Source: Bacillota bacterium (GTDB taxonomy: Bacteria > Bacillota > Clostridia > Christensenellales > CAG-138). Taken from it: a DNA stretch of 64,000 bases. The number at the start of each line of letters is the position of its first letter. The first letter of the stretch is position 1. The stretch lies in NCBI GenBank assembly GCA_023399275.1, contig JAEWQH010000009.1, positions 2,489 through 66,488 of the forward strand. Reading direction: 5' to 3'. Below, piece after piece: positions 1 to 64,000 of the stretch. The translations under genes and the position numbers were made by a program. Under the pieces are notes generated by a model. The model was not told where the DNA came from. It searched no databases and saw only the letters and a list, made by a program, of their open reading frames with translations.

Positions 1-496
1 TGAAAAAATAGCCGTATAAATCCGGCGAAAAGAGCAGAGCGCTCGCGTTTTCGAGCGCGGGATCGCCCTCCCGGACGCGCGCGTAGAGCTGATAGGCCGT
101 GTTGAACGGCATGCTCGCGATACCGGTGCGCGAAAAGAGCCGACGCTGCGGCACGACGGCGTGCACGGCGGCCATGTCCGCCTCGGTTCCGTTGCGGTAG
201 CAGCGCGGGTTGCCGAGCAGCGCACCATTTTTGTCGATCAGCCCAAAGTCCACACCCCAGGTATCGATGCCGAAGCAATCCGCCGCGACGCCTTCGTGCT
301 TCAGCCTGAGAAACGCTTCCTTGAGGTTGCGGTAGAGGCCCAGCGCATCCCAGTAATATAGGCCGTTTTGCTCGATCATCGGGTTATCGAAGCGGTGCAC
401 CTCGGTGAGCTCCACGCGCGCGCCGTCAAACGCGCCCAGCACGGCGCGCCCGTTTGACGCGCCCAGGTCAAACGCGAGCAGCCGCCTTACCTTCAT
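1..496 (-). CDS. FGGY-family sugar kinase (L-fuculokinase/rhamnulokinase-like), N-terminal part; gene runs off the left edge
   Basis: Own translation of the minus strand from ATG at 496: MKVRRLLAFDLGASNGRAVLG...CFGIDTWGVDFGLIDKNG...MPFNTAYQLY. The DLGASNGR and GIDTWGVDF motifs are typical of RhaB/FucK-type FGGY kinases. ATGA stop/start overlap with fucU. Absent from the ORF track because it is open at the edge. Confidence 0.8.
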   Translation of the reverse strand, partial: MKVRRLLAFDLGASNGRAVLGAFDGARVELTEVHRFDNPMIEQNGLYYWDALGLYRNLKEAFLRLKHEGVAADCFGIDTWGVDFGLIDKNGALLGNPRCYRNGTEADMAAVHAVVPQRRLFSRTGIASMPFNTAYQLYARVREGDPALENASALLFSPDLYGYFF

Positions 497-957
497 TTGA
501 TCACGCCCTTCTGCAGGATGATGTTGGCATAGACCGCCTCTTCGCCCGTCTGCACGATCACCGCGCAGGCGTCCGCCTTGTCATAGAAGGCATAGCGCTC
601 ATAGACCGCAACGCTGCCTTCGCCGCGCACGTCGTGCTTGGCAACGATCGCGCGGTAGGTGTCGTGGATCGGGATCTTCATCCCTTTGTCGCGCGCGTCC
701 ACGTCCATGACCATCGCCGGTTCGTCGGTGTACGCATCGAGCGGAATCATCTGCAAGATGGCCTCAAGCAGCGCGGGCACGCCGATGCCGTCCGCGCGCA
801 AAAACGCCGCCCCGCAGCGGATAGCGGCGCTTTTCCCCGGATAGTTTGCGTCGGCCAGCAGGATTTTATCACCGTGGCCCATCTCGCAGAGCGCCCTGAT
901 GAGCTCCGGCGAGAGAATCTTCGGTACGTTGAGCAGCATGTCGGTTTCTCCTTCCAA
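493..957 (-). CDS. fucU: L-fucose mutarotase (RbsD/FucU family)
   Basis: 154-aa ORF (…LCEMGHGDKILLADANYP…) of RbsD/FucU size and motif type. It lies between fucI and the kinase. Confidence 0.85.
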   Translation of the reverse strand: MEGETDMLLNVPKILSPELIRALCEMGHGDKILLADANYPGKSAAIRCGAAFLRADGIGVPALLEAILQMIPLDAYTDEPAMVMDVDARDKGMKIPIHDTYRAIVAKHDVRGEGSVAVYERYAFYDKADACAVIVQTGEEAVYANIILQKGVIK

Positions 958-1043
958 AAGGCATTCGCGCCGTCGGCTGCTTACGCAAACACCGGCAGCG
1001 CGAACGCATTGCTTGTTGTAAATTTGCGGGAAATGCGCCCTTT

Positions 1044-2831
1044 TTACCGATACATCGGCCCGTAGGCAGCGCAGGCGCGGTAGTCCGCACTCTCAAGATC
1101 GTCCGTTCCAAACGCACTCCACGCGGAGGGGCGGAAGATCCGCTCGGCGGATACGTTGTGCATTGAAACCGGGATGCGCAGCATGGACGCCATGGTGATC
1201 AGCCGGTCGCCGATATGGCCGTAGCAAAACGCGCCGTGGTTGGCGCCCCAGTTTGCCATGACGCTGTATACGTCCGAAAACGCGCCTTTGCCGGTGAGCA
1301 CCGGCGCAAACCACGTGGTGGGCCAGGTGCGGTCGGTGCGCTCGTCGAGCGTCCTGTGCACATCCGGCTCCAGCTCGCAGGTGTAGCCCTCGGCCAGCTG
1401 CAGCACCGGCCCGAGCCCGCGTACGATGTTCAGCCGCGCCATAGTGACGGGCATGCCGCCACGCGTGCCGTGGATATAGTGCGAGGAATAGCCGCCCCCG
1501 CGGAAGTAAAACTGATCCGCCGCGCACCAGTCTGTCTCGTCGAGGCAGGCTTTGGCGTCCGCGTCGGTCATCTCATAGAAGGGTTTGATGATGGGTTTCC
1601 CGCTCGGGTCCGAAACCGCGCCGGTGCCGTCCAAAGCCGCCGCGCCGGAGTTGATCAGGTGGATGATGCCGTCCTTGGCGTATCCCTTGAGCTCCTTTCC
1701 GGTGACTCGCTTGACCGCCTCCGGGCTCCAATAGGTGCGAACATCCGCAAAGATGCCGGGGCGGTTGGTCAGCAGATGCTCAAAGAGCATCGTCATGGCG
1801 TTGAGCGTGTCGTTCTCCGTGCCGATCACAAACGCCTCTCGCAGGCCGTTCCAGTCGAACTGGCTGTTGAGCATGGCCTCGAGAAAGTCAAAGTTCGGCT
1901 TATAGTCCGTCCACTGCCGCTGGCCCTGGATGCCGGCGACGATGGCGTTGTGTCCGCAGGACTCCTCGACGAAGCCCAGCTCAGCCAGGCGCGGGTTGCC
2001 GATCATCAGGTCGCGCACGATCATCATGCACTTGACGACGAACTCCCACTGCGCGTCTTTCTCCGCGCGGTCAAACTGCATATCCGCGGGGTTTTTGTCG
2101 ATGCCCTCGTGGCAGTTTTCACGCATCCAGCGAACCGCGCGCGCGAACTCTTCAGGGTCGTAGATGCCCTTGTCGATGCGGCGGAGGATCTCGGTCTCGT
2201 CCACGCTCTCGCTGCGCAGGCCAAAGTACTCATACAGCGTCTGCTGGTCGAGAATGCTCCCGGCGATGCCCATGCACATGGAACCTACCTGCAGGTAGCT
2301 ATTTTGGCGCATGCCTTTTGCCGCGAGAGCCGACTGCGCAAAGAGCAGAATCTTATCCGCAACGTCGCTGGGAACCTCGGTATCCGTCGCATCCTTGACG
2401 TCCCGGCCGTAGATGCCAAACGCCGGCAGGCCCTTCTGCGCATGCGCCGCAAGCACCGCCGCGAGAAACACCGCGCCCGGACGCTCCGTTCCGTTGAACC
2501 CCCATACCGCCTTGACCGTCAGCGGATCGAAATCCATCACCTCTGTGGAATAGCACCAGCACGGCGAAACCGTCAGCGTAATGGAGACGCCCTCGCGCTC
2601 AAATTTCGCCTGGCAGGCGGCGGCTTCTTTCACGCCGCCGATGGTCGTATCGGCGATAACGGTCTCAACGCGTTCGCCGTTTGGATAGCGGAGGTTGTCG
2701 GCAATCAGCTTTGCGGCAGCTTTCGCCATGCTCATGGTCTGGTCTTCCAGGCCTTCGCGCACTCCGTTTCTGCGTCCGTCGATGCAGGGGCGGATGCCGA
2801 TCTTCGGCAAATCGATCGCATATCGGTTCAT
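1044..2831 (-). CDS. fucI: L-fucose isomerase
   Basis: ORF 1044..2906 trimmed to the ATG at 2831 ([26 protein letters not shown]…), which is preceded by CAGGAGGAG. About 595 aa with the characteristic FucI N-terminus and length. Confidence 0.9.
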
Positions 2832-2915
2832 AACAATTCTCCTCCTGTTTGCTGTAATCTGTCTATGTTCGCGCCGGGGTACGCCGGGCGTGTCATGCGG
2901 CTGCAAAAAGCGCGC

Positions 2916-3947
2916 TTACTCCTGATAGATGCGGTTGTGCAGATAGCTCTTGAGGCGGATCACCTGCGGATGCGTCTGCGTTTCACCCGCCATGCGGCGC
3001 AGCAGGATCTCGCCCGCCTTCTGCCCCATCAGCTGCGTCGGCTGCTCCACGATGGAGAGCGGCGGCGAAACGATGCGGCAGAGATCCACTGCGTCGAAAC
3101 CGACAAAACCGATATCCTTGCCGAGGATGATATCCCGCTCGTGCGCGGCGGTCACCGCGCCCATGGTCATATCGTAGTTGGTCACGCACAGTGCCGTCGG
3201 CGGATTCTTCATATCCATAAAGTTGTTGAATTGCCGGTAGCCGGACTCGAAATCGTACCGTCCGATCTGGATGAGGTCCTCGCTGCGCCCCGACGCCGTC
3301 ATCTGCCCCGTCTCCACCTCGATGCCGTAGTCCTCCAGCGCACGCCGGTAGCCGACCATGCGCTCGTTTGCCGTGGAGATGTCCAGCGGGCCGACGATGA
3401 TGCCGATATGCCGATGCCCCGCGTTGATGAGCTGCTCCACCGCGCCGTAAGTCGCGTTGAGGTTGTCGATGACGATACTGTCGCAGACGAAGCCGGGGAT
3501 CGTCCGGTCGACCAGCACCATGGGCATCTCGCTGCCGCGGGAGTTGCGCACCTCGTCCAGCTCCGCTGCGGAGACATGCTGCGCGGCAAGTACGATTCCG
3601 TCTACATTATTATTGCAGAGCACGCGCAGCTTTTCGAGCTCCAGGTCGCAGTCGAAATCGTAGCTGCACACGAAGGACGTATATCCCGCCTCGCGCAGCG
3701 TTTGATCCAGCGAGGAGAGCACGCTGCCAAAGAACGGCACCGAGAGCGTCGGCATCACGACGCCTACCGTCATGGTGCGGTTTGTCTTGAGGCTCCTGGC
3801 GTTTCGGTTGACCCGATAGCCCAGCGCCTCGACCGCTTCGTCGATGCGCTGGCGGTTCTCCTCGCGAACGTTGCCGCCGTTGAGATATTTCGAGATGGTC
3901 GCAAGCGACAGTCCCGAGAATTTTGATACGTCCTTGATGGTTGACAA
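2916..3947 (-). CDS. LacI-family transcriptional regulator (probable fucose-locus repressor)
   Basis: 343 aa. N-terminal HTH MSTIKDVSKFSGLSLATISKYLNG…NRNARSLK followed by a periplasmic-binding-protein-like sugar-binding core. It sits upstream of fucI on the same strand. Confidence 0.9.
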   Translation of the reverse strand: MSTIKDVSKFSGLSLATISKYLNGGNVREENRQRIDEAVEALGYRVNRNARSLKTNRTMTVGVVMPTLSVPFFGSVLSSLDQTLREAGYTSFVCSYDFDCDLELEKLRVLCNNNVDGIVLAAQHVSAAELDEVRNSRGSEMPMVLVDRTIPGFVCDSIVIDNLNATYGAVEQLINAGHRHIGIIVGPLDISTANERMVGYRRALEDYGIEVETGQMTASGRSEDLIQIGRYDFESGYRQFNNFMDMKNPPTALCVTNYDMTMGAVTAAHERDIILGKDIGFVGFDAVDLCRIVSPPLSIVEQPTQLMGQKAGEILLRRMAGETQTHPQVIRLKSYLHNRIYQE

Positions 3948-4126
3948 TGCATTTACCTGCCTGCCGCCGGAGCGGCGCTTCTATCTGAATTCTCTTGTTT
4001 GATTTGACCCGATGCGACCCGCCGGCATCCGCCGTTTTGGCCGTGCGTGTCCGGCAGAGCGGATATCACGCGGACGGGCGGCGCGCTGAACCATGCGGAA
4101 AGCCCCTTGCCCACAGCGGGAACGTG

Positions 4127-4142
4127 AGCGAAATGTTTCGAT
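4127..4142. promoter_or_regulatory. LacI-type operator candidate A (AGCGAAATGTTTCGAT)
   Basis: Near-palindrome CGAAAT|GTTTCG with a central CG-type core, in the leader of the lacI-fucI transcript. Confidence 0.45.
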
Positions 4143-4223
4143 GATTTTTTGTTTTCTGCCGGAGTTGCGCGGTATTCTTCTGAGCCTTACCGATCGTCTT
4201 GACATCAGCTGGACAAGATAATA

Positions 4224-4243
4224 GCGAAACGTTTTTAGTTTCG
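4224..4243. promoter_or_regulatory. LacI-type operator candidate B (GCGAAACGTTTTTAGTTTCG)
   Basis: Has a GAAACGTTTT half-palindrome plus CGAAAC-N7-GTTTCG. Located just downstream of the minus-strand -10 box. Confidence 0.5.
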
Positions 4244-4247
4244 GTTC

Positions 4248-4277
4248 ATTTTAGCATTTTGCGCTTCGCGATGTCAA
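4248..4277 (-). promoter_or_regulatory. Sigma-A-type promoter for the lacI-fucI-fucU-kinase operon
   Basis: Minus strand reads TTGACA (4277..4272), 18-nt spacer, TAAAAT (4253..4248). Confidence 0.55.
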
Positions 4278-4374
4278 GCGGAATCTATGCATCATCCGCC
4301 GTTTCATACAACGTAGTACTTATAATTGTTGTAATATCCGCCGTAAAGCAGCATTCTATCGCCGAAATTAGGTC

Positions 4375-4403
4375 TTGACTTCGCATCATACGAGTGCTAC
4401 AAT
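4375..4403 (+). promoter_or_regulatory. Sigma-A-type promoter for the sugar ABC operon
   Basis: TTGACT (4375..4380), 17-nt spacer, TACAAT (4398..4403). Confidence 0.6.
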
Positions 4404-4411
4404 GCAAAAAG

Positions 4412-4425
4412 ATGAAACGTTTCGT
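4412..4425. promoter_or_regulatory. LacI-type operator candidate C (ATGAAACGTTTCGT)
   Basis: Perfect 10-bp palindrome GAAACGTTTC at 4414..4423, about 10 nt downstream of the -10 box of the ABC promoter. Confidence 0.6.
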
Positions 4426-4717
4426 TTTTGTCTTTCAACAGGCTTCATTCGAGCAAAGCAGGCAAATCACGAAGAATCGCAAGAATGCCCCGGCGTAAAT
4501 CGGCCGTCGCGTCGACGCCAACAAAAAACGCTGTTTCGTCCGAAACAGTCTTCGCAACAACACGTGCAATCTAAAAAACCGCTATCCGGAAACACCCATA
4601 AAAAACGGCTCCATACGGAGTGCTCCTTTTGGCCGCTTGGCGCAGGCAACCATCTTTCCCCCAGGCAAGGCCCGCTCCGCTTCGTCCGTTTGAATCCGCA
4701 GATGATGAGGTGATATT

Positions 4718-6217
4718 TTGTCGGAAACCATACTAAAGATGACGGGGATTCAAAAGTTCTTCCCCGGCGTGCATGCGCTCGACGGCGTAGACCTTGAGCT
4801 GCGCGCGGGCGAGGTGCTCGCGCTGGTCGGCGAAAACGGCGCGGGGAAATCCACACTGATGAAGATCCTGACCGGCATCTATGAAAAAGACGGCGGCTCG
4901 ATTGCGCTCTTCGGCAAGGAGAGTGTGATCCACTCCCCGGCGGAGGCACAGCACCTCGGCATCAGCATCATCCACCAGGAGCTGAACCTGCTGCGCGACC
5001 TCACCGTCGCGGAAAACATCTACATCGGGCGCGAATCCACGCGCGGAATCTTCCTAAATAAGAAAGAACAGAATCAAAAGGCGCAGGCACTGCTCGATTC
5101 GCTCAACCTCAAGCTCGACGCAACCATGCCGGTCAAGCGGCTCACGGTCGCCAAGCAGCAGATGGTAGAGATCGCCAAAGCGCTCTCGTTTCCAAGCACG
5201 CGCATCATGATCATGGACGAACCCTCCGCCCCGCTGACGGACGCGGAGATCCAGGAGCTGTTCGCTTTCATCCGCGCGCTCAAGGCAAAGGGCGTCGGCA
5301 TCATATATATCTCGCACCGTATGGATGAGCTCAAGCAGATCTCCGACCGCATCACCGTCATGCGCGATGGACACACCGTCGGCACGCTGGACACGGCGGA
5401 AGCGACGATGGATCAGATCATCAAGATGATGGTCGGCCGCGTCATCTACGAAGACCCCAAGTCGGCGTCCAACGTCGGCGCGGACAGCGAGGTCGTTCTG
5501 GAGGTTAAAAACCTGCAGTCGGACGACGTGAAAGACGTTTCCTTCGTGTTGCGCCGCGGTGAAATCCTCGGTTTTGCAGGCCTGATGGGCGCGGGACGCA
5601 CGGAGACCGCCCGCCTGCTCTTCGGCGCGGACAAGCGCGACGGAGGCGAGATCCTCATCAAGGGCAAGCCGGCAAAGATCAACTCCCCCGTGGACGCCGT
5701 GAAAGCCGGCATCGGGTATCTCTCCGAGGACCGCAAGCAGTTTGGGCTGTGTCTCGGTCTCTCCGTATGCGACAACACCGTTTTGCCCACGCTGGAGCAG
5801 TTCTCCAAGGGCCCCTTTGTCAACGACCGCGCCGTCGCACGCGCGGCGGGCGAATATATCGACAAGATCGGCGTCAAGACCCCGTCGGTCTCTACGTTGA
5901 TCAAGTCGCTCTCGGGTGGAAACCAGCAGAAGGTCGTCATTTCCAAATGGCTGCTGCGCAACTGCGACATCCTGATCTTCGACGAGCCGACGCGCGGCAT
6001 CGACGTCGGCGCGAAAAACGAGATCTACAAGCTGATGAACCAGCTTGCCGCGCAGGGGAAGTCGATCATCATGATCTCCTCGGAACTGCCGGAGCTGCTG
6101 CGCATGAGCGACCGCATCGCGGTCATGAGCGAAGGGCGCCTCGTCGGCGAGCTCTCGATTGAAAGCGCAAGCCAGGAAAACATCATGTCTTACGCAACCA
6201 TGCGGGAAATGGAGTAA
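4718..6217 (+). CDS. Sugar ABC transporter ATP-binding protein (tandem ABC domains, RbsA/MglA type)
   Basis: 499 aa. Walker A GENGAGKST, second nucleotide-binding domain, LSGGNQQK signature. TTG start 7 nt after GAGGTGA. Confidence 0.9.
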   Translation: MSETILKMTGIQKFFPGVHALDGVDLELRAGEVLALVGENGAGKSTLMKILTGIYEKDGGSIALFGKESVIHSPAEAQHLGISIIHQELNLLRDLTVAENIYIGRESTRGIFLNKKEQNQKAQALLDSLNLKLDATMPVKRLTVAKQQMVEIAKALSFPSTRIMIMDEPSAPLTDAEIQELFAFIRALKAKGVGIIYISHRMDELKQISDRITVMRDGHTVGTLDTAEATMDQIIKMMVGRVIYEDPKSASNVGADSEVVLEVKNLQSDDVKDVSFVLRRGEILGFAGLMGAGRTETARLLFGADKRDGGEILIKGKPAKINSPVDAVKAGIGYLSEDRKQFGLCLGLSVCDNTVLPTLEQFSKGPFVNDRAVARAAGEYIDKIGVKTPSVSTLIKSLSGGNQQKVVISKWLLRNCDILIFDEPTRGIDVGAKNEIYKLMNQLAAQGKSIIMISSELPELLRMSDRIAVMSEGRLVGELSIESASQENIMSYATMREME

Positions 6218-6222
6218 CACAT

Positions 6223-7230
6223 ATGGAATCGACGACAAAACGAAAATGGAATCTGCAAGCCCTGCTTGCGCCGCTCGCGCTGGTGATCCTCTACGTATTT
6301 TTCTCGATCTTCGGCAACAATTTCTTCTCGGTGGATATGGTCAAGAACATCCTCGAGTCGAGCTACTATATCGGCTTTATGGCGTTCGGCGTTACGTTTG
6401 TCATCATCACCGGCGGCATCGACCTCTCGATCGGAACGGTCATGATGTGCTCGGCGCTGCTCGGCGCATATGTGTTTAAACAGCAGCAGTGGCCGCTGAT
6501 CCTCGCCCTGGTGCTCACCGTAGGCGTCGGCACGATCTTCGGCCTGCTCAACGGTCTGCTCGTCGCCAAGCTGCGCCTGCCGCCGTTCATCGCCACGCTC
6601 GGCACGATGATGATGTCCCAGGGCGTCGGCTCCATCATCACCAGCGTACAGTCCCAGACCTGGCCGACCGCCACGGCGGAAATCGGCGGCTGGTTTAAGA
6701 AAGTCTTCATCCGCAACACCTTCTATCTCGGAGACATGAAGATCTCGGGCTTCCCCGTAGGCGCGCTGTGGCTCATCGCCTTCTTCATCATCGCGGCGCT
6801 GTTGCTGCACAAGACCAAGTTCGGCCGCTATACGTTCGCCGTCGGCTCCAATGAGGAAGCCGCGCGCCTTTCGGGCATCGACGTGAGCAAGTGGAAGGTG
6901 CTCATCTATACGGTCTGCGGCCTCTTCGCGGGGCTGGGCGGCATCTTCTACGCCGCGGCATACACCACCATCACGCCAGGCACCGGAAACGGGCAGGAGC
7001 TCAACGCCATCGCCGGCGTCGTCATCGGCGGCACGTCCATGAGCGGCGGCTCGGGCACCATGGTCGGCACGCTCATCGGCGTATTCATCATGAGTGTGCT
7101 CAAAAACGGCCTCTCCTCCTGCGGGTTGCAGGCGCCGTGGCAGACGTTTTTCACCGGCGCGGTGGTCATCGGCGCGGTTTTGCTCGACATCCAGCGCACC
7201 AAGGCCGCCAATCGGGTAAAGAAGAGCTAA
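6223..7230 (+). CDS. Sugar ABC transporter permease (RbsC/AraH family)
   Basis: 335 aa and multi-TM. Contains GGIDLSIGT and the LPPFIATLGTMM motif typical of the family. Starts 5 nt after the ATPase stop. Confidence 0.9.
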   Translation: MESTTKRKWNLQALLAPLALVILYVFFSIFGNNFFSVDMVKNILESSYYIGFMAFGVTFVIITGGIDLSIGTVMMCSALLGAYVFKQQQWPLILALVLTVGVGTIFGLLNGLLVAKLRLPPFIATLGTMMMSQGVGSIITSVQSQTWPTATAEIGGWFKKVFIRNTFYLGDMKISGFPVGALWLIAFFIIAALLLHKTKFGRYTFAVGSNEEAARLSGIDVSKWKVLIYTVCGLFAGLGGIFYAAAYTTITPGTGNGQELNAIAGVVIGGTSMSGGSGTMVGTLIGVFIMSVLKNGLSSCGLQAPWQTFFTGAVVIGAVLLDIQRTKAANRVKKS

Positions 7231-7357
7231 GCCGTCCGGCGGACAGGTCGCTTTCCGCACCTTACCCCCTCGCATCGCGGCTTCCCTGCCGCGGCATCAC
7301 CCGCTCCAAAGCTTACGGCAGATATTGCCGTAGTGAATAAAAAAAGGAGGAACACCC

Positions 7358-8506
7358 ATGAAGAAACTGGTCGTTATTCTTTTGACCCTGGCCATGGTGC
7401 TCAGCATGTTCGCATGCGCCGCGCCCGCCACCACCACCGAGGAAACCGCCCCCGCTGCGGAAGCTACCGCAACCGAAGCGCCCGCGGCGGAGGAACCCGC
7501 CGCCACCGACGAGGAGCCCATGTATATCCCCGTGATGGCGAAGGGCTTCCAGCACCAGTTCTGGCAAGCGGTCAAAACCGGCGCAGAAGCCGCGGCTGCC
7601 GACTATGGTGTAGAGATCTACTTTGACGGCCCCGCCTCCGAAACGGAGATCGACGCGCAGGTCAACATGGTGAAGAACGAGCTGGCGAAGAACCCGAAGG
7701 CCATCGCGCTCGCCGCCCTCTCGACCGAAGCCGTCACCGAGATCCTCGAAGAGTGCGCCGAGAAGGGCATCCCGGTCATCGGCTTTGACTCCGGCGTGCC
7801 GGATGACAAGACCGGCGCCGTGAAAGCCACCGCTTCCACGAACAACGAAAACGCTGCGGCGATCGCCGCCGTGAAGTTTGGCGAGAATGCCGAGCTCGTC
7901 GCCAAGATGCAGGCGGCCACCCCTGAGAATCCGGTCGTCATCGGCTGCCTGAGCCAGGATGCGGTCTCCGCCTCCGTCACCGGCCGCACCACGGGCTTCG
8001 TCAACAAGATGAAAGAGATCGCGGAAACCTATCAGCCGGGCCTCGTGTCCGTGGAAGGCCACACCAAGTGGGAATCCAAAGTTGACGGCGCCGCCATCAT
8101 CATCCGCGTAGAAGTCTCCGCAACGACCGAAGCAACCGCCCTGCAGACCTCCGCGAACTCCCTGCTCGCAACGAAGGGCATCGCGGCCATCTTCTGCTCC
8201 AACGAAGGCGCGGTCGTCGGTTTCCTCGCCGCCACATCCGACGGTGAAGACCTCGCCGACGGCGGCAAGTACGCCGACATCGTCGTTGCCGGCTTCGACG
8301 CGGGCATCGCGCAGAAGACCGCCATCCGCAACGGCTGGTTCTACGGCTCGGTCACGCAGGATCCGTACCAGATCGGCTACAAGGCGGTTGAACTGGCTGT
8401 GAAGGCCGCCAACGGCGAAGCGGTTGCAGACGTAGACACCGGCGCGCAGTGGTACAATGCCGAGAATATCGACGACCCGGACATCGCGCTGCTCGTGTAC
8501 GATTGA
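7358..8506 (+). CDS. Sugar ABC substrate-binding lipoprotein (RbsB-like, PBP type I)
   Basis: 382 aa. AAGGAGG RBS, signal peptide with lipobox MFAC, an A/T/E/P linker, then a periplasmic binding fold (…GFQHQFWQAV…). Confidence 0.85.
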   Translation: MKKLVVILLTLAMVLSMFACAAPATTTEETAPAAEATATEAPAAEEPAATDEEPMYIPVMAKGFQHQFWQAVKTGAEAAAADYGVEIYFDGPASETEIDAQVNMVKNELAKNPKAIALAALSTEAVTEILEECAEKGIPVIGFDSGVPDDKTGAVKATASTNNENAAAIAAVKFGENAELVAKMQAATPENPVVIGCLSQDAVSASVTGRTTGFVNKMKEIAETYQPGLVSVEGHTKWESKVDGAAIIIRVEVSATTEATALQTSANSLLATKGIAAIFCSNEGAVVGFLAATSDGEDLADGGKYADIVVAGFDAGIAQKTAIRNGWFYGSVTQDPYQIGYKAVELAVKAANGEAVADVDTGAQWYNAENIDDPDIALLVYD

Positions 8507-8546
8507 TCCTTCTCCCAACTCCTCAGGTAAACAGTGACCCATGTGA

Positions 8547-8575
8547 AAACGGAGGGCGTACCCCCTCCGTTTTCC
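8547..8575 (+). terminator. Rho-independent terminator of the sugar ABC operon
   Basis: AAAACGGAGGG-CGTAC-CCCTCCGTTTT hairpin followed by a T-rich tail. Confidence 0.8.
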
Positions 8576-8815
8576 GTTGCCGGTGGATTTCTGCAGGCGA
8601 GTGCATCGTCCTCTTTCGCTTTCCCCCGCGGTGTGGTATGCTTCGCTCAGTGAAAGCGAGGGAATCTACTTGCACCGCATGATTCGCGTCATCGATCGAA
8701 AACGAGGTAGCTGCTCGGCACAGTGTCTTGACAGCTGATTGTGCCGAGTATCCGGGTTGTCAATATACTGTGCCTTTTCAAGCCTAACCATTACTTGAAA
8801 AAGGAGCAGTAAATC

Positions 8816-9577
8816 ATGAATTGCGAAAAATTAAAGAATCTATGGCTGGCAGAGGAGACGTGCGCTTTTCAAGGGTGGGATTTTTCCCATCTGGATGGAC
8901 GCTGGCGCTGTGAACCCGCAGAAACAGAATGGGACTACAGCGCCATCGTGATGAAGTATCTGCGTCCGGCGGATCGCTTGTTGGATATGGGCACCGGCGG
9001 CGGAGAGTTTTTGTTGTCGTTGGGTCATCCTTACCAGAACACCGCCGTAACAGAGGCATGGGCGCCGAACATCCGGCTGTGCCGGGAAAAGCTAGCGCCG
9101 CTCGGCATTGCGGTTTACCCGACACCGAAGGACAATCCGTTACCCATCGCAGACAACACGTTTGATATCGTGATCAACCGCCATGCGTCTTATGATCCAA
9201 GCGAAGTCAGGCGCATCTTGAAACCGGGCGGCATCTTCATCACACAGCAGGTCGGCGGAGAGAATTGCATTGATCTGGCGCGTCGCATCAATCTTGAGGC
9301 GCCGACGCATCCTGCGTTTTCGTTGCGCACGGAATTGCCCCGTTTTTTAAAAGGCGGCTTCTCGGTGTTGGACGCAAGCGAGTGCTTCCCGGTGTTGAAA
9401 TTTTTCGACGTCGGCGCTGTCGTCTTCTGGGCCAGGATCATAGAATGGTCTTTCCCCAACTTCTCCGTCGAAAAAAACTTTGACAAGCTCTGCGCGCTGG
9501 AGGACGATCTGCAGCGAAACGGCTTCCTTTCCAGCATACAGCACAGGTTCGTGATCGTCGCTCAAAACACGAAGTAG
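8816..9577 (+). CDS. Class I SAM-dependent methyltransferase
   Basis: 253 aa. Motif I LLDMGTGGGEF, and DIVINRHA after a short acidic loop. AAGGAG RBS. Confidence 0.8.
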   Translation: MNCEKLKNLWLAEETCAFQGWDFSHLDGRWRCEPAETEWDYSAIVMKYLRPADRLLDMGTGGGEFLLSLGHPYQNTAVTEAWAPNIRLCREKLAPLGIAVYPTPKDNPLPIADNTFDIVINRHASYDPSEVRRILKPGGIFITQQVGGENCIDLARRINLEAPTHPAFSLRTELPRFLKGGFSVLDASECFPVLKFFDVGAVVFWARIIEWSFPNFSVEKNFDKLCALEDDLQRNGFLSSIQHRFVIVAQNTK

Positions 9578-9583
9578 TCCCTT

Positions 9584-9615
9584 CCTCCCTTGACAGACGC
9601 CAAGGGAGGCTTTTT
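9584..9615. terminator. Hairpin terminator between convergent genes
   Basis: CCTCCCTTG-ACAGACGC-CAAGGGAGG followed by CTTTTT. Confidence 0.7.
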
Positions 9616-9674
9616 GTCTGCGGCCCGCCGCTTTTGGGCAGCTGGTTTTCCCGCTGCCGAATATGCACCCGCGC

Positions 9675-10589
9675 TCAGTTTTCCTTTGTATACGAAACGC
9701 CGAGCTTGGCGGGCACGCTGAAGTTGCTCCGCGCAATGGTCAGCACGATCGTGAGAATATACGGCAGCGCGATGATGAGCTCATTGGGGAAAATGGTATG
9801 TCCGCTGACCGCCTGTATATAGATCGCCACCGCATCGGCAAAGCCGAAGGCCAGTGTGCCGAGCACGACGCCTTTCGGACTCCAGTTGCCAAGAAAGCAG
9901 ATCGCAAAGGCGATCCAGCCGCGGCCGCCGATGATGCTGCTCGTGAACATGCCCAGATACCCAACGGTGTAAAACGAGCCGGCAAGGCCACCGATGGCGC
10001 CTGCGAGCAGAACCGTGAAGAAACGGATCCGGTTGACGTTGAGCCCCGCAACATCCACCGCCTCCGGGTTTTCGCCCGTGGAACGCAGCGTCAGCCCCAG
10101 CGAGGTTCGATAGAGCACAAACGCCGCAACGGGGATGATCAGATACGCCAGATAGGTCAAAATGTTTTGCTGGAAGAAGATCGGCCCGATCACAGGGATC
10201 TTTGAAAGCAGCGGGATAGCGATCTTGGGCAGCGTGGAGATCTGCAGCGGTGTCGTCGGCACGCCGAAGAGCACACGCTGAAAATAGGCGCACACGCCCG
10301 CCGCGAGGATATTGAGCGCCGTACCGGTCACGACCTGCTGCTGCTTCATATATACGGTTACGACGCCATAGAGCGCAGCCATCAGAACACCGCAGAGAAC
10401 CGCACACAGCAGACCGAGCGCGAGGCTCCCCGTCAGATATGCGCCGACGAACCCGCCCCATGCGCCGATGAGAAAGATGCCCTCGATGGCACAGATCATC
10501 ATGCCGGTGCGCTCCGCGTATACCTCCGCCATCGCACCGAGCAGCAGCGGCGTGCTCATCATGATGGCGCGCGTAAACAGATTGACCAT
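9675..10589 (-). CDS. BMP-family (nucleoside/simple-sugar type) ABC transporter permease
   Basis: 304 aa multi-TM protein with YufQ/NupQ-like organisation. Last gene of a 4-gene operon. Confidence 0.85.
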   Translation of the reverse strand: MVNLFTRAIMMSTPLLLGAMAEVYAERTGMMICAIEGIFLIGAWGGFVGAYLTGSLALGLLCAVLCGVLMAALYGVVTVYMKQQQVVTGTALNILAAGVCAYFQRVLFGVPTTPLQISTLPKIAIPLLSKIPVIGPIFFQQNILTYLAYLIIPVAAFVLYRTSLGLTLRSTGENPEAVDVAGLNVNRIRFFTVLLAGAIGGLAGSFYTVGYLGMFTSSIIGGRGWIAFAICFLGNWSPKGVVLGTLAFGFADAVAIYIQAVSGHTIFPNELIIALPYILTIVLTIARSNFSVPAKLGVSYTKEN

Positions 10590-10592
10590 TCG

Positions 10593-11657
10593 CTATACAC
10601 CCGCCTTTCGCATGCGCCGCTTCTCGGCGCGGTTCTCCGCCCAGCGGCGGACGAAATAGGACATGATCACGCAGATCATCACGATGCCCTCGATCAGATC
10701 TATGATGCTCGCCGGAATGTTCAGGCCCGGCAGGCGGCCCATGGTCGTGCCCATCACGTTTAAAAACCCAAACAGGATCGAGGCAAAGATGCAGCCGATG
10801 GGGTTGCCGTTTGCCAGGATGGCGATGCCGATGCCAAAAGAACCGATCGACGCGTTGAAGTTCTGCAGCAGCATATGCTGCACGCCGTTGATCTCCGAAA
10901 AGCCTGCCATGCCCGCAAGGCCGCCCGCAATCAGAAAAGCCACGACATAGATGCGGCCGGAACGAATTCCGCCGAGCTCGGCGGCGTTGTGATTGTAGCC
11001 CACCGCGCGGATGCGAAAGCCGAGCGCCGTGTGAAACAGCAGCGCCCAGATGAAAACCGCGGTGAGAACCGCGATGACAAACCCCAGATGCACGCGCGTG
11101 CCGGGGATGATGACCGGCAGATAGGCGCTCTTTGCGATCGCGTCGGTCTGCAGATACTCCGCCTTGGTCTCCTGCAGGCCTGTGCGCAGCAGGTAGTCCA
11201 TCAGCGCGCTGACGACGTAGGTGGACATCATGCTTACCAAAAACTCGTTTGCGCGAAACTTCGCCTTGACAAAACCGATCAGCCCGCCCACCGCCGCGCC
11301 CGCGGCAAAGGAGCAAACGAGCACGACCGCGATTAGCAGCGCCTGCGGCACCCGGTCCCCCAGCGCCAGCGAGAGCGCAACGGCCGCGATGGCGCCGGCG
11401 TAGAACTGCCCCTGGGCGCCGATGTTAAATAGATTTGCCTTGTAGGTAAACGCAAACGCAAGGGAGGTGAAGATCAGCGGCGTGGCCTTGACGAAGATCT
11501 CGCCGATGGTATAGCCATCCGACGTGATCTTTTTCACCGCGGCGGCGATGACCTCGACGGGGTTCAGCTTCAAAAACAGCAGCAGGCTCGCGCTGATGGC
11601 GAGGCCAACGATCACCGCGCCGATGTTGTAGAGCGGCACGCCCAGTTTTCGCTTCAT
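10593..11657 (-). CDS. BMP-family ABC transporter permease
   Basis: 354 aa multi-TM, YufP/NupP-like. 4-nt overlap with the upstream ATPase gene. Confidence 0.85.
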   Translation of the reverse strand: MKRKLGVPLYNIGAVIVGLAISASLLLFLKLNPVEVIAAAVKKITSDGYTIGEIFVKATPLIFTSLAFAFTYKANLFNIGAQGQFYAGAIAAVALSLALGDRVPQALLIAVVLVCSFAAGAAVGGLIGFVKAKFRANEFLVSMMSTYVVSALMDYLLRTGLQETKAEYLQTDAIAKSAYLPVIIPGTRVHLGFVIAVLTAVFIWALLFHTALGFRIRAVGYNHNAAELGGIRSGRIYVVAFLIAGGLAGMAGFSEINGVQHMLLQNFNASIGSFGIGIAILANGNPIGCIFASILFGFLNVMGTTMGRLPGLNIPASIIDLIEGIVMICVIMSYFVRRWAENRAEKRRMRKAGV

Positions 11658-13180
11658 GCGCCCACCTCCGTTTTCTCCGGCACGCCCGCCATCAGCAGGC
11701 CGATCTCGGCGGTCGTCTTCTCGCCGTTTCGAAAAACGCCCATCACGCGCCCTTTATACATCACCGCGATGCGGTCGCACAGCTCAAAAAGCTCCGTCAG
11801 TTCCGTGGAAACCAGCAAAACCGCTTTCCCTCGCTCCTTCTCTTCCCGTATGATCCGGTGAATGCGGTCAACCGCGCCCATATCCAGCCCGCGCGTCGGC
11901 TGGTTGAGCACAAGCAGCTTCCTGCCCAGATCCACCTCGCGCGCGAGCACGACCTTCTGCTGGTTGCCGCCAGAGAGGCTGCGCGCCGGATCGCTCGGCC
12001 CCGTCGCCTTCACGCGGTGCTCTGCCATCTTCTCCGCGGTGTAGCGGTTCAGCGCGCGCTGGCGAATCCAGCCTCGGCGCTGCCAACGCGGATCAAAGCT
12101 GCTTTTGAGCAGCATATTCTCCGCTAGCGTCATATCCATCACCATACCGTCGCGGTAGCGGTCCACCGGCACATAGCCCATACCCGCCTCGATCCGCGCG
12201 CGAATGCTCTCGCCGGAGATCTCGCGCCCGCAAAACAAAATCTTGCCGCAGGTGGCCGCCCGCGCGCCGCAGACGATATCGCACAGCTCGTCCTGTCCGT
12301 TTCCGCTCACACCGGCGACGCCGAATATCTCGCCTTCGTGCACAGCGAAGGTCACGCCGTCCACACAGGCCGGCGATCCTTTGCGCGAAAAAGAAACATC
12401 CCGCAACTCCAGCACGGCGGGCGACGCCGTGGTATCTGCATCCGAGGGTGCCTCCGGCGGCTCAATGTCCTGCCCGATCATCAGCTTTGCCAGGCGGTGC
12501 TCATCCGTTTCTTCGCGGCGGACGGTATCCACCACCACGCCGCCGCGCATCACGACGATGCGGTCGGCAACCTCCATCACCTCTTTGAGCTTGTGGGTGA
12601 TGAAGATAACGGCGTTTCCGCGGGCGGCGAAGTCCTGGATAAAGCGCATGAGCACCTCCGCCTCCTGCGGCGTGAGTACCGCCGTAGGTTCGTCCATGAT
12701 GAGGATGCTCGCGTTGATGTACAGCGCCTTGAGGATCTCGATCTTTTGCTGCACGCCCACGGCGAGTTCGCCGACCTTCTGATCGACAGGGATTTCAAAG
12801 CCATATTGTCCGGCCAACGCACGGATGCGCGCATTGCATTCCCTGAGGGAAATGTAGCCGTGTACGTTGCCGAGGATGATGTTTTCGGCCGCCGTATGGG
12901 TAGGCACCAGCGAAAAGTGCTGCTGGATCATGGCGATGCCAAGCTGCATCGCATCCGCCGGCGACTTGATCTGGGCCTCCTCGCCGCGGATGAGAATGGT
13001 TCCCTCGTCCTTCCCGTACAGGCCGTACAAAATCTTCATAATCGTGCTCTTGCCCGCGCCGTTTTCGCCGAGCAGGGCAACCACCTCGCCCGCGCACACG
13101 CTGAGCGAAACGTCCCTGTTGGCGACGACCTTGGCAAAGTATTTGGATACATGGCGGATCTCTACGACAGGCGTTGACAT
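11654..13180 (-). CDS. BMP-family ABC transporter ATP-binding protein (tandem ABC domains)
   Basis: 508 aa. Walker A GENGAGKST, LSGGNQQKV signature. AAGGAGAG RBS. Confidence 0.9.
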   Translation of the reverse strand: MSTPVVEIRHVSKYFAKVVANRDVSLSVCAGEVVALLGENGAGKSTIMKILYGLYGKDEGTILIRGEEAQIKSPADAMQLGIAMIQQHFSLVPTHTAAENIILGNVHGYISLRECNARIRALAGQYGFEIPVDQKVGELAVGVQQKIEILKALYINASILIMDEPTAVLTPQEAEVLMRFIQDFAARGNAVIFITHKLKEVMEVADRIVVMRGGVVVDTVRREETDEHRLAKLMIGQDIEPPEAPSDADTTASPAVLELRDVSFSRKGSPACVDGVTFAVHEGEIFGVAGVSGNGQDELCDIVCGARAATCGKILFCGREISGESIRARIEAGMGYVPVDRYRDGMVMDMTLAENMLLKSSFDPRWQRRGWIRQRALNRYTAEKMAEHRVKATGPSDPARSLSGGNQQKVVLAREVDLGRKLLVLNQPTRGLDMGAVDRIHRIIREEKERGKAVLLVSTELTELFELCDRIAVMYKGRVMGVFRNGEKTTAEIGLLMAGVPEKTEVGA

Positions 13181-13338
13181 GTGCTCTCTCCTTGCGGATA
13201 GACCGGAACGCCGGGATGCGTTTGCAATCCCGCGATGTTTCGCTTTGGATGGCTTTCGCAGCCGGCGTCCGGTCGGATGGTTCAGAGGTTTTTTCCGTCG
13301 TTGTGCCGCGGTCCGCAGAAGCGGGCGCGGCGGGTCAA

Positions 13339-14406
13339 TCAGTCAAACAGCGCCTTGAGATCGGCCGTGCCGGCCTTGAGCGCCTCAACCCCCGCATTGC
13401 AGGCGTCGATGGCTTCCTGCGGGCAGTTCTCGGTGTAGACCGGGAAATAGATGCCCTCGGCTACGCCGACTTCGATGATCTGGTTGCCCTTGAGGTCGTT
13501 GTTGAGCCACTTGTTTATGGCCCAGACATACATCGTGGCATAATCGAAGTTGATGGAGGCCACGACAGTGGCGGGATCGATCGTGGTTTGATCAGAGGAG
13601 TAGCCGACGACCTTCGCCCCCTTCTCGATCGCGCCGTTGATCACGCCGAGGCCGAGCTCGTTTGCATAGGCAAACATCACGTCCGCGCCTTCGTCGATCA
13701 TGTTTTCAGACATCTGCTTGCCCAGCGCGATGTCGCTCCAGCTGTTGGCATACGCAAGGTTGTAGCTCGCGTCCGCAAGGCCGCGCTCCTTGGCGATCGC
13801 CACCGCGGTCTTTCCGTATACGGCCATGAGATCCTGCATCGCCTGATTCGGGTCGCCGCCGATCATACCGAACTTGCCGCTCTGGGTAAGATACCCTGCG
13901 ATGATGCCCGCGAGGTAGGACGCCTCATACTCCTTGGGGAAGAGCGGGCAGAGGTTCGCGCCGTCGCTGTTGGAGCCGTTGACGAGCATAAACAGCGTAT
14001 CCGGATAACTCGCGGCAACGGTTGCGGCCGCTTCGTCAAACTGGGAACCGGCGGCCATGATGATGTCGTAGCCGCGCTCCGCATACTCGCGGAAGGTGGA
14101 CTCAAAGTCGGCCTCGGCAACCGCTTCGACATATTCCATGTTGGTGCCGAGCTGTTCATTGCAGGCGACGACGCCGGCGTAGTTGGAGGCGTTCCAGCCC
14201 TGGTCGTTGATCTGGCCGGGCAGCAGCAAAACGATCTTGACATCCGCCGCGGTTCTCTCTGTAGCGGGGGCTTGCGTCGCCTCCGCCGCGGGAGCCTCGG
14301 TTGCAGTTCCCTCCGCCGCGGGTTCGGTCGTTGCGGCGGGCGCGCAGCCGACGAACAGTGCGGAGACCATGATCAGGGCCAATACGAGCGCGATAGACTT
14401 TTTCAT
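13339..14406 (-). CDS. BMP-family (basic membrane protein / PnrA-like) substrate-binding lipoprotein
   Basis: 355 aa. Lipobox FVGC, A/T/E/P linker, and LLLPGQINDQGWN, typical of the Bmp/Med/TmpC family. GAAGGAGG RBS. Confidence 0.85.
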   Translation of the reverse strand: MKKSIALVLALIMVSALFVGCAPAATTEPAAEGTATEAPAAEATQAPATERTAADVKIVLLLPGQINDQGWNASNYAGVVACNEQLGTNMEYVEAVAEADFESTFREYAERGYDIIMAAGSQFDEAAATVAASYPDTLFMLVNGSNSDGANLCPLFPKEYEASYLAGIIAGYLTQSGKFGMIGGDPNQAMQDLMAVYGKTAVAIAKERGLADASYNLAYANSWSDIALGKQMSENMIDEGADVMFAYANELGLGVINGAIEKGAKVVGYSSDQTTIDPATVVASINFDYATMYVWAINKWLNNDLKGNQIIEVGVAEGIYFPVYTENCPQEAIDACNAGVEALKAGTADLKALFD

Positions 14407-14607
14407 TTGGATCCTCCTTCATTCTCTCTCAAACTATAGCCTTTGAACCCCTTTGTCCGGCTACACTTCGATTGTACCCCCGTGAAAAAGGCCCGCTCAA
14501 TGTGCCCGCATTACGGTTTTGTTGAAAATATTACGCTTCTTGACACAAAGTTCACAATTGAGGCGCAAGCGGTCGCCCGCTTTCGAAAACGGCGGCGCGG
14601 CGGGCCG

Positions 14608-15372
14608 CTACGGCTCCGCCTGCGACCCGGCGGCGAACTTGTTGCGATATTCCAGCGGCGTCACGCCGTATTTCCTGCGAAATGCGCTGCTGAAGTACCG
14701 CGCGTCCGAGAAGCCGACCAGCGCCGCGACGTCGCCGATCTTGCGCCCCACATCCGCCAGATAGCGTTTGGAGCGCTCCATGCGCACGTCGTTGAGATAG
14801 TCTGAAAAGTTCTGTCCCGTGGTCTTTTTGAATAGCTCCGAAAGATAGTTTGGCGAGATGTAGAGCGCGCCTGCCGCATCCCTGAGCGTAAACTTCGCGT
14901 GGTGGTTTTGCTCGATGAGCTCCATCGCGCGCAAAATGAGCAGGTTTTGCACCGGGGCCGCACCCTCCGGCGGCGCAACCTCGCGGCGGATGCGCTCCGT
15001 CCGCTCCAGCAGCTCGCGTTCGATCTGCCCGAGCGCCTGGATGATCTCGTCCGGCGCGGTCGGCTTGGTCAGATACTTGCGCACGCCGAGCTCGATCGCC
15101 CGCTGCGCATAGTCAAAGCGGCTGTAGCCGCTGAGGATGATCACGGGTATCTCCGTGTTGACCGAGCGGATCTCGCGGATCATATCCAGCCCCTGCATGC
15201 CGGGCATACGGATATCCGTAATGACGACGTCCACCTCGTTTTCATAGAGAAAATCCAGCGCGCTCCGCGCTTCGGCAAACACGCCCGCCACGCACCAGCC
15301 CTCGCGCTGGCTCAGCAGCCGGCTCAGCCCTTTCCGAATCTTCGGCTCGTCGTCTACGATGATGATTTGCAT
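14608..15372 (-). CDS. Two-component response regulator, REC + AraC-type HTH (YesN-like)
   Basis: ORF trimmed to the ATG at 15372 (MQIIIVDDEPKIRKG…) after GGAGGCGGAGC. The C-terminus carries an AraC HTH (…VGFSDARYFSSAFRRKYGVTPLEYR). Confidence 0.9.
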   Translation of the reverse strand: MQIIIVDDEPKIRKGLSRLLSQREGWCVAGVFAEARSALDFLYENEVDVVITDIRMPGMQGLDMIREIRSVNTEIPVIILSGYSRFDYAQRAIELGVRKYLTKPTAPDEIIQALGQIERELLERTERIRREVAPPEGAAPVQNLLILRAMELIEQNHHAKFTLRDAAGALYISPNYLSELFKKTTGQNFSDYLNDVRMERSKRYLADVGRKIGDVAALVGFSDARYFSSAFRRKYGVTPLEYRNKFAAGSQAEP

Positions 15373-17171
15373 GCTCCGCCTCCTTCCTGCGCACAGGTCT
15401 GCTCCGCCGGCCGGATCAGCGCCGCTTCGTCGTCCAGCGGCAGGCTGATGGTGACGGAAACACCGCCGCCCAGCCGATTGTCCACCGTGAACGCGCATCG
15501 TTCGCCAAAGTGCAGCTGCAGCCGCCGCGCGACGTTTCGCACACCGATGTTCTTGTAGCCGATGGTGTCGTTTCGCAGCAGCCGCTTGAACTGATAGAGC
15601 TCATCCGGCGTCATGCCGCGGCCATTGTCGCTGACCGTGATGAGCACGCGCCCGCCTTCGCGGCGCGCTACGACGCGCACGGTACCGTCCCGCCCAGCGT
15701 GCTGGATGCCGTGGTCGATGGCATTCTCGATCAGCGGCTGCAAAAACAGCTTCGGCACCTTGAATTTCTCGATGGAGAGGTCGAGGTCCAGCGTGAACTC
15801 CAGCCTGTCCTCCAGCCGGTATTTTTGAATCAGCAGGTAATCCTTGACATAGCGGCATTCCTCCAGCAGCGTCACCATACTGCTCCCCGTGTCCATGCTG
15901 TACTGCATGAGCTTGCCGAGCGCAACGACGATCGCGCTGGCCTCCATATCGTCCCGCTCGATGAGCATCCAGTTGATGGTGTCGAGCGTGTTGTAGAGAA
16001 AATGCGGGTTGATCTGCGCCTGCAGCGCCTCGATCTCGGCCGTTTTCTGCGCAATCTTCTCCTGATAGACCTGATTGACCAGAATGCGGATGCGGTTGAC
16101 CATATAGTTGAACGTCTCGGTCAGCTCTCCGATCTCGTCTTTGCGGTCGTTTTCCAGCTGCAGCTCAAAGTTTTTGTCTTGCACCTGCTTCATGCCGTTT
16201 TTCAGTCGGGCGAGCGGCTTCGTGATCGCGATGGACAGTATGAGCAGAAACAGCGACGCCAGCGACACGGAGATGGCAACCAGAACGACGGTATACTGCT
16301 TGAGCGACCCCGCCTCGGGAAAGAGCTTGCTCTCGGGGATCATCGTGAAAGTGATCCACCCGGTCAGGCCGTTGTATTGCGCGCAGACATAGTATGGCGT
16401 TCCTCCCAGCTCCACGATGGACTTTCGCTCCCCCGCGCGGTAGCGTTCGAGTATGCTTGCGCGCCAGTCGTCATTGACGGTGTTGTCCGCGTAGATCACG
16501 TCGCCGTTGCGATCGGTGACAAAGGTGGTCTGATAGCCCAAGATCTTCTGCTTGGTCAGAATCGCACTGCCGAAGTCGCGCGGGCTGATCTGCACCGCAA
16601 CGAGCCCGACGGTATCCCCGGAAGAATCCCGTATGCCGGAGTAAGCCAGCAGGATCTTCGATTGATCGCCCGGATTGGGATAGAGGTTTTCGGAAAGGTT
16701 CGACCAGATCGTCTTGCCGGGGTATTGCGCCGCGGCGGCATAGAGCGCCGCAAGCAGCGCGGCATCCGGCTGCCGCGTCTCCTCGCCGCTCGCATAGGCG
16801 ACCTGCCCTCCGAGCAAAACGCTTACGTCGCTGATCTCCACAAACGGGCCGAAGAGATTTTCGCACAGGCGCGAGAGTCCCGCGGTACCGATGATGGCCG
16901 GGGCTTGCGCGCCGCTCAGCGCGGCCAGCTCCGCCGCCTCCGCGCTCTGCGTTACGGTTCGCATCAGGCTGTCGATCTGCCGCACCTTGGCATTGAGGCT
17001 TACGTCGATGCGATTGATCGTATCGGCAAGCACGCGTTTTTCGCTCTGGCGCACAACGGTGTCCGCCTTGCTGTAGGATAGCGCGCCGACGACTACCCCC
17101 AGCAGCGCAAGCGGAATCGCGCCCATGAGCAGCAGCTTTTTCCAGAACGATATATTTTTAAAAAACTCCAT
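15354..17171 (-). CDS. Sensor histidine kinase (YesM-like: 2 TM, HAMP, His_kinase, HATPase_c)
   Basis: 605 aa. Motif QINPHFLYNTLDTI, then the C-terminal ATPase region DNGRGM…GVRNV. Its 3' end overlaps the regulator start by 19 nt. Confidence 0.9.
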   Translation of the reverse strand: MEFFKNISFWKKLLLMGAIPLALLGVVVGALSYSKADTVVRQSEKRVLADTINRIDVSLNAKVRQIDSLMRTVTQSAEAAELAALSGAQAPAIIGTAGLSRLCENLFGPFVEISDVSVLLGGQVAYASGEETRQPDAALLAALYAAAAQYPGKTIWSNLSENLYPNPGDQSKILLAYSGIRDSSGDTVGLVAVQISPRDFGSAILTKQKILGYQTTFVTDRNGDVIYADNTVNDDWRASILERYRAGERKSIVELGGTPYYVCAQYNGLTGWITFTMIPESKLFPEAGSLKQYTVVLVAISVSLASLFLLILSIAITKPLARLKNGMKQVQDKNFELQLENDRKDEIGELTETFNYMVNRIRILVNQVYQEKIAQKTAEIEALQAQINPHFLYNTLDTINWMLIERDDMEASAIVVALGKLMQYSMDTGSSMVTLLEECRYVKDYLLIQKYRLEDRLEFTLDLDLSIEKFKVPKLFLQPLIENAIDHGIQHAGRDGTVRVVARREGGRVLITVSDNGRGMTPDELYQFKRLLRNDTIGYKNIGVRNVARRLQLHFGERCAFTVDNRLGGGVSVTISLPLDDEAALIRPAEQTCAQEGGGACKSSS

Positions 17172-17203
17172 CGTCTCCCCCGCAGCGGCCTGTGTTCAAC
17201 TGA

Positions 17204-17232
17204 ATTGTAACGGAATCGGCGCGGGTTGACAA
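17204..17232 (-). promoter_or_regulatory. Candidate promoter for the kinase/regulator operon
   Basis: Minus strand reads TTGTCA, 17 nt, TACAAT. Confidence 0.45.
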
Positions 17233-17255
17233 ATATTTCGTATCCCAACCGGGCT

Positions 17256-19346
17256 TCATGCGCCCGGCGGCGTCACCCAGGGCTTGCTCCCGTCGTTGTA
17301 GACGGGGTCGTCAACGCCCGGCACGAGGTCGGATGTGCCCCAGAACAGCCCATCCGTCCACGGACGCTGCACATCGCTGCCGATGCCGCTGTGCTGCGAC
17401 AGGCTTTCGCCCATGAAGATCATGGCGGTCGAGGCCCCTCCATCGAGGTTATAGGCAACCCGGCAGCCATACAGGTAGAAGAGCTGCGTAAACTCCTGCA
17501 GCGTCATGCCAACGCTGTGATCCTTTTGCCGCCCGTCTACGGTGATCGCGATAAAGTAACCCGGTTCGACCATGCCGAGGCCGCTTCTGGGATTCGCGCG
17601 CTCAAGGTTGCTGCGGCTCGTACTCTTGCCGCGCACGCCGTCGTTGAGCAGCGTCGGCCCAAACGAAAACGTATTGAGCACGCCCTGCGCAAGCAGTTCT
17701 TCGGCGGAGATCGTTCCTGGTTTATAGATCCGGATCGTGAGCTCATCCGGATCAAACGCCATGATATCCTCCGCCTGATTGCGACTGTAGACCTTGCCGT
17801 TGCGCATCAGTATGCCCTTTTGGTCCACCTCCGCCTGAATCAGGTTGTCCCCCGTGATGCCGAGCACCGCGCGGTAGCGCCGCGCCATTCGCCAGGCGTG
17901 CTCAAGCCCCGGCTGGGCCAGTGGGTTATCGTTTCGCACCCCGGCAAAGAAGGCGTCCTCCCCGCGCATGCGGATCTGCGCAACGCAGCAGGTGATCGGC
18001 TCGCCGCTCGCCCGGGTGAGGTGAATGCGGTCTATGAGGATGGAGAGCGTGTCCGAGCGGTACGCCCAGTGCTCGTTTTCGGGGTCGTTTACGACCACCT
18101 CCTGCGGGTCATCCCCGCTGCGGAAATACGCATCCCATGGATCGGGTGTCGGCGTCGGCTCCGCGGATGCGGTCGCCGTGGGTGTCGCCGTCGGCCCGGG
18201 CGTAAGCGCAGGCGCGGGCGACTCTACCCCTTCTGCCGCTCCATCCAGCCGGCCGCGCGCCGTAAGAACCAGCGCCGCAGCCAGGCAGAGCGCGCAGGCG
18301 GCGATCGCCGCGCGTCGAAGCAACGCGCGCCGCCAAAGGAGAATGGCCGCGGCAAGGGCCGCAACGGCGAGCACGCCTAGAACGGCCGCCGTGGTCGGAC
18401 GCGGACTCGCCTCCTCCCGGGCAATGCCGGCCTCTGCGTACGGCAAGCCGTCCGCAGAGGGTTCCTCCGGCGCGGGCGTCGGCGTTTTCACCGGCTCCGG
18501 CGTCGGCGAAACCATCGGCGTCGGCGACGCCGTGGGGCCGAGAAGCGCCGCATCCAGCCCGTCGAACAGGTCGCCGGATGTCGGATCAAACGCGGATTCA
18601 TCCGCGGCGAAGGCGAGGCCGTACTGCGCGCTTGTATAGCCCGGCCCGTCGCTGATCTCGATCGGGTATGTCTCCGGATAGTACGCGTACCCTTGCCGGT
18701 CGAGCGCCAGCGCATTCAACCCATCAAAACGCTCGAGCGGCCGGGTGCGGTCGATCACCACCGGTGCATCGCCGTATTGGTGCGAAAAAAGCCGCAGCAC
18801 CTGCCACGCGCCATACAGCTCCGCGCTCTGCGGATACCGCGTCGCCTCATCGGTGTAGCGCACAGCCTGCACCGTGCAGCTCGATGCAACGATATGCGCA
18901 CCGTGCCCGTACTCGCCCTGCGCATCGTGCGTAAGCACGACGGCGGGCCGATACTGGCGGATGACGCCGACGAGATACGTCGTCACCGCACGGCTGTCCC
19001 AGTAGAGCAGCGCCTCACGCTCCGTACTGGTGTAGACGGAGGAAAACGAGCCAAAGACAGCGCGCACGCGATCCCCAAAGCGCGCGAGCGCGTCCCTCGC
19101 CGCCTGCCGCTGCGCCGCGCCGTCGCTCGAGAGATAGACGACCACGGCGGAGCGCCCCTGTTCCCCGGCATACAGCGGCAGCGCGCCGCCGAGAAAGAGA
19201 TACTCGTCCCCGGGATGCGCGCAGACGATCATGAGGTCCACGCCACCCTGCGCGGATGTGGACTCCGCCGCTCCCGCCGAGGGCGTGAGAAAAAGGGCTC
19301 CCAAAACGACCGCCGCACTCAGGGCGGCCAAGAGTTTTTTTCGCAT
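17256..19346 (-). CDS. Bifunctional-looking envelope protein: N-terminal PIG-L/LmbE-type deacetylase + TM pair + C-terminal phosphodiester glycosidase (NAGPA/DUF2233-like)
   Basis: ORF trimmed to the ATG at 19346 (MRKKLLAALSAAVVLGA…, signal-like). Contains VCAHPGDEYLFLGG and HDAQGEYGHGAH (PIG-L motifs), P/T/A-rich linkers, two central hydrophobic helices, and a C-terminal …ITVDGRQ…YNLDGGASTAMIF… region. Confidence 0.7.
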   Translation of the reverse strand: MRKKLLAALSAAVVLGALFLTPSAGAAESTSAQGGVDLMIVCAHPGDEYLFLGGALPLYAGEQGRSAVVVYLSSDGAAQRQAARDALARFGDRVRAVFGSFSSVYTSTEREALLYWDSRAVTTYLVGVIRQYRPAVVLTHDAQGEYGHGAHIVASSCTVQAVRYTDEATRYPQSAELYGAWQVLRLFSHQYGDAPVVIDRTRPLERFDGLNALALDRQGYAYYPETYPIEISDGPGYTSAQYGLAFAADESAFDPTSGDLFDGLDAALLGPTASPTPMVSPTPEPVKTPTPAPEEPSADGLPYAEAGIAREEASPRPTTAAVLGVLAVAALAAAILLWRRALLRRAAIAACALCLAAALVLTARGRLDGAAEGVESPAPALTPGPTATPTATASAEPTPTPDPWDAYFRSGDDPQEVVVNDPENEHWAYRSDTLSILIDRIHLTRASGEPITCCVAQIRMRGEDAFFAGVRNDNPLAQPGLEHAWRMARRYRAVLGITGDNLIQAEVDQKGILMRNGKVYSRNQAEDIMAFDPDELTIRIYKPGTISAEELLAQGVLNTFSFGPTLLNDGVRGKSTSRSNLERANPRSGLGMVEPGYFIAITVDGRQKDHSVGMTLQEFTQLFYLYGCRVAYNLDGGASTAMIFMGESLSQHSGIGSDVQRPWTDGLFWGTSDLVPGVDDPVYNDGSKPWVTPPGA

Positions 19347-19606
19347 CGGCTTCTCCAGACAAATCCATCCTCTGCGCACGGCGCGGCAAAAAGCCGCCGC
19401 AGCTCCGGCTGATATGCTACCTATTATAGCAGAAAACCCTGCGCGCGCGTTTTTCACCTCACTCCGTGAGAACCGCCGCTTTGCAAAGCGCGGCGCCCCC
19501 GCAGGCCGCCCCCAGGCGGCATCCAACCCGACGGATACGGGCGAAGGAATTGCACTCGGGTCCGCTAAGGCGTATACTGTTGCTATTCTTGGTTGGAGAG
19601 AAATGC

Positions 19607-20578
19607 ATGCTCTATTCTTTGTTTTCGGTTTCCTACGACGTCCGCTGGGTGCTCGCCAGCGTTTTTGCCTCGTTTATTCTCACGTTTTTTGCCATCCGGA
19701 TCGGCATCGGCCGCTTACCCAAGGATCAGGGCAGAAAATACGCCGTCAACAGCGAGCTATCCAAGGGCAAACCGCGCGGTGCGGGCCTGATCTTCAGCAT
19801 CTGTGTCGTTGCCGTGTTCCTCGTGTTTGTTCCGTTTCGTTGGGAATACGTCGTCTACTGCGCGCTGTTCCTGCTCTCGATGCTCTCGGGGTATCTGGAC
19901 GACCGCAGCGTCCAGTCCTGGAGCGAGCTGCGAAAGGGACTGCTCGACCTCGCCATCTGCCTTGCAGCGGCGGGCACATATCTGCTCTTTAACGAGTCGC
20001 ACAGTCTCGCGCTCTTCGGCTGGACGCTCGTGCTGCCCAAGTGGGCGTTTCTGATCGTCGCCACATTTGTTCTCTGGATCTCGATCAACTTCACCAATTG
20101 TACGGACGGCGTGGACGGCCTGCTCGGCTCGGTTTCCGCCGTTTCGATGGCCACCTTTGCCGCCATCTTCCTGCTCATGGGCGGCTCGCTCGACCTCGCG
20201 CAGATGTGCTTTGTATTCATCGGCTCGCTTCTGGCATACCTGGCATTCAACGCTTCGCCAAGCCAGATCATCATGGGCGACGCGGGTTCGCGCACCATCG
20301 GCATCTTCCTTGGCGTGATGGCGCTCAAGACGTATAACCTGCTCTATTTTATCCCCGCCGTGCTGGTGATCGTCCTCGACGGCGGCATCGGGCTGTTTAA
20401 GCTGCTGTTCATCCGGTTGACGAAGATCAAGGGCTTTCTCAAGTCCGTCCGCACCCCGCTGCACGATCACGCCCGCAAGAACATGGGCTGGTCGGACACG
20501 CAGGTGGGCGTGCGCTTCTCGATCCTTCAGCTGCTCGTCAGCGGCCTTTGCATCGCGGCGCTGCTGCTGCGCCGCTGA
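19607..20578 (+). CDS. MraY/WecA-superfamily polyprenyl-phosphate sugar-phosphate transferase (MraY paralog)
   Basis: ORF trimmed to the ATG at 19607 (MLYSLFSVSY…) after GGAGAG. Motifs GYLDD, NFTNCTDGVDGL, MGDAGSR and PLHDH are in the order seen in MraY-type enzymes. Confidence 0.75.
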   Translation: MLYSLFSVSYDVRWVLASVFASFILTFFAIRIGIGRLPKDQGRKYAVNSELSKGKPRGAGLIFSICVVAVFLVFVPFRWEYVVYCALFLLSMLSGYLDDRSVQSWSELRKGLLDLAICLAAAGTYLLFNESHSLALFGWTLVLPKWAFLIVATFVLWISINFTNCTDGVDGLLGSVSAVSMATFAAIFLLMGGSLDLAQMCFVFIGSLLAYLAFNASPSQIIMGDAGSRTIGIFLGVMALKTYNLLYFIPAVLVIVLDGGIGLFKLLFIRLTKIKGFLKSVRTPLHDHARKNMGWSDTQVGVRFSILQLLVSGLCIAALLLRR

Positions 20579-20583
20579 CGCAC

Positions 20584-20613
20584 GAAGCCGCCCGGCCAGG
20601 GGCGGCTTTTTTG
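20584..20613. terminator. Rho-independent terminator (bidirectional position)
   Basis: GAAGCCGCCC-GGCCAG-GGGCGGCTTTTTTG. Confidence 0.8.
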
Positions 20614-20665
20614 TCTGTCAACCGACGTGTCTTTTGTGGGCGGTATATGCCCGCCCGGGCGACGC

Positions 20666-21544
20666 CTAATAGAACTGCGGGCGGCGCGTCATCCTGCCTT
20701 TCATCTGCGGCAAATAGAACAACTCCCGCTCGATACGCATGACCGCCAGCCTGTCGATGCGATAGTTTCGAACCGCCGTATCCTCGTTCACTTCAAAAAA
20801 TTCACTCCAGCGTGCTTCGCTGGCGTTCGGATCCTGATAGGACGGCAAGACGTAGCCAATCTGCGCTTGCTCGCCGCGCAGGAGGCAGGCGAAGATGGAA
20901 TATCCGCTGTTGTCTGCGATGTATGCGCCCTGCTCCGTGGGGTTCGACTGCAGCAGCACGGCGCGCAGGCCCGCCCCTTTCACGATCTCAAACCACTCCG
21001 TCTCGGAAACCACGCCTGCAAGCCGGCTGGCAAGCGCGAGCAGCTCCGGTTCCTCTCCTGCGCAAACGGGGTCTTGCTCCCCCGCCTTCGGCTGCGCGGC
21101 TATCCGCTTCGCTTCCTGCGAGTCGTTTTGCGCCGCCATCCGTTCCAGCGCGACCGAATCGATCCGCAGATGCGCATCCCTCGGCCAGGCGACCTGTTCA
21201 ACGCGGAGCGGGGCGCGAACAGCGATTCCGTCCCGCAAGGAGTCGGCGATCTTGCCAAGCTGCCTCGTCTGGCGGGCGCGCTCATGCGCAGCTTTCGAAA
21301 CGGCGATCGCAACCCACATCAGCGCGGCGACCCCTATCACCGCAAGCACCAGCGCGGCGAGCGACATCCATTTCTCCCCCAGGATTATAACGCCGAGATG
21401 CAGCTCGTTCCCCGCGGATACATCCATACCCGATCCGCCTTGCCCGGATGGAATCCATCCCACAGCAAGCGTCCGCGAAACGGGGAGCACGCACAACGGC
21501 AGCGGCAAAAGCAGCGCAGCGAGCGCTTTCATTCTTCTTGTCAC
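20666..21544 (-). CDS. Hypothetical membrane-anchored protein (operon gene 5 of 5)
   Basis: 292 aa. GTG start 5 nt after GGGAGG, with a GTGA overlap with the stop of the upstream gene. Has a signal-like N-terminus, one clear TM (WMSLAALVLAVIGVAALMWVAIAV), and a ~200-aa domain I do not recognise. Confidence 0.6.
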   Translation of the reverse strand: MTRRMKALAALLLPLPLCVLPVSRTLAVGWIPSGQGGSGMDVSAGNELHLGVIILGEKWMSLAALVLAVIGVAALMWVAIAVSKAAHERARQTRQLGKIADSLRDGIAVRAPLRVEQVAWPRDAHLRIDSVALERMAAQNDSQEAKRIAAQPKAGEQDPVCAGEEPELLALASRLAGVVSETEWFEIVKGAGLRAVLLQSNPTEQGAYIADNSGYSIFACLLRGEQAQIGYVLPSYQDPNASEARWSEFFEVNEDTAVRNYRIDRLAVMRIERELFYLPQMKGRMTRRPQFY

Positions 21545-24500
21545 AAATGCCTCCCTTCGTGGTCCCGGAGCATGCTCAAGGCGTCCTGCAGATACTTATC
21601 GCCGACAGCCTCCAGCGCATTCAGAAAATATCCGTATTTTTTCGGCTTGGCCCCGATGATGCCGTCCACCCCCGGAAGGGTCAACACCGCCGGGTCGTAT
21701 TCATTCGCCCCAAAGCGCCAACCATAGCTCGTCTCTGCCACAACGCGAAACGCTTTTATATACGACGAAACCATATCCGGATCGGTGCATATCTCTATTT
21801 GTCTATATTGCGTCGCCTGATAGGCGGGAAGCTCCGCCGTCTGCTCCAGATTCGGCTCGAATATCGCCTGATTCGTTGCGCCTGCAACAAAGTATTCATT
21901 CGGCACGCTTTGCAGCGCCCCAAACGCTACCTCTTCCTTCGGCCTCTGCGAAAAGCGGCAAACGAACCGCTCGTCGGGTATGTTCAGTTTGCTTGCTCTC
22001 TGAAACAGAAGGCGGATAAAGTGTACCGTCCGCTTGACATCCGGCGTAATCCAACGAACGATCTTCGATCCGTTTCCTGCAAGCAGCATCGAGATCTGCA
22101 GGTTGTCATCTTCCCAATCGAACATCACGGCCGAAAGCCAAACCACCGCGCCGAGATAGAACGCGATCCGCTTTTTGATCACCGAAAACCCCGGAGCGTC
22201 CTGCTCGTATTGCTCTCGAAAAGTCAGGTTTTCCGCGTCGTTCGCGCATCGGTTCATAAATGCTTCCCCCAGATTTGCGGGCTGCAAGGCCGCCGCCGGG
22301 TTCGACGGGTCGCGCGGGATGCGAATGGAGAACAGATCCTCGATCAGGCTATCGCTGTTTCGGGCGGAAAAAGCCTGGATATATTGATCTGGGTTGCGAA
22401 TGACCGTCCTCAAGTTCTCACCGGATTCTCTCATGAGTTTGCGCAGGAAGAAAAAATCCGCCGCACTGAGCGTCTCCAGCAGGATCTTGCGCGCGCCGAA
22501 CGCCAGCGATGCGGCCACCGAGTTTCTCGGTCTGTTTGTACCTTCCTGGCTGATGTAGAGATCTGTCGATCCGCCGCCGATGTCCATGATGAAGTAATTC
22601 TGGTTGAAGCTCTCTTGCTGCACGGAATAGCGAAACGCAGCTTCGCTCTCCGTCAGGCACGTGATCTGCTGAGCGACGGCTGTCGCATGAGGTGCAACCG
22701 CCTCGGCCTGCTGCGGACTCTGCAGCAAAACACCGGTCGATTGGCAGACCGTCATCAGCATGGAATTGAGCGTGTTGAAGTACGACACCCGCATGTTTTC
22801 GTCAAACGCCAGCGGATATGTCGCCGTAAGGGCGATGCTGGCGCAGCCGCGGCAGCGCGCCTCCAGCGCAAGCATCGTCAATAACTGCGTCAGAATTGCA
22901 CAGGTGCGATGCCCGTTCGTCTGATCCGACCGCTGCCACTTGAGGTCGGAGCAAAGCACCGGCCATTTCTCCGGTTCTCGCGCCTCAACAAATGCGCGAA
23001 AATAGATCCAGCTATCGCGAAACACGCGCCGCGGCTGATCCCCGGCGCCGGCATCCGCCAGAATAGTCTGCATCGGCATGCAGGAAGGGTACCGTGCCGC
23101 GCACTGCGGATCCTCCTCCAGCTGCCGGAAGGAATCCTGCGCGTGCAGGGTTCGGCGCCTTACGAAACCCGCTTGGTCCTTCGGCAGATGCAGCGGGGGA
23201 AAGAAATACTTCTCCAGACGCGATGTATCGCGCCCCTCGCTGTCCGCCGCGTTCATCAGCGGCAAGCTCCACAGGTGCACGCCGTCGATCCGAAAAGCGG
23301 CATCGCCATCGATGCTGGCGTAGAGCGTGGTGGCGGACGTTCCGAAGTCAATTGCCGCGTGAAATACTCGCTCGGGCCTGCCCGCCGGGATTTCAGGCCG
23401 CGGACGGATCTGCAGATACCCGATCAGCTGATCATCCTTGCGCAGGGCGCATCGCTCAGGCGCGCTGGAAAGCCGGCTATACAGCAAGGTCCCGTCCGCC
23501 CCATCCTCTTTCGTGTACTGCTTTGCCGGGGTTGCGGCGCTTGGCTCCGACGGCTCCAGCCGATAGCCGTTGATTTCGTCACAGAAGAAATAGTACTCTC
23601 CCCAGCCCGCAATCCTCTGCCGCGGCCAGATCGCGGCGGTGCAGAGGTTTCGAAAGAGCTGGCTGTCGATCTGCGCCGCCAGGTACGTTTGCGTAAGATC
23701 GAGATCGCCCAGCGTGACCGTTACGGTGATGCCGTTGATCTCAACCCCGTTTTTCGAATATGTGGGGCAAATGCTGTAGTCCGGCTCAAGCGCAAGATTA
23801 TCCTCCCAAAGGCGCCAAAAAGTCTCCGTCACCGGTAGGGCTACGAAGAAGTGCGCCGTCTTTCCCTTCCCCAGATCATGGCTGACCAGGCATCTTGGCG
23901 CAATGCCCCCGGCGAACCGATTGGTGTCCAAAAGATTCGGCTGCTCCGACGCCTGATCGATCAACACATAGAACACCCGGTCAAGAAACAGGCGCAGACC
24001 CGTCGGCACGGACACTCCGTTGATCTGCAATCCAACCTGCTCCGCATCCTGCGAAAGAAACGCGCGGAGATTCGTCGTGCTTTGCATGTTCAGCCGGAAT
24101 GCGTCCGCAAGGGCTTTCTCGTAACCAAATATCAGGTCCATATTCTGCGCACCCGCATTCGCGTTCGCGCGGTAGTTTTTGAGCCAGCTGTATAGCAAAA
24201 GCGCATGCACCGGCAGCATGACGGGAGTCTCCTCCTCCGTCTGCTTGCGCATAAGCGGGTAAGCACGGCCTTCACGCTCCTCAACCGGAGCATGCACCTG
24301 CCGATCCGTCAGCCAGGGAATCCGATCCGGATAGACGAACCGAAGATTTCGCCAGGCATCCTTGGTCGGAACCACATGTACGCCCGGAGACGACATCGCG
24401 ATCGGATAGCGCACTCTGTCCGCCTCGACGTAGTAGATAATCATGCTCTCCCAGTCCGCGGCCTGTGGGCGGCTGTTGTACGCCGCGCGGAGATGGGCGC

Positions 24501-24846
24501 TGTAAACGGGATCCGCAAAGCGGATCGTCTGCGAATGGATCTCCACGCCGTAGGACTCCGCCAGCACCAGTATGGCGAGCATGGCGCGCCATTCGCGCCG
24601 GGCGATCTGCTCATACTCCAAATAGCTCGGATCCACCGCCGTGTTGAGCAGCAGCATCTCAAACAGGCGGTGCTGGCTCCAGATGTCCGGCACGGAGCTG
24701 ATCCGGCGAAAATCCGTCTGCTTCGGGCCCTCCTCCTGCCACGCGCTCGAGATGCGAAGCTCCTGGCCGATGTCATGCAGCTTCGAGACATCGCCGCTGA
24801 GGGCAGTATTGTTCGGATGGGACGAAAACCAGTGATAAAACGACAT
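21541..24846 (-). CDS. Large (~1101 aa) hypothetical protein with an Hsp70/actin-fold ATPase module in its C-terminal half (operon gene 4)
   Basis: ORF trimmed to the ATG at 24846 (MSFYHWFSSHP…) after GGAGGCAAGG. Motifs occur in actin-fold order: AAIDFGTSATT (23329..23361), MDIGGGSTD (22561..22587), LLAGNGSKI (22060..22086). I do not recognise the N-terminal ~490 aa. Confidence 0.65.
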   Translation of the reverse strand: MSFYHWFSSHPNNTALSGDVSKLHDIGQELRISSAWQEEGPKQTDFRRISSVPDIWSQHRLFEMLLLNTAVDPSYLEYEQIARREWRAMLAILVLAESYGVEIHSQTIRFADPVYSAHLRAAYNSRPQAADWESMIIYYVEADRVRYPIAMSSPGVHVVPTKDAWRNLRFVYPDRIPWLTDRQVHAPVEEREGRAYPLMRKQTEEETPVMLPVHALLLYSWLKNYRANANAGAQNMDLIFGYEKALADAFRLNMQSTTNLRAFLSQDAEQVGLQINGVSVPTGLRLFLDRVFYVLIDQASEQPNLLDTNRFAGGIAPRCLVSHDLGKGKTAHFFVALPVTETFWRLWEDNLALEPDYSICPTYSKNGVEINGITVTVTLGDLDLTQTYLAAQIDSQLFRNLCTAAIWPRQRIAGWGEYYFFCDEINGYRLEPSEPSAATPAKQYTKEDGADGTLLYSRLSSAPERCALRKDDQLIGYLQIRPRPEIPAGRPERVFHAAIDFGTSATTLYASIDGDAAFRIDGVHLWSLPLMNAADSEGRDTSRLEKYFFPPLHLPKDQAGFVRRRTLHAQDSFRQLEEDPQCAARYPSCMPMQTILADAGAGDQPRRVFRDSWIYFRAFVEAREPEKWPVLCSDLKWQRSDQTNGHRTCAILTQLLTMLALEARCRGCASIALTATYPLAFDENMRVSYFNTLNSMLMTVCQSTGVLLQSPQQAEAVAPHATAVAQQITCLTESEAAFRYSVQQESFNQNYFIMDIGGGSTDLYISQEGTNRPRNSVAASLAFGARKILLETLSAADFFFLRKLMRESGENLRTVIRNPDQYIQAFSARNSDSLIEDLFSIRIPRDPSNPAAALQPANLGEAFMNRCANDAENLTFREQYEQDAPGFSVIKKRIAFYLGAVVWLSAVMFDWEDDNLQISMLLAGNGSKIVRWITPDVKRTVHFIRLLFQRASKLNIPDERFVCRFSQRPKEEVAFGALQSVPNEYFVAGATNQAIFEPNLEQTAELPAYQATQYRQIEICTDPDMVSSYIKAFRVVAETSYGWRFGANEYDPAVLTLPGVDGIIGAKPKKYGYFLNALEAVGDKYLQDALSMLRDHEGRHL

Positions 24847-24871
24847 ATCCTTGCCTCCGTGTTCGTGTCCG

Positions 24872-26449
24872 TTACGCGCGCCGCACGCAGCACTCCGCCA
24901 AAGAAGAGACGAAATACGCAACTGCATGCTCGGGGTCTACGCGCGCCGAGTTCATCTGCGAGGTGATCCGCGCACAGGGGATGCCCAGCATATCACACGC
25001 GGTTGAACCTTCGCGCGCTACGCGCTGAATGGCCTGATAAATCAGCGGCGTGTTTCTCAGCACGTTACCCTCTATCTTCAGCAGTTCGTTCATGCCGTGG
25101 TGATCCAGCTCCTCCAGCCAGCGGAAGATCTGCTTCGTAAATGCCAGCGGCACGCCTACCCCCTCCGTTCGACTGTCATAGGTTTTGTGCAGGTTGCGCT
25201 GCCTGCCCCACACCGTGCGGAGCACCTCCGGCCGGTAATTCCACGGACACCGCCCGCTGACGCGGTAATAAACGCCCAGCATCAGGCAAAAGCGCTCCAG
25301 CCGGAGGATGTAATCCTGCACCGAGGCGATCCGCATCTCACCCGGCAGCCCGTGCGACGCCGGAAAAAACTCGAAACGGGTCAGCGGAAAAGCCGCTTCG
25401 GGAGGAATATCCAGCGTGGGATCGGAGTTGACCCATTTCAGCGGAACATAGACCTTGCTTTGCGCATCTGCCGATGCGGGCAGATCGCCGGCGAAATACC
25501 GGCAGATACCGATGGCCGCCATCAACTCCGCCGGCATGGACGGGTCGTCCTGCCCCTCGTGGTCCTCGCTGGCCCGGTCCAGCCGCACGCCGGCCCATGT
25601 GCCGTCCTCCTTTTTCTTTTCCATCTGCCGCCGGTCGTCGCCCACAAACTGTGCAAATTCCAGTTCGGAGAGCACATCGGACATCTCGTAGTACTTCAGC
25701 GCCATCTTGCTGTTGATGACAAACAATCCGCTGTCCACGTCGGTATCTCTCCCGATATCGAAGTAGGGCAGCATGAGCGTCAGCGCAACGCGCCTTGCAA
25801 ACGGCGCCGTCTCGGTATTGTTTTCGTTGCGGCAGGCGCGCACAAACCGCCGCGCCAGCGTCGGCGCTCCGCTCGCCCCCGTCCCGCCGAATACGGAGCC
25901 GACAAACATCACGCGCAGCTCATCCTGTGTGCTGATGCCGGAAAAGATCGATCTCCAGAACCCGCTCAGGTCGTTCCATTCCCGGTCGAACTGCTCCGCC
26001 CAGATCAGCGAGCCGATGCGCGGCCTGCCCTTGCAGCCCCGGCGCAGCTCCATCGCGCGGTCGTCCCCTCCAAACAGCGCATGAAACGCCAGCGCGTCCG
26101 GCCCCGTGAGGTAATCGTTTCCCACCAGATCGTCAAGCGTGCTGCGGTCGTTGATCGGCGTGGACAGTCTCTCCATCGCATCGATCCCCTTCGGCTTCCA
26201 GCAGGGGCGCTCGGCGTTTTCATCCACGATCACAGAAAGATAGGGAAGCGCTTCGTTGACGCTGCGAATCATCTCCTCCAGCTCAACCCGATCCCCGCCC
26301 GCTACGATGTCCAAATCCACAAGGCGGAGCTCCAGCTTGTACTCCGTCTGGCACAGGTCACTCAGGTACCCGCTCGCAGCCAATGCCACGAGAGACTGGG
26401 CAACGCGCATGCCGGAGCCGCCGATCGCCACCAGAACAAATTTCGTCAT
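24872..26449 (-). CDS. Divergent tubulin/FtsZ-superfamily GTPase-like protein (operon gene 3)
   Basis: ORF trimmed to the ATG at 26449 (MTKFVLVAIGGSGMRVA…) after GGGAGGGGAAGG. Three motifs: AIGGSGMRV (26402..26428), GCKGRPRIG (26012..26038), and GSVFGGTGASGAP (25862..25900), which resembles the tubulin signature GGGTGS/TG. Confidence 0.6.
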   Translation of the reverse strand: MTKFVLVAIGGSGMRVAQSLVALAASGYLSDLCQTEYKLELRLVDLDIVAGGDRVELEEMIRSVNEALPYLSVIVDENAERPCWKPKGIDAMERLSTPINDRSTLDDLVGNDYLTGPDALAFHALFGGDDRAMELRRGCKGRPRIGSLIWAEQFDREWNDLSGFWRSIFSGISTQDELRVMFVGSVFGGTGASGAPTLARRFVRACRNENNTETAPFARRVALTLMLPYFDIGRDTDVDSGLFVINSKMALKYYEMSDVLSELEFAQFVGDDRRQMEKKKEDGTWAGVRLDRASEDHEGQDDPSMPAELMAAIGICRYFAGDLPASADAQSKVYVPLKWVNSDPTLDIPPEAAFPLTRFEFFPASHGLPGEMRIASVQDYILRLERFCLMLGVYYRVSGRCPWNYRPEVLRTVWGRQRNLHKTYDSRTEGVGVPLAFTKQIFRWLEELDHHGMNELLKIEGNVLRNTPLIYQAIQRVAREGSTACDMLGIPCARITSQMNSARVDPEHAVAYFVSSLAECCVRRA

Positions 26450-26465
26450 ATGCCTTCCCCTCCCT

Positions 26466-27023
26466 TTAGCGCGTCGGATAGACCCGCTTGATCTTGTGAT
26501 CGATCCATCTGGACAGCGGCCAGCGCACGACGCAGTTGGTCGCCGGCACCGCATCCATGCAGATGCGCCAGAGCAGCACGCCGCACACAACAAAGACATA
26601 GTACGGCAGCCATAGCTTCAAAACGCTGTCGTTTGCATTGGGCAGCAGGATTCCGATCCAGTTTCCCGAAGACAGCGCATATCGATAGCCGGACATCGCA
26701 GCGGCGCAGACCACGATCAAAAACGCATTTATGATATTCTGCATCCGGGTGCGTGCAGACAGTCGCGGCCCAAAATCCCCTTTTTTCTCATTCACGATGA
26801 AAAAGACCAGATTCAGCAACCAAACAGCCGCGATGCCGCCGGCGTGAATCCAACGCGTCGCATCCGAAAACTGCTGCCCAATCCGCTGCGCCGCGTCGTC
26901 CAGGTAAAACACGCCTGTCAGCGCGGTGCGATACCAGACGGGCGGAAACAGCGCCAACACTGCGGCAGCCAGAAACGCCGTAATTGCGCGCAGTGCGACT
27001 CGTTTTCTGAAAGTTGCATCCAT
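26466..27023 (-). CDS. Small 4-TM membrane protein (operon gene 2)
   Basis: ORF trimmed to the ATG at 27023 (MDATFRKRVALRAITAFLAAAV…) after GGGAGG. 185 aa with four hydrophobic helices. Confidence 0.6.
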   Translation of the reverse strand: MDATFRKRVALRAITAFLAAAVLALFPPVWYRTALTGVFYLDDAAQRIGQQFSDATRWIHAGGIAAVWLLNLVFFIVNEKKGDFGPRLSARTRMQNIINAFLIVVCAAAMSGYRYALSSGNWIGILLPNANDSVLKLWLPYYVFVVCGVLLWRICMDAVPATNCVVRWPLSRWIDHKIKRVYPTR

Positions 27024-27045
27024 AGACAGCCTCCCTCGCTTTTCC

Positions 27046-28836
27046 TTACTGAATTCCGGTCTGAATCTGCTTTGCCTCCACAACGCTGAAAGCCCAGCCG
27101 CCAAAGTCTTCCGTCTCTTCCCACGTGGCTGAACTGAGGTATTTGCCCGGCACGTCGCGCACGACCATGCCGAACATCACCGTCTGAACGCACGCCTCCG
27201 TCTGATCCCGGATCGCTTCGTCTACCAGCGCGATCTGCCCGTCGGCAATCCCCCCGATGAGCAGGTTGGAAAGAAACGGCGTCCTGGCCGTGGTTGCATA
27301 GGTATATCGCGCGGAGGTCGTCGTTTGTCCGTCGCGAACAAACTCGCGGTCAAACGTCTTGAGGTTGAGCGTAAGCGCATTCACCCAATCGGTATCATAG
27401 AGCGCGTTGAGCGTTTCGCGCCGCGGCGTGACAGCGACGCGGACGCTGATCGTGCAAAGCAGCGGTTCATCCTTGGCAAGCTGCGCCGTATCGACCGAGA
27501 GCACGATCTCGATCGTCTCCCCCGCTTCGTCGATCACCGCGCTTTCGCAGCGCACCAGGGCGGTAGACGGCTCCACCCAGTCCGCCTCCGGCTGCGCGCC
27601 TGCGTTCTCACGATATGTCAGCATGCGAATCTGTGTCGTAACGGTGCAGTCCTCCCGTGAAAACGAAATCTGCCCTGCCGGCACTACCAGTCCGTATTTG
27701 TCGACTATGTCTTCGGCCTTCTCCAGGGAATCCGTCAGCGTAAACGGGACCGTACAGCGCACCTTCACGTTCTGTTCGCCGCTGCCGCGCTCAAGGTCGT
27801 AGATCTTGGCAATCGGAACGGCCTCCAGCAACCGCTGGTATGACTCGGGAACCTCCTCTGCGGAAGGGTAACGGATGGCACCCGCTTCATCCGCAAGGCC
27901 GCGCACGAGAAATTGCGCGGGATAGTCGGCCGCGTCATACTGCTGATATCCGAGGGAAAACGAAGCGAAGATGTCGTCCTTATCCCGGCGCGAAACCCCG
28001 TACTCGGAGAAAAACAGCGCATAATGCGGCGTGCTCTCATCGAGCAGCCCTCCGCTCTCCAGTGAGGCGAGCGCTTTTTGCATCGCGCCGAGTACCTGCC
28101 GGTCGTCCCCCATGAACAGCAGGTAGAGCGGATGGCGGAAGTTTCCGTCTGCGTCGCGCTCCTGCACCATATAGTCGCTGAGCTTTCGGGTGCGGCCAGT
28201 CGCAGGATTGACGGGCAGGTTCTCAATCGCGCCGCGAAACTCTCCCACGATGGCGATGATGCCGAGCGTCGCGTTTTCCGGCTGCAGCACCTTGCTGCGC
28301 AGCGCCGTGGCCGCTTTCACGCAGTCGTCCTCGGTCGGGATCATCAGATCCGAAATCAATATCATCAACCGGTCGGAACTTCGCTGGTAGCGCTTCGCCA
28401 TGGCCGTGATGACGGAAGCGATATCGTTGCTCTCTTCTTGAAAGAACGGTTCCTGAACGGCCTCCTGAAAAAATGGTTCGGTGGATTCATGCAGAGACGT
28501 GCCGTTTATGAGGAGTTCGCTCGCGCGCAGATAGGTGCACTCGGCGCCGATGCCGACGCTTGAAACGGCGCTGAGCGCGGCGCGATAGCTCATGCAATAC
28601 TGTGCGACAAAGCCCTTCATGCCAAATCCGTCGTCAACGACGATGTCGTATCGCACCTGCTCCGTCCGGTCTGACTGTGCCTTCGCAGATTGCGGTTCGA
28701 GCAAGTCCAGCCCCCCATACAGCGCTTCTGTCGGCTCCATGATCCCGTATGGCTCCGGTGTTTCCGGTTTTCCGCAGCCGTACAAAGCAAAACAGCCCAT
28801 GAGGCAGATCAGCACACATAGTAACGTCTTTTTCAT
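27046..28836 (-). CDS. Lipoprotein, ~596 aa, with a possible degenerate vWA-like N-terminal domain (operon gene 1)
   Basis: ORF trimmed to the ATG at 28836 (MKKTLLCVLICLMGCFALYGCGKPE…; lipobox LYGC) after GGGAGA. YDIVVDDGFGMKGF and DRLMILISDLMIP resemble vWA beta-1 and beta-4 strands, but the MIDAS DxSxS motif is absent. Confidence 0.55.
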   Translation of the reverse strand: MKKTLLCVLICLMGCFALYGCGKPETPEPYGIMEPTEALYGGLDLLEPQSAKAQSDRTEQVRYDIVVDDGFGMKGFVAQYCMSYRAALSAVSSVGIGAECTYLRASELLINGTSLHESTEPFFQEAVQEPFFQEESNDIASVITAMAKRYQRSSDRLMILISDLMIPTEDDCVKAATALRSKVLQPENATLGIIAIVGEFRGAIENLPVNPATGRTRKLSDYMVQERDADGNFRHPLYLLFMGDDRQVLGAMQKALASLESGGLLDESTPHYALFFSEYGVSRRDKDDIFASFSLGYQQYDAADYPAQFLVRGLADEAGAIRYPSAEEVPESYQRLLEAVPIAKIYDLERGSGEQNVKVRCTVPFTLTDSLEKAEDIVDKYGLVVPAGQISFSREDCTVTTQIRMLTYRENAGAQPEADWVEPSTALVRCESAVIDEAGETIEIVLSVDTAQLAKDEPLLCTISVRVAVTPRRETLNALYDTDWVNALTLNLKTFDREFVRDGQTTTSARYTYATTARTPFLSNLLIGGIADGQIALVDEAIRDQTEACVQTVMFGMVVRDVPGKYLSSATWEETEDFGGWAFSVVEAKQIQTGIQ

Positions 28837-29238
28837 TGAAATCTCCCATCGCATGGTGTCGCCAGCCCAGAAAGGAACGAGTCGGGGGATCGAATGGCAT
28901 CGGCGGGATAGGCACCGGATTTGCCCCATCGTAACATTGCGCGGCTACGCGCACAAGGCGTATAAAAACGCGCATTATTGGGTATTTCCCTCTCGACGAT
29001 CGATCCCATCCCGTCGCAGCGACCGATGAAAAGCCCCTTTGGCGCGATTTCGCCGGCCCGCAGCCCGCTGAAAACGACTGTTTATCGGCAGCCGCGCTTT
29101 GCCCGCCGCCCTTTGGACTGCCGGCAATCCAACGCGCGAAAATACCCTTCTTTGGGGGATAAGCCGTTGCGCCGGCAACGCCGGATTCCATTGATGAAAG
29201 CTGCCGGTCTCTACAATCCCAAGCCGTTTTTGACGCAT

Positions 29239-29274
29239 AAAGAGGGCCTCCGAACCAAATCGGAAGCCCTCTTT
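29239..29274 (-). terminator. Stem-loop downstream of the GH31 gene
   Basis: AAAGAGGGCCTCCGA-N6-TCGGAAGCCCTCTTT, a 15-bp stem with one mismatch. There is no clean U-tract on the minus strand. Confidence 0.5.
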
Positions 29275-29296
29275 GATGATCGATTGGGTCGCAGGC

Positions 29297-31309
29297 TCAG
29301 CGGATCTCGCGCAGCCGCTCCATCACCCGCGCAATTTCGCTGTCAGCGCGGTAAAACACCGGCGGCTCGCCGATGGGCGCGGCGATCGTGACCGCGCCGC
29401 CCCTGTATGACGCACCCGACCAGAGATGCACCCAGTCGTCCTGCGGCAGGTAGAGCATGCGCGTCTGCGCCGCCTCCTCCACGACGGGCGCCACGAGGAT
29501 ATCGCGCCCCAAGAGGTATTCATACGGCTCGGTATACGCCCGCGCGTCGTCGGGATAATGCAAAAACAGCGTCCGCATGGCAGGCAGACCCGTTTCGCAG
29601 TTCTCCGCGCCGAGGGAGACGAGGTAGAGCGAGAGCGCCCGGTGGATGCGGGAAAAGCGCGAAAAGAAGGCTATGGTTTCGTCATCCGCGTCAAACTGCG
29701 TGTTTTCGTCCGGCCGGTTGCCTTCGTGCGTGCGCATTACGGGCGTAAACGCCGCGAACTCGCAGCCGCGCAGCAGCAGCTCCTTTGTGCGGTATTTGCC
29801 AAACAGCGCGGTATAGCCGCCGATATCGAAGGTGAGCATGCCAAACCCGGTCATGCCTAGCGAGAGCGCGGCGTTGATCACGCTCGGCAGCCCGTCATCC
29901 GGCGAAAAATCGACAAACTGGTCACCGGAGAACATCAGCGGAGAGTATCTCTGCGTGCCGGTCGCGCCGGAGCGGGTATAGAAACCGATCTTGCCGAGCA
30001 TGCCGCTCTCCAGCAGCGCCTCGTAGTTGAGCTTTGCCCAGAGCGTGGGCCATTCGTTGTGCGCCGAGATCGCGCTCTGTCCGGAAAAGAGCACGCAGTT
30101 GGTCGGCAGGTATTCGCCGAAATCCACCATCCAGCCGCGCAGACCCAGCGCGATCATGTTCTCCCGGATCACGCTCTTGTACCAGGTGCAGGCGGCGGGG
30201 TTCGTCAGGTCTACAAAGCCGCTGTCGAACTCGCCAAAGTCGATCAGGTAGTCCGTTCCATCCTGCTTTTTGACGAAGAAACCACGCGCCTTCGCTTCAG
30301 CGAAGAGCACGCCGCCCTCGACGAGGTAGGGGTTGATGTAGCCCATCCAGGCGATTTTGCGCGCGTCGTTTGCCGCGATGTCCTCCCGCAGAGAAGGGTA
30401 CGTCTCGCTGTTCCAGCGCCAGTCCCACTGCAGGCGCTTGCCGAAGCTCGTGACGCGCTTGCCGACCCAATCCTGCGTCCAGACCGCTGAGACGGCTGTG
30501 TCCGCGGCAAGCATGCGCTCTAGCTTGCTGCGGCAGGCTTCGGAGCCGCCCTGCATGCCCAGCAGTATGCCGTTGAACATGTATTCCGGCAGCGGCGGCT
30601 GGCGGCCGACCAGCGCGGTGAGGTCGCCCAGCAGCGCCGGATAGCTCTCCTTTGCGCCTATGGTGAGTGAAAATGCGCTCTGCCAAAGGTGGAGTCCGTG
30701 GAATCCCGCGTGGGAGAAGTCCACCTCCGCATAGTCGTAGCCGTGCAGGTGCAGATAATACAGCCGCGAGGAGACAAACGTCGCCTCGGGGTAATACGTC
30801 GTCCAGTAGTCCCCGCCGCCGCCGTCGAGCTGGTCGGCAAGAAACGTTGTGAGCGTTTTTTTGTTTCGGCCGACGCCCTGCTCCATGGTGAAGATCGGGT
30901 AGTTCCTGCCACGCAGGTCGAGGCTCGAGAACTGCTCGCCCAGGCCATAGACGTGCTCGTCCGCCTCGGCGAACACCTTGAGCCACAGCCGGTTGTAACG
31001 CGGGCTGTCGCAGCAGCCGGAGACGTCCAGCCGGCCGCCCTGTTCACGCAGGGTGAGCGTAAACGCCGCGGCATGATAGTCCTTGTAGAGGCGGATGACA
31101 ATGCCGCCCTCATCCTGCACGGCGGTAAACGCCGAAAACGGGATGCGCTCGGCGATCTCGTCCGAGATATGAAAATTGCCGTGGTGCATATCGATCGTCT
31201 CGCTGCCCACGCCGAGATAGAGCATCGGCTCCGCCAGCGTGTGGCGCAGGATCAGCCTTCCGTCGTAAAAAAGCGAAAAGCCGGCTTCGGTTCGGTCGAG
31301 TTTGAGCAT
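29297..31309 (-). CDS. yihQ: GH31 glycoside hydrolase, YihQ-like sulfoquinovosidase
   Basis: 670 aa. As far as I recall the E. coli YihQ sequence, this protein is collinear with it: GNFHISD, YGLGEQFS, MEQGVGRNK, QDWVGKRVTSFGKRLQWDWRWN (30425..30475), GWMVDFGEYLP, MRTHEGNRP, PPVFYRADSE. Confidence 0.8.
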   Translation of the reverse strand: MLKLDRTEAGFSLFYDGRLILRHTLAEPMLYLGVGSETIDMHHGNFHISDEIAERIPFSAFTAVQDEGGIVIRLYKDYHAAAFTLTLREQGGRLDVSGCCDSPRYNRLWLKVFAEADEHVYGLGEQFSSLDLRGRNYPIFTMEQGVGRNKKTLTTFLADQLDGGGGDYWTTYYPEATFVSSRLYYLHLHGYDYAEVDFSHAGFHGLHLWQSAFSLTIGAKESYPALLGDLTALVGRQPPLPEYMFNGILLGMQGGSEACRSKLERMLAADTAVSAVWTQDWVGKRVTSFGKRLQWDWRWNSETYPSLREDIAANDARKIAWMGYINPYLVEGGVLFAEAKARGFFVKKQDGTDYLIDFGEFDSGFVDLTNPAACTWYKSVIRENMIALGLRGWMVDFGEYLPTNCVLFSGQSAISAHNEWPTLWAKLNYEALLESGMLGKIGFYTRSGATGTQRYSPLMFSGDQFVDFSPDDGLPSVINAALSLGMTGFGMLTFDIGGYTALFGKYRTKELLLRGCEFAAFTPVMRTHEGNRPDENTQFDADDETIAFFSRFSRIHRALSLYLVSLGAENCETGLPAMRTLFLHYPDDARAYTEPYEYLLGRDILVAPVVEEAAQTRMLYLPQDDWVHLWSGASYRGGAVTIAAPIGEPPVFYRADSEIARVMERLREIR

Positions 31310-31324
31310 GCCTTGTTCCCTCCG

Positions 31325-32788
31325 TCAATAGATGCCTGCGAGTCTGCCGACCAGGTAGATCGCCCCGGTCATGATGGGCGCCGCTGCCAGCGTCATCACG
31401 ACGCCGCTCTTTGCCATATCCGCAATCGAAAAATATCCCGCGGAGTAGGGGATCACGCTCGTGGGCGTGCTGGTGACGAGAATGAACGCGATGTTCAGCG
31501 TCATCGCCGCCGGCATGACGATGCCGAGCGGAGAGAGGCCGAGCTGGCCCGCCACCGCAATCATGATGGGGATGACGACCGTAGCGGTGACGGTGTTGCT
31601 GGAAAGCCCCAGCTTGAGGATGGAGACGATCAGTATCACGCTGATGATCTGCACCAAAACAGGCAGCGTGCCGATGTTGCCCAGCAGCAGCATCGCAAGC
31701 CACTGCGCCGCGCCGCTTTCGTAGACGAGCATGCCCAGCGATATACCGCTGGCGATGAGCAGGATGCCGCTCCAGGAGATATCGCTCTCCACGTCCTTCC
31801 AGCGGATATCCGTCACGCCGGGGAAGAAGAAGAGGCACGCGCCGAGGATCGCCGGCAGCGAGGTCGGGATCTTGAAGCCGAGCCAGTCTCCAAGCGGTTT
31901 GCTGACGAGCCAGAGCGCGACCGTGAGCAGAAAGATCGCCATCGTGGCGCGCTCGTTGTGCGTCATCTTCGGCAGCGCGGCATATTCGCGCCTGAGGTCC
32001 TCGCTGCTGCGCCGTATGCACGGCATCTCCGGTTTGAAAAACGCCAGCAGGATCCACCACGCGGGCAGGATGAGCAGCAGCATGCAGGGCACGCCGTAGA
32101 GCATCCAGCCTGCAAAGGTGATCTCGGTGTTGAGCATGTCTCGCACAAAGCCAATGGCGAGGCTGTTTGCCCCGCCGCCCGCGGGCGAGCCCGCGCCGCC
32201 GATGAGCGCACCCCATGCCACCGCGATGAACAGCGCTTTGCCAAAGCGGCTCTTGCCGGGCTCGAGCTGCTCTTCCTCCGCGATGGAGCGCGCAAGCGGC
32301 ATCAGCATGGCCGCCGCGGCGAGCGTGGTGATCCACATGCCGATGAGCGCGCCCGCTATGAGAAAACCGAGTATGATATGGCTCGTCTTGTTGCCGGTCA
32401 GCCGCAGGATCATCATCGATATGCGCCGCCCGAGCCCGCTCTTGGTGATGGCCGCGGAGAGCGCGAGCACGCCGATGAAGAAGAGCACCGTATCGTTGCC
32501 GAAGCCGAGTTTGACCACGTTGACGAACGTATCCGCCTTGAGCGCGGCGAGCAGGATCATGCCGATCAACCCGGCGATGTGGAAGGGAATCGGTTCCGCG
32601 ATCCACAGCAGCAGGCAGAAGAATAGCACGCCGAGCACCACGCGCCCCTGCTGCGTGAGCTCCGCGCCGTCGAGCTCGAGCACGCTCTGCGGCAGGGGAA
32701 CGAGGATCACCGCAGCAAGCAGCAGCGCGGCAAGCAGCAGCCAAACGAGTCTGGCGGCGACCGGGGAAGCCGGCTTGGTCGATTTCAT
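31325..32788 (-). CDS. DASS/SLC13-type (ArsB/NhaD superfamily) anion transporter
   Basis: 487 aa and multi-TM. N-terminal …LLLWIAEPIPFHIAGLIG… and a repeated hairpin-type architecture typical of divalent-anion:Na+ symporters. Confidence 0.75.
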   Translation of the reverse strand: MKSTKPASPVAARLVWLLLAALLLAAVILVPLPQSVLELDGAELTQQGRVVLGVLFFCLLLWIAEPIPFHIAGLIGMILLAALKADTFVNVVKLGFGNDTVLFFIGVLALSAAITKSGLGRRISMMILRLTGNKTSHIILGFLIAGALIGMWITTLAAAAMLMPLARSIAEEEQLEPGKSRFGKALFIAVAWGALIGGAGSPAGGGANSLAIGFVRDMLNTEITFAGWMLYGVPCMLLLILPAWWILLAFFKPEMPCIRRSSEDLRREYAALPKMTHNERATMAIFLLTVALWLVSKPLGDWLGFKIPTSLPAILGACLFFFPGVTDIRWKDVESDISWSGILLIASGISLGMLVYESGAAQWLAMLLLGNIGTLPVLVQIISVILIVSILKLGLSSNTVTATVVIPIMIAVAGQLGLSPLGIVMPAAMTLNIAFILVTSTPTSVIPYSAGYFSIADMAKSGVVMTLAAAPIMTGAIYLVGRLAGIY

Positions 32789-32794
32789 AGCGCG

Positions 32795-33685
32795 CTACTC
32801 CCTTTTGCCGAGCGCTTGGGCAAGCAGGGTGCCCACCTCGCGCGGGCGCATGGCGACGCGCGCGCCGGCCGACTCGAGCAGACGTGTTTTGTCCGCGACC
32901 GAGCCTCTTCCTCCGGTGATGATCGCGCCGGCGTGGCCCATGCGCGTACCGGCGGGCGCGGTGCGGCCGGAGAGGAACGCAACGAGCGGTTTGGTGAACG
33001 CGCCGCGCGAGACCGCCTCGGCGACCTCCTCCTCCATCGTACCGCCCAGTTCGCCGATGATCACGACCGCGTCGGTCTCCGCATCCGCCTCAAACGCGGG
33101 TAAAAACTCCGCAAAACGCGCGCCGGGCACCGGGTCGCCGCCCACGCCGATGAGCGAGGAGACGCCAAAGCCCGCCGCAACGACCATCGCCGTGACCTCG
33201 TTGGTCAGCGAGCCGCTGCGGGTCATCACGCCGATACGCCCGGGCTGATAGACGCGCGAAATCCAGTACGGAATGCTGCCCATCATGGCTTTGCCGGGCG
33301 CGATGATGCCGCTGGTGTTGCCGCCGATGACGACTGCGTTGTTTGCCAGAGCCGCCGCGCGGATCTTCGCCTGCTCGTGCAGCGGGATGCCGTCTGCTAG
33401 GGTGACGATCAGGCGGATGCCGCTGTCGAGCGACTCCAGCACCGCATCCAGCACGAACTTTGGCGGCACGAACACCATCGCCGCATCGGCCTTATGTTCC
33501 TTTACCGCGTTTCGAACGCTATGGTAGACCGGCGCGCCGCAGCAGAGCTGCCCCTCCTTACCCGGGGTGACGCCCGCAACCACGCGGGTGCCCATATCGA
33601 CCATGTGCTGTGTCCAGAAGGCGCCCTCCTTGCCGGTGATGCCCTGTACGAGCACGCGGGTGTTTCGATCGATCAGTATGCTCAT
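32795..33685 (-). CDS. Succinyl-CoA-synthetase-like ADP-forming acyl-CoA ligase, alpha (CoA-binding) subunit
   Basis: ORF trimmed to the ATG at 33685 (MSILIDRNTRVLVQGITGKEG…) after GGGAGGGAA. Has the SucD-like catalytic-His region …GTRMGHAGAII. 4-nt overlap with the beta-subunit gene. Confidence 0.85.
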   Translation of the reverse strand: MSILIDRNTRVLVQGITGKEGAFWTQHMVDMGTRVVAGVTPGKEGQLCCGAPVYHSVRNAVKEHKADAAMVFVPPKFVLDAVLESLDSGIRLIVTLADGIPLHEQAKIRAAALANNAVVIGGNTSGIIAPGKAMMGSIPYWISRVYQPGRIGVMTRSGSLTNEVTAMVVAAGFGVSSLIGVGGDPVPGARFAEFLPAFEADAETDAVVIIGELGGTMEEEVAEAVSRGAFTKPLVAFLSGRTAPAGTRMGHAGAIITGGRGSVADKTRLLESAGARVAMRPREVGTLLAQALGKRE

Positions 33686-34809
33686 GCCCGTTCCCTCCCG
33701 CTCGCGATGGCGACGGCTTTTTTCACCGCTTCTTCCGTGTCCGAAAGCCGCTTGAGGCCGATGGGCGCGAAGATCTCGTCCACGCGTTCCTCTCCCGTGC
33801 CGCGCAGGCACGCGACGATGGGACAATCCGGCTTGAGCTCCTGCACAGCCTTGATGATGCCCTCGGCCATCACGTCCGCCCGCGCGATGGTGCCGAAGGT
33901 GACGATGAGGATCACCTTCGGTTTGTTTGCAAGGCAGAGACGCATAGCGGTGCCCGCCTTCATATAATTCGGCCCGCCGAACTCGAGATAGTTTGCAACG
34001 GTGCCGCCCTCGTAGTTCACGAGGTCATAGACGGTGTTTGCAAGCCCGGCGCCCGCGCACATCAGGCTGATATCCCCGTCGAACTCGATGTAAGGGATGC
34101 CCTCCTTCGCGGCCTCGTACTCCATATCGCTACCATAGTAAGCACGGCCCTTTTCATATGCGGCGTGGCGGAACATGGAGTTGTCGTCTATGCTCAGCTT
34201 GCCGTCGCCGGCGATTGTCGCGCCGTCCTTTGTCAGAAACAGCGGGTTGATTTCGATGAGCTCCGCGTCCATGCTGCGAAACGCCCTGTAGAGCGCGGCG
34301 CAGATCCTGCCGGTCTGCTTGAGCGCGTCGCCCCGAAGCCCGAGCCGGTAGGTGAAGTCGTTGATCTGAAACGGCTGCAGGCCCCGGTCGAGATCGATAA
34401 ACTCACGCACGATCTTCTCCGGCATATCGGCAGCGACGCGCTCGATGTCCACGCCGCCCTCGGCGCAGCCCATGAGCACGGCGCGCCCACCGGGCGCGTC
34501 CATCGTGAGCGCAAGATACAGTTCGCGCCCGATATCGACAGCCTCCTCCACCAGCACGGCGTGGAGCGAGGGCACCTCGGCAAAGTAGCGCTGCGCCAGG
34601 GACTGCGCCTCCTCCGCCGTGCGCGCGAGCTTGACCAGCCCAGCCTTTCCGCGCCCGCCGGAGAGCACCTGGCACTTGAGCACGCAGGGCAGGCCGACGG
34701 TTTCCACGGCAGCCGCCGCTTCGCCGGGGCCGGCGATCAGAACCGATTTTGGCACCGGAATGCCCGCGCCCGCGAACACCTCCTTGGCCTGGTATTCAAA
34801 CAGCTTCAT
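33682..34809 (-). CDS. Succinyl-CoA-synthetase-like ADP-forming acyl-CoA ligase, beta (ATP-grasp) subunit
   Basis: ORF trimmed to the ATG at 34809 (MKLFEYQAKEVFAGAGIPVP…), the classic SucC N-terminus. 375 aa. Confidence 0.85.
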   Translation of the reverse strand: MKLFEYQAKEVFAGAGIPVPKSVLIAGPGEAAAAVETVGLPCVLKCQVLSGGRGKAGLVKLARTAEEAQSLAQRYFAEVPSLHAVLVEEAVDIGRELYLALTMDAPGGRAVLMGCAEGGVDIERVAADMPEKIVREFIDLDRGLQPFQINDFTYRLGLRGDALKQTGRICAALYRAFRSMDAELIEINPLFLTKDGATIAGDGKLSIDDNSMFRHAAYEKGRAYYGSDMEYEAAKEGIPYIEFDGDISLMCAGAGLANTVYDLVNYEGGTVANYLEFGGPNYMKAGTAMRLCLANKPKVILIVTFGTIARADVMAEGIIKAVQELKPDCPIVACLRGTGEERVDEIFAPIGLKRLSDTEEAVKKAVAIASGRERA

Positions 34810-34828
34810 AATTCTTCTTCCTTTTATC

Positions 34829-36229
34829 TCAGCGGAGGCTCTGCAGATACGCGCCGAAGACCGCCTCGTCCGTCGGGCGGTGCGGGGTGATCGGCTCGGA
34901 GACCCAGGTGACGTTGATGAAGTGCTTGTAGGTGATGTTCTCCGTGGTGATGTTATTGCCCCATGTGCCACAGCCGAGCGTGACCGTGGAGGGCATGCCG
35001 TTGAAGAACGCGCCGCCGTTCGCCGCGGCCTGCGGCTGGCGGACGATCACGCGGCTGGTCTGCATATGCTCGCCCAGATAATCGATATAGTCGCGGTTGA
35101 AGGTATGGATGCCGCAGCTGTGTCCGCGACCCGAGTTGTCGGTCAGGCGCCTGAGGATCTCCACGCCCTCGGCAAATGCGGCGTATTTCCACAGGGTCAG
35201 CACAGGGGAAAGCTTCTCCTCTGCAAAGAGGTCCTCTTCGAGCGGCATCTCGCCCTCGACCAGCAGCATCACGGTGCTTTCCGGCACGGATATGCCGGCA
35301 AGCTCCGCGATCTTGCGCGCACTCCTGGCGACGATCTCGCCGTTGATGACGAGCGCGCCTTTCTTGTTGAGCCGCCACATCGTATCTTTGAGCTTCTGCC
35401 GCTCTGCGCCGGAGACGAGGTAGCCGCCCTCTGCGGTCAGCGCGGCGAGCATTGCTTCGTAAACGCCCTGCTGGATGACGATGGAGTTCTCGGAAGAACA
35501 GCTGGTGGCGTTGTCAAACGTCTTGCTGGTCTTGATCTTTTTTGCCGCGTCGGCGATATCCGCATCCTCCGCGATGATCTGGCAGGCGTTGCCGGGCCCT
35601 ACGCCGAAGGCCGGCCTGCCGCTGGAGTAGGCGGCCTTGACCATCGGTCCTCCGCCCGTGGCGACGACGAGGTCGATCTGGCGCATCAACTCGCCTGTGC
35701 ATTCGATGCTCGGCTCCTCGATCACCTGGATCAAATCCTCCGGCGCGCCCACTTTCTTCAGCCCCGCGCGCATGAAGTCCACCGCCAGCTTGGTGCTGGC
35801 CTTGGCGTGCGGATGCGGCGCGAAAATGACTGCGTTGCGCCCTTTTAATATGGAGACGGCGTTGCTCGACGGCGTCGCCGTAGGATTCGTAATCGGCGTC
35901 AGCGCGCCGATGACGCCGACGGGCTTCGCGTATTTCTTGATGCCGCGGGCTGCGTCCTCTTCGATGAGGCCGACGCTCTTGACGCGCTGCACGTCGTCGA
36001 TGACGCCGAGCACCTTGTTTTTGTGCTTGGTGATCTTGTCGGCCACCGAACCCATGCCGGTTTCAGAGACGGCAAGCTCGGCAAGCTTTTGGATGTTTTC
36101 GTCGTTGTAGACTTCCCAGGCGATGGCCGTACAGACGCGGTCGATCTGCTCCTGCGTGTAATCGGCGATCTTGGCTTGCGCGGTGCGCGCTTTTGAGACA
36201 AGCTGGGCGATAAGTTCCTGACTTTCCAT
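34829..36229 (-). CDS. CoA-acylating aldehyde dehydrogenase (EutE/PduP/SauS-like)
   Basis: ORF trimmed to the ATG at 36229 (MESQELIAQLVSKARTAQ…) after GGAGGG. 466 aa. …FDNATSCSSENS… carries the catalytic Cys context of acylating ALDHs. Confidence 0.8.
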   Translation of the reverse strand: MESQELIAQLVSKARTAQAKIADYTQEQIDRVCTAIAWEVYNDENIQKLAELAVSETGMGSVADKITKHKNKVLGVIDDVQRVKSVGLIEEDAARGIKKYAKPVGVIGALTPITNPTATPSSNAVSILKGRNAVIFAPHPHAKASTKLAVDFMRAGLKKVGAPEDLIQVIEEPSIECTGELMRQIDLVVATGGGPMVKAAYSSGRPAFGVGPGNACQIIAEDADIADAAKKIKTSKTFDNATSCSSENSIVIQQGVYEAMLAALTAEGGYLVSGAERQKLKDTMWRLNKKGALVINGEIVARSARKIAELAGISVPESTVMLLVEGEMPLEEDLFAEEKLSPVLTLWKYAAFAEGVEILRRLTDNSGRGHSCGIHTFNRDYIDYLGEHMQTSRVIVRQPQAAANGGAFFNGMPSTVTLGCGTWGNNITTENITYKHFINVTWVSEPITPHRPTDEAVFGAYLQSLR

Positions 36230-36293
36230 GTTGCGACCCTCCAGTACATACGGATATGATGGTTGGGGCAGGCCGTCCACCTGCGGCATGCAC

Positions 36294-36324
36294 AGTATAA
36301 CATTGATTAATAGACTAAATCAAT
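36294..36324. promoter_or_regulatory. Divergent promoter/operator region: minus-strand TTGATT-18-TATACT overlapped by the inverted repeat ATTGATT-N9-AATCAAT
   Basis: The inverted repeat at 36302..36324 covers the -35 box and spacer of the aldehyde-DH operon promoter. A plus-strand TTGATT-17-TAAACT (36324..36352) could drive the ROK gene. Confidence 0.45.
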
Positions 36325-36411
36325 TGATTTTTTCACAATTGTTTGATAAACTTGTCGCAGATGTATTTCGCAGAGCGCAGCGGCTCAAAAAACGATCCGG
36401 AGGGCAGAGGG

Positions 36412-37641
36412 ATGAATCACCGTGGCGACAACATGAGCACGGTCAAGCGCTACAACCGCAGCGTGATTCTGCGGCTGCTGCACGAGCACGGGGGCCTGAG
36501 CCGCAAGCGGATCGCGGAGGAGATGTCGCTCACGCCCGCGGCGATCACGATGATCGTCTCCGAGATGATCGGCGAAGGGCTGCTCTCCGAGGGGGCGACG
36601 CTGGAGTCGAGCGGCACCGCCGGGCGCAAGGAGATCATGGTCAACATCAACTTCAAGCGGTTCGCCGCGCTGGGCGTCTCCATCAACCTGCAGGAGGTGC
36701 TGCTCTCCGCAACCTCGCTCGACGGCGCGCTGCTCTTTTCCGAGGCGGTCCCCTGCCGGGCGGAGCTGCCGCTACAGGAAGCGCTGGAGATCGTCGGCGC
36801 GCGCCTGCCGGCGCTGATCGACGCGCACGGGATTGCGCGGGAGTCCATCGTCGGCCTCGGCGTCGGCGTGCGCGGAACGGTGGATGAAAACCGCAGCCGC
36901 AGCATCAACTCCTTCGGCGCGCTGGCGGGAACGGATCTGCCGCTGGCGGAGGCCATCGCGGGAAAGACGGGCTTCTGCACCGCGATGGACAACAACGTGC
37001 GCAGCATGTTCCGCGCGCATATGTTCTTCTCCGGCGAACAGGCCTCAAGCCTCTTTTTCATTCGCTGTGAAAAAGGCATCGGCGGGGCGATCTCGGCGGA
37101 TCACCGCATCCTCAACGGAAACAGCGGCATGTGTTCGGAGTTCGGCCACATGCCCATCGTGGAAAAGGGCGGCAAGCGCTGCCACTGCGGCAAAACGGGC
37201 TGCCTCGAGACCGTCGCCTCGCCGATGGCCATCTGCGAGGACGTCGGCAGCATCTACTCCGCCGAAGGCACGCCGCGCCTCTATGCGCTCACAGGCGGGC
37301 ATCAAAACCGCGTCACTCTGCCGCTGATCATGGATGCGGCGGCGATGGGCGACCTTGCGGTGGACGCCGTCGTGCAAAACGCGGCGAGCAAGCTCTCCAG
37401 CGCGATCAAGGCCGTGGTGTATACCCTTGACCCCGCGCGCGTAGTGCTCTACGGCAGCATCTTCGAGCTGCCGTACTATTACGAAAGTCTGCAGGCACAT
37501 CTGCGCGTAGGCTTCGACCGCGGGGACGGCGAGTATGCGCAAAAGAGCCGCTTCAACCTCCAGCTCGAGGAGAAGGCTTCCTGCGTCACCGCCATCGACG
37601 CATTCTACAAAAACGGCGGCTATCTGCAGTGTGACAAGTAG
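36412..37641 (+). CDS. ROK-family transcriptional regulator
   Basis: ATG at 36412, 7 nt after GGAGGG (an ATG at 36433 is an alternative start). Has an N-terminal wHTH (…NRSVILRLLHEHGGLSRKRIAEEMSL…) and the ROK zinc motif CHCGKTGCLE. Confidence 0.85.
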   Translation: MNHRGDNMSTVKRYNRSVILRLLHEHGGLSRKRIAEEMSLTPAAITMIVSEMIGEGLLSEGATLESSGTAGRKEIMVNINFKRFAALGVSINLQEVLLSATSLDGALLFSEAVPCRAELPLQEALEIVGARLPALIDAHGIARESIVGLGVGVRGTVDENRSRSINSFGALAGTDLPLAEAIAGKTGFCTAMDNNVRSMFRAHMFFSGEQASSLFFIRCEKGIGGAISADHRILNGNSGMCSEFGHMPIVEKGGKRCHCGKTGCLETVASPMAICEDVGSIYSAEGTPRLYALTGGHQNRVTLPLIMDAAAMGDLAVDAVVQNAASKLSSAIKAVVYTLDPARVVLYGSIFELPYYYESLQAHLRVGFDRGDGEYAQKSRFNLQLEEKASCVTAIDAFYKNGGYLQCDK

Positions 37642-37672
37642 CCTGCTTTTCGGCCGAACCAAGACATGGCTA

Positions 37673-37706
37673 CGCCGGCGCAGCAGCTGCGTGCCGGCGG
37701 CTTTTT
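37673..37706 (+). terminator. Terminator after the ROK gene
   Basis: CGCCGGCGCA-GCAGC-TGCG(TG)CCGGCG followed by GCTTTTTA. Confidence 0.6.
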
Positions 37707-37780
37707 ATAGGCAAAATGCGGCCTTTTTCCGCCGGAGGAGCGCTCCATACCAAAAGAAACGGAAGAATTCGACGAATCGA

Positions 37781-37809
37781 GTGACAAACAGCGCATTACC
37801 CGATATAAT
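37781..37809 (+). promoter_or_regulatory. Candidate promoter of the diguanylate cyclase gene
   Basis: GTGACA, 17 nt, TATAAT. Confidence 0.5.
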
Positions 37810-37883
37810 GCCCTCAAGAAAGCGTGTAACAGGCGGCGGATCGGGCCGCGTCTTGCAAGCGACCGACAGAAGGGCGGGATACC

Positions 37884-39854
37884 GTGCAGACGGGTGAATC
37901 CAAGCGTGTTTTCCTGAAGAAGCTCCTGCGTTATTTCGGCTTTCCGCTTGCGGCGGCGGCCTTGATGCTGCTCGTGTTTTTCTTTGCACAGCGCGGGGTG
38001 CTGCGCGAGATCCGCAAGGACACCTACCAGATGCTGCAGGATGCGACGCGCCAACAGTGCATCTCGCTCGAGCAGTATGTCGGGCAGCTGACCACGCGCG
38101 TGACGCTTATCGCCGACTACGACGGCGACACCGGCCCAAACACACTGGTGGAGTCCCTGCGCACGGAGCTGCGCGACAGCGCGGCGGATGTCGAGACAGG
38201 CTATGCCAACCCGGCGGGCGAGCTGCTCTACAGCGATCAAACCGAGAAATACGTAGGCGCGGAGGACTGGTTTTCGCGCAGCTTACGTGGAGAGACGATC
38301 GTGATGGCCGCCTCGCAAAACGAGGACGACGGCCTTGCGGACGTTCGCATCTCCGTGCGCGTAGCAACAAAAAGCGGCGTGCGCGGCGTGCTGTTTGCAA
38401 CGGTCGGAAACAAAAATTTCGCCGCGCTGCTGCAGACGCTCGCCTACGAGGGCGGCGCGGTATCGCTGGTATGCGACTCGGAGGGCAACATCCTCTTTGC
38501 CGAGCAAAAGGAGAGCATCGTCCAACCCGGAACCAGCATCTATGACATCATCAGCGACCGCACGCTGACAAAGGAATACTCTCTGCTGCAGCTGCAGGAC
38601 GCGCTGGGCAGCAACAGCGTCATCCAGTTCCGCTTCCGCTACGAGGGAACGTATTATTACGCCGTCTGCGAGGCGATGGACGTCTGCGACTGGTACACGG
38701 TCTCCATCGTTTCGGCGGATCTGGCGGACACGACCGTGCGGAAGGTCAGCCTCTACCAGGTGGTTATGATCAGCGTCATACTGCTTGTCGGCGTCGCGAT
38801 GGCGGCGCGCGCGTACGAGCACGAGCGCAAGACTGTTCAGACGCTGGAGGCGGATAAGGATCTGCTGCGCCAGAGCGCGCAGCGCTATCAGCTGATCACG
38901 CAGCTTTCCAACGAGGTGTTCTTCCATATCATTCTGGAGACAGGCGAAATCTCGTTTAACGACAGCTTCGAGGCGATGTTTGGCTTTCCGCCTCCGATAT
39001 GCACGGTGCATAACCTCGACCAATGCACCAATATGTTCTTCGAACCGGATCGGAAGCAGTTTATGAATCTGATCGAAAAGCTGCGCGCGGGCGAGCCGAA
39101 GGCGAGCGCGGAGCTGCGCATGGTCAACGCGCGCGGCGCCTTCCGCTGGAAGCGCGTAGAGGTGTTCTCCGTATTTGACAAGAGCATGCAGGCGGTACAG
39201 CTCGTCGGCAAGATCGCCGACATCCACCGCCAGAAGCAGTCCCTGCAGCACCTGATCCGCCAGGCGGACAGCGAGCCGCTGACGGGGCTGCTCAACCGCG
39301 CGGCGTTCGAGCGCAATGTGAAGGGGTTTCTCTCCGGCGAAGGATTCGGCGGCAGCCACGCGCTGCTGATGCTGGACTTCGACAATTTCAAGGCCGTCAA
39401 CGACACGCTCGGCCACGCAAAGGGAGACCGGCTGCTCATCTCGTTTGCCGGCGGCATGCAGCGGCTGTTCCGCTCGGGAGACTACCTCACCCGCATCGGC
39501 GGAGACGAGTTCATGGTGTTCATCAAAAACACCGGCGAGGACGCCATCGCGCTGGATAAGGCGGAGGCGCTGCGCGAAGAGATGGCGGGCCTGAGCCGCA
39601 AGATCGGCGTCGCGGTGTACATCAGCGTCGGCATCGCGATTTACAATCGCGACGGCGAGACGTTTGAAAAGCTCTATCAGGCGGCGGACGAAGCGCTCTA
39701 TCATGTCAAGCGCACCGGCAAGAACGCAATCTCATTCTTCTCCGTACCGGTCGATCCCGCGCTACGAAACCGGCTAGCGACGCAGGCGGACGACGCAAAC
39801 GAGCTCTGCGATATCGGCGGCATGTGCGCGGACGGGGACGATTACGAAATCTAA
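37884..39854 (+). CDS. Membrane sensor diguanylate cyclase (TM-Cache-like-TM-PAS-GGDEF)
   Basis: 656 aa, GTG start. Two TM segments flank a periplasmic sensor region, followed by a PAS-like segment and a GGDEF domain with intact RIGGDEFMVF. Confidence 0.85.
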   Translation: MQTGESKRVFLKKLLRYFGFPLAAAALMLLVFFFAQRGVLREIRKDTYQMLQDATRQQCISLEQYVGQLTTRVTLIADYDGDTGPNTLVESLRTELRDSAADVETGYANPAGELLYSDQTEKYVGAEDWFSRSLRGETIVMAASQNEDDGLADVRISVRVATKSGVRGVLFATVGNKNFAALLQTLAYEGGAVSLVCDSEGNILFAEQKESIVQPGTSIYDIISDRTLTKEYSLLQLQDALGSNSVIQFRFRYEGTYYYAVCEAMDVCDWYTVSIVSADLADTTVRKVSLYQVVMISVILLVGVAMAARAYEHERKTVQTLEADKDLLRQSAQRYQLITQLSNEVFFHIILETGEISFNDSFEAMFGFPPPICTVHNLDQCTNMFFEPDRKQFMNLIEKLRAGEPKASAELRMVNARGAFRWKRVEVFSVFDKSMQAVQLVGKIADIHRQKQSLQHLIRQADSEPLTGLLNRAAFERNVKGFLSGEGFGGSHALLMLDFDNFKAVNDTLGHAKGDRLLISFAGGMQRLFRSGDYLTRIGGDEFMVFIKNTGEDAIALDKAEALREEMAGLSRKIGVAVYISVGIAIYNRDGETFEKLYQAADEALYHVKRTGKNAISFFSVPVDPALRNRLATQADDANELCDIGGMCADGDDYEI

Positions 39855-39872
39855 AGCAGGGAGGGTAAAACT

Positions 39873-40352
39873 ACGGCAGACCCAAATGACGGCGCACAGG
39901 CGCAGGTAAAGCTCTCGAAAAGGCAAAACGTTTTTCAAGGCCTGAAATTTCTTCTCTTTTCCTGTTCGGCGGGGCTGATCCAGGCCGGGTCGTTCGCGCT
40001 GCTCAACGAGACGATCCGCTGGGATTACTGGCCGAGCTATCTCATCGCGCTGACGCTTTCGGTGGTGTTCAACTTCACGGTCAACCGCAAGTTCACCTTC
40101 AAGTCCGCCAAGAACGTGCCGCTGGCCATGGCGCAGGTCATCGCCTACTACCTCGTGTTTACGCCGCTCTCCACCTGGTGGGGCGAGGCCCTCACGCGGG
40201 CCGGGTGGAACGAGTACATCGTGCTTCTGGGCACCATGGCGATCAATCTCATCACCGAGTTTTCCTTCTACCGCTTCGTGGTCTATCGAAACCACATGTT
40301 TACCAACAAAGCCGGGCAGGCGGAGCTGGCAAAACAGCAGACCGAGGAATAG
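39873..40352 (+). CDS. GtrA-family membrane protein; start codon unresolved
   Basis: The track gives only 40062..40352 (GTG start). The same frame is open back to the TAA at 39852 and encodes GtrA-like TM1/TM2 (…FLLFSCSAGLIQAGSFALL…YLIALTLSVVFNFTVNRKFTF). GGGAGGG at 39859..39865 is 7 nt before an ACG codon at 39873. There is no ATG/GTG/TTG in frame before 40062. Confidence 0.5.
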   Translation, partial: TADPNDGAQAQVKLSKRQNVFQGLKFLLFSCSAGLIQAGSFALLNETIRWDYWPSYLIALTLSVVFNFTVNRKFTFKSAKNVPLAMAQVIAYYLVFTPLSTWWGEALTRAGWNEYIVLLGTMAINLITEFSFYRFVVYRNHMFTNKAGQAELAKQQTEE

Positions 40353-40362
40353 GCACAGCAAC

Positions 40363-40400
40363 AAAAAAGGCCCCGAACCGCGAGGAACGGGTGCCTTTTG
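40363..40400. terminator. Bidirectional terminator between gtrA-like and yitT-like genes
   Basis: AAAAAAGGCCCCG-loop-CGGGTGCCTTTTG. Confidence 0.65.
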
Positions 40401-40439
40401 TCTTACCCAAGCATCGAATGCAGGCCGGCCGCCCCGCCC

Positions 40440-41294
40440 CTATTCCATCGGCTTAAATCCTTCGCCGTGCACCTCCGTCGCGTCGGTGACGAAGATGAAC
40501 GCCTGCTTGTCGATCTGCTTGATCGACTTGAGCGTCTGCGAAAAGGAGTTACGCCGCACGACGAGCATCAGCACGTTCTTATCCCGCCGCGTGTAGCCGC
40601 CGCGCCCTTGCAGCACGGTCACCCCGCGGCCGAGTTCTCCGGCGAGCAGAGAGAGGATGTCCTCGCCCCGCTCGGTGACGATATAGATCACTTTGGCGTG
40701 GTCGACGCCCTGCATGATGGCGTCGATCGTGCGCGTGGTGACGAAGATGGTCACGATGGAGTAGAGCGCAACCTCGATGTTGCGAAACACAAACACGGCA
40801 AACACGACCACCGTCGCGTCCACAACGAGCAGCAGCGAGCCGACGGAGAAATTCGGAAACACGCGGTTGAGCAGCAGACTGATCAGATCCGTTCCGCCCG
40901 TGGTCGCCCCTCGCACGAAGATGACGCCCATACCGATGCCGCAGAGTACCCCGCCGAGTACGGACGCCAGCAGGATGTTGTTGCCATACGGCAGCAGAAT
41001 CCGCGAAAACAGCTCGATGAAGCCCGAGAGCAGCAGCGTGGTGACGATGGTCTTCGTCAACGGGCGAAACCCGAGCTTCCACCACGCGAGGATGATCAGC
41101 GGGATGTTGAGCAGCAGCGTCCATGCGCCGACCGACACGGGCAGGAGAAACGCCAGCGCGGTTGCAAGGCCGGAGACGCCGCCGGGCGCGATATCGTTCG
41201 GGATGGTGAAGATCACCAGCCCCGCCGCGACGAGCGCGCTGCCGAAAACGAACGCGACGACGTCGAGTATCCAGCTTCGTACGGTTTGTTTCAT
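40440..41294 (-). CDS. YitT-family membrane protein (with DUF2179 C-terminal domain)
   Basis: 284 aa. …FTIPNDIAPGGVSGLA… is typical of the YitT family; the C-terminal soluble domain ends …EVHGEGF. Confidence 0.8.
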   Translation of the reverse strand: MKQTVRSWILDVVAFVFGSALVAAGLVIFTIPNDIAPGGVSGLATALAFLLPVSVGAWTLLLNIPLIILAWWKLGFRPLTKTIVTTLLLSGFIELFSRILLPYGNNILLASVLGGVLCGIGMGVIFVRGATTGGTDLISLLLNRVFPNFSVGSLLLVVDATVVVFAVFVFRNIEVALYSIVTIFVTTRTIDAIMQGVDHAKVIYIVTERGEDILSLLAGELGRGVTVLQGRGGYTRRDKNVLMLVVRRNSFSQTLKSIKQIDKQAFIFVTDATEVHGEGFKPME

Positions 41295-41364
41295 AGTGTT
41301 TTGTCCTTTTTTTGTGCCGCAAAGCCGCCCGGAGCAGATCCGGGCCGCGGCCGCCCGCGCCAGC

Positions 41365-42486
41365 TTACGGGTTCAGGCCCTTGAGCGCGTCCACGGTGAA
41401 TACGCCGTCCTTGCGGATGAGCTTGCCGTCAAACCAGATCTCGCCGCCGCCGAACGCCGCCGTCTGGATGCAGACGATGTCCAGGTGCAGCTGCGATTTG
41501 TTGCCATTGAACGCGTCGGCATAGGCGCAGCCGGGCGTGAGATGGAACGAACCGCCGATCTTCTCGTCGTACAGCGTGTTGCCGATGGACTTCGTAACCG
41601 CGTTGTTCACGCCGATGGCAAACTCACCAAGATAGCGCGCGCCCTCGTCGGCATCGAGCATCTCATTGAAGCCCGCGGCGTCGCCATCGCAGGAAGCTTC
41701 CTCAATGCGCCCGTTTTGAAAGACGAGGCGCGGATTGTCAAAGCGCTTGCCGTAGCGCATGGCGGGGGTGTTGTACTGCACCACACCGTTGGCGCTGTCC
41801 CGCACGGGCGCGGTGTAGACCTCGCCGTCCGGAATATTCAGCTCACCGTTGCAGGGAACGACGGGAATGCCTTTGATGGAGAAAGTCAGGTCGGTGCCGG
41901 GGCCTTTGATGTGCACCATGTCGGTCTTCTGCATCAGCTCGACCAGCGGCTCCATGTCGCGGCCCATCTGCTCGTAATCCACCAGCGCGGCGGAGAGAAA
42001 GAACTCGTAGAAGTCGTCGTAGCACATGCCGGCCTTCTGCGCATCCGCCTTGGTGGGCCAGTGGAGATAGACCCAGCGGCGCTCGTCGATGATCTTGTCG
42101 CGCAGCGGGCGGCGGATGTTGCGATAGAAGGTCATGGCGGTGGTGTTCACAGCGGAGAGCTCCGCATCGTTTTCGTCCACGCCGATATCCACATGCGCAA
42201 CGAGATGATCCCAGTATTTCGTTTCCCATTCCAGCTGCGCCTCGACGGCAGGGCGGGCAGCCTCCGGATCCTTTGGGTCGATAAAGCCGAAGAACAGGCG
42301 GCTGAGCTCGTCGTCCGAAAGCTTCACAAACGGCACGGCACCGATAGCGTGCGCACGCTTGAGCAAGGATTTGATGAGGGGCTTCGCCGGAATGCCGCCA
42401 TTGATCTCAAAAAGCTCGCCTTTTTGGAGCTTGAGGGAATAGTTCAGGAGCAGATCGGCTAAGCGATCGAGCCGTTCATCACGCAT
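41365..42486 (-). CDS. M29-family aminopeptidase (AmpS/PepS-like)
   Basis: 373 aa. MRDERLDRLADLLLNYSLKLQKGE… N-terminus, and the C-terminal …HLDIV… region characteristic of thermophilic-metalloprotease M29. AAGGAGG RBS. Confidence 0.8.
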   Translation of the reverse strand: MRDERLDRLADLLLNYSLKLQKGELFEINGGIPAKPLIKSLLKRAHAIGAVPFVKLSDDELSRLFFGFIDPKDPEAARPAVEAQLEWETKYWDHLVAHVDIGVDENDAELSAVNTTAMTFYRNIRRPLRDKIIDERRWVYLHWPTKADAQKAGMCYDDFYEFFLSAALVDYEQMGRDMEPLVELMQKTDMVHIKGPGTDLTFSIKGIPVVPCNGELNIPDGEVYTAPVRDSANGVVQYNTPAMRYGKRFDNPRLVFQNGRIEEASCDGDAAGFNEMLDADEGARYLGEFAIGVNNAVTKSIGNTLYDEKIGGSFHLTPGCAYADAFNGNKSQLHLDIVCIQTAAFGGGEIWFDGKLIRKDGVFTVDALKGLNP

Positions 42487-42560
42487 ACTGGTTCCTCCTT
42501 ATGCACATTACGCTCTATTCTATAGTAAAAACTGCCGAACTTCAACACCCCAAAGCTGTA

Positions 42561-42590
42561 TAAAAAGAGCGAAGGCAAAAAACCTTCGCT
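42561..42590 (-). terminator. Rho-independent terminator after the yugP-like gene
   Basis: Minus strand reads AGCGAAGG-TTTTTT-GCCTTCGCT followed by CTTTTTA. Confidence 0.75.
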
Positions 42591-42634
42591 GAATTACGAT
42601 CCGTTTGCTCGGCCGCGGCAGATGTAAACCGCCG

Positions 42635-43333
42635 CTAGTTCCTGCGCGAGCGGTTCGCCATCGCCAGCAGGCGCAGAAAGCTCACCAGCGACGCCACCGC
42701 CGCCCAGACGTAGGTCATCGCGGCGGCGTTGAGCACCTTCTTCGCGCCGTCGCTCTCTTCATAGGTGATATAGTTGCCCTCCTCAAGCATGCGCAGCGCG
42801 CGGGAGGATGCGTTGAACTCCACCGGCAGCGTGACCACCTGAAACACCAGCATAGCGCCGAAGAGCACCACGCCGGCCATGGCGAGGTTGAAGCTGCCCA
42901 TCATCAGCCCGAGGATCACGATCCAGGGCGCCGCATAGGAGCCGATGGACGCCACGGGCAGAATCGCGTTTCGCAGGCGGATCGGCGCGTAGCCCTCCTG
43001 ATACTGCAGCACGTGGCCGATCTCGTGCGCAGCAACCGCTACCGCGGCGACACTGCTCTGCCCATAGACCTGCTGACTCAAGCCCACCACGCCGTTCTTC
43101 GGGTCGAAGTGGTCGGTCAGCGAGCCCTGCACGGCAGTGATCTGCACGGGGCTGTTGGCGCGATCGAGCAGCTGCTGGGCGATCTGCTCCGCGCGCAGGC
43201 CAGAAGCGATCGGCGTCTGCGCAAATTGGTTAAACGTGCGCTGCACCTTGCTCTGGGCAAAGAGGCTGATGCCCATGACCACGAGCAGCAGCAGGATATA
43301 GATGCCGTCGCCCGATCCATAGCCGTAATACAT
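42635..43333 (-). CDS. YugP-type putative neutral zinc metallopeptidase (membrane)
   Basis: 232 aa. N-terminal TM, HEIGHVLQ zinc motif, C-terminal TMs. Confidence 0.8.
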   Translation of the reverse strand: MYYGYGSGDGIYILLLLVVMGISLFAQSKVQRTFNQFAQTPIASGLRAEQIAQQLLDRANSPVQITAVQGSLTDHFDPKNGVVGLSQQVYGQSSVAAVAVAAHEIGHVLQYQEGYAPIRLRNAILPVASIGSYAAPWIVILGLMMGSFNLAMAGVVLFGAMLVFQVVTLPVEFNASSRALRMLEEGNYITYEESDGAKKVLNAAAMTYVWAAVASLVSFLRLLAMANRSRRN

Positions 43334-43570
43334 AGCGGTTCCCCTCCAAAGATACTGTTATGAGTATATCATATCCGGCGGCGGGCGGGGGCAGAGTTCA
43401 AGATCGTTTGCATTTTGACCAAAATTACATCAAAATGGGTCGGAATCCGGCGGCCAAACACGCCGCAAACAACCGGACAGCGAAGAAAAGGGCTTTTCTA
43501 GGCTGCAAAGTGTGGTATACTATCCCTTAACCCCAATCCCCAAATTTCGAGTATGGAGAGGTGTTTTTAT

Positions 43571-44950
<1,380 letters not shown>

Positions 44951-44977
44951 GCAAAAGCGATCGGGTTTTTGAGTTGG

Positions 44978-45027
44978 AATCATCGAGGCTTCGTCCGCTC
45001 CGGGACGGCCTCGATGATTTCTTTATT
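44978..45027. terminator. Terminator hairpin between asnS and the convergent ADH gene
   Basis: AATCATCGAGGC…GCCTCGATGATT (12-bp stem) followed by TCTTTATT. Confidence 0.65.
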
Positions 45028-45071
45028 CGCATCCGGGTTCGGTCTGTCGCGCCGCAGCGCTCTCCCGCACG

Positions 45072-46253
45072 CTAGATCGCGCGTTCGTAGATCGCTCTGG
45101 CATCCGCTTCGAAGATTTTCGTCAACCCGCCGACGGGGCGTTCTTCCCCATCCGGCCCATGGGTGACCGTGCGCGCCATATCCGCAATCTGCGCCGGGTC
45201 GACGCCGAGCTTGATCAGCCGGCTCGGCAGCCCCATGCGCGAATAAAACGTCTCGAGCGCAGAGATGCCGCTTTCGATGGTGGCGGCGACGGCCATCGGC
45301 TGGTCCTCCTCCCCCATGACGCGCACGGCAAACGCATAAAATCGAGCGGGATTCACGCGCCAGACATGACGCATCCACGCAGGGGTCAGAACCGCCAGCC
45401 CTGCGCCGTGGGTCACGCCGAAACGCGCGGTCAGCTCGTGGTCGAGCTTGTGGCAGGCCCAGTCCTGCTCCCGCCCCACGCCGAGCATGTTGTTGTGCGC
45501 AATGGTACCACAGAGCGCAACCTGACACCACGCGTCGTAGTCTGCCGGGTTTGCGACCACCTTTTCGCCGAACGCGAGCAGCGTGCGCAGCGTCGCCTCG
45601 CTCAGCGCATCGGAGAGTTCGGTGTGCTCCGTATTGGAAAAATACCGCTCGAAGATGTGGCTCATCATATCCGCAACGCCGGATGCGATCTGAAACCTTG
45701 GTATGGTTTCAAACAGCGTCGGGTCGATGACGGAGAGCAGCGGGCGGTTCCACTCGCGATTGTAGCCGCATTTCTTTTGCGTTTGATAGTTGCTCAGCAC
45801 CGTGCTGTTGCTCGCCTCGCTGCCTGCTGCGGGAAACGTGAGCACGCACGCCACGGGATATGCGCCCGCGGTCTCGAGGTTTTTTTCGTATATGTCCCAG
45901 ATATCCAGGTCGGGGTTCTTCAGCCCCAGCGCAATGCCCTTGCCGGAGTCGATGACCGACCCGCCGCCGACGCAGAGTACAAGCTCCACCCCTTCGCGCC
46001 GGCAGAGCGCGATGCCCTCACGCACCAACTCGACATCGGGATTTGGAATCACGCCGCCGAGGGAAACGAATGCGACGCCGGCGGCTGTGAGGGAATCCGT
46101 CACACGCCGGAGCAGGCCATTTTTCACCACGCGGTCGCTGCCATAGTGCACAAGCACCTTCTTCGCCAGCGGGGCGATGTGGGCGCCGATCTGATCCGCC
46201 GTACCCTTACCGAAGATCAGGCGCGTCGGGCTGTAAAACTCAAAATTCAGCAT
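45072..46253 (-). CDS. Iron-containing (group III) alcohol dehydrogenase, butanol-DH/YqhD-like
   Basis: 393 aa. MLNFEFYSPTRLIFGKG… N-terminus, GGGSVIDSGK NAD(P)-binding motif and a His-rich metal site. Confidence 0.85.
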   Translation of the reverse strand: MLNFEFYSPTRLIFGKGTADQIGAHIAPLAKKVLVHYGSDRVVKNGLLRRVTDSLTAAGVAFVSLGGVIPNPDVELVREGIALCRREGVELVLCVGGGSVIDSGKGIALGLKNPDLDIWDIYEKNLETAGAYPVACVLTFPAAGSEASNSTVLSNYQTQKKCGYNREWNRPLLSVIDPTLFETIPRFQIASGVADMMSHIFERYFSNTEHTELSDALSEATLRTLLAFGEKVVANPADYDAWCQVALCGTIAHNNMLGVGREQDWACHKLDHELTARFGVTHGAGLAVLTPAWMRHVWRVNPARFYAFAVRVMGEEDQPMAVAATIESGISALETFYSRMGLPSRLIKLGVDPAQIADMARTVTHGPDGEERPVGGLTKIFEADARAIYERAI

Positions 46254-46387
46254 CGTATGATTTTGCTCCTATATCGCTCTGTTTGAAAAAAGCGCCGCCG
46301 GAATGCCCGCCGGCGCAGTTTGCGCCTTTATTATATCAGCCCCGCACCGAAAGAACCAGAGATTCCGGCGAGGCATTTGTGGAGTTG

Positions 46388-46416
46388 TTGCAAACGATTT
46401 TTGTTATTGTTATACT
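46388..46416 (+). promoter_or_regulatory. Candidate promoter
   Basis: TTGCAA, 17 nt, TATACT, upstream of the 46453 gene. Confidence 0.5.
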
Positions 46417-46452
46417 ATAAACGATTACTAGTTTGAATCGTGGAGGTAATAT

Positions 46453-47379
46453 ATGGAAAAGAAGACATCCGTGTCCGATGCAGCGAAGGCGGAGGCGGCA
46501 AAGAAGGCCGCTGCCGCCCGCAAAGCCGCACAGGCCAAGGGTAAGGCGACGAAATCCGCGCCGGCCGCGCCCGCGCCGAAGAAAGTGCCTGTCCAGACAA
46601 AAGAAGCGGCGGAAACTGTAGACCAGGCCGTGGAATCGACCCCGGCATCTGGCGGCGGCAAGGGCTCCGTCAAGGGCCTGCGCATCGGCGCCATCGTCCT
46701 CTGGGTGCTCGCCCTCGCGGCGGAGGTCGCGGCGTTCTTTGCCTTCAGCTATGCCATCCGAAACGGCGCGCAGAACTGGAACGATCCGGAATTCCTGCTC
46801 ATGATCGGCGCGCTCGTGCTCGACGCGATCTTCTGCATCGTCGCAGCGCAGCTCTGGAAGAAGGCAAACCGCATCCGCCCGAGCCTTGCAGACAGCAAGC
46901 TCGTGCGCACGCTCTGGCATCAGCTGGGCGTGATCATGGTGCTCGTGTGCTTCCTGCCCATCGGCATCTTCCTGCTCGCCAAATCCGATAAGCTCAACAA
47001 GAAGACCAAGACCATCCTTATCGCCATCCTTGCGGCGCTGCTCGTCGGCGCGGGCGCAGCCAGCACCGACTTCCAGCAACCGAGCGAAGAGCAGGTGCAG
47101 CAGCTGCAGGAGGAAGCAGCCGCGGAAGCCGTCGGCACCGTTTACTGGACGCGCTACGGCAAGAGCTATCACTTTGACCCGAACTGCCCGCATATCGCCG
47201 GCAAGACGCCCGCCTCCGAGGGCGGCACGCTCTTTAGCGGCACGCTGGACGAGGCCTTTGCAGCCAACCGCTGGGATCCCTGCGACACCTGCGCGGGCGG
47301 CGCACAAGCCAAACTCGACGAAGCGGCAGGCAGCCTAACGGATACGACCGACACAGCCGAAGAACAGCCCGAGGGCTGA
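46453..47379 (+). CDS. Hypothetical membrane protein: Lys/Ala-rich N-terminus, 4 TM, C-terminal Cys/His motif
   Basis: 308 aa. GGAGGT RBS. N-terminal AKAEAAKKAAAARKAAQAKGKATK; C-terminal YWTRYGKSYHFDPNCPHI…WDPCDTC. Confidence 0.65.
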   Translation: MEKKTSVSDAAKAEAAKKAAAARKAAQAKGKATKSAPAAPAPKKVPVQTKEAAETVDQAVESTPASGGGKGSVKGLRIGAIVLWVLALAAEVAAFFAFSYAIRNGAQNWNDPEFLLMIGALVLDAIFCIVAAQLWKKANRIRPSLADSKLVRTLWHQLGVIMVLVCFLPIGIFLLAKSDKLNKKTKTILIAILAALLVGAGAASTDFQQPSEEQVQQLQEEAAAEAVGTVYWTRYGKSYHFDPNCPHIAGKTPASEGGTLFSGTLDEAFAANRWDPCDTCAGGAQAKLDEAAGSLTDTTDTAEEQPEG

Positions 47380-47395
47380 TGCGCAAAGCAACACA

Positions 47396-47430
47396 AAAAC
47401 GGAACCGCCGGCCGGCGGTTCCGTTTTTTC
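47396..47430. terminator. Bidirectional rho-independent terminator
   Basis: AAAAACGGAACCGCCGG|CCGGCGGTTCCGTTTTTT, a perfect palindrome. Confidence 0.85.
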
Positions 47431-47447
47431 ATGTACATGCGGTTTTG

Positions 47448-48242
47448 TTATCTTCCGGCAAAGAGCAGGTGGCTGCTTCTGCCAAGCATCTCCGGCTTCT
47501 CCGAGCAATAGAGGTGGTAGCGCAGATACTGCGCATAATCCTCGTCACCAAGCGCGTTGATCGTGTCCTCCAGCAGCTCGCTCACACCGTCCACAGCAAT
47601 CTCGCGCCGAATCACAACGCCGCTTTGCCAGAGCATTGCGCGCATTTGATCCAGCGTGAAGAACACAAACGGAAAATCCTCCACCTTGAACGAATCGTGA
47701 TCATACGTGTTTTCCGAAAAGAACCCGGGCCGGCAGGAAAGCTCGGTCAGCACCACCATGTCGTTGGAGATGAATGCAAAGAAGATCGTACCGTCCGGCG
47801 TGCAGACGCGCTTCGCTTCGGTTATTGCGCGGGTGCGATCATCGGAGGAGGCGAGGTGATACAGCGGCCCCATCAGCAGCACAACATCAAAGCTTGCATC
47901 TGCAAACATCGAAAGATCCAGCGCGTTGCCCTGCAAAAGCCGCACAGGGTATTCCGCCGAAATCTTCTGTCGAAACACGTTGATATTCACCGCTGAAAGC
48001 TCCACGGCGGTAACGGCATAGCCAAGGCGCGCAAAATGCAAGCTATACGCTCCGGCGCCGGCGCCGACATCGAGAATACGCGCGCCCGGCGCGAGTACGG
48101 ATTCAATCGCACGTGCGGTGGTGATAAACTCCACCTGCGCTGCCTTGTTTCGGTTGAGTCGGGTGCTTTCATCGAAGATCTCGTAGGTAGCGGCGGTCCG
48201 CTCCGCTTCGTTCCAAATAGCCCTAAGCGACTCCAGCTCCAT
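47448..48242 (-). CDS. Class I SAM-dependent methyltransferase
   Basis: 264 aa. Motif I ILDVGAGAGAYSLHFA. Confidence 0.8.
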   Translation of the reverse strand: MELESLRAIWNEAERTAATYEIFDESTRLNRNKAAQVEFITTARAIESVLAPGARILDVGAGAGAYSLHFARLGYAVTAVELSAVNINVFRQKISAEYPVRLLQGNALDLSMFADASFDVVLLMGPLYHLASSDDRTRAITEAKRVCTPDGTIFFAFISNDMVVLTELSCRPGFFSENTYDHDSFKVEDFPFVFFTLDQMRAMLWQSGVVIRREIAVDGVSELLEDTINALGDEDYAQYLRYHLYCSEKPEMLGRSSHLLFAGR

Positions 48243-48279
48243 CCCGTCACCCCCGTTTCGAATCCGCTGCGCACCCTAT

Positions 48280-49620
48280 TTATGGCTGCGCTGTCGCATC
48301 TTCCGGTACACCCTGAGCGGATATTTCCGCGAAAACCCTATCGCGGATCTCCGCCTTGTTTCGAAAATACGGACGAAGCGCCGCAGGAATGGCAACGCTG
48401 CCGTCCGCGCGAAGGTTGTTTTCCAGAAACGCGATCAGCATGCGCGGTGGCGCGACAACGGTGTTATTGAGCGTGTGCGGAAAGTAGTTTCCCGTCTCTT
48501 TGTTTTTTACGCGGATGCCGAGCCGCCGCGCCTGCGCGTCCCCAAGATTGGAGCAGCTGCCCACCTCAAAGTACTTCTTCTGGCGCGGAGACCATGCCTC
48601 CACGTCCACGCTCTTGACCTTAAGGTCGGCCAGGTCGCCCGAGCAGCACTCCAGCGTGCGCACAGGGATGTCCAGCGTACGGAAAAAATCGACGGTGTTC
48701 TGCAGCAGCGTGCCGAACCACGCCATGCTCTCTTCCGGCTTGCAGACGACGATCATCTCCTGCTTTTCAAACTGGTGGATGCGGTATACGCCCCGCTCCT
48801 CGATGCCGTGGGCGCCGACCTCCTTGCGAAAGCACGGCGAGTAGCTCGTCAGCCGCTGCGGCAGCTCGCTCTCTTCCAGAAACGCGTCGATGAACTTGCC
48901 GATCATGGAGTGCTCGCTGGTGCCGATGAGGTAGAGATCCTCCCCCTCGATCTTGTACATCATGCCTTCCATCTCGGAGAAACTCATGACCCCGTCCACC
49001 ACGCCGCTGCGGATCATGAACGGCGGGATATAGTAGGTAAATCCACGCTCCACCATAAAATCCCGCGCATAGGCGAGAATCGCAGACTGCAGCAGCGCGA
49101 TGTCGCCGCAAAGATAGTAGAACCCGTTGCCGCTGGTCTTGCGCGCGGCGTCCAGATCGATGCCGTTAAAGCGCTCCATGATATCCACATGATAGGGGAT
49201 CTCAAAGTCCGGCACCGCCGGCGCGCCGAAGCGCGCGAGCTCCACATTCTCGCTGTCGTCCCTGCCGATCGGCACGGAGTCGTCTATGATATTCGGGATA
49301 ACGAGCATGCGCTTGCGAATCTCCGCCGAGAGCTCGGTTTCGCGCTCCGCCAGACACGCCATCTCGTACGCCATGTCACTCACCTGCGCCTTGGCGGCCT
49401 CCGCCTCGTCCCGCCGGCCCTGCGCCATGAGCGCGCCGATGGATTTGCTGATGGCGTTGCGCTGGGAGCGCAGGTAGTCCGCGCGGGTGTGCGCCTCGCG
49501 AAACGATGCATCCAACTGCGCCACCTCGTCTACCAGCGGAAGCTTGTCCGCCTGAAATTTCTTTTTGATGTTCTCTTTGACCAGCTCCGGCTGTGTGCGG
49601 ATGAGCTTGATATCCAGCAT
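48280..49620 (-). CDS. serS: Serine--tRNA ligase
   Basis: 446 aa. MLDIKLIRTQPELVKENIKKK… coiled-coil arm followed by a class II core. Confidence 0.9.
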   Translation of the reverse strand: MLDIKLIRTQPELVKENIKKKFQADKLPLVDEVAQLDASFREAHTRADYLRSQRNAISKSIGALMAQGRRDEAEAAKAQVSDMAYEMACLAERETELSAEIRKRMLVIPNIIDDSVPIGRDDSENVELARFGAPAVPDFEIPYHVDIMERFNGIDLDAARKTSGNGFYYLCGDIALLQSAILAYARDFMVERGFTYYIPPFMIRSGVVDGVMSFSEMEGMMYKIEGEDLYLIGTSEHSMIGKFIDAFLEESELPQRLTSYSPCFRKEVGAHGIEERGVYRIHQFEKQEMIVVCKPEESMAWFGTLLQNTVDFFRTLDIPVRTLECCSGDLADLKVKSVDVEAWSPRQKKYFEVGSCSNLGDAQARRLGIRVKNKETGNYFPHTLNNTVVAPPRMLIAFLENNLRADGSVAIPAALRPYFRNKAEIRDRVFAEISAQGVPEDATAQP

Positions 49621-49660
49621 ACGATCCCCCCTATCTGTCCGTTCCCAGGATTGCTTTGGC

Positions 49661-51352
49661 CTACATGCGCTCCGGCGCGGCGACCCCGATGAGCCCGAGG
49701 CCGATGGCTACGACGCGCCTCGTCGCATCCGTCAGCGCAAGCCGCGCCTGCCGAAGGGCCGCGTCGTCCGCCATGATGCGCTGCTCATAGTAAAACTTGT
49801 TGAACGCGGCGCAGATGCCCATGACCGCGCGGGTGACCAGATATGGCTCGTTTTTCTCCATCGCCTCGGCGACAGCATCCGGGAACGCGCCGAGCGCGGC
49901 GACCACCGCCGCAGCCTCCGCGTCCGCCAGCTTGCCGTAGTCCACATCCGCCGGCGTATAGCCCGCCTTGCGCAGCACGGAGCAGGCGCGCGCGTGGGTA
50001 TACTGCGCGTAGGGGCCGGTCTCGCCGTCGAAGTTGAGCACCGCATCCCAATCGAACACAACATCCTTGATGCGCCCGTTGTAGAGGCTGTTCCAAATCA
50101 GCGCGCCGACGCCAACCTGCCGCGCGATCGTCTCCTTATCCTCAAGATCGGGGCTCTTTTCGCAGATGATGTCGTAGGTCTTTTCGCAGGCGGCGGCAAG
50201 CACATCCCGCAGCTTGACCATATTGCCCTTTCGGGTGGAAAACGCGCCCTCTGTGCCGGAGACCATGCCAAACGAGACGTGCACGAGATCCTTCGCCCAG
50301 TCGTAACCCATCAGTTCGACCACCTTGAACCACTGCCGAAAATGCAGATCCTGCTGGTAGGCGACGACATAGAGGCACTTGGCAAAATCGTAGGTATCCT
50401 TGCGGTAGAGCGCGGCAGCGATGTCGCGCGTGGCATACAGCGTCGCCCCGTCGGAGCGCAGAATGATGCACGGCGGCATCTTGTACGCGGAAAGATCGAC
50501 GATCTGCGCGCCCTGGTCGAGCTTGAGCAGGTGCTTTGCACGCAGCTCGTCCACCACGCGCCCCATCTTGTCGTTGTAAAAGCTCTCGCCGGCGTAGCTG
50601 TCGAAGCGCACGCCGAGGATCTCGTAGACCTGCTCGACCTCCTTGAGCGTGATCGTTTTAAACCACTCAAAGAGCGCCAGCGCCTCCGCGTCCCCGTCCT
50701 CGATGCGCTTGAACCACGCGCGCGCCTCGTCATCCAGTGCGGGGTTTGCCTCGACTTCCTGATGATAGCGCACGTAGATCTTCACCAGCTCGTCCACGCC
50801 GCCGCGGTCGATGGTCTCGCGGTCTCCCCAGAGCTGGTAGGCCACGATCATCTTGCCAAACTGCGTGCCCCAGTCACCCAGGTGGTTGATGCCCACGGAG
50901 GTGAATCCCATATGGTTGTAGATGCGATACAGCGCGGCGCCGATCACCGTCGTGGGCAGATGGCCGATGTGAAACGGCTTTGCGATATTGACGGAAGAGT
51001 AGTCGATGCAGACATTGCGCCCCTTGCCCCGGTCGGAGCCGCCGTAGCGCGCGCCCTCGGCAAATACGCGCGAGAGCACCGCCTTTGCCTGCGCGCTCCT
51101 GTCGAGGTAAAAGTTCACATAGCCGCCGGCGGGAACCGCGCGCTCGACGCCTTGCGGCAGGATGAGCGCGCCTGCGATCTCGCCCGCAATCACGGGCGGC
51201 GCCTTGCGCAGCGTCTTGGCCAGCTTAAAGCAGGGGAAAGCAAAGTCCCCCATCTCCGGCGCGGGCGGAGTTTCGAGCCAAGTGATCAGTTCCTCCGCGG
51301 GGATGCCAGCAGGGGCGGAGAGCGCAAGGGCGATTGCCTGTTTGAAATCCAT
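49661..51352 (-). CDS. argS: Arginine--tRNA ligase
   Basis: 563 aa. N-terminal add-1 domain, HIGH motif (…NIAKPFHIGHL…), and a C-terminal anticodon-binding domain ending …PERM. Confidence 0.9.
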   Translation of the reverse strand: MDFKQAIALALSAPAGIPAEELITWLETPPAPEMGDFAFPCFKLAKTLRKAPPVIAGEIAGALILPQGVERAVPAGGYVNFYLDRSAQAKAVLSRVFAEGARYGGSDRGKGRNVCIDYSSVNIAKPFHIGHLPTTVIGAALYRIYNHMGFTSVGINHLGDWGTQFGKMIVAYQLWGDRETIDRGGVDELVKIYVRYHQEVEANPALDDEARAWFKRIEDGDAEALALFEWFKTITLKEVEQVYEILGVRFDSYAGESFYNDKMGRVVDELRAKHLLKLDQGAQIVDLSAYKMPPCIILRSDGATLYATRDIAAALYRKDTYDFAKCLYVVAYQQDLHFRQWFKVVELMGYDWAKDLVHVSFGMVSGTEGAFSTRKGNMVKLRDVLAAACEKTYDIICEKSPDLEDKETIARQVGVGALIWNSLYNGRIKDVVFDWDAVLNFDGETGPYAQYTHARACSVLRKAGYTPADVDYGKLADAEAAAVVAALGAFPDAVAEAMEKNEPYLVTRAVMGICAAFNKFYYEQRIMADDAALRQARLALTDATRRVVAIGLGLIGVAAPERM

Positions 51353-51393
51353 CGATCGTTTCCTTAGTTTTCTGATTCTGTTTGTAATGAATG

Positions 51394-51422
51394 ATTATAT
51401 CAAAGAAAGCCCCTTCTGTTAA
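51394..51422 (-). promoter_or_regulatory. Candidate argS promoter
   Basis: Minus strand reads TTAACA, 17 nt, TATAAT, with a TG two nt upstream of the -10 box. Confidence 0.55.
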
Positions 51423-51430
51423 GGGCAAAT

Positions 51431-51482
51431 ATATCCGGCCGGATATGGAATCTGTATAAACCGCGGCCGGTTCGCGGTTTAT
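51431..51482. repeat. Two adjacent palindromes between the divergent argS and ileS promoters
   Basis: ATATCCGGCCGGATAT (51431..51446, perfect 16-mer) and ATAAACCGCG-GCCGGTT-CGCGGTTTAT (51456..51482). Confidence 0.6.
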
Positions 51483-51507
51483 GCACGCGTATTCGGGCGC
51501 GCAGCCC

Positions 51508-51536
51508 TTTACAAACCGCGCAAAAACCGCTATACT
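51508..51536 (+). promoter_or_regulatory. Promoter of the ileS T-box leader
   Basis: TTTACA, 17 nt, TATACT. Confidence 0.55.
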
Positions 51537-51542
51537 GCATCT

Positions 51543-51807
51543 GTTACAGCGTTGATCGGGACAGGCCGGTTTCCATAGATTGTCCGCAAGAGCGAGCCGC
51601 GTATGGTGCAAGGCGGCGGCGGGCGGGAAACGCCGGTATCCCCCGTGAGCGCGCACGCCAAAGGCGAGAGCCGAGTAGCGGGCGACGTATCCCCGCGTTA
51701 AGGGGACTTGAGCGGGCGATTCTTTCGCCAAGCAGGGTGGTACCGCGCAGAGCCGATTTCGTGCTTTTCGTCCCTTCTTCTTCGGGGACGGGAGGCCGTT
51801 TTTTTAC
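51543..51807 (+). promoter_or_regulatory. T-box riboswitch leader (candidate Ile specifier AUC at 51638..51640)
   Basis: Stem I elements AGAGCGAGCC…GGTGCAA. Conserved T-box sequence GGGTGGTACCGCG at 51735..51747. A downstream GC-rich hairpin (CGTCCC…GGGACG, extendable with G-U pairs) is followed by CCGTTTTTTT. ileS lies immediately downstream. Confidence 0.8.
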
Positions 51808-51871
51808 GCGTTTTCCGATGCAACCGAGTTTTTTCCCGAATTATGATACGCAAACAAGGAGAGCGAACCGA

Positions 51872-54800
51872 ATGTACAAAAAAGTATCGAGCGAGCTGAA
51901 TTTTGTCCCGCGCGAGAAGGAAGTGCTCGCGTTTTGGAATGAGCACCAGATCTTCCAAAAGAGCGTGCGGCTCAGAAAGGGCGCAAAGCCCTACACCTTC
52001 TTCGACGGGCCGCCGACGGCGAACGGCAAGCCGCACATCGGCCATGTACTCACGCGCTCGATCAAGGATATCGTGCCGCGCTATAAGACCATGAAGGGCT
52101 TCGACGTGCTGCGAAAAGCGGGCTGGGATACCCATGGCCTGCCCGTAGAGATCGAGGTGGAAAAGCAGCTCGGCCTCGACGGCAAGGAGCAGATCGAAGC
52201 CTACGGCATCGAACCGTTCATCAAGGAATGTAAGAAATCGGTCTGGAAATACAAGACCGAGTGGGAGCATATGTCCGACCGCGTCGGCTTCTGGGCGGAC
52301 ATGGAGAACCCCTACATCACCTACGACAACAACTACATCGAGAGCATCTGGTGGGCGCTCAAGACCATCCACGAAAAAGGCCTGCTCTACAAGGGGCACA
52401 AGATCGTCCCCTACTGCCCGCGCTGCGGCACGGCGCTGAGCAGCCACGAGGTCGCGCAGGGCTATCACGACGTAAAGGAAACCTCCGCCATCGCGAAGTT
52501 CTTCCTGCGGGACGAGCCGGATGTTGCGATCCTCGCGTGGACGACCACGCCCTGGACGCTGCCGAGCAACGTCGCCCTCTGCGTCAACACAAACGAGACC
52601 TACGCTACCGTCAGGCAGGGCGGACAGACCTATATCCTCGCGGAAGCGCTGGTGAAAAACGCGCTCGGCGAATCCGCCGAGATCGTCTCCACCTGCAAGG
52701 GCGAAGATCTCGTCGGCACCGAATACGTGCCGCTGTTTGACCTGCCCGTCAACTTCGGCAGCAAGACCGGCTACCGCGTCGTGGCGGACGACTACGTCTC
52801 GCTTGAGGACGGCACCGGCGTCGTCCACATCGCGCCCGCGTTCGGCGAAGACGACGCGCGCGTGGGCAAAAACTGGGAGCTGCCGTTTGTACAGCTCGTC
52901 AACGCCAGCGGCCACATGACCGGCGGCACGCCCTGGGACGGGCTCTTCGTCAAAGACGCGGACAAGCCCATCCTCGACGAACTGGAGCGCACGGGCAAGC
53001 TCTTTGCCGCGCTGCCGTTTGAGCACAGCTATCCTTTCTGCTGGCGCTGCGACACGCCGCTGATCTACTACGCCAGAGAGAGCTGGTTTATCCGCATGAC
53101 TGCGGTGAAGCAGAAGCTCATCGCCTTCAACCGCAGCGTCAACTGGATTCCAGAGACGATCAAGGAAGGCCGCATGGGCAATTTCCTCGAAAACGTGATC
53201 GACTGGAGCGTCTCGCGCGAGCGCTACTGGGGCACGCCGCTGCCGGTCTGGATGTGTGAATGCGGCCATGTGCACGTGGTCGGCTCCCGCGAGGAGCTCA
53301 CGCGGCTCGACCCCTCCGTCTCCCCCGACATCGAGCTGCATAAACCCTACATCGACGAGGTGACCTTTCCCTGCCCCAAGTGCGGCAAGACGATGAAGCG
53401 CGAGCCGGTGGTGATCGACTGCTGGTTCGACAGTGGGGCCATGCCCTTTGCGCAGTGGCACTATCCATTCGAAAACAAAGAGGAGTTCGAGCGGCGTTAC
53501 CCCGCGCAGTTCATCAGCGAGGCCATCGACCAGACGCGCGGTTGGTTCTACTCGCTGCTGGCCATCTCCACCTGCCTCTTCGATGAAGCAGCGTTCCAAA
53601 ACTGCATCGTCATGGGCCACGTGCAGGATATGGAAGGCCGCAAGATGAGCAAGCACCTCGGCAACGTGGTCGATCCCTGGACGGTGCTCGACGCGCAGGG
53701 TGCGGACGCGGTGCGCTGGTATTTCTACATCGGCTCCATGCCGTGGCTGCCCAGCCGTTTTTCGGCGGAAGCGGTCAGCGAAGCACAGCGGAAGTTCATC
53801 GGCACGTTTTGGAACACCTACGCCTTCTACATCCTCTATGCGGAGATCGACCGGTTCGATCCCACGCAATACCGGCTTGCGGACTGCGCGCTCTCCGAGA
53901 TGGACCGCTGGCTGCTCTCGCGGCTCAACACACTGGTCAAGACCGTGGACGGCCACCTCGACAAGCTGCGCATCACGGAGGGCGGGCGCGCGCTGCAGGC
54001 GTTTTCGGACGAACTCTCCAACTGGTATGTCCGCCGCTGCCGCGAGCGTTACTGGGGCAGCGAGATGACCGGAGACAAGATCGCGGCGTACATGACGCTG
54101 TTTACCGCCCTGCAGACGCTGACGCTGCTGAGCGCGCCGTTTTTGCCGTTTATGACGGAGGAAATCTACCAAAATCTCGTGCGCAGCGTAGACCACGGCG
54201 CGCCGGAGAGCGTCCACTTCTGCGACTATCCCGTCGCGGATGAAAGCCGCATCGACGCGGAGCTGGAGGCGAATATGGCACGCGTGCTGGACATCGTCAC
54301 GCTCGGCCGTGCCGCCCGCAACGACGGCAGCGTCAAAACCCGCCAGCCGCTGGCGCGGATGTACATCCAGGGGGAACCGCTGGGTGAGCACTACGTCAGG
54401 ATCATCACCGAGGAGCTCAACGTCAAGCAGGCGGAGTTCGTCGCGGACGCGTCGGGCTTTCTGAGCTACCAGGTCAAGCCGCAGCTCAAAACGCTCGGCC
54501 CGCGCTACGGCAAGCTCCTGCCGAAGATCGGCGCACACCTGAGCGCACAGGGTGTCGGCAACGCGGTGGTCAAGGCGCACGCCGCCGGCCAGAATTACGA
54601 GACGACCATCGAAGAGGTCTTCGTCGTGCTTGGCCCTGAGGACGTGCTCGTCTCCACCGGCAAGGCGGACGGCTTCGTCGCCGCGACGGATGAGGACACC
54701 ATCGTGGTGCTCGATACCAAGCTCACGCCGGAGCTCATCGACGAAGGGTTTGTGCGCGAGCTGATCAGCAAGGTGCAGACCATGCGCAAGGAAGCAGGCT

Positions 54801-54988
54801 TCGAGGTGAGCGACCACATCGCGCTCTCCTACGAGGGCAGCGCGCGAATCGGGGACATCTTCGCCCGCTTTGGGGACGAGATCCTTTCCGAAACGCTCGG
54901 CGACGCGCTGATCCGCGGCGCGCAGGGCTACACGAAAGCATGGGATGTCAACAAGGAAACCGTCACTCTCGGCGTGGAACGCAGGTAA
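51872..54988 (+). CDS. ileS: Isoleucine--tRNA ligase
   Basis: ORF trimmed to the ATG at 51872 (MYKKVSSELNFVPREKEVLAFW…) after AAGGAGAG. 1038 aa. HIGH (…PHIGHVL…), KMSKH (KMSKS variant), and a zinc-finger C-terminus. Confidence 0.9.
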   Translation: MYKKVSSELNFVPREKEVLAFWNEHQIFQKSVRLRKGAKPYTFFDGPPTANGKPHIGHVLTRSIKDIVPRYKTMKGFDVLRKAGWDTHGLPVEIEVEKQLGLDGKEQIEAYGIEPFIKECKKSVWKYKTEWEHMSDRVGFWADMENPYITYDNNYIESIWWALKTIHEKGLLYKGHKIVPYCPRCGTALSSHEVAQGYHDVKETSAIAKFFLRDEPDVAILAWTTTPWTLPSNVALCVNTNETYATVRQGGQTYILAEALVKNALGESAEIVSTCKGEDLVGTEYVPLFDLPVNFGSKTGYRVVADDYVSLEDGTGVVHIAPAFGEDDARVGKNWELPFVQLVNASGHMTGGTPWDGLFVKDADKPILDELERTGKLFAALPFEHSYPFCWRCDTPLIYYARESWFIRMTAVKQKLIAFNRSVNWIPETIKEGRMGNFLENVIDWSVSRERYWGTPLPVWMCECGHVHVVGSREELTRLDPSVSPDIELHKPYIDEVTFPCPKCGKTMKREPVVIDCWFDSGAMPFAQWHYPFENKEEFERRYPAQFISEAIDQTRGWFYSLLAISTCLFDEAAFQNCIVMGHVQDMEGRKMSKHLGNVVDPWTVLDAQGADAVRWYFYIGSMPWLPSRFSAEAVSEAQRKFIGTFWNTYAFYILYAEIDRFDPTQYRLADCALSEMDRWLLSRLNTLVKTVDGHLDKLRITEGGRALQAFSDELSNWYVRRCRERYWGSEMTGDKIAAYMTLFTALQTLTLLSAPFLPFMTEEIYQNLVRSVDHGAPESVHFCDYPVADESRIDAELEANMARVLDIVTLGRAARNDGSVKTRQPLARMYIQGEPLGEHYVRIITEELNVKQAEFVADASGFLSYQVKPQLKTLGPRYGKLLPKIGAHLSAQGVGNAVVKAHAAGQNYETTIEEVFVVLGPEDVLVSTGKADGFVAATDEDTIVVLDTKLTPELIDEGFVRELISKVQTMRKEAGFEVSDHIALSYEGSARIGDIFARFGDEILSETLGDALIRGAQGYTKAWDVNKETVTLGVERR

Positions 54989-55069
54989 AAATACGCCCGG
55001 GCTTTGCCCGCCAAAACGGTTCCTTCGCGCCAATGATTCAAAAAAATGATGCCATTGCTGCATTTTTGC

Positions 55070-55099
55070 TTGACAAACGTCGGTGCGATTGATTAAAAT
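55070..55099 (+). promoter_or_regulatory. Promoter of the leuA T-box leader
   Basis: TTGACA, 18 nt, TAAAAT. Confidence 0.55.
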
Positions 55100-55105
55100 A
55101 GCGGC

Positions 55106-55389
55106 AATATCCCATATGACCCCAAAAGCGACGAAGGGAACAAGACGCGGTCTCCCCCGCTTAGAGAACCGGCGGTTGGTGCAAGCCGGTGCGGCAGTCC
55201 GTGTGTATGGCTCATCCCGGAGCTTTTTGCCTGAATGATTGCATTAGGGCGAAACGATTGACCCCGTTACCGGTCTCGGCCTTGTTGGAGGCTATCGAGG
55301 GCCGACCGGGAGAACCGGCGGCCGAACCAGGGTGGTACCGCGTTGACACACGCCCCTGACCAAAAGAATTTGGTCAGGGGCGTTTTTTC
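55106..55389 (+). promoter_or_regulatory. T-box riboswitch leader (candidate Leu specifier CUC at 55211..55213)
   Basis: AGAGAACCGGCGGTTGGTGCAA stem I elements. GGCTCAT is a specifier-like context with a purine after the codon. T-box AGGGTGGTACCGCG at 55329..55342. Strong terminator CGCCCCTGACC-N9-GGTCAGGGGCG + TTTTTT. Confidence 0.85.
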
Positions 55390-55423
55390 GTTCTCTGGCC
55401 GCCATGAACAGGAGGAGCTTGCC

Positions 55424-57121
55424 ATGAACACATTTGAGAAGTACATCCCGTTTGAGCCGATCACGCTGCCGAACCGCACGTGGCCGGACAAGCGCATCAC
55501 GCGCGCCCCCGCCTGGTGCTCCGTCGACCTGCGGGACGGTAACCAGGCGCTCGTGGACCCGATGAGTGTGGAGGAGAAGCTGCGCCTGTTTCACACGCTC
55601 GTGGACGTCGGGCTCAAGGAGATCGAAGTCGGCTTCCCCTCGGCATCCGAAACCGAGTTCACCTTTATCCGCACGCTGATCGAGGGCGGCCATATCCCGG
55701 ACGACGTGACGATCCAGGTGCTGGTGCAGGCGCGCGCGCACCTGATCGAGCGGACCTTTGAGGCCATCGCCGGCGCAAAGAACGTGATCCTGCACTTCTA
55801 TAACTCCACCTCGACGCTCCAGCGCAAGGTCGTCTTCCGCATGGAGATGGACGGCATCGTGGGCATCGCGGTGGAGGCGGCGCGGCTGATCCGGACGCTG
55901 GCGGCGCCGGTGATCGCATCCGGCGTCAACCTGCGCTATGAATACTCGCCCGAGTCCTTTATGGGAACGGAGATGGACAACGCCGTTTTGATCTGCCGGC
56001 GCGTCATGGAGGAGCTCGGCGCAACGCCGGAGAACAAGATCATCCTCAACCTGCCCTCCACGGTGGAAAACTGCATGCCAAACTACTTTGCCGACGAGAT
56101 CGAATACTTCATCGGATCGCTGCCCAATCGGGGCAGTGCCATCATCTCGCTGCATCCGCATAACGACCGCGGCTGCGGCGTGGCGACCGCCGAGATGGGC
56201 CTGCTCGCAGGCGCAGACCGCGTGGAAGGCACGCTCTTTGGAAACGGCGAGCGCACGGGCAACGTAGATCTGGTCACGCTGGCCATGAATATGTTTACCC
56301 AGCGGATTGACCCCGAGCTGGATTTCTCCGACATCAACCGCGTCAAGGAAGTCTACGAAAGCGTCACCAGAATGCGGGTTGGCGAGCGCCAGCCCTACGC
56401 GGGCGAGCTGGTCTTCACCGCATTCTCCGGTTCCCATCAGGACGCGATCAACAAGGGCTTCCAATACATGAAGGAGACGAAGAGCGCGCTCTGGGAGGTG
56501 CCATATCTGCCGATCGACCCCGCCGACGTAGGGCGGCAGTACGAGCCGATCATCCGCATCAACAGCCAGTCCGGCAAGGGCGGCGCGGCGTTCATCATGC
56601 AGCAGAACTTCGGCTACGACCTGCCAAAGCCGATGCATCCCGAGTTTGGCTCGGTGGTGCAGAGGGAGACCGACCGGGTCGGCAAGGAGCTCAAGCCGGA
56701 GCGCGTGTTTGAGCTCTTCAAGACGGAGTATGTGGACATCGACGCGCCGTACCGGCTCGTTCGCCATTCGTTTGCGGAGACGACGGACGCCGAGGGCAAC
56801 TCCCACGTGTCCTTTGCGGGCACGCTCGCGCACAAAGACACGGTGTTCGAAGTGGCCGGCGAGGGCAACGGCCCCATCGACGCGTTCTTCAACGCCATCC
56901 GCGGGCAAAAGATGGATCGCTTTACGTTCATCGACTACAAGGAGCACGCCGTACGCAGCGGGTCGGACTCCATGGCGGTTGCATACATCCACCTGCGCGG
57001 GCAGGATGGCAAGGATGTCTTCGGCGTCGGCGTTTCGCACAACATCAGCCTGGCTCCCCTGCGCGGCATCCTCTCCGCCATCAACCGCGCAAAGCGGCTG
57101 GAGCACGCGTCAAAGGCGTAA
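55424..57121 (+). CDS. leuA: 2-isopropylmalate synthase (long, LeuA type 2)
   Basis: ORF trimmed to the ATG at 55424 (MNTFEKYIPFEPITLPNRTWPDKRITRAPAWCSVDLRDGNQAL…) after AGGAGG. 565 aa. HPHNDRG motif. Confidence 0.9.
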   Translation: MNTFEKYIPFEPITLPNRTWPDKRITRAPAWCSVDLRDGNQALVDPMSVEEKLRLFHTLVDVGLKEIEVGFPSASETEFTFIRTLIEGGHIPDDVTIQVLVQARAHLIERTFEAIAGAKNVILHFYNSTSTLQRKVVFRMEMDGIVGIAVEAARLIRTLAAPVIASGVNLRYEYSPESFMGTEMDNAVLICRRVMEELGATPENKIILNLPSTVENCMPNYFADEIEYFIGSLPNRGSAIISLHPHNDRGCGVATAEMGLLAGADRVEGTLFGNGERTGNVDLVTLAMNMFTQRIDPELDFSDINRVKEVYESVTRMRVGERQPYAGELVFTAFSGSHQDAINKGFQYMKETKSALWEVPYLPIDPADVGRQYEPIIRINSQSGKGGAAFIMQQNFGYDLPKPMHPEFGSVVQRETDRVGKELKPERVFELFKTEYVDIDAPYRLVRHSFAETTDAEGNSHVSFAGTLAHKDTVFEVAGEGNGPIDAFFNAIRGQKMDRFTFIDYKEHAVRSGSDSMAVAYIHLRGQDGKDVFGVGVSHNISLAPLRGILSAINRAKRLEHASKA

Positions 57122-57134
57122 GCGGGCGATATGC

Positions 57135-57167
57135 AAAGACGGCAGGCATACCGCCCGCCGTCTTTTG
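57135..57167. terminator. Terminator hairpin between leuA and the convergent htpG
   Basis: AAAGACGGC-13 nt-GCCGTCTTTT. Confidence 0.6.
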
Positions 57168-57178
57168 TTACCCTTCGA

Positions 57179-59059
57179 TTATACCATCAGCTCACAGATG
57201 GCGTTGGAGAACGCAACCGGATCTTCGACGGGCAGCCCCTCGATGAGCAGCGCCTGGTCGTAGAGCAGGTTTGCGTATTTGCCTACACGCGCGTCATCCG
57301 CCCCCAGCCCGGCGAGCACGCCGAACACCGGGTGCGCGGGGTTGATCTCCAGCACGCGCTCGGCCTTGACCGAGCCATCCGACACCGGCATGCTGGCGAG
57401 CACCTTCTCCATTTCGATGGAAAGCGGGCCGTCGCTGGTCAGGCACACGGGCGAGCTCTTGAGCCGGTCGCTCAGCCGCACGTCCTTGACCTTTCCGGCG
57501 AGCGCAGCCTTGAGCGCCGAGAGGATATCCTTGTGCTCCTCCTGCGCGCGTTCCTGCGCACGCTTCTCCTCGTCTGAAACGAGGTTGAGATCCGCGTCGG
57601 AGACCGACTTAAACGTCTTTTCCAGATAGGTACCGAGCATACGCACGGCAAATTCGTCCACATCGTCCGTCATGCAGAGGATATCGTAGCCCTGATCGCG
57701 CACGCGTTCGGTCTGCGGCAGCTTTACGGCGCGCTCCACCGTCTCCGCGCTGACATAGTAGATGTACTTTTGATCCTCTTTCATCGCGTCTACATATTCT
57801 TTGAGCGAGACGAGTTTGTTCTGCGCCGCGCTGTGGTAGAGCACGAGATCGGAGAGGAAATCCTTGTTCATGCCGTAGTCGCTGTACAGACCGTACTTGA
57901 TCGGCAGGCGAAAGCTTTTGTAGAACGCTTCATACTTCTCGCGGTCGTTGTCCATGAGCTTCTTAAGCTCGCTCTTGATCCGCTTTTTCAGCGTGACGGC
58001 GATGGTCTTGAGCTGTCGGTCGTGCTGCAGCAGTTCGCGCGAGATATTCAGCGACAGATCGCTCGAATCCACGAGCCCGCTGACAAAGCCGAAGTAGTCC
58101 GGCAGCAGGTCCGCGCATTTCTCCATGATCAGCACGCCGCTGGAATAGAGCTGCAAGCCGCGCTGAAACTCCTTGGCGTAGAAGTCGTAGGGCGGATTCT
58201 TCGGTATGAAGAGCAGCGCATCGTAGCTGACCACGCCCTCGCCGCTGAAGTGGATGGTGAGCAGCGGATCCTCGTAGTCGTGGAATTTGCTCTTGTAGAA
58301 CTCGTTGTAGTCCGCCTTCTTGAGTTCGCTCTTCGGCCGCTTCCAGAGCGGGATCATGCTGTTGAGCGTCTCATCCTCGGTGATGGTCTCCGTATCCTTC
58401 GGATCGCCGTTCTTCGGGCGCGTGTGCGTGGTCTCCATGCGGACAGGATAGCGGATATAGTCCGAATACTGCTTGACCAGCGAAGAGATCGTATACTGAT
58501 CGAGAAAGCGGTCATACTGTTCGTCGTCCGTGTTGGGTTTGATCTCGAGCGTGATGATCGTTCCGCTGTCGGGCTTCTCCGCCTTGGTGATGGTGTAGCC
58601 GTCGCGCCCCGCGCTCTCCCAGAGCCACGCCTCGTCGCTGCCATAGGCGCGCGAGAGCACCTTGACCTTATCCGCCACCATAAATGCCGAGTAGAACCCG
58701 ACGCCAAACTGACCGATGATATCCACCGCGTCGCCGGTATCATGCTCTTTTTTAAAAGCAAGCGTGCCGCTCTTGGCGATGGTGCCGAGGTTTTCGTCGA
58801 GCTCCTCCTTCGTCATGCCAATGCCGTTGTCGGCAAGGGTCAGGATGCGCTTGTCCTTATCCGCCGTGATGCGGATCTCGAAATCTTCGCGGTTTTTACC
58901 GACCTTGTCGTCCGTCAGCGAGAGGAAGTAGAGCTTATCGATCGCATCGCTGGCATTGCTGATGAGCTCGCGCAGAAAGATCTCCTTGTGCGTGTAGATG
59001 CTGTCGATCATCAGGTCGAGAATGCGCCTCGATTCCGCCTTGAATTGTTTCTTTGCCAT
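57179..59059 (-). CDS. htpG: Molecular chaperone HtpG (Hsp90)
   Basis: ORF trimmed to the ATG at 59059 (MAKKQFKAESRRILDLMIDSIYTHKEIFLRELISNASDA…), the canonical Hsp90 N-terminus. 626 aa. Confidence 0.9.
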   Translation of the reverse strand: MAKKQFKAESRRILDLMIDSIYTHKEIFLRELISNASDAIDKLYFLSLTDDKVGKNREDFEIRITADKDKRILTLADNGIGMTKEELDENLGTIAKSGTLAFKKEHDTGDAVDIIGQFGVGFYSAFMVADKVKVLSRAYGSDEAWLWESAGRDGYTITKAEKPDSGTIITLEIKPNTDDEQYDRFLDQYTISSLVKQYSDYIRYPVRMETTHTRPKNGDPKDTETITEDETLNSMIPLWKRPKSELKKADYNEFYKSKFHDYEDPLLTIHFSGEGVVSYDALLFIPKNPPYDFYAKEFQRGLQLYSSGVLIMEKCADLLPDYFGFVSGLVDSSDLSLNISRELLQHDRQLKTIAVTLKKRIKSELKKLMDNDREKYEAFYKSFRLPIKYGLYSDYGMNKDFLSDLVLYHSAAQNKLVSLKEYVDAMKEDQKYIYYVSAETVERAVKLPQTERVRDQGYDILCMTDDVDEFAVRMLGTYLEKTFKSVSDADLNLVSDEEKRAQERAQEEHKDILSALKAALAGKVKDVRLSDRLKSSPVCLTSDGPLSIEMEKVLASMPVSDGSVKAERVLEINPAHPVFGVLAGLGADDARVGKYANLLYDQALLIEGLPVEDPVAFSNAICELMV

Positions 59060-59097
59060 GAAAAGTGCGCCTCCGTCATGAATTGCAGATACATTTG

Positions 59098-59124
59098 TTA
59101 GCACTCTATATGAATGAGTGCTAA
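59098..59124. promoter_or_regulatory. CIRCE element (HrcA operator)
   Basis: TTAGCACTC-TATATGAAT-GAGTGCTAA is a perfect match to the consensus TTAGCACTC-N9-GAGTGCTAA. It lies between the htpG promoter and the start codon. Confidence 0.9.
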
Positions 59125-59127
59125 TCT

Positions 59128-59156
59128 AGCATACTACGCCGCCGGGCTGTTTTCAA
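59128..59156 (-). promoter_or_regulatory. htpG promoter
   Basis: Minus strand reads TTGAAA, 17 nt, TATGCT, ending 3 nt before CIRCE. Confidence 0.6.
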
Positions 59157-59196
59157 GCGCACGCGCGCGCTTCCACAATATGTTCACATTTACGCG

Positions 59197-59230
59197 CAAA
59201 AAAACAGGCGGGAAAACGCGTTTCCCGCCC
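59197..59230 (-). terminator. Rho-independent terminator after ftsH
   Basis: Minus strand reads GGCGGGAAA-CGCGT-TTTCCCGCC followed by TGTTTTTTT. Confidence 0.8.
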
Positions 59231-59244
59231 GCTGTATGTCTTCG

Positions 59245-61101
59245 TTACGCGTTGAGCTGCGCCGGCGTCCCGCCGGAAACCTCCTTGAGCACGCGCATGA
59301 ACTCTTCGCCCGTAATGGTCTCGCGCTCGAGCAGATGCGCCGCGAGCTTATGCAGCGCGGTCTCGTTCTCCTTGAGGATCTGCTTTGCGCGCTGGTGCGC
59401 ACGCTCCACGATGGCGATTACCTCCGCGTCCACACGCGCGGCGGTATCCGAGGAGCAGGTCATGGCGCCGTCCTGACTCAGGTACGGGTTGTTCTGGCAC
59501 TCAAGCGCGACCATGCCGAACGCGTCGCTCATGCCATAGCGAACGACCATGGCGCGCGCGATGCGCGTCGCCTGCTCGATGTCGTTGCTCGCACCCGTTG
59601 TGATGGTGCCAAACACGACCTCCTCGGCGGATCTGCCGCCGGTAAGGGTGGCGATCTTGTTCTCCGCCTCCTCACGCGTCATGAGATAATGCTCGCTCTC
59701 GTCCACCTGCATGGTGTAGCCGAGCGCCCCGCTCGTGCGCGGCACGATGGTGATCTTATGCACCGGCGCGCTCTCCGTCTGCTTGGCGGCGACGAGCGCG
59801 TGACCGATCTCGTGATAGGCGACGATGCGCTTCTCCTTGGGGGAGATGACTGCGTTCTTGCGCGCATAGCCGGCGATGACCACCTCCACGCTCTCCTCGA
59901 GGTCCGACTGCTCGACGATCTCGCGGTGCAAGCGCACGGCGCGCAGGGCGGCTTCGTTGATGATGTTGGCCAGGTCGGCGCCGGATGCGCCGCTGGTCGC
60001 GCGGGCGATCGCCTCGAAATCGACCGAGTCGGAGATCTTCACCCCGCGGGCATGCACCTTGAGGATGTCCGTGCGCCCCTTGAGATCGGGCAGCTCCACG
60101 TGGATGCGCCGGTCAAAGCGGCCCGGGCGCAAAAGCGCGGGATCGAGCGAGTCCGGCCGGTTGGTAGCGGCGAGGATGACGACGCCCTTTCGCGCATCGA
60201 ACCCGTCCATCTCGGTAAGCAGCTGGTTGAGCGTCTGCTCCCGCTCGTCGTTGCCGCCGATCGCACTGTCGCGCCGCTTGCCGATGGTATCTATCTCGTC
60301 GATGAATACGATGCAGGGCGCCTTCTGCTCCGCCTGGGAGAAGAGATCCCGCACCTTCGCCGCGCCCATGCCAACGAACATCTCGACAAAGTCCGAGCCG
60401 GAGATGCTGAAAAACGGTACGTTGGCCTCTCCCGCAACGGCTTTCGCCATGAGCGTCTTGCCCGTGCCCGGCGGGCCGACCAGCAGCGCGCCCTTGGGCA
60501 GCTTTGCGCCGATCTGCGCGTAGCGCTCGGGGTTGTGCAAAAAGTCAACGATCTCCAGCAGCGCCTCCTTTGCCTCGTCCTGCCCGGCGACGTCGTCGAA
60601 GGTCTTCCCCGTCTGCGCTTCGACATACACCTTGGCATTGGCCTTTCCGAAGGAGAGCGCGTTGCCGATGCCGCCCGGCATGCCGCTCTGCAGGCGCTTC
60701 ATCAAAAACTGACCAAGGCCGACAAAGATCAGAATCGGCAGCAGCCAGCTGATCAAAAAACTCATCAGCGGGCTCGCCTGTGTCGGGATGCTCGCGCTGA
60801 ACGTCACCCCCGCCTGATCCAGGCGATCGACCAGAGAGTCGTCCGGCCAGATGCCAGTCTCATAATAGAGCGTCTTGTCGCCTTCCTCACTGGTGAAGGT
60901 GATGGTTTGCGCGGTCTCGTCGCGGGAGACCTCGCTGACCTTGCCCGCATCCACCATGGAGAGAAACTCGTTGTAGCCGACCTCTTTGATCTCATTTTGC
61001 AGCAGCTGCGGGAATACGAACGCATTGAGCAGCAGCAGCGTGATCATCGCGATGATCGCATAGTAATAGATCGGCTTCTTGGACGGCGTGTGTTCTTTCA
61101 T
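59245..61101 (-). CDS. ftsH: ATP-dependent zinc metalloprotease FtsH
   Basis: 618 aa. N-terminal TMs, AAA+ Walker A GPPGTGKT, a second region of homology, and the HEIGHAL zinc site. Confidence 0.9.
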
Positions 61102-61165
61102 CTGGTTTGTTTCATCCTTATCTTATTCGCGGGGAAATCCGTATCCATCACATGCCGCCGGCGGC

Positions 61166-61717
61166 TCAGTCTCCCATGCCGTGGAACACGAGCTGTTCGG
61201 CCAGTGCGGCCATCTGCGCGGGCGTCTCCTTCATCTGCCGCTCAAACCATGCGCGGATCACGCCGGTAAAGCCGGAGGCGAGAAAGGAAAAGTAGTAGTC
61301 AAACTGCTCCGGATCCTTTTTCTGCTCCCGCTGCCAGTATTCCAGCACGCGATCGCGGATCATGTCGATGAGCTTGTTGAAGAACGCCATGTCACCGTTG
61401 CCACCGAGAAACGCGGCGCAGAGATCCGCATTGGCGGCGAAGAACTCAAACAGATCGAGCATCAGCGCGAGCGGCTCCTGCTGCAGCTCCTCGACCGGAT
61501 GCGCACGCACAATCTGCTCAAACTCGTCAAACACCTCTTGCTCTACCTGCTCTACCATGTCGTAGATGTCGCGATAGTGCAGATAGAACGTGCAGCGATT
61601 GATGTCCACAAGCTGTGCCAGTTCACGCACCGTAATGTCCTTGATGGGTTTTTCGCGCATGAGCTGCGTCAGCCCCGAGCGAAGCTGCATGCGCGTCTTG
61701 CGCACGCGGCGATCCAT
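61166..61717 (-). CDS. TetR/AcrR-family transcriptional regulator
   Basis: ORF trimmed to the ATG at 61717 (MDRRVRKTRMQLRSGLTQLMREKPIKDITVRELAQLVDINRCTFYLHY…). 183 aa. The RBS is weak, so the start is less certain. Confidence 0.75.
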   Translation of the reverse strand: MDRRVRKTRMQLRSGLTQLMREKPIKDITVRELAQLVDINRCTFYLHYRDIYDMVEQVEQEVFDEFEQIVRAHPVEELQQEPLALMLDLFEFFAANADLCAAFLGGNGDMAFFNKLIDMIRDRVLEYWQREQKKDPEQFDYYFSFLASGFTGVIRAWFERQMKETPAQMAALAEQLVFHGMGD

Positions 61718-61886
61718 TTTTTTACGTTCCAAGGGAGCTTGACCTCCGTTTAAAGATTGCGCCGGCTTGTCCGGCAAAAACAGCACTGCATCTAATATAT
61801 AGCATCGCTGCTCATAAATCAACACAGATGGATGGATCTGGTGTTAACGCAACGTGAACTCAACCAGAAACCATGCCCCGCCGCCG

Positions 61887-62915
61887 TCACTTCGGATGGC
61901 TTTGCTTATATTCCTTGACGCGCTGGCGGTAGAGCCCGGCGTTTTCTCCGGAATAGCCGATCAGGCAGTTCGGGTTGGCCGCATAGACCGCGCGCGCCGT
62001 CTCGGCGAGCACCGCGTCATTGACCGCGCGGGTGGCAAGCACAGCCGTCTTTCCGTCGGTAAGCCCGGCTATGATCTGCTTGGAAACAGGGATGCCGTAG
62101 CTGCGCTGCGTACGCTGGTAGATCCAGCCGATGTCCTCATACGGCAGCGCCCAGCCACTCGCCCCACTGAAGAAAAACCGCCGCGCGAGGATCAGCTTTG
62201 CCTTCGGAAAGGACACGCTCTCCGGCGAGGAGAACTCCCTCTCCGCCTCGTCGATCAAGCCCAGCTCATAGAGGCGGTTTTCACTCTTTTGAAAATTCTT
62301 GCGCATGCCGCTGCCCTGCAGCACGGCAATGACGAAAAACAGCCCGAAGAGCACGCCGCCGGCGATGAACGGATACGCGCCGTCATTGTGATCGTTTTCC
62401 CCTTCCGCAAGATAGTAGGAGCCGAAGTAACCCGTCACATCCGCAGCCTCCACCTCATACAGGGAAGCGAGCTCCAGCGCATCGTCCGATGTCAGGTAGC
62501 GCGTCGTCCCCGTCAGCCGAACGGGCAACGGATAGGAGTAGCTTGCGTAGTCCTCCGAAAAATAAGCCTCATAGGCGGCCTGCTGCTCGGAGAGCTTCCC
62601 GAGGGCGGCTTTGTCGAGGGAGAGGATGAACCAGTTGCCGTCGGGGTCCATCGCCTCGTAGAGTGTGTAGTCTTCGTCTCCGGATACGTCCAAAATCCAG
62701 TCTGAAACCAGCTGCGCATCCACATAGCAGTACGCGCCGCTTCCGAGTGAATACGCCATGCGCGCCGGCTCCTCCTGCGGCCTGGTGAACACGTACGCGG
62801 CTGCGAGGATCATGGCGCTGAGCAGCACGGCAAGTATGATCTGCCAAATGCGGAGTGCACGGCTGGGCGCCATAAACTCCGCCAGCGTCTGTTGTTTTAC
62901 TGTCTGTGTCTCCAT
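61887..62915 (-). CDS. Hypothetical two-TM membrane protein
   Basis: Coding-like composition. ATG at 62915 (METQTVKQQ…), or TTG at 62921/62924. TMs are IWQIILAVLLSAMILAAAYVF and FIAGGVLFGLFFVIAVL. I recognise no family. Confidence 0.55.
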   Translation of the reverse strand: METQTVKQQTLAEFMAPSRALRIWQIILAVLLSAMILAAAYVFTRPQEEPARMAYSLGSGAYCYVDAQLVSDWILDVSGDEDYTLYEAMDPDGNWFILSLDKAALGKLSEQQAAYEAYFSEDYASYSYPLPVRLTGTTRYLTSDDALELASLYEVEAADVTGYFGSYYLAEGENDHNDGAYPFIAGGVLFGLFFVIAVLQGSGMRKNFQKSENRLYELGLIDEAEREFSSPESVSFPKAKLILARRFFFSGASGWALPYEDIGWIYQRTQRSYGIPVSKQIIAGLTDGKTAVLATRAVNDAVLAETARAVYAANPNCLIGYSGENAGLYRQRVKEYKQSHPK

Positions 62916-63054
62916 TTTCAACAATTCCCCCCGTATCTGTCGTTCTGTTCAGTATACAGGACGCGCCTGCCTGCGTAAAGAACGCAGCGGGAAAACGTGA
63001 GTATGGCGGGCGCGCGCGGGCTATGCTAGAATGATTGCGGGAGGGCAACAATCC

Positions 63055-64000
63055 ATGCTGAAAATCGCGCAATGCTCCGATCTGTTTTACCCGATCACCG
63101 ATGGTGTAAGCCGCGTGGTAAACGCCTACGCGCGCGCGCTGAGCGCCCTCGGGCAGGAGGTCTATGTGATCACGCCGCTGGTTACGCAGGGGTACCGGGG
63201 CAGCCTGCCGTATGAGATACTCGATTACGTCGCGCTGACCCTCCCTGGCGGAGCGCAGCACCGGGCGACGTCCGCCCAGTTGGACATGCACTACCTCGCG
63301 CGCGTCAGTGCGCATACGTTCGACATCGTGCACGCGCATAGTCCCGGCACCGCCGGTATGGAGGCGGTGCGCCTTGCGGACAAATGCCATGTGCCGCTGG
63401 TCGGCACCTTTCATACGAAGTATATCCGCGAGTATCTGCTCAACATCAAGGACGAGCGGGAAAACCAGCTCTCCAAGTACTTTGCGCTGGATTTCTTCAG
63501 CCGTTGCGACGAGATATGGGTCGCCAGCGCGGAAGCGCGTTCGTTTCTGTACGAGCGCGGATTTGAGGGAAACATCGAAGTATTTGATAACGGCACCGAT
63601 ACCGAAGCGGCGGACGAGCATATGCGCCTTCGCGCACGGGAGCAGTTCCACCTCTCCGCAGCGCCCGCGCTGCTCTTTGCCGGCAGCCTTGAGCAGCAGA
63701 AAAACCTCGCGCGCGTCTTGGAGGCGGCGGCGCTGCTGCGCAGACGCGGCGTAAGCTTTCAGCTCCTCATTGCAGGTAGCGGGCCGGATGAGAAGCACGC
63801 GCGCGCTGTCGCGCGCGAACTCGGTCTGCTCGGCACCGTGCGCTTTTTGGGGCAGATCGCAGATGAGGCTCTGCTCGCCGGGCTCTATGCCGAGAGCGCG
63901 CTTTGCCTCTTCCCCACGCAGCGCATCAGCGCGGGGCTCGCCGTACGCGAGGCCGCCGTGCAGGGCACGCCCTCGCTGGTCATCGCCGGGAGCGTGCCGG
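63055..64000 (+). CDS. GT4-family glycosyltransferase (GT-B fold), 5' part; runs off the right edge
   Basis: Own translation from the ATG at 63055 after GGGAGGG: MLKIAQCSDLFYPITDGVSRVVNAYARALSALGQEVYVITP…IVHAHSPGTAG…LLFAGSLEQQKNL…. Absent from the ORF track because it is open at the edge. Confidence 0.8.
   Translation, partial: MLKIAQCSDLFYPITDGVSRVVNAYARALSALGQEVYVITPLVTQGYRGSLPYEILDYVALTLPGGAQHRATSAQLDMHYLARVSAHTFDIVHAHSPGTAGMEAVRLADKCHVPLVGTFHTKYIREYLLNIKDERENQLSKYFALDFFSRCDEIWVASAEARSFLYERGFEGNIEVFDNGTDTEAADEHMRLRAREQFHLSAAPALLFAGSLEQQKNLARVLEAAALLRRRGVSFQLLIAGSGPDEKHARAVARELGLLGTVRFLGQIADEALLAGLYAESALCLFPTQRISAGLAVREAAVQGTPSLVIAGSVP

Follow-up and report, generated by a model that had tools for sequence, protein, structure and literature searches.

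A clostridial contig carries an operon in which a tubulin-fold GTPase is encoded next to a giant ATPase of the Hsp70 fold, together with a lipoprotein and two membrane proteins. This raises the question of what such a combination might do in the cell and whether it corresponds to any system described so far. A sequence-only reading of the locus had been unable to assign any of the five proteins to a family of known function, which was borne out here: in searches against Pfam, NCBIfam and PADLOC the five operon proteins gave nothing above threshold, the source annotations of all members read "hypothetical", and we found neither a name nor a tested function for the operon.

Organization of the operon

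The operon occupies positions 20666–28836 of the window, that is, of the whole 64-kb stretch of DNA that was analyzed. Reading of the open reading frames gives five genes on the minus strand in the order gA (27046–28836), gB (26466–27023), gC (24872–26449), gD (21541–24846) and gE (20666–21544). Spacers of 22 nt (gA/gB), 16 nt (gB/gC) and 25 nt (gC/gD) separate the first four genes, the gD stop overlaps the gE start in a 4-nt GTGA, and a ribosome binding site (RBS) of the GGGAG/GGAGG type is located 6–9 nt 5' of all five starts. Borders, junctions and ribosome binding sites are all as previously claimed. The five genes are real, since homologues conserved in the same order are present in dozens of other contigs.

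Upstream of gA we found a promoter-like element on the minus strand (28928–28956) with a -35 TTGTGC (28956–28951), a 17-nt spacer and an extended -10 TGtTACGAT (28936–28928). It scores 8/12, under the 9/12 cut-off of the consensus scan; its -35/TGn-10 layout and the GCGATGGGAGATT RBS block are kept upstream of gA in the related loci L001 and L088 (alignment A7). Hairpins with T-runs flank the five-gene block on both sides. Direct reading revealed one on the minus strand 3' of the upstream GH31 gene (29241–29273; AGAGGGCTTCCGA...TTCGGAGGCCCTCT TTTAT), which would set this gene apart from the operon. The other (20584–20609) is G+C-rich, with a 10-bp stem containing 7 G-C pairs, and lies between the convergent gE and Glycos_transf_4 genes; it shows a T-run on the plus strand, can be read on the minus strand as well and is likely a terminator common to both genes. 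Terminator-like matches inside the block are weak, with stems of 5–8 bp, and the 14 such matches in the region are a modest excess over the shuffled expectation of 8.4 ± 2.9. The arrangement suggests co-transcription of the five genes.

On one side the operon is flanked by the convergent Glycos_transf_4 gene and the gene of a PIG-L/NAGPA protein, on the upstream side by the GH31 gene and a gene of the Na/sulfate-symporter family. These flanks had been correctly described, as had the position outside a division cluster and the lack of mobile-element genes in the 64-kb window. GC content does not differ between operon and flanks.

The tubulin-fold GTPase gC

gC (525 aa) had been proposed to adopt a tubulin fold. 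Its AF2 model (pLDDT 82, pTM 0.89) is in full agreement, all 50 PDB matches listed by Foldseek being tubulins, CetZ, OdinTubulin, BtubAB or PhuZ with probabilities of 0.96–1.0. The loops GGxG and GGTGA(S/A)G are invariant. In an alignment of 39 sequences (A1) this applies to G10, G11 and G13 of the T1-type phosphate loop G10-G-S-G13 (26411–26422, minus strand) and to S185, F187, G188, G189, T190, G191, A192, P196 and T197 of the T4 tubulin signature S185-V-F-G-G-T-G-A-S-G-A-P-T197 (25859–25897, minus strand), a stretch that profile alignment pairs with the CetZ signature of 3zid. A candidate T7/H8 catalytic element is the invariant motif Gln300...Glu308, located where a helix begins. The C-terminal region of the model is compact and lacks a long coiled coil, no match to Pfam Tubulin or FtsZ_C was obtained, and no transmembrane (TM) segments are predicted in gC or gD. 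Sequence links to PF13809 proteins (E 1e-16 to 1e-6) place gC in a short clade related to Pfam Tubulin_2 (PF13809); gC itself reaches 14.4 bits with a gathering threshold of 27, which we counted against our preferred explanation.

The giant Hsp70-fold ATPase gD

For gD (1101 aa) the proposed giant Hsp70/actin fold was recovered as well, its model matching Hsp70 nucleotide-binding domains and ParM. Foldseek returned 237 PDB matches at E ≤ 1e-3, headed by the nucleotide-binding domains of DnaK, BiP, Hsc70, mortalin and Ssz1 (E 4e-6) and followed by ParM. A viral structure library likewise returned Hsp70 homologues, and the best 60 of 75 PDB sequence matches are all Hsp70, MreB or FtsA. Structural and sequence matches locate the Hsp70-type domain at residues ~490–1000 (21847–23379, minus strand). 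It contains a phosphate-1 motif D500-F-G-T503 (23338–23349, minus strand), with D500, G502 and T503 invariant in alignments A2 and A3, and a phosphate-2 motif D755-I-G-G-G-S-T-D762 (22561–22584, minus strand), with D755, G757–G759 and D762 invariant, which aligns with DLGGGTFD of BiP. Both phosphate motifs and the adenosine motif G924-x-G-S are intact, and a TESEAA motif carries an invariant Glu733.

gD differs from Hsp70/DnaK in that no match to the substrate-binding domain was found and in the regions flanking the nucleotide-binding domain, a helical extension on the C-terminal side and 490 residues on the N-terminal side. The N-terminal region (residues 1–489; 23380–24846, minus strand) is covered by no PDB or viral match, structural or sequence, and harbors an S51-x-P-D-x-W56 motif invariant across phyla (A2). 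Against Pfam HSP70 gD stays far under threshold, with no match at E ≤ 1. The pLDDT of 68 indicates moderate confidence of the model, N-terminal half included; this and the lack of a fold assignment for that half were also counted against the explanation we prefer. At E ≤ 1e-3 the gD family has 1034 cluster representatives, of which 398 reach E ≤ 1e-10, and most are 1040–1350 aa long; eight distant members belong to no Pfam family, and relatives give weak matches to HscA, DnaK and MreB. gD is nearer to Hsp70 than to actin, MreB or FtsA.

The lipoprotein gA and the membrane proteins gB and gE

In gA (596 aa) a vWA-like domain at the N-terminus is combined with a C-terminal region that is long and variable. 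Its description as a lipoprotein agrees with the lipobox LYG-C, whose Cys21 (28774–28776, minus strand) is near-invariant among 23 gA homologues from several phyla (A4). The vWA-like domain (residues ~58–262; 28051–28665, minus strand) shows a degenerate MIDAS, DDGFGM, and a conserved ISDL strand. A profile of the domain (A5) matches the vWA domains of Plasmodium TRAP/SSP2 at E 0.0022 and, at an E-value of about 0.06, the I-domains of integrin alpha-1; against PDB vWA domains the family motif D-x-[ST]-x-S aligns with DxSxS and vTDL with vTDG. The metal-binding MIDAS serines are lost in the window genome and the motif varies among homologues (A4). gA matched no Pfam, NCBIfam or PADLOC family, Pfam VWA included; the vWA assignment, based on motifs and PDB E-values of 0.002–0.06, was for this part weighed against the preferred explanation. 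Homologues of gA make up 50 ORFs of the fetched loci, at the first position.

The hydrophobic segments of the other two proteins are also those claimed, four in gB and a membrane anchor in gE. gB (185 aa) is a small polytopic protein; its 25 homologous ORFs come exclusively from Bacillota loci, each placed between gA and gC. The small 4-TM protein at the same place in Gram-negative loci shows no detectable homology to it (hhalign probability 1%). gE (292 aa) is a single-pass protein, predicted to have a signal-like segment, one TM segment (residues ~60–83) and a conserved cytoplasmic C-terminal domain. W184, Y231 and P234 are invariant among 15 homologues (A6), most of which have an ectodomain of ~190 aa that is absent from the gE of the window. 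Outside the Bacillota lineage gB and gE are replaced by proteins of like topology without detectable homology.

Distribution and genomic context

A gene-neighborhood check, set beforehand, revealed that the five-gene block co-occurs across related genomes, with all five genes in every long-enough contig of the close clade L001–L029. Hosts of the block are Christensenellaceae, Oscillospiraceae and other Clostridia. Across phyla conservation is restricted to gA, gC and gD. Copies of this core extend to six further phyla and to plasmids of cyanobacteria. Taxa in which it was found are Ignavibacteria, Bacteroidales, Acidobacteriota, Alphaproteobacteria, Cyanobacteria, Calditrichia and Negativicutes. 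In diderms it is found with a TonB_C/SH3 protein, with a MotA_ExbB protein best matching ZorA models plus OmpA, or with a true HSP70 (PF00012, E 1e-76) accompanied by a TPR giant; in some phyla the gene of the gD-type giant is immediately followed by that of the true HSP70. One locus in Clostridia is followed by a gene for a 1333-aa protein with InlB-type B-repeats.

The context of the module is mixed. Some loci adjoin serine recombinases, GmrSD, Gp49/HTH toxin-antitoxin genes, a DNA methylase, an FRG-domain gene or a transposase. Other loci, the window and its closest relatives among them, lie amid housekeeping genes, as do L060, L074, L084 and L090 from several phyla. At least four Christensenellaceae genomes carry the operon at one and the same place in the chromosome, beside Glycos_transf_4. 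Comparison with L001 shows 78% identity for the adjacent Glycos_transf_4 protein versus 38–65% for the operon proteins. Phage genomes gave no match to the module.

Comparison with known systems

Operons combining vWA and FtsZ-like proteins have been predicted to remodel membranes (Makarova and Koonin 2010, PMC2875224), and a 2023 survey equates Tubulin_2 with these FtsZ-like proteins. Membership in the FtsZl1 or FtsZl2 families had been raised as a possibility for gC. The link to Tubulin_2 and gA, probably the vWA partner typical of such operons, speak for a relationship, but gC fits neither type as published. Like FtsZl1, it is a tubulin/FtsZ-fold GTPase that has diverged strongly and contains GGxG and GGTG loops, adjoins vWA-type and membrane proteins, often with MotA/ExbB and OmpA/MotB-like genes, and is distributed patchily across phyla, with an ordinary FtsZ elsewhere in the genome; in both cases function is predicted. 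The published FtsZl1 proteins considered here span ~760–1210 aa, and most contain a coiled coil together with a C-terminal domain of alpha-helices, whereas gC, at 525 aa, is compact at its C-terminal end and has no long coiled coil; identity with FtsZl1 was rejected on these grounds. The associated families listed for FtsZl1 (vWA, OmpA-like, GTPase, B1–B9) include no giant Hsp70-like, small 4-TM or gE-type partner, and its neighborhood table has at least one neighbor annotated as Hsp70 (amb2961) and at least one as GrpE (Cagg_1315). The authors doubted that FtsZl1 forms conventional filaments, a point we counted against our explanation (PMC2875224). FtsZl2 (PFL_1302 type) shares with gC the divergent tubulin fold and a mixed alpha/beta C-terminal region without coiled coil; as described it is proteobacterial, ~725 aa long and stands alone, whereas gC is always in an operon, and it was rejected as well.

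Tubulin, vWA and HSP70 proteins have also been described as parts that assemble in predicted conflict systems (Kaur et al. 2020, PMC7159879). The DO-GTPase/GAP1-N2 systems combine a tubulin fold with extracytoplasmic or membrane vWA proteins, or an HSP70 lacking the peptide-binding domain with TPR/DnaJ partners; the systems are membrane-proximal, and NTP-dependent assembly is predicted for them. They are defined by a TRAFAC-clade GTPase pair plus GAP1 and FNIII-repeat proteins, and their tubulin and HSP70 themes are described as non-overlapping (PMC7159879). The operon puts both folds side by side, lacks the DO-GTPase/GAP1 core and encodes no protein with a Walker A motif; a DO-GTPase/GAP1 system was rejected.

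The pairing had further been said to echo FtsZ and FtsA. At fold level this holds, a tubulin-fold GTPase standing beside an actin/Hsp70-superfamily ATPase with both tied to the membrane. It does not extend to gD itself, which is nearer to Hsp70 than to FtsA or actin and has 1101 aa versus ~400 aa in FtsA; moreover, gC lacks the FtsZ C-terminal domain and the locus lies outside the division and cell-wall gene cluster. A likeness to Zorya is found in at least one version of the module, that of L005, which ends with a long MotA/ExbB protein best matching ZorA models and then an OmpA-domain protein, suggesting an envelope-sensing stator. The similarity is weak (PADLOC E 1.8e-8; NCBIfam 22.9 vs a cut-off of 500 bits), the window has no MotA/ExbB or OmpA gene, and ZorC/ZorD-type effectors are absent.

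Possible functions

The operon most likely encodes a membrane-anchored, NTP-driven signaling or remodeling machine. We tentatively describe the locus, with a little less than even confidence, as a membrane-anchored two-NTPase machine whose core of three proteins is shared by many phyla. In its favor we counted the operon anatomy, the folds with their conserved nucleotide-binding motifs, the lipidated vWA-like gA, the joint retention of the five genes, the spread of the core over phyla and plasmids, the envelope-spanning additions of diderm versions, the faster divergence of the operon proteins relative to the adjacent Glycos_transf_4, and the published vWA/FtsZ-like and conflict-system precedents. 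The observations are consistent with a trans-envelope machine for remodeling or defense, and we regard envelope surveillance or conflict as slightly more probable than routine remodeling of membranes. The mixed genomic context was counted against this explanation, as were the lack of a recognizable effector domain in the five proteins and the absence of PADLOC matches.

A somewhat unlikely alternative is an anti-phage or anti-plasmid defense system, in which envelope parts would detect infection as ZorAB does in Zorya and the two NTPases would form an NTP-dependent assembly blocking the invader or killing the cell. Patchy cross-phylum distribution, carriage on plasmids, the recombinase, toxin-antitoxin and other such neighbors of some loci, the ZorA-like version with OmpA, operon proteins diverging faster than the neighboring gene, and the use of tubulin, vWA and HSP70 in predicted conflict systems (PMC7159879) all point this way. 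However, PADLOC gave no significant match for window proteins or for core proteins of the Gram-negative versions, no effector domain (nuclease, protease, TIR, pore-former) is recognizable in the five proteins, and the ZorA-like matches fall far under family cut-offs; the stable Christensenellaceae position, the housekeeping flanks of L060, L074, L084 and L090 and the lack of phage matches argue against defense too. The stable position and the housekeeping flanks would suit a housekeeping or accessory cytoskeletal apparatus for membrane or cell-wall remodeling (vesicle formation, envelope repair, shape control), in which gC would form a filament tethered to the membrane and gD would be its chaperone or a second, partner filament. 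This fits the role proposed by Makarova and Koonin for FtsZl1 operons, two folds typical of force-generating filaments combined with membrane anchors, an unchanged GC content, and synteny beside an MraY/WecA-family glycosyltransferase and a PIG-L/NAGPA protein. We nevertheless consider it unlikely: patchy occurrence and carriage on plasmids are atypical of core functions in cell biology, gD is more like Hsp70 than like actin, MreB or FtsA, conservation across phyla is lacking for gB and gE, and the window copy has lost the ectodomain of gE as well as the MIDAS serines of gA.

Adhesion or peptide binding is a common role of vWA domains. The lipoprotein could accordingly be an adhesin or ligand binder of a surface-adhesion or secretion apparatus, with the NTPases powering export, positioning or turnover; the coupling of diderm versions to TonB_C or MotA/ExbB plus OmpA energy transducers and the B-repeat protein after one Clostridia locus would be in line with this. 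Such an apparatus is very improbable given that secretion ATPase, secretin, sortase and pilin genes are absent from the block and the gA MIDAS is degenerate in the window genome; tubulin-fold and Hsp70-fold NTPases are also not known to drive lipoprotein export. TubZ/PhuZ and ParM among the structural matches and the plasmid-borne copies bring to mind a DNA-segregation cassette of the TubZ or ParM type that a plasmid or prophage would have deposited in the chromosome. We give this hardly any weight, as a gene for a DNA-binding adaptor of the TubR/ParR type is missing, repeats resembling a centromere were not noticed, and the two NTPases are accompanied by a lipoprotein and membrane proteins. 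Moreover, gD has its closest match in Hsp70 and is three times as large as ParM, and neither mobile-element genes in the window nor phage matches were found.

For the membrane-anchored two-NTPase machine we propose the following course of action. gA would reside as a vWA-type lipoprotein on the outer face of the cytoplasmic membrane and, together with the gE ectodomain where present, bind a ligand or sense a change in wall or membrane. Such outward sensing is less obvious in the window copy, where the MIDAS serines and the ectodomain are lost. In the Bacillota lineage the 4-TM gB and single-pass gE would tie the core to the membrane, relay the signal through it and keep gC at the inner face. 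GTP-dependent assembly of gC could then be followed by an Hsp70-like ATP cycle of gD that assembles, reshapes or dismantles the gC assembly, with the N-terminal region as putative client-binding part. The output might be a local envelope change or a threshold-type switch. In diderms the same core is coupled to one of three additions, namely TonB-like proteins, a MotA/ExbB stator of ZorA-like type with OmpA, or a true Hsp70 with a TPR protein.

Operon layout and transcription signals

The five minus-strand genes, designated gA to gE, lie exactly at the coordinates assigned by the sequence-only reading: gA at 28836..27046 (596 aa), gB at 27023..26466 (185 aa), gC at 26449..24872 (525 aa), gD at 24846..21541 (1101 aa) and gE at 21544..20666 (292 aa), forming a module of 8.2 kb. 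That reading had also described the composition of the feature correctly, and the feature is real and conserved. The spacers between gA, gB, gC and gD measure 22, 16 and 25 nt, the stop codon of gD overlaps the start codon of gE in GTGA, and each of the five starts is preceded at 6–9 nt by a ribosome binding site of the GGGAG/GGAGG type. The G+C content of the window of about 60% leads to long spurious ORFs on the opposite strand; gA–gE are the ORFs for which conserved homologues in the same order exist in other genomes. Plus-strand ORFs of 366–478 aa at 20627-21727, 21448-22884 and 25097-26491 overlap the operon and are typical of high-GC coding DNA. The G+C content of the block is the same as that of its flanks.

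A hairpin followed by TTTAT at about 29241-29273 terminates the upstream GH31 gene, and gE and the convergent Glycos_transf_4 gene are separated by a G+C-rich hairpin of 10 bp (20584-20609). Terminator-like matches within the block have short stems and occur in modest excess (14 observed versus 8.4 ± 2.9 in shuffled sequence). A promoter-like element about 90 nt 5' of gA (28956-28928) consists of a -35 box TTGTGC, a 17-nt spacer and an extended -10 box TGtTACGAT. It was missed by a consensus promoter scan (score 8/12) and found by cross-genome alignment, in which this arrangement and the ribosome binding site block are kept in two related genomes. Since the hairpins bracket the block, internal terminators are weak, the promoter-like element is conserved and the genes are coupled, we infer with good support that gA–gE probably form one transcription unit. 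A search of positions 20000-30000 against Rfam returned two sub-threshold matches only, to a Burkholderia sRNA and a eukaryotic IRES, and both were treated as chance.

Conservation of the gene block

In the close clade (gC identity at least 30%; Christensenellaceae, Oscillospiraceae, other Clostridia and one Negativicutes MAG) the order gA-gB-gC-gD-gE is present in every contig of sufficient length, so that the five-gene block delimited by the sequence-only reading holds up in its gene neighbourhood. Where genes are absent the contig ends, the exception being locus L029 with a small ORF that the gB profile does not match. Other phyla show a Tubulin_2 gene with a gA-family lipoprotein and a small 4-TM protein upstream and a gD-family protein of 1090–1250 residues downstream. 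This arrangement was found in Ignavibacteria, Bacteroidales, Terracidiphilus, Bryobacteraceae, Brevundimonas, Phenylobacterium, cyanobacteria and Calditrichia, and also in Veillonellaceae, Phascolarctobacterium and some Selenomonadaceae. Iterated profiles showed that gA, gC and gD are homologous across phyla. For gB and gE, hhalign comparison with the proteins at the same position in Gram-negative loci gave a probability of 1–2%, and homology to these positional counterparts was therefore rejected. The linkage of gA, gC and gD is obligate.

Plasmids carry the module as well: a mobilizable one of 47.5 kb in Gloeothece verrucosa PCC 7822, and others in three Picosynechococcus strains and in Synechococcus NIES-970; phage genomes gave no match. 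Several lineages add further genes. Alphaproteobacteria carry a protein with SH3 and TonB_C domains. At the end of the module in the distant locus L005 (8306-10684) we found an OmpA-domain protein and a 553-aa MotA/ExbB protein for which ZorA models gave the best matches (PADLOC E 1.8e-8), with a score well short of the NCBIfam cut-off. Ignavibacteria, Bacteroidales and Calditrichia add a true HSP70 (PF00012, E 1e-76) and a TPR protein of about 1100 residues. In L036 (14046-18965), and likewise in L067, L076 and L086, a gene for a 520-aa HSP70 (identity checked in L036 only) directly follows gD, so these versions hold two Hsp70-fold ATPases. It is followed by a protein of about 720–1120 aa, with TPR repeats in L036.

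The tubulin-like protein gC and the Hsp70-like protein gD

Searches of Pfam, NCBIfam and PADLOC with the five window proteins and their Gram-negative counterparts gave sub-threshold matches only, in agreement with the earlier statement that none of the five can be assigned to a family of known function. Neighbours are annotated as 'hypothetical protein' in NCBI, UniRef and JGI. A Walker A motif was found in none of the five operon proteins. An SrfB-like virulence factor was considered as a candidate and rejected, as there was no Pfam match.

In a 39-sequence alignment of gC the T1 loop G10-G-x-G13 and the T4 loop F187-GGTGA-192 are invariant, the latter within the pattern S-x-F-GGTGA-x-G-x-PT; the loops of the window protein read GGSG and GGTGASG. 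Its AlphaFold2 model has a pLDDT of 82 and a pTM of 0.89. All 50 matches listed by Foldseek against the PDB are tubulins, gamma-tubulin, CetZ, OdinTubulin, BtubAB or PhuZ (probability 0.96–1.0, E about 1e-3 to 1e-2), with about 280 aligned columns corresponding to the GTPase domain. Motifs and model together indicate that gC carries the tubulin/FtsZ GTPase-domain fold. TM-scores are low (about 0.2–0.3), so the tubulin assignment applies to the GTPase domain and the C-terminal 200 residues fall outside it. The gC profile found one marginal CetZ match only among PDB sequences, and the fold had to be taken from structure comparison. Tubulin-type GTPases depend on the polymer: a catalytic acidic residue in the T7 loop of one subunit makes the neighbouring active site complete. 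Q300 and E308 of gC are invariant and located just before or at the start of helix 306–320 of the model, and we regard them as candidates only for the T7/H8 catalytic element.

Against the Pfam model Tubulin_2 (PF13809) gC scored 14.4 bits (E 0.023), below the gathering threshold of 27. With phmmer, about 45 unannotated close relatives were followed by 24 proteins annotated with PF13809 (E 3e-16 to 5e-6), and a scan of one genome per species yielded at least 522 relatives of gC. A tubulin-like paralogue of about 461 aa occurs in about 36 Selenomonadaceae/Quinella loci within L030–L087 (e.g. L035, L041, L046). It matches gC residues 4–271 only, has no gA- or gD-type neighbours and stands in varied contexts, and is probably another undescribed Tubulin_2 sub-family.

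In gD, the motifs D500-F-G-T (phosphate 1), D755-I-G-G-G-S-T-D762 (phosphate 2) and G924-N-G-S (adenosine) are invariant across phyla, as is T-E733-S-E-A-A, a connect motif resembling NEPTAAA with E733 as the catalytic glutamate. These correspond to the Hsp70 nucleotide-binding pattern D500-x-G-T, D755-x-GGG-x-x-D762 and G924-x-G-S together with E733. The model of gD is of moderate quality (pLDDT 68). Foldseek matched 237 PDB chains at E ≤ 1e-3, the best being the nucleotide-binding domains of DnaK, BiP, Hsc70, mortalin and Ssz1 (E about 4e-6, probability 1.0), followed by ParM; in a viral structure library closterovirus and giant-virus Hsp70 homologues were matched. A sequence search of the PDB returned Hsp70, MreB or FtsA in all 60 matches listed (75 in all), at the phosphate-2 motif. 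No HSP70 match was obtained with Pfam at E ≤ 1. Residues 1–489 contain an invariant S-x-P-D-x-W motif and found no match in the PDB and viral structure libraries nor by sequence. An Hsp70 substrate-binding domain (beta-sandwich and helical lid) was not seen, the PDB sequence matches shown covering the phosphate-2 region only; the residues following the nucleotide-binding domain are helical only in the model.

By profile search, the gD family counts 1034 cluster representatives at E ≤ 1e-3, or 398 when the cut-off is 1e-10; most have 1040–1350 aa. This amounts to about 400 to 1,000 clusters at 50% identity. Eight distant members matched no Pfam family, and the libraries and the source annotations that were checked contain neither a Pfam model nor a functional name for the family. 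Searching with a mixed-phylum gD alignment returned mostly the close clade again and added a single new distant protein, P0119; the alignment behind the structure prediction thus stayed shallow.

The lipoprotein gA and the membrane proteins gB and gE

At its N-terminus gA has the sequence MKKTLLCVLICLMGCFALYG-C; residues 4–22 form a hydrophobic segment, and Cys21 of the lipobox is near-invariant across phyla. From these features gA is predicted to be a bacterial lipoprotein. Behind the lipobox follows a domain of about 200 residues, which in Gram-negative relatives reads (strand)-D-x-[ST]-x-S-M-x-G-[FY]...(strand)-T-D-L. The domain profile matched vWA and I-domains with E-values of 0.002–0.09, including those of Plasmodium TRAP/SSP2 (vWA, E 0.0022) and integrin alpha-1 (I-domains, E about 0.06), with the MIDAS residues aligned. 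Since no Pfam VWA model matched gA, we term the domain vWA-like rather than a proven vWA. Among PDB sequences, the gA profiles match 6mtz_A best (HepC.19480.a.B1, an uncharacterised structural-genomics entry; E 4e-4). The alignment falls on the TDL-strand region, and the entry may be a solved relative of the lipoprotein domain.

In the window the MIDAS motif reads DDGFGM (gA residues about 66–72, 28621-28641), so the DxSxS...T...D pattern is not intact and the metal-binding serines are gone. The corresponding motif is DDGSGM in L001 and DDGQGM in L021, two loci of the close clade; L029 and all Gram-negative relatives retain D-x-[ST]-x-S-M. With the serines lost, metal-dependent ligand binding by gA may have been lost in the sub-lineage of the window.

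Four hydrophobic segments were found in gB. gE has a signal-like segment, one TM helix and a cytoplasmic domain of about 210 residues with invariant W184, Y231 and P234. In most of 15 aligned homologues (416–505 aa) an ectodomain of about 190 residues separates signal peptide and TM helix. It is absent in the window (292 aa), where hardly anything separates the signal-like segment from the TM helix, and appears to have been lost in frame. Both reductions of the window copy, that of the gE ectodomain and that of the gA MIDAS serines, deserve attention. Compared with L001, identity is 78% for the neighbouring glycosyltransferase, 65% for gC, 54% for gA, 47% for gD, 39% for gB and 38% for gE; the values of the operon proteins are lower, and the membrane and exposed parts thus diverge faster.

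Comparison with known systems

We know of no experimental study on any member of the Tubulin_2/FtsZ-like branch of the tubulin superfamily. In the literature found, the branch appears only as an outgroup or in computational predictions. For a system combining tubulin-like, Hsp70-like and vWA proteins, our search, with most subscription journals outside its reach, returned only Makarova and Koonin 2010 (PMC2875224) and Kaur et al. 2020 (PMC7159879), and turned up no account of the operon itself.

According to a survey (PMC9871819), the Tubulin_2 Pfam model corresponds to the FtsZ-like proteins of Makarova and Koonin. FtsZl1 consists of an FtsZ-like domain at the N-terminus, a long coiled coil and an alpha-helical C-terminal domain of roughly 1000 aa in total, with members of 763–1208 aa in the available portion of the neighbourhood table (PMC2875224). 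In contrast, gC has 525 aa and a longest predicted helix of about 26 residues. The partners described for FtsZl1 are vWA, OmpA-like, GTPase, kinase and 'B1-B9' families (PMC2875224). As a candidate vWA partner, gA belongs to a family with the D-x-[ST]-x-S...TD motif and profile matches to vWA and I-domains; no Pfam VWA model matched, and the serines are lost in the window. A giant Hsp70-like partner is absent from the listed FtsZl1 associates; one HSP70-annotated and one GrpE-annotated neighbour appear in the available portion of the table (PMC2875224). FtsZl2 comprises stand-alone proteobacterial proteins of about 725 aa without conserved gene neighbours (PMC2875224), whereas gC is shorter, of Bacillota lineage and always in an operon. 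The membership in FtsZl1 or FtsZl2 contemplated by the sequence-only reading is therefore not borne out: gC is related to the FtsZ-like (Tubulin_2) superfamily and fits neither architecture as published. A membrane protein and a MotB/OmpA protein (B7+COG1360, or MotA/ExbB+OmpA) also close the FtsZl1 operons published for cyanobacteria and Deinococcus. Together with L005 this suggests that a stator-like pair may be a recurrent partner of Tubulin_2 systems.

DO-GTPase/GAP1-N2 systems, defined by one or two TRAFAC-clade P-loop GTPases and a GAP1 protein, carry tubulin and vWA, or HSP70 with GrpE/DnaJ/TPR, as non-overlapping themes (PMC7159879), whereas here both folds are adjacent; the five proteins lack Walker A and matched no P-loop or GTPase family. 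ZorA and ZorB were not detected among the window proteins by PADLOC and NCBIfam, and Zorya-like genes were seen weakly, in the distant version L005 only. A resemblance to FtsZ and FtsA had been noted from the sequence, and it stands at the level of the fold only. The flanks (GH31, transporter, Glycos_transf_4, PIG-L) place the locus outside the division and cell-wall cluster, in line with the earlier statement on division clusters, no FtsZ_C or FtsA match exceeded its threshold, and gD is Hsp70-like, so an FtsZ/FtsA paralogue pair was rejected. A TubZ/ParM partition cassette was likewise rejected, since an adaptor gene is missing and the partners are proteins of the membrane. The locus is best filed as an undescribed form of the predicted vWA and FtsZ-like (Tubulin_2) membrane-associated systems, its distinguishing mark being the obligate pairing of a short tubulin-fold GTPase with a giant Hsp70-fold ATPase.

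Genomic context and possible role

The genes of the block are co-oriented and tightly coupled. By prediction gA is an extracytoplasmic lipoprotein, gB and gE are membrane proteins, and gC and gD are cytoplasmic NTPases, whose nucleotide-binding motifs are intact and invariant across phyla. In a plausible machine-level model the membrane proteins would bring gC to the inner side of the membrane, gC would assemble with GTP, gD would act through an Hsp70-like ATP cycle, either on gC or on a client that its N-terminal region binds, and gA, with the gE ectodomain where present, would provide the contact to the outside. That diderms repeatedly add TonB-like or MotA/OmpA-type transducers fits a machine reaching across the envelope, and the added true Hsp70 and TPR protein fit a chaperone-type cycle. 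We propose this general model tentatively, judging it to fall slightly short of even.

As to its role, we remain divided between defence or conflict and envelope remodelling. The patchy distribution and plasmid carriage of the module would suit a defence function, as would the ZorA-like add-on and published conflict-system precedents; set against these, we found neither an effector domain nor a PADLOC match. Genomic context points both ways. Some copies adjoin island-type genes, namely two serine recombinases and GmrSD, or a Gp49/HTH pair, an AEP-helicase and a transposase fragment, or DNA methylase, FRG and SNase genes. Sampled flanks in Terracidiphilus, Brevundimonas and Phascolarctobacterium are housekeeping genes, and one Oscillospiraceae contig holds the operon between arginine-biosynthesis genes and galK. 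With flanks so mixed there is no consistent defence-island signal, and the sampled flanks count neither for nor against defence. Envelope remodelling agrees with the stable synteny in the family of the window and with the published FtsZl1 hypothesis, but is harder to reconcile with the mobility of the module and with membrane partners that are not conserved. For gA, gC and gD as a whole, we consider the balance even for an undescribed, widespread class of envelope machine, in which a tubulin-fold GTPase and a giant Hsp70-fold ATPase form an obligate pair under an extracytoplasmic vWA lipoprotein, distinct from FtsZl1/FtsZl2, DO-GTPase systems and FtsZ/FtsA. Its output would be new, either a cytoskeleton-like immune or abortive response or membrane remodelling.

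The convergent Glycos_transf_4 gene follows the operon in four Christensenellaceae genomes including the window, and the upstream side varies. The neighbouring 'PIG-L enzyme' of the sequence-only reading does contain a PIG-L deacetylase domain, fused in addition to a NAGPA phosphodiester glycosidase domain in a 756-aa protein (17256-19526, minus strand). This gene adjoins Glycos_transf_4 and a Cache/HAMP histidine kinase, and the three may constitute a cell-surface glycopolymer locus. In L001 (17347-20743), L088 (15927-22165) and L089 (17620-22328), from Christensenellaceae genomes that share synteny with the window, the slot between the BD-FAE esterase and FTHFS genes differs per genome, with a Cap4 nuclease, a UDG fused to SocA/Panacea plus a radical-SAM protein, and DUF4365 in one genome each. 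The slot resembles a small, variable hotspot of defence genes a few kb away from the operon.

A sizeable Tubulin_2 sub-branch has a giant Hsp70-fold ATPase family as its fixed partner and is accompanied by a vWA-type lipoprotein as well. Such a conserved pairing of tubulin and Hsp70 folds at the membrane is relevant to how NTPases of cytoskeletal and chaperone type were recruited to envelope functions, and to whether these assemblies act in bacterial immunity, as comparative genomics has proposed. The compact module and its cultured carriers (Picosynechococcus and Gloeothece plasmids, Terracidiphilus gabretensis, Brevundimonas) make knock-outs, localisation and phage-challenge tests feasible, and the copies on mobilizable cyanobacterial plasmids would be convenient for genetics. 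On plasmid Cy782204 of Gloeothece verrucosa PCC 7822 (NC_014503.1, L091) and the plasmid of Picosynechococcus sp. PCC 7003 (NZ_CP016476.1, L092), the module consists of a tubulin-like protein and a hypothetical protein of about 1100 aa, and a small protein is encoded upstream. In the Gloeothece copy the putative gA-sized gene lies on the opposite strand, and on the PCC 7003 plasmid prefoldin-domain and TM2-domain proteins follow the module.

Follow-up and report, generated by a model that had tools for sequence, protein, structure and literature searches.

Operons that combine tubulin, Hsp70, vWA and GTPase genes have been predicted to be conflict systems (PMC7159879). The vWA-FtsZl1 operons have been read by Makarova and Koonin as membrane remodelling or cytoskeletal, and TubZ of the tubulin superfamily is a plasmid partition protein (PMC2875224). 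The predicted vWA-FtsZl1 and DO-GTPase systems are the closest precedents of the five-gene cassette described here, although it lacks the GTPases and coiled-coil tubulins that define them. The cassette lies in our window, the whole 64,000-nucleotide stretch of DNA that was analysed, and comprises the following features.

27046–28836, minus strand: g1, a 596-aa predicted lipoprotein (signal peptide and Cys), extracytoplasmic by its sequence features
26466–27023, minus strand: g2, a 185-aa small membrane protein with 3–4 TM helices by hydropathy in all loci
24872–26449, minus strand: g3, a 525-aa putative tubulin/FtsZ-superfamily GTPase (Tubulin_2-related, short form), directly upstream of g4 with a 25 nt gap
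21541–24846, minus strand: g4, a 1101-aa multidomain ASKHA (actin/Hsp70-clade) ATPase, from the ORF, its start and the fold and profile evidence
20666–21544, minus strand: g5, a 292-aa bitopic membrane protein whose start overlaps the g4 stop (GTGA)
20584–20609, no strand assigned: a GC-rich hairpin terminator in the interval between g5 and a convergent Glycos_transf_4 gene, marking the 3′ boundary of the cassette

Of 18 close-relative loci fetched, from Christensenellales-type and Oscillospiraceae MAGs, 15 show the order g1-g2-g3-g4-g5, and the contigs of the other three break within the cassette. All eight distant loci keep the g1-g2-g3-g4 core followed by a further ORF; in L003–L005, the loci examined for hydropathy, this ORF is a predicted membrane protein. 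They come from an unassigned metagenome contig, Defluviitaleaceae, Phenylobacterium, two cyanobacterial plasmids, Bryobacteraceae, Nitrospirota and another metagenome contig. Gloeothece (L021) has g1 on the other strand. That g1, g3 and g4 are homologous across the loci was confirmed with profile HMMs.

Wherever the locus is complete enough, a Tubulin_2-related GTPase of about 520 aa stands before g4: in the window, directly in 17 of the 18 close loci, and in the 8 distant ones. The gaps from g1 to g4 are 16–25 nt in the window, g3 and g4 overlap in L003, and no g3-g4 fusion was found among 191 family members. The stop of g4 (TGA, 21541–21543) overlaps the GTG of g5 (21542–21544) as GTGA, and GGGAGG lies 5 nt 5′ of this GTG. 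The overlap with a downstream membrane protein gene had been claimed before; it is a real 4-nt overlap and recurs in other loci. It may reflect stoichiometric coupling.

The tubulin-like nature of g3, also claimed earlier, agrees with its distant homologues, which match at E values of 1e-17 to 1e-8 and carry Tubulin_2 (PF13809). Neither the window g3 itself nor a 40-sequence g3 profile gave a direct tubulin or FtsZ match in Pfam or PDB, so that the probable tubulin assignment is transitive, through these homologues. The T1-like AIGGSGMR and T4-like GGTGASG motifs are present in g3, and their glycines are invariant in 40 relatives. At 63–71% identity in the clade, g3 is the best-conserved partner of g4. 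Hydropathy shows no TM segments in g3 and g4 of the window and its closest relatives.

The other partners point to the envelope. The position of g2 is kept in every locus covering it. The N-terminal domain of g1 has vWA-like β1 and β4 motifs with a MIDAS-like motif degenerate in the window clade (DDGFGM), while D-x-S-G-S-M and TDL motifs occur in its orthologues from other phyla; vWA in g1 found no support at the HMM level. The predicted topology of g5 is a signal peptide, a short ectodomain, one TM and a cytoplasmic tail of about 220 aa. The C-terminal 120 aa or so of g5 show conservation within the clade and also in loci L002 and L003.

The longest possible g4 ORF starts at ATG 24927, but the start common to the family is ATG 24846. 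There M1 is invariant, MSFYHWF or MKFYHWF opens all 27 of the 27 aligned homologues, and GGAGG precedes by 8 nt. A public protein collection holds an identical 1101-aa protein (P0001). The original prediction of 1101 aa at 21541–24846 is thus borne out. In the same collection, g4 has 46 full-length homologue clusters at 35–58% identity.

The g4 protein runs from an N-terminal peptide through an alpha/beta domain and two beta-sandwiches to the ASKHA core and a helical tail, with these domains and motifs.

24697–24846, minus strand: N-terminal peptide, residues 1–50, predicted disordered (pLDDT below 50, 68% clade identity)
23992–24696, minus strand: N-terminal alpha/beta domain, residues 51–285 (pLDDT 75–93)
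23377–23991, minus strand: two beta-sandwich modules, residues 286–490, weakly Ig/filamin-like, all-beta in both models
21907–23376, minus strand: ASKHA ATPase core, residues 491–980, from Foldseek, profile and weak Ppx-GppA matches, with an IB-like insertion at residues ~521–640 and a IIB-like insertion at ~806–915
23326–23358, minus strand: phosphate-1, AAIDFGTSATT, residues 497–507, D500 and G502 invariant in 64 relatives
22804–22827, minus strand: connect-1, TATYPLAF, residues 674–681, P678 invariant, superfamily-wide consensus S-Y-P-x-A-F
22639–22653, minus strand: TESEA, residues 732–736, E733 invariant
22561–22587, minus strand: phosphate-2, MDIGGGSTD, residues 754–762, D755, G757 and D762 invariant
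22060–22086, minus strand: adenosine motif, LLAGNGSKI, residues 921–929, G924 invariant, N925 and G926 above 90%
21913–21942, minus strand: connect-2, PKEEVAFGAL, residues 969–978, K970 and G976 invariant, E972 94%
21541–21906, minus strand: C-terminal mostly helical domain, residues 981–1101, from model secondary structure

Three independent lines, namely the model search, the sequence profile and the secondary structure at the motifs, support residues ~490–980 as an actin/Hsp70-clade ASKHA core with all five classical motifs. The full AlphaFold2 model gave 227 Foldseek matches in PDB at E ≤ 1e-3, essentially all ASKHA, led by an Hsp70 NBD (5.5e-7), ParM (4.8e-6) and MreB (9.9e-6). The model itself is only moderate (pLDDT 66, pTM 0.51) and leaves the IB-like insert unmodelled. 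A 64-member family profile searched against PDB matched MreB (3.1e-5), an actin-family protein (7e-5), FtsA (1.5e-3) and DnaK (5e-3). In the model, phosphate-1 forms a beta-hairpin, phosphate-2 a strand-loop-strand and the adenosine motif a strand-loop-helix, as expected of each.

The original prediction had read an Hsp70/actin-like core from these three motifs, with a spacing compatible with insertions, and the fold, the profile matches and the motif contexts all bear it out. Its phosphate-2 and adenosine positions translate exactly; its phosphate-1 motif stands but was placed one codon off, since 23329–23361 reads HAAIDFGTSAT. The spacing, put at about 256 and 167 residues, is in agreement 255 from D500 to D755 and 169 from there to G924. 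It is wide because two insertions sit where Hsp70 has its subdomains IB and IIB.

Among 64 distant relatives at 17–48% identity, only 14 columns are invariant and nine of them fall within ASKHA motifs (D500, G502, P678, E733, D755, G757, D762, G924 and G976), so the motifs are more than chance. That a non-coding or misframed ORF carries them by accident is refuted and has practically no probability left, given the invariance of the motif residues, the 46 homologue clusters, the 1038 family representatives and the confident, self-consistent models. E733 is the catalytic-glutamate equivalent; HMMER alignments of g4 to BiP and MreB place TESEA on NEPTAA/EEPFAA. The connect motifs compare with those of Hsp70, TATYPLAF with TVPAYF and PKEEVAFGAL with NPDEAVAxGAA. 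As a whole, the g4 protein is a multidomain ATPase of the cytoplasm that belongs to the actin/Hsp70 branch of ASKHA proteins and has its catalytic motifs complete.

The core could instead belong to a metabolic enzyme, either a kinase or a phosphatase of the Ppx/GppA type, with polyphosphate or a small molecule as its substrate. The only Pfam or NCBIfam signals of g4 are indeed sub-threshold Ppx-GppA/exopolyphosphatase ones at the phosphate-2 region, seen in 26 of 27 close homologues, but they span some 40–60 residues and score 13–16 bits where the cut-offs are 27 and 307. All of the best 50 of the 227 structural matches are Hsp70, ParM or MreB. At E ≤ 0.1 the profile picks up MreB, actin-family, FtsA, DnaK and further actin-like ATPases but no kinases or Ppx, and connect-1 (YPxAF) and connect-2 (PKxEVAxG) are of the actin/Hsp70 type. 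This makes an enzyme of small-molecule metabolism very improbable.

The Hsp70 matches raise another alternative, that g4 is an Hsp70-type remodeller that neither tethers nor polymerises. ATP-driven opening and closing of its NBD would be coupled to the N-terminal beta-sandwiches, which would clamp a client segment; its most plausible tasks would be the disassembly or nucleation of g3 polymers, or the handling of the membrane partners. The best structural matches are Hsp70 NBDs, and TESEA, DIGGGSTD and PKEEVAFGAL align with NEPTAA, DLGGGTFD and NPDEAVAxGAA of Hsp70. The published tubulin/vWA/GTPase operons sometimes have Hsp70 and GrpE in place of the tubulin (PMC7159879), and sometimes carry a giant DnaK-like gene (amb2961).

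However, the many Hsp70 NBD entries in PDB inflate their share of the top matches, and the highest target-normalised TM-score belongs to ParM (0.48). Pfam HSP70 matches none of 27 g4 members even at E ≤ 1, and the cassette has no GrpE- or DnaJ-like gene. The C-terminal domain is not an Hsp70 substrate-binding domain: in the model, about 120 mostly helical residues come after the ATPase. It is also the least conserved part (29% clade identity). We regard a remodeller as rather unlikely.

The N-terminal half carries more conservation. Residues 1–180 are conserved best in the whole protein, with about 70% clade identity versus 46% for the ATPase core. M1, Y4, H5, W6, F7, H10 and P11 of the first 50 residues are invariant across the clade, and this peptide is possibly a docking motif. 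The alpha/beta domain holds the family signature SVPDIWSQH...EWRAM...PIAMSSP, and P53, W86, P127, S153 and W178 are nearly invariant superfamily-wide.

The original prediction called this half unrecognisable. It has no nameable motif, and residues 1–490 have no detectable relative among PDB or BFVD (viral) structures, with none for the alpha/beta domain at E ≤ 1e-3. The best Foldseek matches of residues 286–490 are tandem Ig-like domains, not significant at E values of 4e-3 to 1e-2 and probabilities of 0.5–0.7. Yet the region is not featureless, being folded (model pLDDT 77, pTM 0.75) and conserved.

No known filament-forming actin homologue has anything like these bulky 490 residues or the two insertions. 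Both features argue against g4 being filament-forming and actin-like, as MreB, ParM and MamK are, and building with g3 a housekeeping membrane structure for envelope organisation, vesicle formation or cell shape. Its best profile matches, MreB and the actin-family protein, and the ParM and MreB structural matches favour such an accessory cytoskeleton, in line with the published prediction for the vWA-FtsZl1 operons (PMC2875224). So do the ordinary metabolism around the cassette in the window, the lack of a defence-family match, and the same highly conserved Glycos_transf_4 gene beside the cassette in 9 loci (8 distinct) of the clade, which marks one kept chromosomal site. On the other side, the cassette proteins diverge much faster than this neighbour (46–68% versus 76–84% identity) and their distribution is patchy, plasmids included. 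We regard this reading as doubtful.

The cassette occurs in Clostridia, Alphaproteobacteria, Cyanobacteria (on plasmids), Acidobacteriota and Nitrospirota. Its presence on five cyanobacterial plasmids, the good ParM match and the TubZ precedent (PMC2875224) would fit partition of plasmids or chromosomes, with g4 as a ParM-like ATPase and g3 as a TubZ-like GTPase. Nevertheless, the occurrences are mostly chromosomal, the window g4 has no match in 72,556 plasmids, and envelope proteins make up three of the five products. Neither a gene for a DNA-binding adaptor nor an array of iteron- or centromere-like repeats was found up- or downstream. DNA segregation is thus highly improbable.

The g4 family is large: 1038 representative clusters match at E ≤ 1e-3, and 398 still do at E ≤ 1e-10. 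Among the best 150 matches listed, the median length is 1085 aa and the long members align with the profile from end to end, N-terminus included. No Pfam, NCBIfam or PADLOC model covers it, so g4 is a member of a large unnamed and unannotated family.

The neighbours of the cassette vary. In Phenylobacterium it adjoins a DNA methylase and a defence candidate of the PDC-S15 type (7.8e-68), and in Defluviitaleaceae a Schlafen/AlbA-type gene; in three loci the genes after it are TonB_C or weakly MotA/ZorA-like. These neighbours, the plasmid carriage, the patchy distribution across phyla, the divergence relative to Glycos_transf_4 and the published prediction for tubulin/Hsp70/vWA/GTPase operons (PMC7159879) are counted as hints of a conflict role. 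Counted against defence are the metabolic neighbourhood in the window, the stable chromosomal site (9 loci) and the lack of relatives in phage records. No cassette component matched PADLOC, and neither a recognisable effector domain nor a P-loop was found.

In summary, we favour, at a probability of about one half, that g4 serves the tubulin-like g3 as its ATP-driven partner, anchoring or regulating it at the membrane, a pairing that we liken to FtsA with FtsZ. From the gene order we infer its interaction with g3 or the membrane proteins. The five products would form one envelope-spanning complex, in which the ATP cycle of g4 would bind, anchor or gate g3 assembly at the membrane. The N-terminal 180 residues (peptide and alpha/beta domain) and the beta-sandwiches would be the partner-binding modules, and the extracytoplasmic g1 and the g5 ectodomain would supply the input. 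For the cassette as a whole, a conflict or defence role by envelope-triggered, NTP-dependent assembly appears somewhat more likely than a housekeeping role in the envelope or cytoskeleton.

The 1101-aa reading frame at 21541–24846 on the (-) strand, here g4, is real and placed as the original prediction had it. The longest form of this ORF with its end at 21541 opens at ATG 24927 and would encode 1128 aa, but that start is rejected because the homologue alignment and the Shine-Dalgarno position both favour ATG 24846. The latter (MSFYHWF..., with M1 invariant) is the common start position in 27 of 27 aligned homologues, has GGAGG at the proper distance on its 5' side and lies 25 nt past the stop of the upstream gene g3. 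A public protein collection also holds a 1101-aa protein identical to g4. At the other end, the stop TGA and the GTG start of the downstream gene g5 overlap as GTGA, as had been read from the sequence, and GGGAGG lies 5 nt upstream of the GTG. An artefact ORF is excluded by the homologues, the shared start, the large family and the invariant motif residues.

The gene is the fourth in a cassette of five, all on the (-) strand with gaps of 16–25 nt and one 4-nt overlap:

27046–28836 (-), g1, a 596-aa predicted lipoprotein
26466–27023 (-), g2, a 185-aa protein with 3–4 TM helices
24872–26449 (-), g3, a 525-aa tubulin-like protein
21541–24846 (-), g4, the protein under study
20666–21544 (-), g5, a protein with a signal peptide, one TM and a cytoplasmic tail

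Mechanically called longest ORFs on this strand are too long at the 5' end for both g3 (24872–26599, 575 aa) and g4 (21541–24927, 1128 aa) and would run into the genes before them; homologues place the starts at 26449 and 24846. On the 5' side of g1 is a 400-nt non-coding region that includes the terminator of the upstream gene. On the 3' side of g5, a strong hairpin (20584–20609) is followed by a convergent Glycos_transf_4 gene (PF00953, MraY/WecA-type, 19466–20578 (+)) that abuts the cassette. None of the five cassette proteins has a P-loop or Walker A motif.

Past the Glycos_transf_4 gene, the regions 14608–17171 (-) and 17256–19526 (-) hold a PIG-L deacetylase/NAGPA phosphodiester glycosidase fusion and a YesM/YesN-type two-component pair with dCache-HAMP-His_kinase and Response_reg-AraC domains. 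Neither the fusion nor the pair was found beside the cassette in other loci. Farther away, a T-box leader at 55122–55360 (+) is the sole Rfam match at the gathering threshold within the 64-kb window (RF00230; score 107 bits, gathering cut-off 93). The leader lies just past a 1121-aa ORF at 51698–55063 (-) and overlaps the start of another at 55343–57121 (+).

Direct Pfam and PADLOC scans of g4 gave no match, nor did NCBIfam at threshold, and the sole signal was a sub-threshold exopolyphosphatase/Ppx-GppA match at DIGGGSTD. Structurally, an AlphaFold2 model built on the 27 homologues reached pLDDT 66 and pTM 0.51, with the core strands and helices mostly at 70–90. The model places the motifs of g4 as follows:

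residues 497–507, phosphate-1 motif AAIDFGTSATT, in a beta-hairpin of strands 490–501 and 506–512
connect-1 YPLAF, at the end of strand 668–677
TESEA, at the junction of strand 729–732 and helix 733–744
residues 754–762, phosphate-2 motif MDIGGGSTD, between strands 750–756 and 761–767
residues 921–929, adenosine motif LLAGNGSKI, in strand 918–923 and then helix 925–932
connect-2 PKEEVAFGAL, after strand 961–965

The phosphate-1, phosphate-2 and adenosine motifs had been spotted by eye, with coordinates that are exact for two and off by a single codon for the third. Across 64 diverse relatives, 17–48% identical to g4, only 14 columns are invariant and nine of them fall inside the five ASKHA motifs. 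These include D500 and G502 of phosphate-1, which has the D-x-G-[TS] pattern, D755, G757 and D762 of phosphate-2 (D-x-G-G-G-[TS]-x-[DE]) and G924 of the adenosine motif, whose G-x-G sits between strand and helix. The acidic residues equivalent to D8, E171, D194 and D201 of DnaK are likewise conserved in the family. The catalytic motif set of g4, a soluble ASKHA protein, is intact, and the conserved acidic and glycine residues suggest that the protein binds and hydrolyses nucleotide.

Foldseek matched the model to 227 PDB entries at E<=1e-3. The best 50 of these are all Hsp70 nucleotide-binding domains (NBDs; best 5.5e-7), ParM (4.8e-6) or MreB, with target TM-scores of 0.28–0.48 overall and 0.39–0.48 for the isolated nucleotide-binding domains. 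The matches point to the duplicated RNase-H-like fold of ASKHA proteins, as judged on a model of moderate quality (pLDDT 66). PDB sequence searches with the single g4 sequence or the 27-sequence profile gave no significant match. The 64-sequence profile, in turn, reached MreB at 3.1e-5 over only about 100 residues, an actin-family protein at 7e-5, FtsA at 1.5e-3 and DnaK at 5e-3, with DnaK and BiP confined to E values of 5e-3 to 0.6. In the HMMER alignments, the family's TES-A falls on the (N)EP-AA segment of MreB, and of BiP with the 27-sequence profile, while its DIGGGT-D falls on D-GGGT-D.

The ASKHA reading proposed from the motifs is thus borne out by the model, Foldseek, the 64-sequence profile and the invariant motif residues, the motifs lying in canonical elements of a fold matched by the Hsp70 NBD, ParM and MreB. 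The large motif spacing had been noted as compatible with insertions, and two were found, one at each of the subdomain IB and IIB positions; the former has about 120 residues and is poorly modelled, the latter about 110 and is helical. Together they account for the wide spacing. Like the Hsp70/DnaK NBD, MreB, FtsA and ParM, g4 has the same predicted fold and five Bork-type motifs in the right order and elements. Unlike homologues of the Hsp70 and actin types, it carries about 490 extra N-terminal residues and enlarged IB- and IIB-like insertions, and it matches none of the Pfam models HSP70, MreB_Mbl, FtsA and Actin at threshold.

The family-level searches agree on this. PF00012 (HSP70) had no match at E<=0.01 for g4 and none at E<=1 for the 27 homologues, while MreB_Mbl, FtsA and Actin had no threshold match in any of them; the FtsA model PF14450 scored 18.5 bits against a cut-off of 31.8 in one cyanobacterial orthologue. 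The Ppx/GppA model PF02541 gave 13.3 bits for g4 against a cut-off of 27, and its best E value among the 27 homologues, 5.9e-5, came like the others from the phosphate-2 region only. A metabolic ASKHA enzyme is rejected, for the Ppx-GppA signal is only 13–16 bits over 40–60 residues and the structural and profile matches are of the actin/Hsp70 type.

SrfB (PF07520) is a roughly 1000-aa 'virulence factor' with an actin-like ATPase core, encoded in a multi-gene operon. It had been named among the families to compare and g4 is of similar size, but PF07520 had no match at E<=1 in the 27 close members and none at E<=0.01 in eight distant members and the cyanobacterial orthologue, and the cassette has no SrfA- or SrfC-like neighbours. 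As g4 fails the Hsp70, MreB, FtsA, Ppx-GppA and SrfB models, the actin/Hsp70 branch is its finest possible placement.

Within this branch, two alternatives to a membrane-anchoring partner of g3 fit the same data. One is that g4 is an Hsp70-like remodeller of g3 polymers, and the Hsp70 NBD gives the best Foldseek E value. The similarity to Hsp70 is confined to the NBD, however, with nothing beyond it in the structure or profile searches, and the substrate-binding domain is absent; in its place, only about 120 mostly helical residues follow the ATPase core as a tail. The other is that g4 is a self-polymerising actin-like protein. ParM has the top target TM-score, 0.48, among the best 50 of the 227 matches, and neither g4 nor its close homologues reach the thresholds of the actin-type models.

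The N-terminal half had been described as lacking any nameable motif. It indeed has no significant structural match in the PDB or BFVD, but it is conserved and predicted to be folded rather than junk. Within the clade, conservation of g4 peaks at residues 1–180, with about 70% identity compared with 46% in the ATPase core, and near-invariant residues across the superfamily are P53, W86, P127, S153, W178, P338, W407, P408, W415 and Y418. A separate model of residues 1–492 reached pLDDT 77 and pTM 0.75 and divides the region as follows:

residues 1–50, a peptide predicted to be disordered but conserved
residues ~51–285, a predicted alpha/beta domain
residues ~286–480, two predicted beta-sandwich modules

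This model had no match at E<=1e-3 in the PDB or BFVD, and its beta part has a weak similarity to tandem Ig/filamin-like domains that is below significance. Both models give residues 1–50 (24697–24846 (-)) a pLDDT <50, although members of the clade share 68% identity there, with seven invariant residues in MSFYHWFSSHPNE. A stretch that is disordered yet conserved is typical of a short docking peptide folding upon its partner, as far as sequence and model can indicate.

The g4 family is large and new, though its fold superfamily is already known, and Pfam 2025, NCBIfam 2026 and PADLOC all lack a name for it. An exhaustive profile search over 1.84 billion representative proteins found 1038 representatives at E<=1e-3, of which 398 reached E<=1e-10. 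Among the best 150 listed, most are 1050–1250 aa long, with a median of 1085, and the long members examined were matched by the profile end to end. Neither the eight sampled distant members nor four orthologues from other lineages had a significant Pfam or NCBIfam assignment, and RefSeq calls the cyanobacterial orthologue a 'hypothetical protein'. The close clade comprises 46 clusters of 35–58% identity, solely from Christensenellaceae-type and other Clostridia MAGs of 15 GTDB species. A fusion of g3 and g4 was sought among 191 family members and none was found.

The cassette is conserved far beyond this clade. The close g4 alignment as locus query reached Clostridia MAGs only, and the distant loci were reached via homologues of g3 and plasmid tblastn. 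Of 18 loci fetched from close relatives, 15 carry g1–g5 in an unchanged order. The remaining three are truncated by a contig end inside the cassette, though in two g3 still immediately precedes g4. All eight distant g3 or g4 homologues looked up have the same arrangement, with homology confirmed by profile HMMs. They come from two metagenome contigs, Defluviitaleaceae, Phenylobacterium, Gloeothece and Synechococcus/Picosynechococcus plasmids, Bryobacteraceae and Nitrospirota. There, a lipoprotein-like g1 of 362–604 aa is followed by g2 (156–194), g3 (503–539), g4 (1073–1351) and then 1–2 ORFs, with g1 on the opposite strand in Gloeothece. Start/stop overlaps between g3 and g4 or g4 and g5 recur among the loci, and hydropathy, examined in three of the distant loci (L003–L005), predicts that both g2 and g5 are membrane proteins there.

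The partner g3 has a tubulin T1-like AIGGSGMR and a T4-like GGTGASG, whose glycines are invariant across its relatives. Its homologues at E values of 1e-17 to 1e-8 bear the Pfam domain Tubulin_2 (PF13809), with 'tubulin-like domain-containing protein' as their annotation, while the window g3 has no Pfam match of its own and a 40-sequence g3 profile had no tubulin or FtsZ match in the PDB. In every locus complete enough to show it, g4 adjoins this soluble, putative tubulin-superfamily protein, whose GTP-binding loops are intact; one extracytoplasmic protein and two membrane proteins accompany the pair.

The lipoprotein g1 has vWA-style motifs in its N-terminal domain, which in other phyla read D-x-S-G-S-M followed by an hhhhTDL strand. 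The canonical D-x-S-G-S-M occurs in Cyanobacteria, Nitrospirota and the metagenome contig L025, close variants occur in Phenylobacterium (DASLSM) and Acidobacteriota (DTTKSM), and the motif of the window clade is degenerate (DDGFGM, both serines lost). No Pfam VWA or PDB vWA match was found for g1, nor did hhalign match it to an approximate vWA sequence. A large protein search with g1 returned only close homologues devoid of Pfam domains, and its profile had a single sequence match in the PDB, the uncharacterised structural-genomics protein 6mtz_A at E 0.0022. Since no HMM-level test supported it, the vWA assignment is tentative and g1 may be called vWA-like by its motifs.

Some genes near the cassette in other loci recall known systems. 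TonB_C (with or without SH3_3) or a weak ZorA/MotA/ExbB-like match is found in genes after g4/g5 at L005 (14997–16475), L025 (13574–15676) and L004 (16797–18275), in Gram-negative and some other versions of the cassette. Such neighbours are reminiscent of the Zorya defence system and of the MotA/OmpA genes reported to adjoin FtsZl1 in Deinococcus (PMC2875224). Within a few kb of the cassette are also a Ser/Thr protein kinase and PP2C phosphatase pair in Bryobacteraceae (L023, 1–1816) and a Ser/Thr kinase on the Synechococcus plasmid (L022, 13940–15757), which echo the kinase/PP2C/vWA theme of published conflict systems (PMC7159879).

FtsA is an actin-like ATPase that tethers the tubulin-like GTPase FtsZ to the membrane, and the two are encoded by adjacent genes. 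The cassette likewise has tightly spaced adjacent genes for tubulin- and actin-superfamily NTPases in a membrane context. It differs in its reversed order with the tubulin-like gene first, in a g4 three times the size of FtsA with no 1C domain or C-terminal amphipathic helix identified, and in being accessory, patchy and outside the division cluster.

A search of the literature for cassettes or defence systems that combine tubulin with actin/Hsp70 turned up just two papers, both comparative genomics. Makarova and Koonin (2010, PMC2875224) predicted the vWA-FtsZl1 operons to be a 'membrane remodelling system'. As in those operons, a divergent, probably Tubulin_2-type protein here stands beside an envelope vWA-type DxSGSM protein and lineage-specific membrane proteins, with the caveat that the vWA call for g1 is motif-based and the motif degenerate in the window. 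Two FtsZl1 neighbourhoods in that text list giant proteins under Hsp70-system COGs, amb2961 (DnaK, COG0443) and Cagg_1315 (GrpE, COG0576). The FtsZl1 proteins in the part of its neighbourhood table compared here are 763–1208 aa, and the paper gives them a coiled coil and a helical C-terminal domain, whereas g3 is only 525 aa (503–539 aa in g3 and all its relatives examined) and, by length against the published set, lacks this long architecture. Moreover, the g4 family is not among the associated families A1–A2 and B1–B9 named in that text, and the window cassette has no OmpA, kinase or GTPase genes.

The second paper (Kaur, Burroughs, Iyer and Aravind 2020, PMC7159879) describes DO-GTPase conflict systems of the GAP1-N2 type that include tubulin or Hsp70 components and reads their operons as regulated, NTP-dependent assembly at the membrane. 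The cassette shares the theme of combining tubulin-domain, Hsp70-fold, extracellular vWA and TM components in a single operon. The DO-GTPases, GAP1 and FNIII-repeat proteins are absent, and no GTPase or FNIII Pfam domain is found in the window cassette or its neighbours. In the published systems, the Hsp70 is canonical and the tubulin and Hsp70+GrpE themes do not overlap (PMC7159879), whereas here a giant ASKHA protein of non-canonical type is invariably paired with a short tubulin-like protein. Among the Tubulin_2/vWA operons, the cassette represents a form not described before.

As to its role, we lean slightly, and with low confidence, to conflict or envelope sensing. A conflict or defence role is suggested by the patchy distribution across phyla, the plasmid-borne copies in cyanobacteria, a PDC-S15 defence candidate and a methylase adjoining the Phenylobacterium cassette, a Schlafen/AlbA-type gene adjoining that of Defluviitaleaceae and the TonB_C or weakly ZorA/MotA-like genes downstream in three loci. 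Against it, the cassette has no recognisable effector, no relatives in the phage collection and a window neighbourhood of ordinary metabolism. Searched against PADLOC-DB 2.0, none of the five cassette proteins of the window matched at E<=0.1, and none of seven orthologues, drawn from three other lineages, matched at E<=0.01; tblastn of the window g4 had no match in the phage and plasmid collections.

The site itself speaks both ways. The same Glycos_transf_4 gene, 76–84% identical, follows g5 in nine close-clade loci (eight distinct, as L001 and L015 are one site), and this stability weighs against a conflict role. The cassette proteins are only 46–68% identical, and such markedly faster divergence favours the role. 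From these values, the cassette appears vertically retained at the site while evolving much faster than its neighbour. DNA partition is rejected: there is no adaptor gene, a search of the cassette's flanks for iterons or other repeat arrays found none, three of the five proteins belong to the envelope and the majority of copies are chromosomal.

From gene order, topology and conservation, we infer the following mechanism. The five products would form an envelope-spanning complex, in which g4, driven by ATP, would act at the membrane to anchor, cap or gate the assemblies of its tubulin-like GTPase partner. The N-terminal 180 residues and the beta-sandwiches of g4 may act as docking modules. The logic between g4 and g3 would resemble that between FtsA and FtsZ by analogy only, with no orthology. 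More broadly, we give about one chance in three to the reading that the cassette is an undescribed, widespread machine with g3 and g4 as an obligate sub-membrane pair wired to a vWA-like lipoprotein. It would be either an envelope-triggered immune system whose response is polymer assembly or a second, non-division cytoskeletal pair of the FtsZ/FtsA kind.

The two ancient superfamilies of polymer-forming proteins are those of the tubulin-like and the actin-like NTPases, and we know of essentially no dedicated bacterial pairing of them besides FtsZ-FtsA. To find genes for such a pair conserved outside cell division is unusual. In the loci examined, which span at least five phyla, the g4 family is strictly linked to a short GTPase of the Tubulin_2 type and to three envelope proteins. 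The cassette bears on the use of prokaryotic 'cytoskeletal' NTPases as immune or envelope-sensing assemblies, which comparative genomics has predicted but which to our knowledge has never been demonstrated. It is also present on plasmids of genetically tractable cyanobacteria and is directly testable.

In summary, the analysis of g4 yields a domain map, a set of predicted catalytic residues to mutate and a way of defining the family in annotation databases. The cassette makes the function of the enigmatic Tubulin_2/FtsZl1 proteins testable. If the proposed reading is true, the N-terminal domains of g4 would be a new tubulin-binding or membrane-partner-binding module.

What the first reader, a model, noticed from the sequence alone, without database searches (positions are those of the whole stretch)
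24872..26449. Highly divergent tubulin/FtsZ-superfamily candidate (525 aa)
Three glycine-rich motifs occur in the order expected for the tubulin/FtsZ GTPase domain. (1) FVLVAIGGSGMRVA (26402..26428 covers AIGGSGMRV), compared with the FtsZ N-terminal IGVGGGGxNA loop. (2) GCKGRPRIG (26012..26038), compared with the T3 loop GAGxxPxxG. (3) GSVFGGTGASGAPTLA (25862..25900), compared with the T4 signature GGGTG(S/T)G followed by AAPV in FtsZ. The spacing between motifs is longer than in FtsZ, which implies insertions. The C-terminal ~270 aa resemble nothing I recognise. If the assignment is right, this is a tubulin-fold protein far from the FtsZ, TubZ and BtubAB families.
Basis: partly seen in the sequence, partly recalled or inferred. 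Interest (0 to 1): 0.8.

Follow-up and report, generated by a model that had tools for sequence, protein, structure and literature searches.

The report
Divergent tubulin-like GTPase in membrane operon
The gene does encode a very divergent relative of tubulin/FtsZ, and it always sits next to (sometimes fused to) a giant actin/Hsp70-like ATPase inside a five-gene, membrane-anchored operon that is found across many bacterial phyla and whose function nobody has tested.

Summary
They are invariant across about 200 cluster representatives.

The tubulin/FtsZ reading is supported.
- Distant homologues carry Pfam Tubulin_2 (PF13809) and Tubulin (PF00091).
- An AlphaFold2 model (pLDDT 82) hits only tubulin-superfamily structures among its top PDB matches. 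Phage tubulins lead the viral-library matches.

The protein is atypical in three ways.
- It falls below Pfam thresholds.
- It has no conserved T7 catalytic loop.
- Its C-terminal domain is helical and family-specific.

It belongs to a family of about 2,500 clusters of roughly 500-aa "short Tubulin_2-like" proteins. That family is related to the FtsZ-like proteins of Makarova and Koonin (2010) but has a different architecture.

The gene is the third in a tightly packed five-gene operon:
- A, a lipoprotein
- B, a small membrane protein
- C, the tubulin-like protein
- D, an 1101-aa protein with an actin/MreB/Hsp70-type ATPase domain
- E, a membrane protein

The A-C-D core is conserved across phyla, and a natural C-D fusion exists. 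Function is untested. My best guess is a nucleotide-driven assembly at the envelope, acting in defence or membrane remodelling. I rate it a new variant of a known kind.

The parts
24872..26449 (-). Gene C: 525-aa tubulin/FtsZ-superfamily protein, the finding itself. The N-terminal GTPase-like domain spans about residues 1-320. The family-specific, mostly helical C-terminal domain spans about residues 375-525.
   Evidence: ORF. Shine-Dalgarno sequence and ATG. Homologues carrying PF13809/PF00091. AF2 model. Foldseek matches to tubulins only.
26402..26428 (-). T1-like loop, AIGGSGMRV. G10, G11 and G13 are invariant.
26309..26317 (-). T2-like D45-L-D47 at the end of strand 2 (compare FtsZ N-T-D). 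Both Asp residues are 95-99% conserved.
   Evidence: the mapping to T2 is by position in the fold and is an inference
26012..26038 (-). T3-like loop, GCKGRPRIG. G138 and G146 are invariant.
   Evidence: Pfam Tubulin_2 partial hit over residues 137-195
25853..25900 (-). T4 signature region, GSVFGGTGASGAPTLA. S185, F187, G188-A192 and P196 are invariant.
   Evidence: aligned to the CetZ T4 loop by a profile search
25523..25552 (-). Q300...E308 (QDDPSMPAEL). The Gln and Glu are invariant, at the start of the helix predicted at residues 306-320. These are the candidate T6/H7 guanine-contacting residues.
   Evidence: the assignment to T6/H7 is an inference
27046..28836 (-). Gene A: 596-aa lipoprotein (signal peptide plus LYGC lipobox). 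It has an N-terminal alpha/beta domain, Ig-like beta domains and a helical C-terminus. Distant orthologues carry a DxSxSM motif, which is degenerate here (VVDDGFGM).
26466..27023 (-). Gene B: 185-aa membrane protein with 3-4 hydrophobic helices. It starts 20 nt after the stop codon of A and has a GGGAGG Shine-Dalgarno sequence.
21541..24846 (-). Gene D: 1101-aa protein. The N-terminal ~500 aa are an unknown conserved region (SxPDIW..EWR motifs). The C-terminal half is an actin/MreB/Hsp70-type (ASKHA) ATPase. In the numbering of the 1128-aa ORF that starts at 24927, it carries DFGTS at about residue 527, TESxAA at about 760, DIGGGSTD at about 782 and GNGSK at about 951. Subtract 27 for the 1101-aa protein.
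20666..21544 (-). Gene E: 292-aa membrane protein with a signal or N-terminal hydrophobic segment, a transmembrane helix and a conserved cytoplasmic C-terminal domain. Its start overlaps the stop codon of D. It lacks most of the ~170-aa extracytoplasmic domain found in orthologues.
20584..20609 (.). GC-rich hairpin between E and the convergent glycosyltransferase gene. It is the likely end of the operon.

Best explanation
Gene C encodes a GTP-binding protein of the tubulin/FtsZ fold. It belongs to a large, uncharacterised 'short Tubulin_2-like' family. It is one subunit of a five-protein, membrane-anchored complex encoded by the operon A-B-C-D-E.

Shown:
- the fold assignment;
- an intact set of nucleotide-pocket motifs (T1-T5, plus a conserved Gln and Glu at the T6/H7 position);
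- obligatory linkage to gene D, whose C-terminal half is an actin/MreB/Hsp70-type ATPase with all of its nucleotide motifs;
- a natural C-D fusion;
- membrane or extracytoplasmic signals in A, B and E.

Inferred: C and D bind each other on the cytoplasmic face of the membrane and are tethered there by B and E. Lipoprotein A sits on the outer face as the anchor or sensor. GTP binding by C and ATP turnover by D then drive assembly, or a conformational switch, of the complex.

The family has no conserved T7-type acidic loop, and its C-terminal domain is helical rather than the FtsZ/tubulin alpha/beta domain. I therefore expect either a non-canonical polymer or a GTP-dependent switch, not a classical self-activating protofilament.

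The biological output is not shown. My best guess is an envelope-associated task. I put about 0.35 on a conflict or anti-phage function and about 0.3 on membrane or cell-wall remodelling.
For: Fold and family:
- Homologues carry PF13809/PF00091.
- The AF2 model has pLDDT 82.
- All top 50 PDB matches are tubulin superfamily, and phage tubulins or PhuZ lead the BFVD matches.
- The motifs are invariant in 200 cluster representatives.

Family size: 2,506 clusters at E<=1e-3 and 1,478 at E<=1e-30. Nearly all are 480-545 aa and match over their full length.

Operon:
- The five genes are separated by -4 to +25 nt, and the four starts inspected (A-D) have Shine-Dalgarno sequences.
- A, C and D are adjacent in Bacillota, Negativicutes, Bacteroidota, Acidobacteriota, Alphaproteobacteria, Cyanobacteria, Calditrichota and Ignavibacteria.
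- D lies directly downstream of C in 35 of 61 loci with enough sequence. All but two of the rest belong to one separate Selenomonadaceae paralogue clade.
- P0213 (1683 aa) is a C-D fusion: C HMM 2e-99 over residues 1-513, D HMM 8e-111 over residues 554-1676. It is seen on three contigs, and the two shown come from different samples.

Partner D: its profile hits MreB at 3e-7, and also FtsA and BiP/Hsp70, in the PDB. MreB_Mbl matches 7 of 20 members.

Membrane features of A, B and E.

Envelope link: Gram-negative versions add MotA/ExbB+OmpA or SH3+TonB_C proteins.
Against: - The window protein itself does not reach the Pfam gathering score (14.4 bits against 27).
- It has no sequence-level PDB hit.
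- hhalign against E. coli FtsZ aligns only the T1 loop.
- Foldseek scores are weak (E about 1e-3, TM 0.2-0.4), and only about 280 columns align.
- No conserved acidic residue follows the H7-like helix, so GTP hydrolysis by the usual mechanism is doubtful.
- No biochemical or genetic data exist for any family member, as far as I could find.
- The complex model rests on gene order, one fusion and hydrophobicity. I ran no interaction prediction.
- In the window's own lineage the operon sits at a stable chromosomal site next to a conserved glycosyltransferase, not in a defence island.
Confidence: 0.75

Rival explanations
1. C is not a tubulin homologue. It would instead be another glycine-rich Rossmann-type nucleotide-binding protein (for example a GxGxxG dinucleotide binder) whose motifs mimic T1 and T4.
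For: The N-terminal beta-strand-GGSG-helix resembles a Rossmann dinucleotide-binding start. The Pfam hit for the window protein is below threshold. The Foldseek TM-scores are low.
Against: All top 50 PDB matches are tubulin-superfamily members, and none is a dehydrogenase or other Rossmann enzyme. The same holds at the top of the BFVD list. Twenty-six of 39 relatives hit Tubulin_2 and 17 of 39 hit Tubulin. T3, T4 and T5 equivalents are invariant and in the right order.
Confidence: 0.04
2. The cassette is a dedicated anti-phage or conflict system. A surface lipoprotein and membrane proteins would sense envelope perturbation, and the tubulin-like and actin/Hsp70-like NTPases would assemble in response. 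This would be analogous to Zorya (ZorAB) or to the tubulin/HSP70-containing DO-GTPase systems of Kaur et al. 2020.
For: - The distribution across phyla is patchy.
- Some copies lie in mobile or defence contexts. One is next to DruA, a Lon-like AAA protease, a Mu-type transposase and an integrase. One is next to a DNA methylase, an FRG-domain gene and an SNase gene. The fusion locus is next to integrases, an IS630 transposase, MNT/HEPN genes and two methyltransferases.
- MotA/ExbB+OmpA genes that follow the cassette in two loci hit PADLOC ZorA/ZorB models.
- Published precedent exists for tubulin and HSP70 homologues in predicted conflict systems (PMC7159879).
- The cassette proteins evolve faster than the neighbouring glycosyltransferase (50-70% against 77-85% identity).
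Against: - None of the five window proteins hits a PADLOC model.
- No recognisable effector domain (nuclease, TIR, protease) occurs in the core.
- In the window's lineage the locus is syntenic and lies among housekeeping or envelope genes.
- There is no DO-GTPase or GAP1 partner.
- I made no statistical test of defence-island enrichment.
Confidence: 0.35
3. The cassette is an accessory cytoskeletal or membrane-remodelling machine, acting in vesicle formation, envelope growth or repair. This is what Makarova and Koonin proposed for the FtsZl1 operons.
For: - All non-cytoplasmic components are membrane or lipoprotein.
- The operon is linked to a Glycos_transf_4 (MraY/WecA-like) gene in 8 close loci.
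- Gram-negative versions carry TonB_C/SH3 and OmpA partners that bind peptidoglycan.
- A paralogous solo Tubulin_2 gene in Selenomonadaceae sits next to a LytR-CpsA-Psr cell-wall ligase.
- Published hypothesis: PMC2875224.
Against: The distribution is sporadic, and some copies are associated with mobile elements. No lipid- or peptidoglycan-modifying enzyme belongs to the core. No experimental support exists for any FtsZ-like family.
Confidence: 0.3
4. C and D form a DNA- or plasmid-segregation pair, like TubZ/PhuZ or ParM.
For: Tubulin-like (TubZ, PhuZ) and actin-like (ParM, AlfA) proteins are the known segregation motors. The Foldseek matches include PhuZ.
Against: No TubR/ParR-type DNA-binding adaptor or centromere is present. 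The locus is chromosomal and is always flanked by lipoprotein and membrane-protein genes. D is a 1100-aa protein, not a ~350-aa ParM. There is no T7 loop for dynamic filaments.
Confidence: 0.03

Closest known systems
Pfam Tubulin_2 (PF13809) / FtsZ-like 1 (FtsZl1) of Makarova and Koonin 2010 (PMC2875224)
   Same: Both have a divergent tubulin/FtsZ N-terminal domain with insertions between T1 and T4. Both keep an FGGTGA-type T4 loop, have poorly recognisable T6-T7 elements and have a non-FtsZ C-terminus. Both are encoded in operons with membrane-associated proteins. Some operons of each kind carry MotA/ExbB+OmpA genes (compare Deinococcus DR_0536-0540, with L004). Relatives of the window protein hit PF13809 directly.
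   Different: FtsZl1 proteins are 760-1200 aa and have a long coiled coil plus an alpha-helical C-terminal domain. This family is about 500-540 aa, has no coiled coil and has its own C-terminal domain. FtsZl1 neighbours are Pfam-recognisable vWA proteins, novel GTPases and kinases. Here the invariant neighbour is a ~1100-aa actin/Hsp70-like ATPase, and the upstream lipoprotein shows no detectable vWA domain. The window protein scores below the PF13809 gathering threshold.
FtsZ-like 2 (FtsZl2; e.g. Pseudomonas fluorescens PFL_1302) of the same paper
   Same: Overall size is similar: a tubulin-like domain followed by an uncharacterised C-terminal region of about 300 aa, with no coiled coil.
   Different: FtsZl2 is reported as limited to Proteobacteria, as retaining T6, T7 and H7, as having a mixed alpha/beta C-terminal region and as having no conserved gene neighbours. 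The present family spans many phyla, lacks a conserved T7 loop, is predicted to be helical at the C-terminus and has a strict operon. I did not compare the sequences directly.
Tubulin- and HSP70-containing DO-GTPase/GAP1-N2 'conflict systems' (Kaur, Burroughs, Iyer, Aravind 2020, PMC7159879)
   Same: These are predicted membrane-proximal multi-gene systems that include tubulin-superfamily proteins or HSP70-fold ATPases. The authors propose that they form NTP-dependent assemblies.
   Different: In those systems the tubulin theme (with vWA proteins) and the HSP70+GrpE theme are separate, non-overlapping themes. Both depend on DO-GTPase and GAP1 core genes. Here tubulin-like and actin/Hsp70-like proteins occur together (and fused in P0213), and no DO-GTPase or GAP1 was detected in the window cassette.
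FtsZ with FtsA (divisome core)
   Same: Both pair a tubulin-fold GTPase with an actin-fold ATPase at the cytoplasmic face of the membrane. D's ATPase profile also hits FtsA.
   Different: There is no FtsZ_C domain, T7 loop or C-terminal FtsA-binding peptide. D is three times the size of FtsA and has an unrelated 500-aa N-terminal region. The cassette has extracytoplasmic partners and a patchy distribution. This is an analogy of parts only, not evidence of a role in division.
CetZ, TubZ/PhuZ, BtubAB, OdinTubulin (solved divergent tubulins)
   Same: These are the best structural matches to the N-terminal domain.
   Different: Sequence identity is 10-15% and TM-scores are 0.2-0.4. The C-terminal domain and the partner proteins are different, and there is no sequence-level hit.

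Membership tests
Tubulin/FtsZ superfamily (Pfam clan containing PF00091, PF13809) | Rossmann-like N-terminal GTPase domain with the tubulin/FtsZ topology | tested here: met
   The AF2 model has pLDDT 82 and pTM 0.89. All top 50 PDB matches are tubulin, CetZ, OdinTubulin, BtubAB or PhuZ, with probability about 1. Annotated phage tubulins or PhuZ take four of the top five BFVD places. Caveat: E is about 1e-3 and TM is 0.2-0.4.
Tubulin/FtsZ superfamily (Pfam clan containing PF00091, PF13809) | Glycine-rich T1 loop after strand 1 | tested here: met
   G10-G11-(S/T)12-G13 is 98-99% conserved in 200 representatives. It aligns to the FtsZ GVGGGG loop by hhalign.
Tubulin/FtsZ superfamily (Pfam clan containing PF00091, PF13809) | T4 signature GGGTG(S/T)G | tested here: met
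   The sequence is S185-V-F-G-G-T-G-A-S-G-A-P196. GGTGA is invariant. The variant has F in place of the first G and A in place of S/T. It aligns to the CetZ T4 loop.
Tubulin/FtsZ superfamily (Pfam clan containing PF00091, PF13809) | T3 loop GxxxxPxxG | tested here: met
   G138-x2-G141-x-P143-x2-G146 is 85-100% conserved.
Tubulin/FtsZ superfamily (Pfam clan containing PF00091, PF13809) | T7 'synergy' loop with catalytic Asp/Glu after helix H7 (FtsZ NxDxxD; tubulin GxxNxD/E) | tested here: not met
   Across 200 representatives the only positions that are at least 80% acidic are 45, 47, 130, 264 and 308. None follows the helix at residues 306-320. This is a sequence-level test only. I made no structural superposition.
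Tubulin/FtsZ superfamily (Pfam clan containing PF00091, PF13809) | C-terminal alpha/beta GTPase-activating domain (FtsZ_C / Tubulin_C) | tested here: not met
   Residues 375-525 of the model are almost entirely helical. Most Foldseek alignments stop after about 280 columns. No Pfam hit covers this region.
Tubulin/FtsZ superfamily (Pfam clan containing PF00091, PF13809) | GTP binding, GTP hydrolysis and GTP-dependent polymerisation | not testable with these tools
   Requires purified protein.
Pfam Tubulin_2 (PF13809) | Score at or above the family's gathering threshold (27 bits) | tested here: not met
   The window protein scores 14.4 bits, E=0.023, and only residues 137-195 match. However, 26 of 39 aligned relatives match (best 8e-13), and phmmer links the window protein to them at 3e-16.
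FtsZl1 (Makarova and Koonin 2010) | Architecture: N-terminal FtsZ-like domain, extended coiled coil and alpha-helical C-terminal domain, 760-1200 aa | tested here: not met
   The protein is 525 aa. The longest predicted helix is 26 residues. Family members are 480-545 aa, whereas the FtsZl1 proteins listed are 763-1208 aa.
FtsZl1 (Makarova and Koonin 2010) | Adjacent gene for a vWA-domain protein | tested here: inconclusive
   Upstream lipoprotein A has a DxSxSM...TDL pattern in distant orthologues, degenerate to DDGFGM in the window. No member hits a vWA Pfam model. The AF2 model of A finds no vWA structure.
DO-GTPase/GAP1 conflict systems (Kaur et al. 2020) | Core DO-GTPase and GAP1 genes in the neighbourhood | tested here: not met
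   None of the five cassette proteins hits a P-loop GTPase family in Pfam, NCBIfam or PADLOC. There is no model for GAP1 itself in these libraries, so only the GTPase part was really tested.
ASKHA (actin/Hsp70/MreB/FtsA) ATPases: applies to partner protein D | Phosphate-1 (DxGT), connect-1 (ExxAA), phosphate-2 (DxGGGTxD) and adenosine (GG/GN-G) motifs in order | tested here: met
   In the 1128-aa ORF numbering, invariant residues are D527, F528, G529, T530, E760, D782, G784, G786, D789 and G951; A763 and N952 are nearly invariant. The profile hits MreB at 3e-7, and also FtsA and BiP. MreB_Mbl matches 7 of 20 members.
Known anti-phage systems (PADLOC-DB v2) | Any cassette protein matching a defence-system model | tested here: not met
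   There are no hits for A-E of the window. Only accessory MotA/OmpA genes in two distant loci hit ZorA/ZorB models.

The most novel reading that the evidence does not exclude
The A-B-C-D-E cassette would be a previously undescribed, widespread bacterial machine. In it a tubulin-fold GTPase and an actin-fold ATPase work as one obligate heteromeric unit (naturally fused in some bacteria). That unit would be coupled through membrane proteins to a cell-surface lipoprotein. It would form a signal-triggered composite 'tubulin-actin' assembly that acts in envelope defence or remodelling.
Probability: 0.3. Interest if true: 0.85.

Novelty: new variant of a known kind. Interest (0 to 1): 0.62.

Why it matters
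Tubulin-fold and actin-fold proteins are the two great cytomotive families. In bacteria they are known to meet only at the divisome (FtsZ-FtsA).

A family of about 2,500 sequence clusters shows a tubulin-like GTPase next to a giant actin/Hsp70-like ATPase wherever enough flanking sequence was examined, apart from one paralogue clade. In at least one case the two are fused. Both are wired to lipoprotein and membrane partners. This would be a new setting in which to study how these folds cooperate.

It also bears on how tubulin-like proteins function without a T7 loop or the usual C-terminal domain.

If the cassette proves to be a defence or envelope-stress system, it would add a cytoskeleton-based mechanism to that field.

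It also gives a concrete, testable context to the 'FtsZ-like/Tubulin_2' proteins, which have lacked experimental characterisation since 2010.

Tried and rejected
- **Sequence search of C against the PDB.** Neither the single sequence nor the family profile gave a significant hit. Only a CetZ T4 match at E=1.5 appeared.
- **hhalign of the family profile against E. coli FtsZ.** Only the T1 loop aligned, with probability 1.7%. A single-sequence target is too weak for this test.
- **vWA hypothesis for lipoprotein A.** The DxSxSM/TDL motifs suggested it. Pfam scans of 21 orthologues, a PDB profile search and AF2 plus Foldseek gave no vWA match, so I do not claim it.
- **Third homologue search, using the A alignment.** It returned only the same close clade and added nothing.
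- **PADLOC on the five window proteins.** No hits.
- **Literature searches.** I searched for a described tubulin-plus-actin/Hsp70 operon, for PF13809, for FtsZl1 follow-ups and for tubulin in anti-phage defence. I found only the 2010 and 2020 comparative-genomics papers and no experimental work. A 2026 preprint on Actinobacteria defence concerns MoxR-vWA systems, not tubulin.
- **SrfB lead.** A second ASKHA paralogue in Terracidiphilus hits SrfB weakly. SrfB and SrfC-like genes lie beside the fusion locus. D itself does not hit SrfB, so this remains only a lead.
- **The longer 575-aa ORF.** I rejected it. Its extra 50 residues overlap gene B and are absent from homologues.
Full report
**1. The observation**

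The minus-strand ORF at 24872..26599 (575 aa) is listed by the ORF scan. The biologically sensible start is the ATG at 26449. It lies 7 nt downstream of AAAGGGAGGGG and just after the TAA of the upstream gene. Every close homologue starts at the same Met.

The first two motif ranges translate exactly as quoted. These are AIGGSGMRV at residues 8-16 and GCKGRPRIG at residues 138-146. The third range (25862..25900) covers GSVFGGTGASGAP, which is 13 of the 16 residues quoted.

The motifs are not chance glycine runs. G10, G11, G13, G138, G146, S185, F187, G188-A192 and P196 are invariant in 39 homologues that fall to about 20% identity. They are 97-100% conserved in 200 representatives of 50%-identity clusters.

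**2. What the protein is**

Pfam gives only a sub-threshold Tubulin_2 (PF13809) match (E=0.023, 14.4 bits against a cut-off of 27, residues 137-195). NCBIfam, PADLOC and a PDB sequence search give nothing.

A search of 5.8 billion proteins finds 45 close homologues (32-71% identity), all unannotated. It then finds a tail of proteins at E = 3e-16 to 5e-6 that do carry PF13809, and two of these also carry PF00091. Scanned individually, 26 of 39 aligned members hit Tubulin_2 (best 8e-13) and 17 hit Tubulin/FtsZ PF00091 (best 6e-7).

An AlphaFold2 model built on that alignment is confident (mean pLDDT 82, pTM 0.89; the first 70 residues and the T4 region reach about 90-95). Foldseek against the PDB returns tubulin-superfamily entries only in the top 50: eukaryotic tubulins, gamma-tubulin, CetZ, OdinTubulin, BtubAB and PhuZ, with probability about 1. 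Against the independent BFVD library, annotated phage tubulins or PhuZ take four of the top five places.

The scores are weak (E about 1e-3 to 1e-2, TM 0.2-0.4, about 280 aligned columns). The case rests on the uniformity of the hits and their agreement with the sequence evidence, not on any single score. I regard superfamily membership as established at about 0.9.

**3. How it differs from canonical tubulin/FtsZ**

The conserved positions map, in order, onto the nucleotide-pocket elements:

| Element | Residues in the window protein |
|---|---|
| T1 | GG(S/T)G, residues 10-13 |
| T2-like | D45-x-D47 at the end of strand 2 |
| T3 | G138..P143..G146 |
| T4 | S185-x-F-GGTGA-x-G-x-P196 |
| T5-like | P228-Y-F230 after strand 5 |
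| Candidate T6/H7 contacts | Q300 and E308 at the start of the helix at 306-320 |

The loop names for T2, T5, T6 and H7 are my inference from position.

After that helix no acidic residue is conserved in the family, so there is no recognisable T7 loop. Residues 375-525 are predicted to be almost all helical, unlike the alpha/beta C-terminal domain of FtsZ and tubulin. This C-terminal domain is nevertheless conserved. Profile matches run over the full length of ~500-aa proteins, with conserved P363, R386, F387, W414, W444 and L456.

These are the same peculiarities that Makarova and Koonin reported for their FtsZl1 family: T6-H7 not identifiable and an unrelated C-terminus (PMC2875224).

**4. 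The family**

A profile search of 1.84 billion cluster representatives finds 2,506 clusters at E<=1e-3 and 1,478 at E<=1e-30. Almost all are 480-545 aa.

A scan of one genome per GTDB species finds at least 522 loci. The window's own clade is Christensenellaceae and other Clostridia MAGs (63-68% identity). More distant members occur in Oscillospiraceae, Negativicutes, Bacteroidales, Acidobacteriota (Terracidiphilus), Brevundimonas and Phenylobacterium, Cyanobacteria, Calditrichia and Ignavibacteria.

RefSeq names some distant members 'tubulin-like domain-containing protein'.

**5. The operon**

In the window the gene is the third of five co-directional genes.

| Gene | Coordinates | Product |
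|---|---|---|
| A | 27046..28836 | 596-aa lipoprotein |
| B | 26466..27023 | 185 aa, 3-4 hydrophobic helices |
| C | 24872..26449 | 525-aa tubulin-like protein |
| D | 21541..24846 | 1101 aa |
| E | 20666..21544 | 292 aa, one N-terminal hydrophobic segment and one TM helix |

The gaps between genes are 20, 16, 25 and -4 nt. GGAGG-type ribosome-binding sites precede the starts of A, B, C and D. A hairpin follows E.

Iterated HMMs built from the window proteins recover the same order in 41 of the fetched loci. A-C-D is present in all the phyla listed above. B and E were recognisable by sequence only in Bacillota-type (Clostridia and Negativicutes) loci, although genes of similar size occupy the same slots elsewhere.

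D lies directly downstream of C in 35 of 61 loci with enough sequence. Twenty-four of the 26 exceptions are a separate 461-aa paralogue clade in Selenomonadaceae. The other two are L012 and L067, where I suspect a disrupted assembly or gene call.

Protein P0213 (1683 aa) is a C-D fusion. The C HMM matches at 2e-99 over residues 1-513, and the D HMM at 8e-111 over residues 554-1676. It is found on three contigs, and the two shown come from different metagenome samples. A-like and B-sized genes lie upstream. Gene order and this fusion together make a physical C-D partnership likely.

**6. The partners**

D. Its profile hits MreB (3e-7), FtsA and BiP/Hsc70 nucleotide-binding domains in the PDB. 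Seven of 20 orthologues hit Pfam MreB_Mbl, and others hit FtsA, Ppx-GppA, PilM or EutA. The invariant residues are the classical ASKHA motifs: DFGT (phosphate 1), ExxAA (connect 1), DxGGGxxD (phosphate 2) and GN-GSK (adenosine). The N-terminal ~500 residues (SxPDIW...EWR) match nothing.

A. It has a signal peptide with a lipobox. Its AF2 model (pLDDT 86) shows an N-terminal alpha/beta domain, beta-sandwich domains and a helical end. Distant orthologues carry a DxSxSM...TDL pattern reminiscent of a vWA MIDAS site, and the window clade has DDGFGM instead. Neither Pfam, a PDB profile search nor Foldseek supports a vWA assignment, so I leave it open.

E. Orthologues of E have an ectodomain of about 170 aa that is almost entirely missing in the window's copy, while the cytoplasmic C-terminal domain is kept.

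All partners are 'hypothetical protein' in RefSeq.

**7. Surroundings elsewhere**

Gram-negative versions append further genes:
- MotA/ExbB plus OmpA genes, which hit PADLOC ZorA/ZorB models (L004 and one other locus);
- large SH3_3/TonB_C or TPR proteins;
- extra ~520-aa D-like paralogues;
- in single cases, an HSP70/SrfB-like protein or GrpE.

Some copies lie among mobile or defence genes. In the window's lineage, however, the operon sits at a conserved site. It is convergent with a Glycos_transf_4 gene that is 77-85% identical across 8 loci.

**8. How it most likely works**

Shown so far: the fold, the intact GTP-pocket motifs, the intact ATPase motifs in D, strict co-occurrence and a fusion of C and D, and the membrane or extracytoplasmic character of A, B and E.

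Inferred: C and D form a heteromeric NTPase module on the inner face of the membrane, tethered by B and E. This module is coupled to lipoprotein A outside. GTP binding by C and ATP turnover by D control assembly or a conformational switch.

The T7 loop and the usual C-terminal domain are absent. A classical self-activating protofilament is therefore less likely than a non-canonical polymer or a GTP-dependent switch.

The output is unknown. I weigh a conflict or anti-phage role at about 0.35. This rests on the patchy distribution, the island contexts, the ZorAB-like add-ons and the precedent of tubulin and HSP70 in the predicted conflict systems of Kaur et al. 2020 (PMC7159879). I weigh envelope or membrane remodelling at about 0.3. 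This rests on the Makarova-Koonin hypothesis, the stable envelope-gene context in this lineage and the peptidoglycan-binding add-ons. A DNA-segregation role and a non-tubulin Rossmann protein are both unlikely.

**9. Comparison with what is known, and novelty**

The nearest catalogued relatives are the Tubulin_2/'FtsZ-like' proteins. The present family differs from FtsZl1 in four ways: size, the lack of a coiled coil, its own C-terminal domain and its invariant actin/Hsp70-like partner. It differs from FtsZl2 in phyletic spread, T7 status and having a strict operon. It lacks the DO-GTPase/GAP1 core of the 2020 conflict systems.

I found no paper that describes this cassette or any experiment on it. 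That search covers only the open-access library available here.

I therefore classify the finding as a new variant of a known kind. The more interesting result is the conserved tubulin-like plus actin-like membrane operon around it.

Noticed in passing
window 55122-55360 (+): A T-box leader (Rfam RF00230, 107 bits, E=1e-22). It is the only Rfam gathering-level hit in the window.
   Followed up: no
window 20666-21544 (-), compared with L005:14961-16250, L013:14895-16145 and others: Gene E of the window is 292 aa, whereas orthologues are 416-547 aa. The ~170-aa extracytoplasmic domain between the signal peptide and the TM helix is almost entirely missing, while the cytoplasmic domain is intact.
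   Followed up: partly
L089/L090:8001-13052 (metagenome contigs): A natural fusion of the tubulin-like protein and the actin/Hsp70-like protein (P0213, 1683 aa). It lies directly downstream of SrfB (PF07520) and SrfC-like (PF10139, faint) genes and upstream of an island with integrases, an IS630 transposase, MNT/HEPN genes and two DNA methyltransferases. SrfB may itself be an ASKHA protein, which raises the possibility that SrfBC is an analogous NTPase pair.
   Followed up: partly
L027-L084 (about 24 of the 61 loci with enough downstream sequence; Selenomonadaceae/Quinella), e.g. L079:9995-11380: A separate 461-aa Tubulin_2 paralogue (PF13809, 3e-9) lacks the A and D partners. In many of these loci it is preceded by a LytR-CpsA-Psr cell-wall ligase gene, a YrbL-like gene and a small ~165-aa gene. 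Some Selenomonadaceae carry the full C-D-A cassette as well.
   Followed up: partly
L033, L064, L073, L083 (Ignavibacteria, Bacteroidales, Calditrichia), downstream of D: These extended cassettes have a second ~520-aa D-like paralogue followed by a 700-1350-aa protein. In L033, L073 and L083 that protein carries TPR, SH3_3 and/or TonB_C domains; the 717-aa L064 protein had no Pfam hit. L056 (Bacteroides) has an extra 1080-aa D-like gene and a 1024-aa gene upstream of A.
   Followed up: partly
L004:8306-10684 and one other locus: MotA/ExbB- and OmpA-family genes directly after the cassette match PADLOC ZorA/ZorB models (down to 7.6e-20). The same pairing follows FtsZl1 genes in Deinococcus and cyanobacteria in the 2010 supplementary tables.
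   Followed up: partly
window 19466-20578 (+) and 8 related loci: A Glycos_transf_4 (MraY/WecA-like) gene lies convergent with the end of the operon and is conserved in synteny. It is 77-85% identical, which is much higher than the cassette proteins (about 50-70%).
   Followed up: yes
window 25097-26491 (+) and other long antisense ORFs: Long ORFs on the opposite strand of the operon (for example 464 aa antisense to gene C) are a consequence of about 60% G+C content. I treated them as non-genes. The 50-codon upstream extension of gene C overlaps gene B and is likewise spurious.
   Followed up: partly
window 28837-29297: An intergenic region of about 460 nt lies between the upstream GH31-like gene and gene A. 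It contains a hairpin plus T-run right after the GH31 stop codon. The operon's own promoter is presumably here, but no sigma-70 consensus was found by the simple scan.
   Followed up: no
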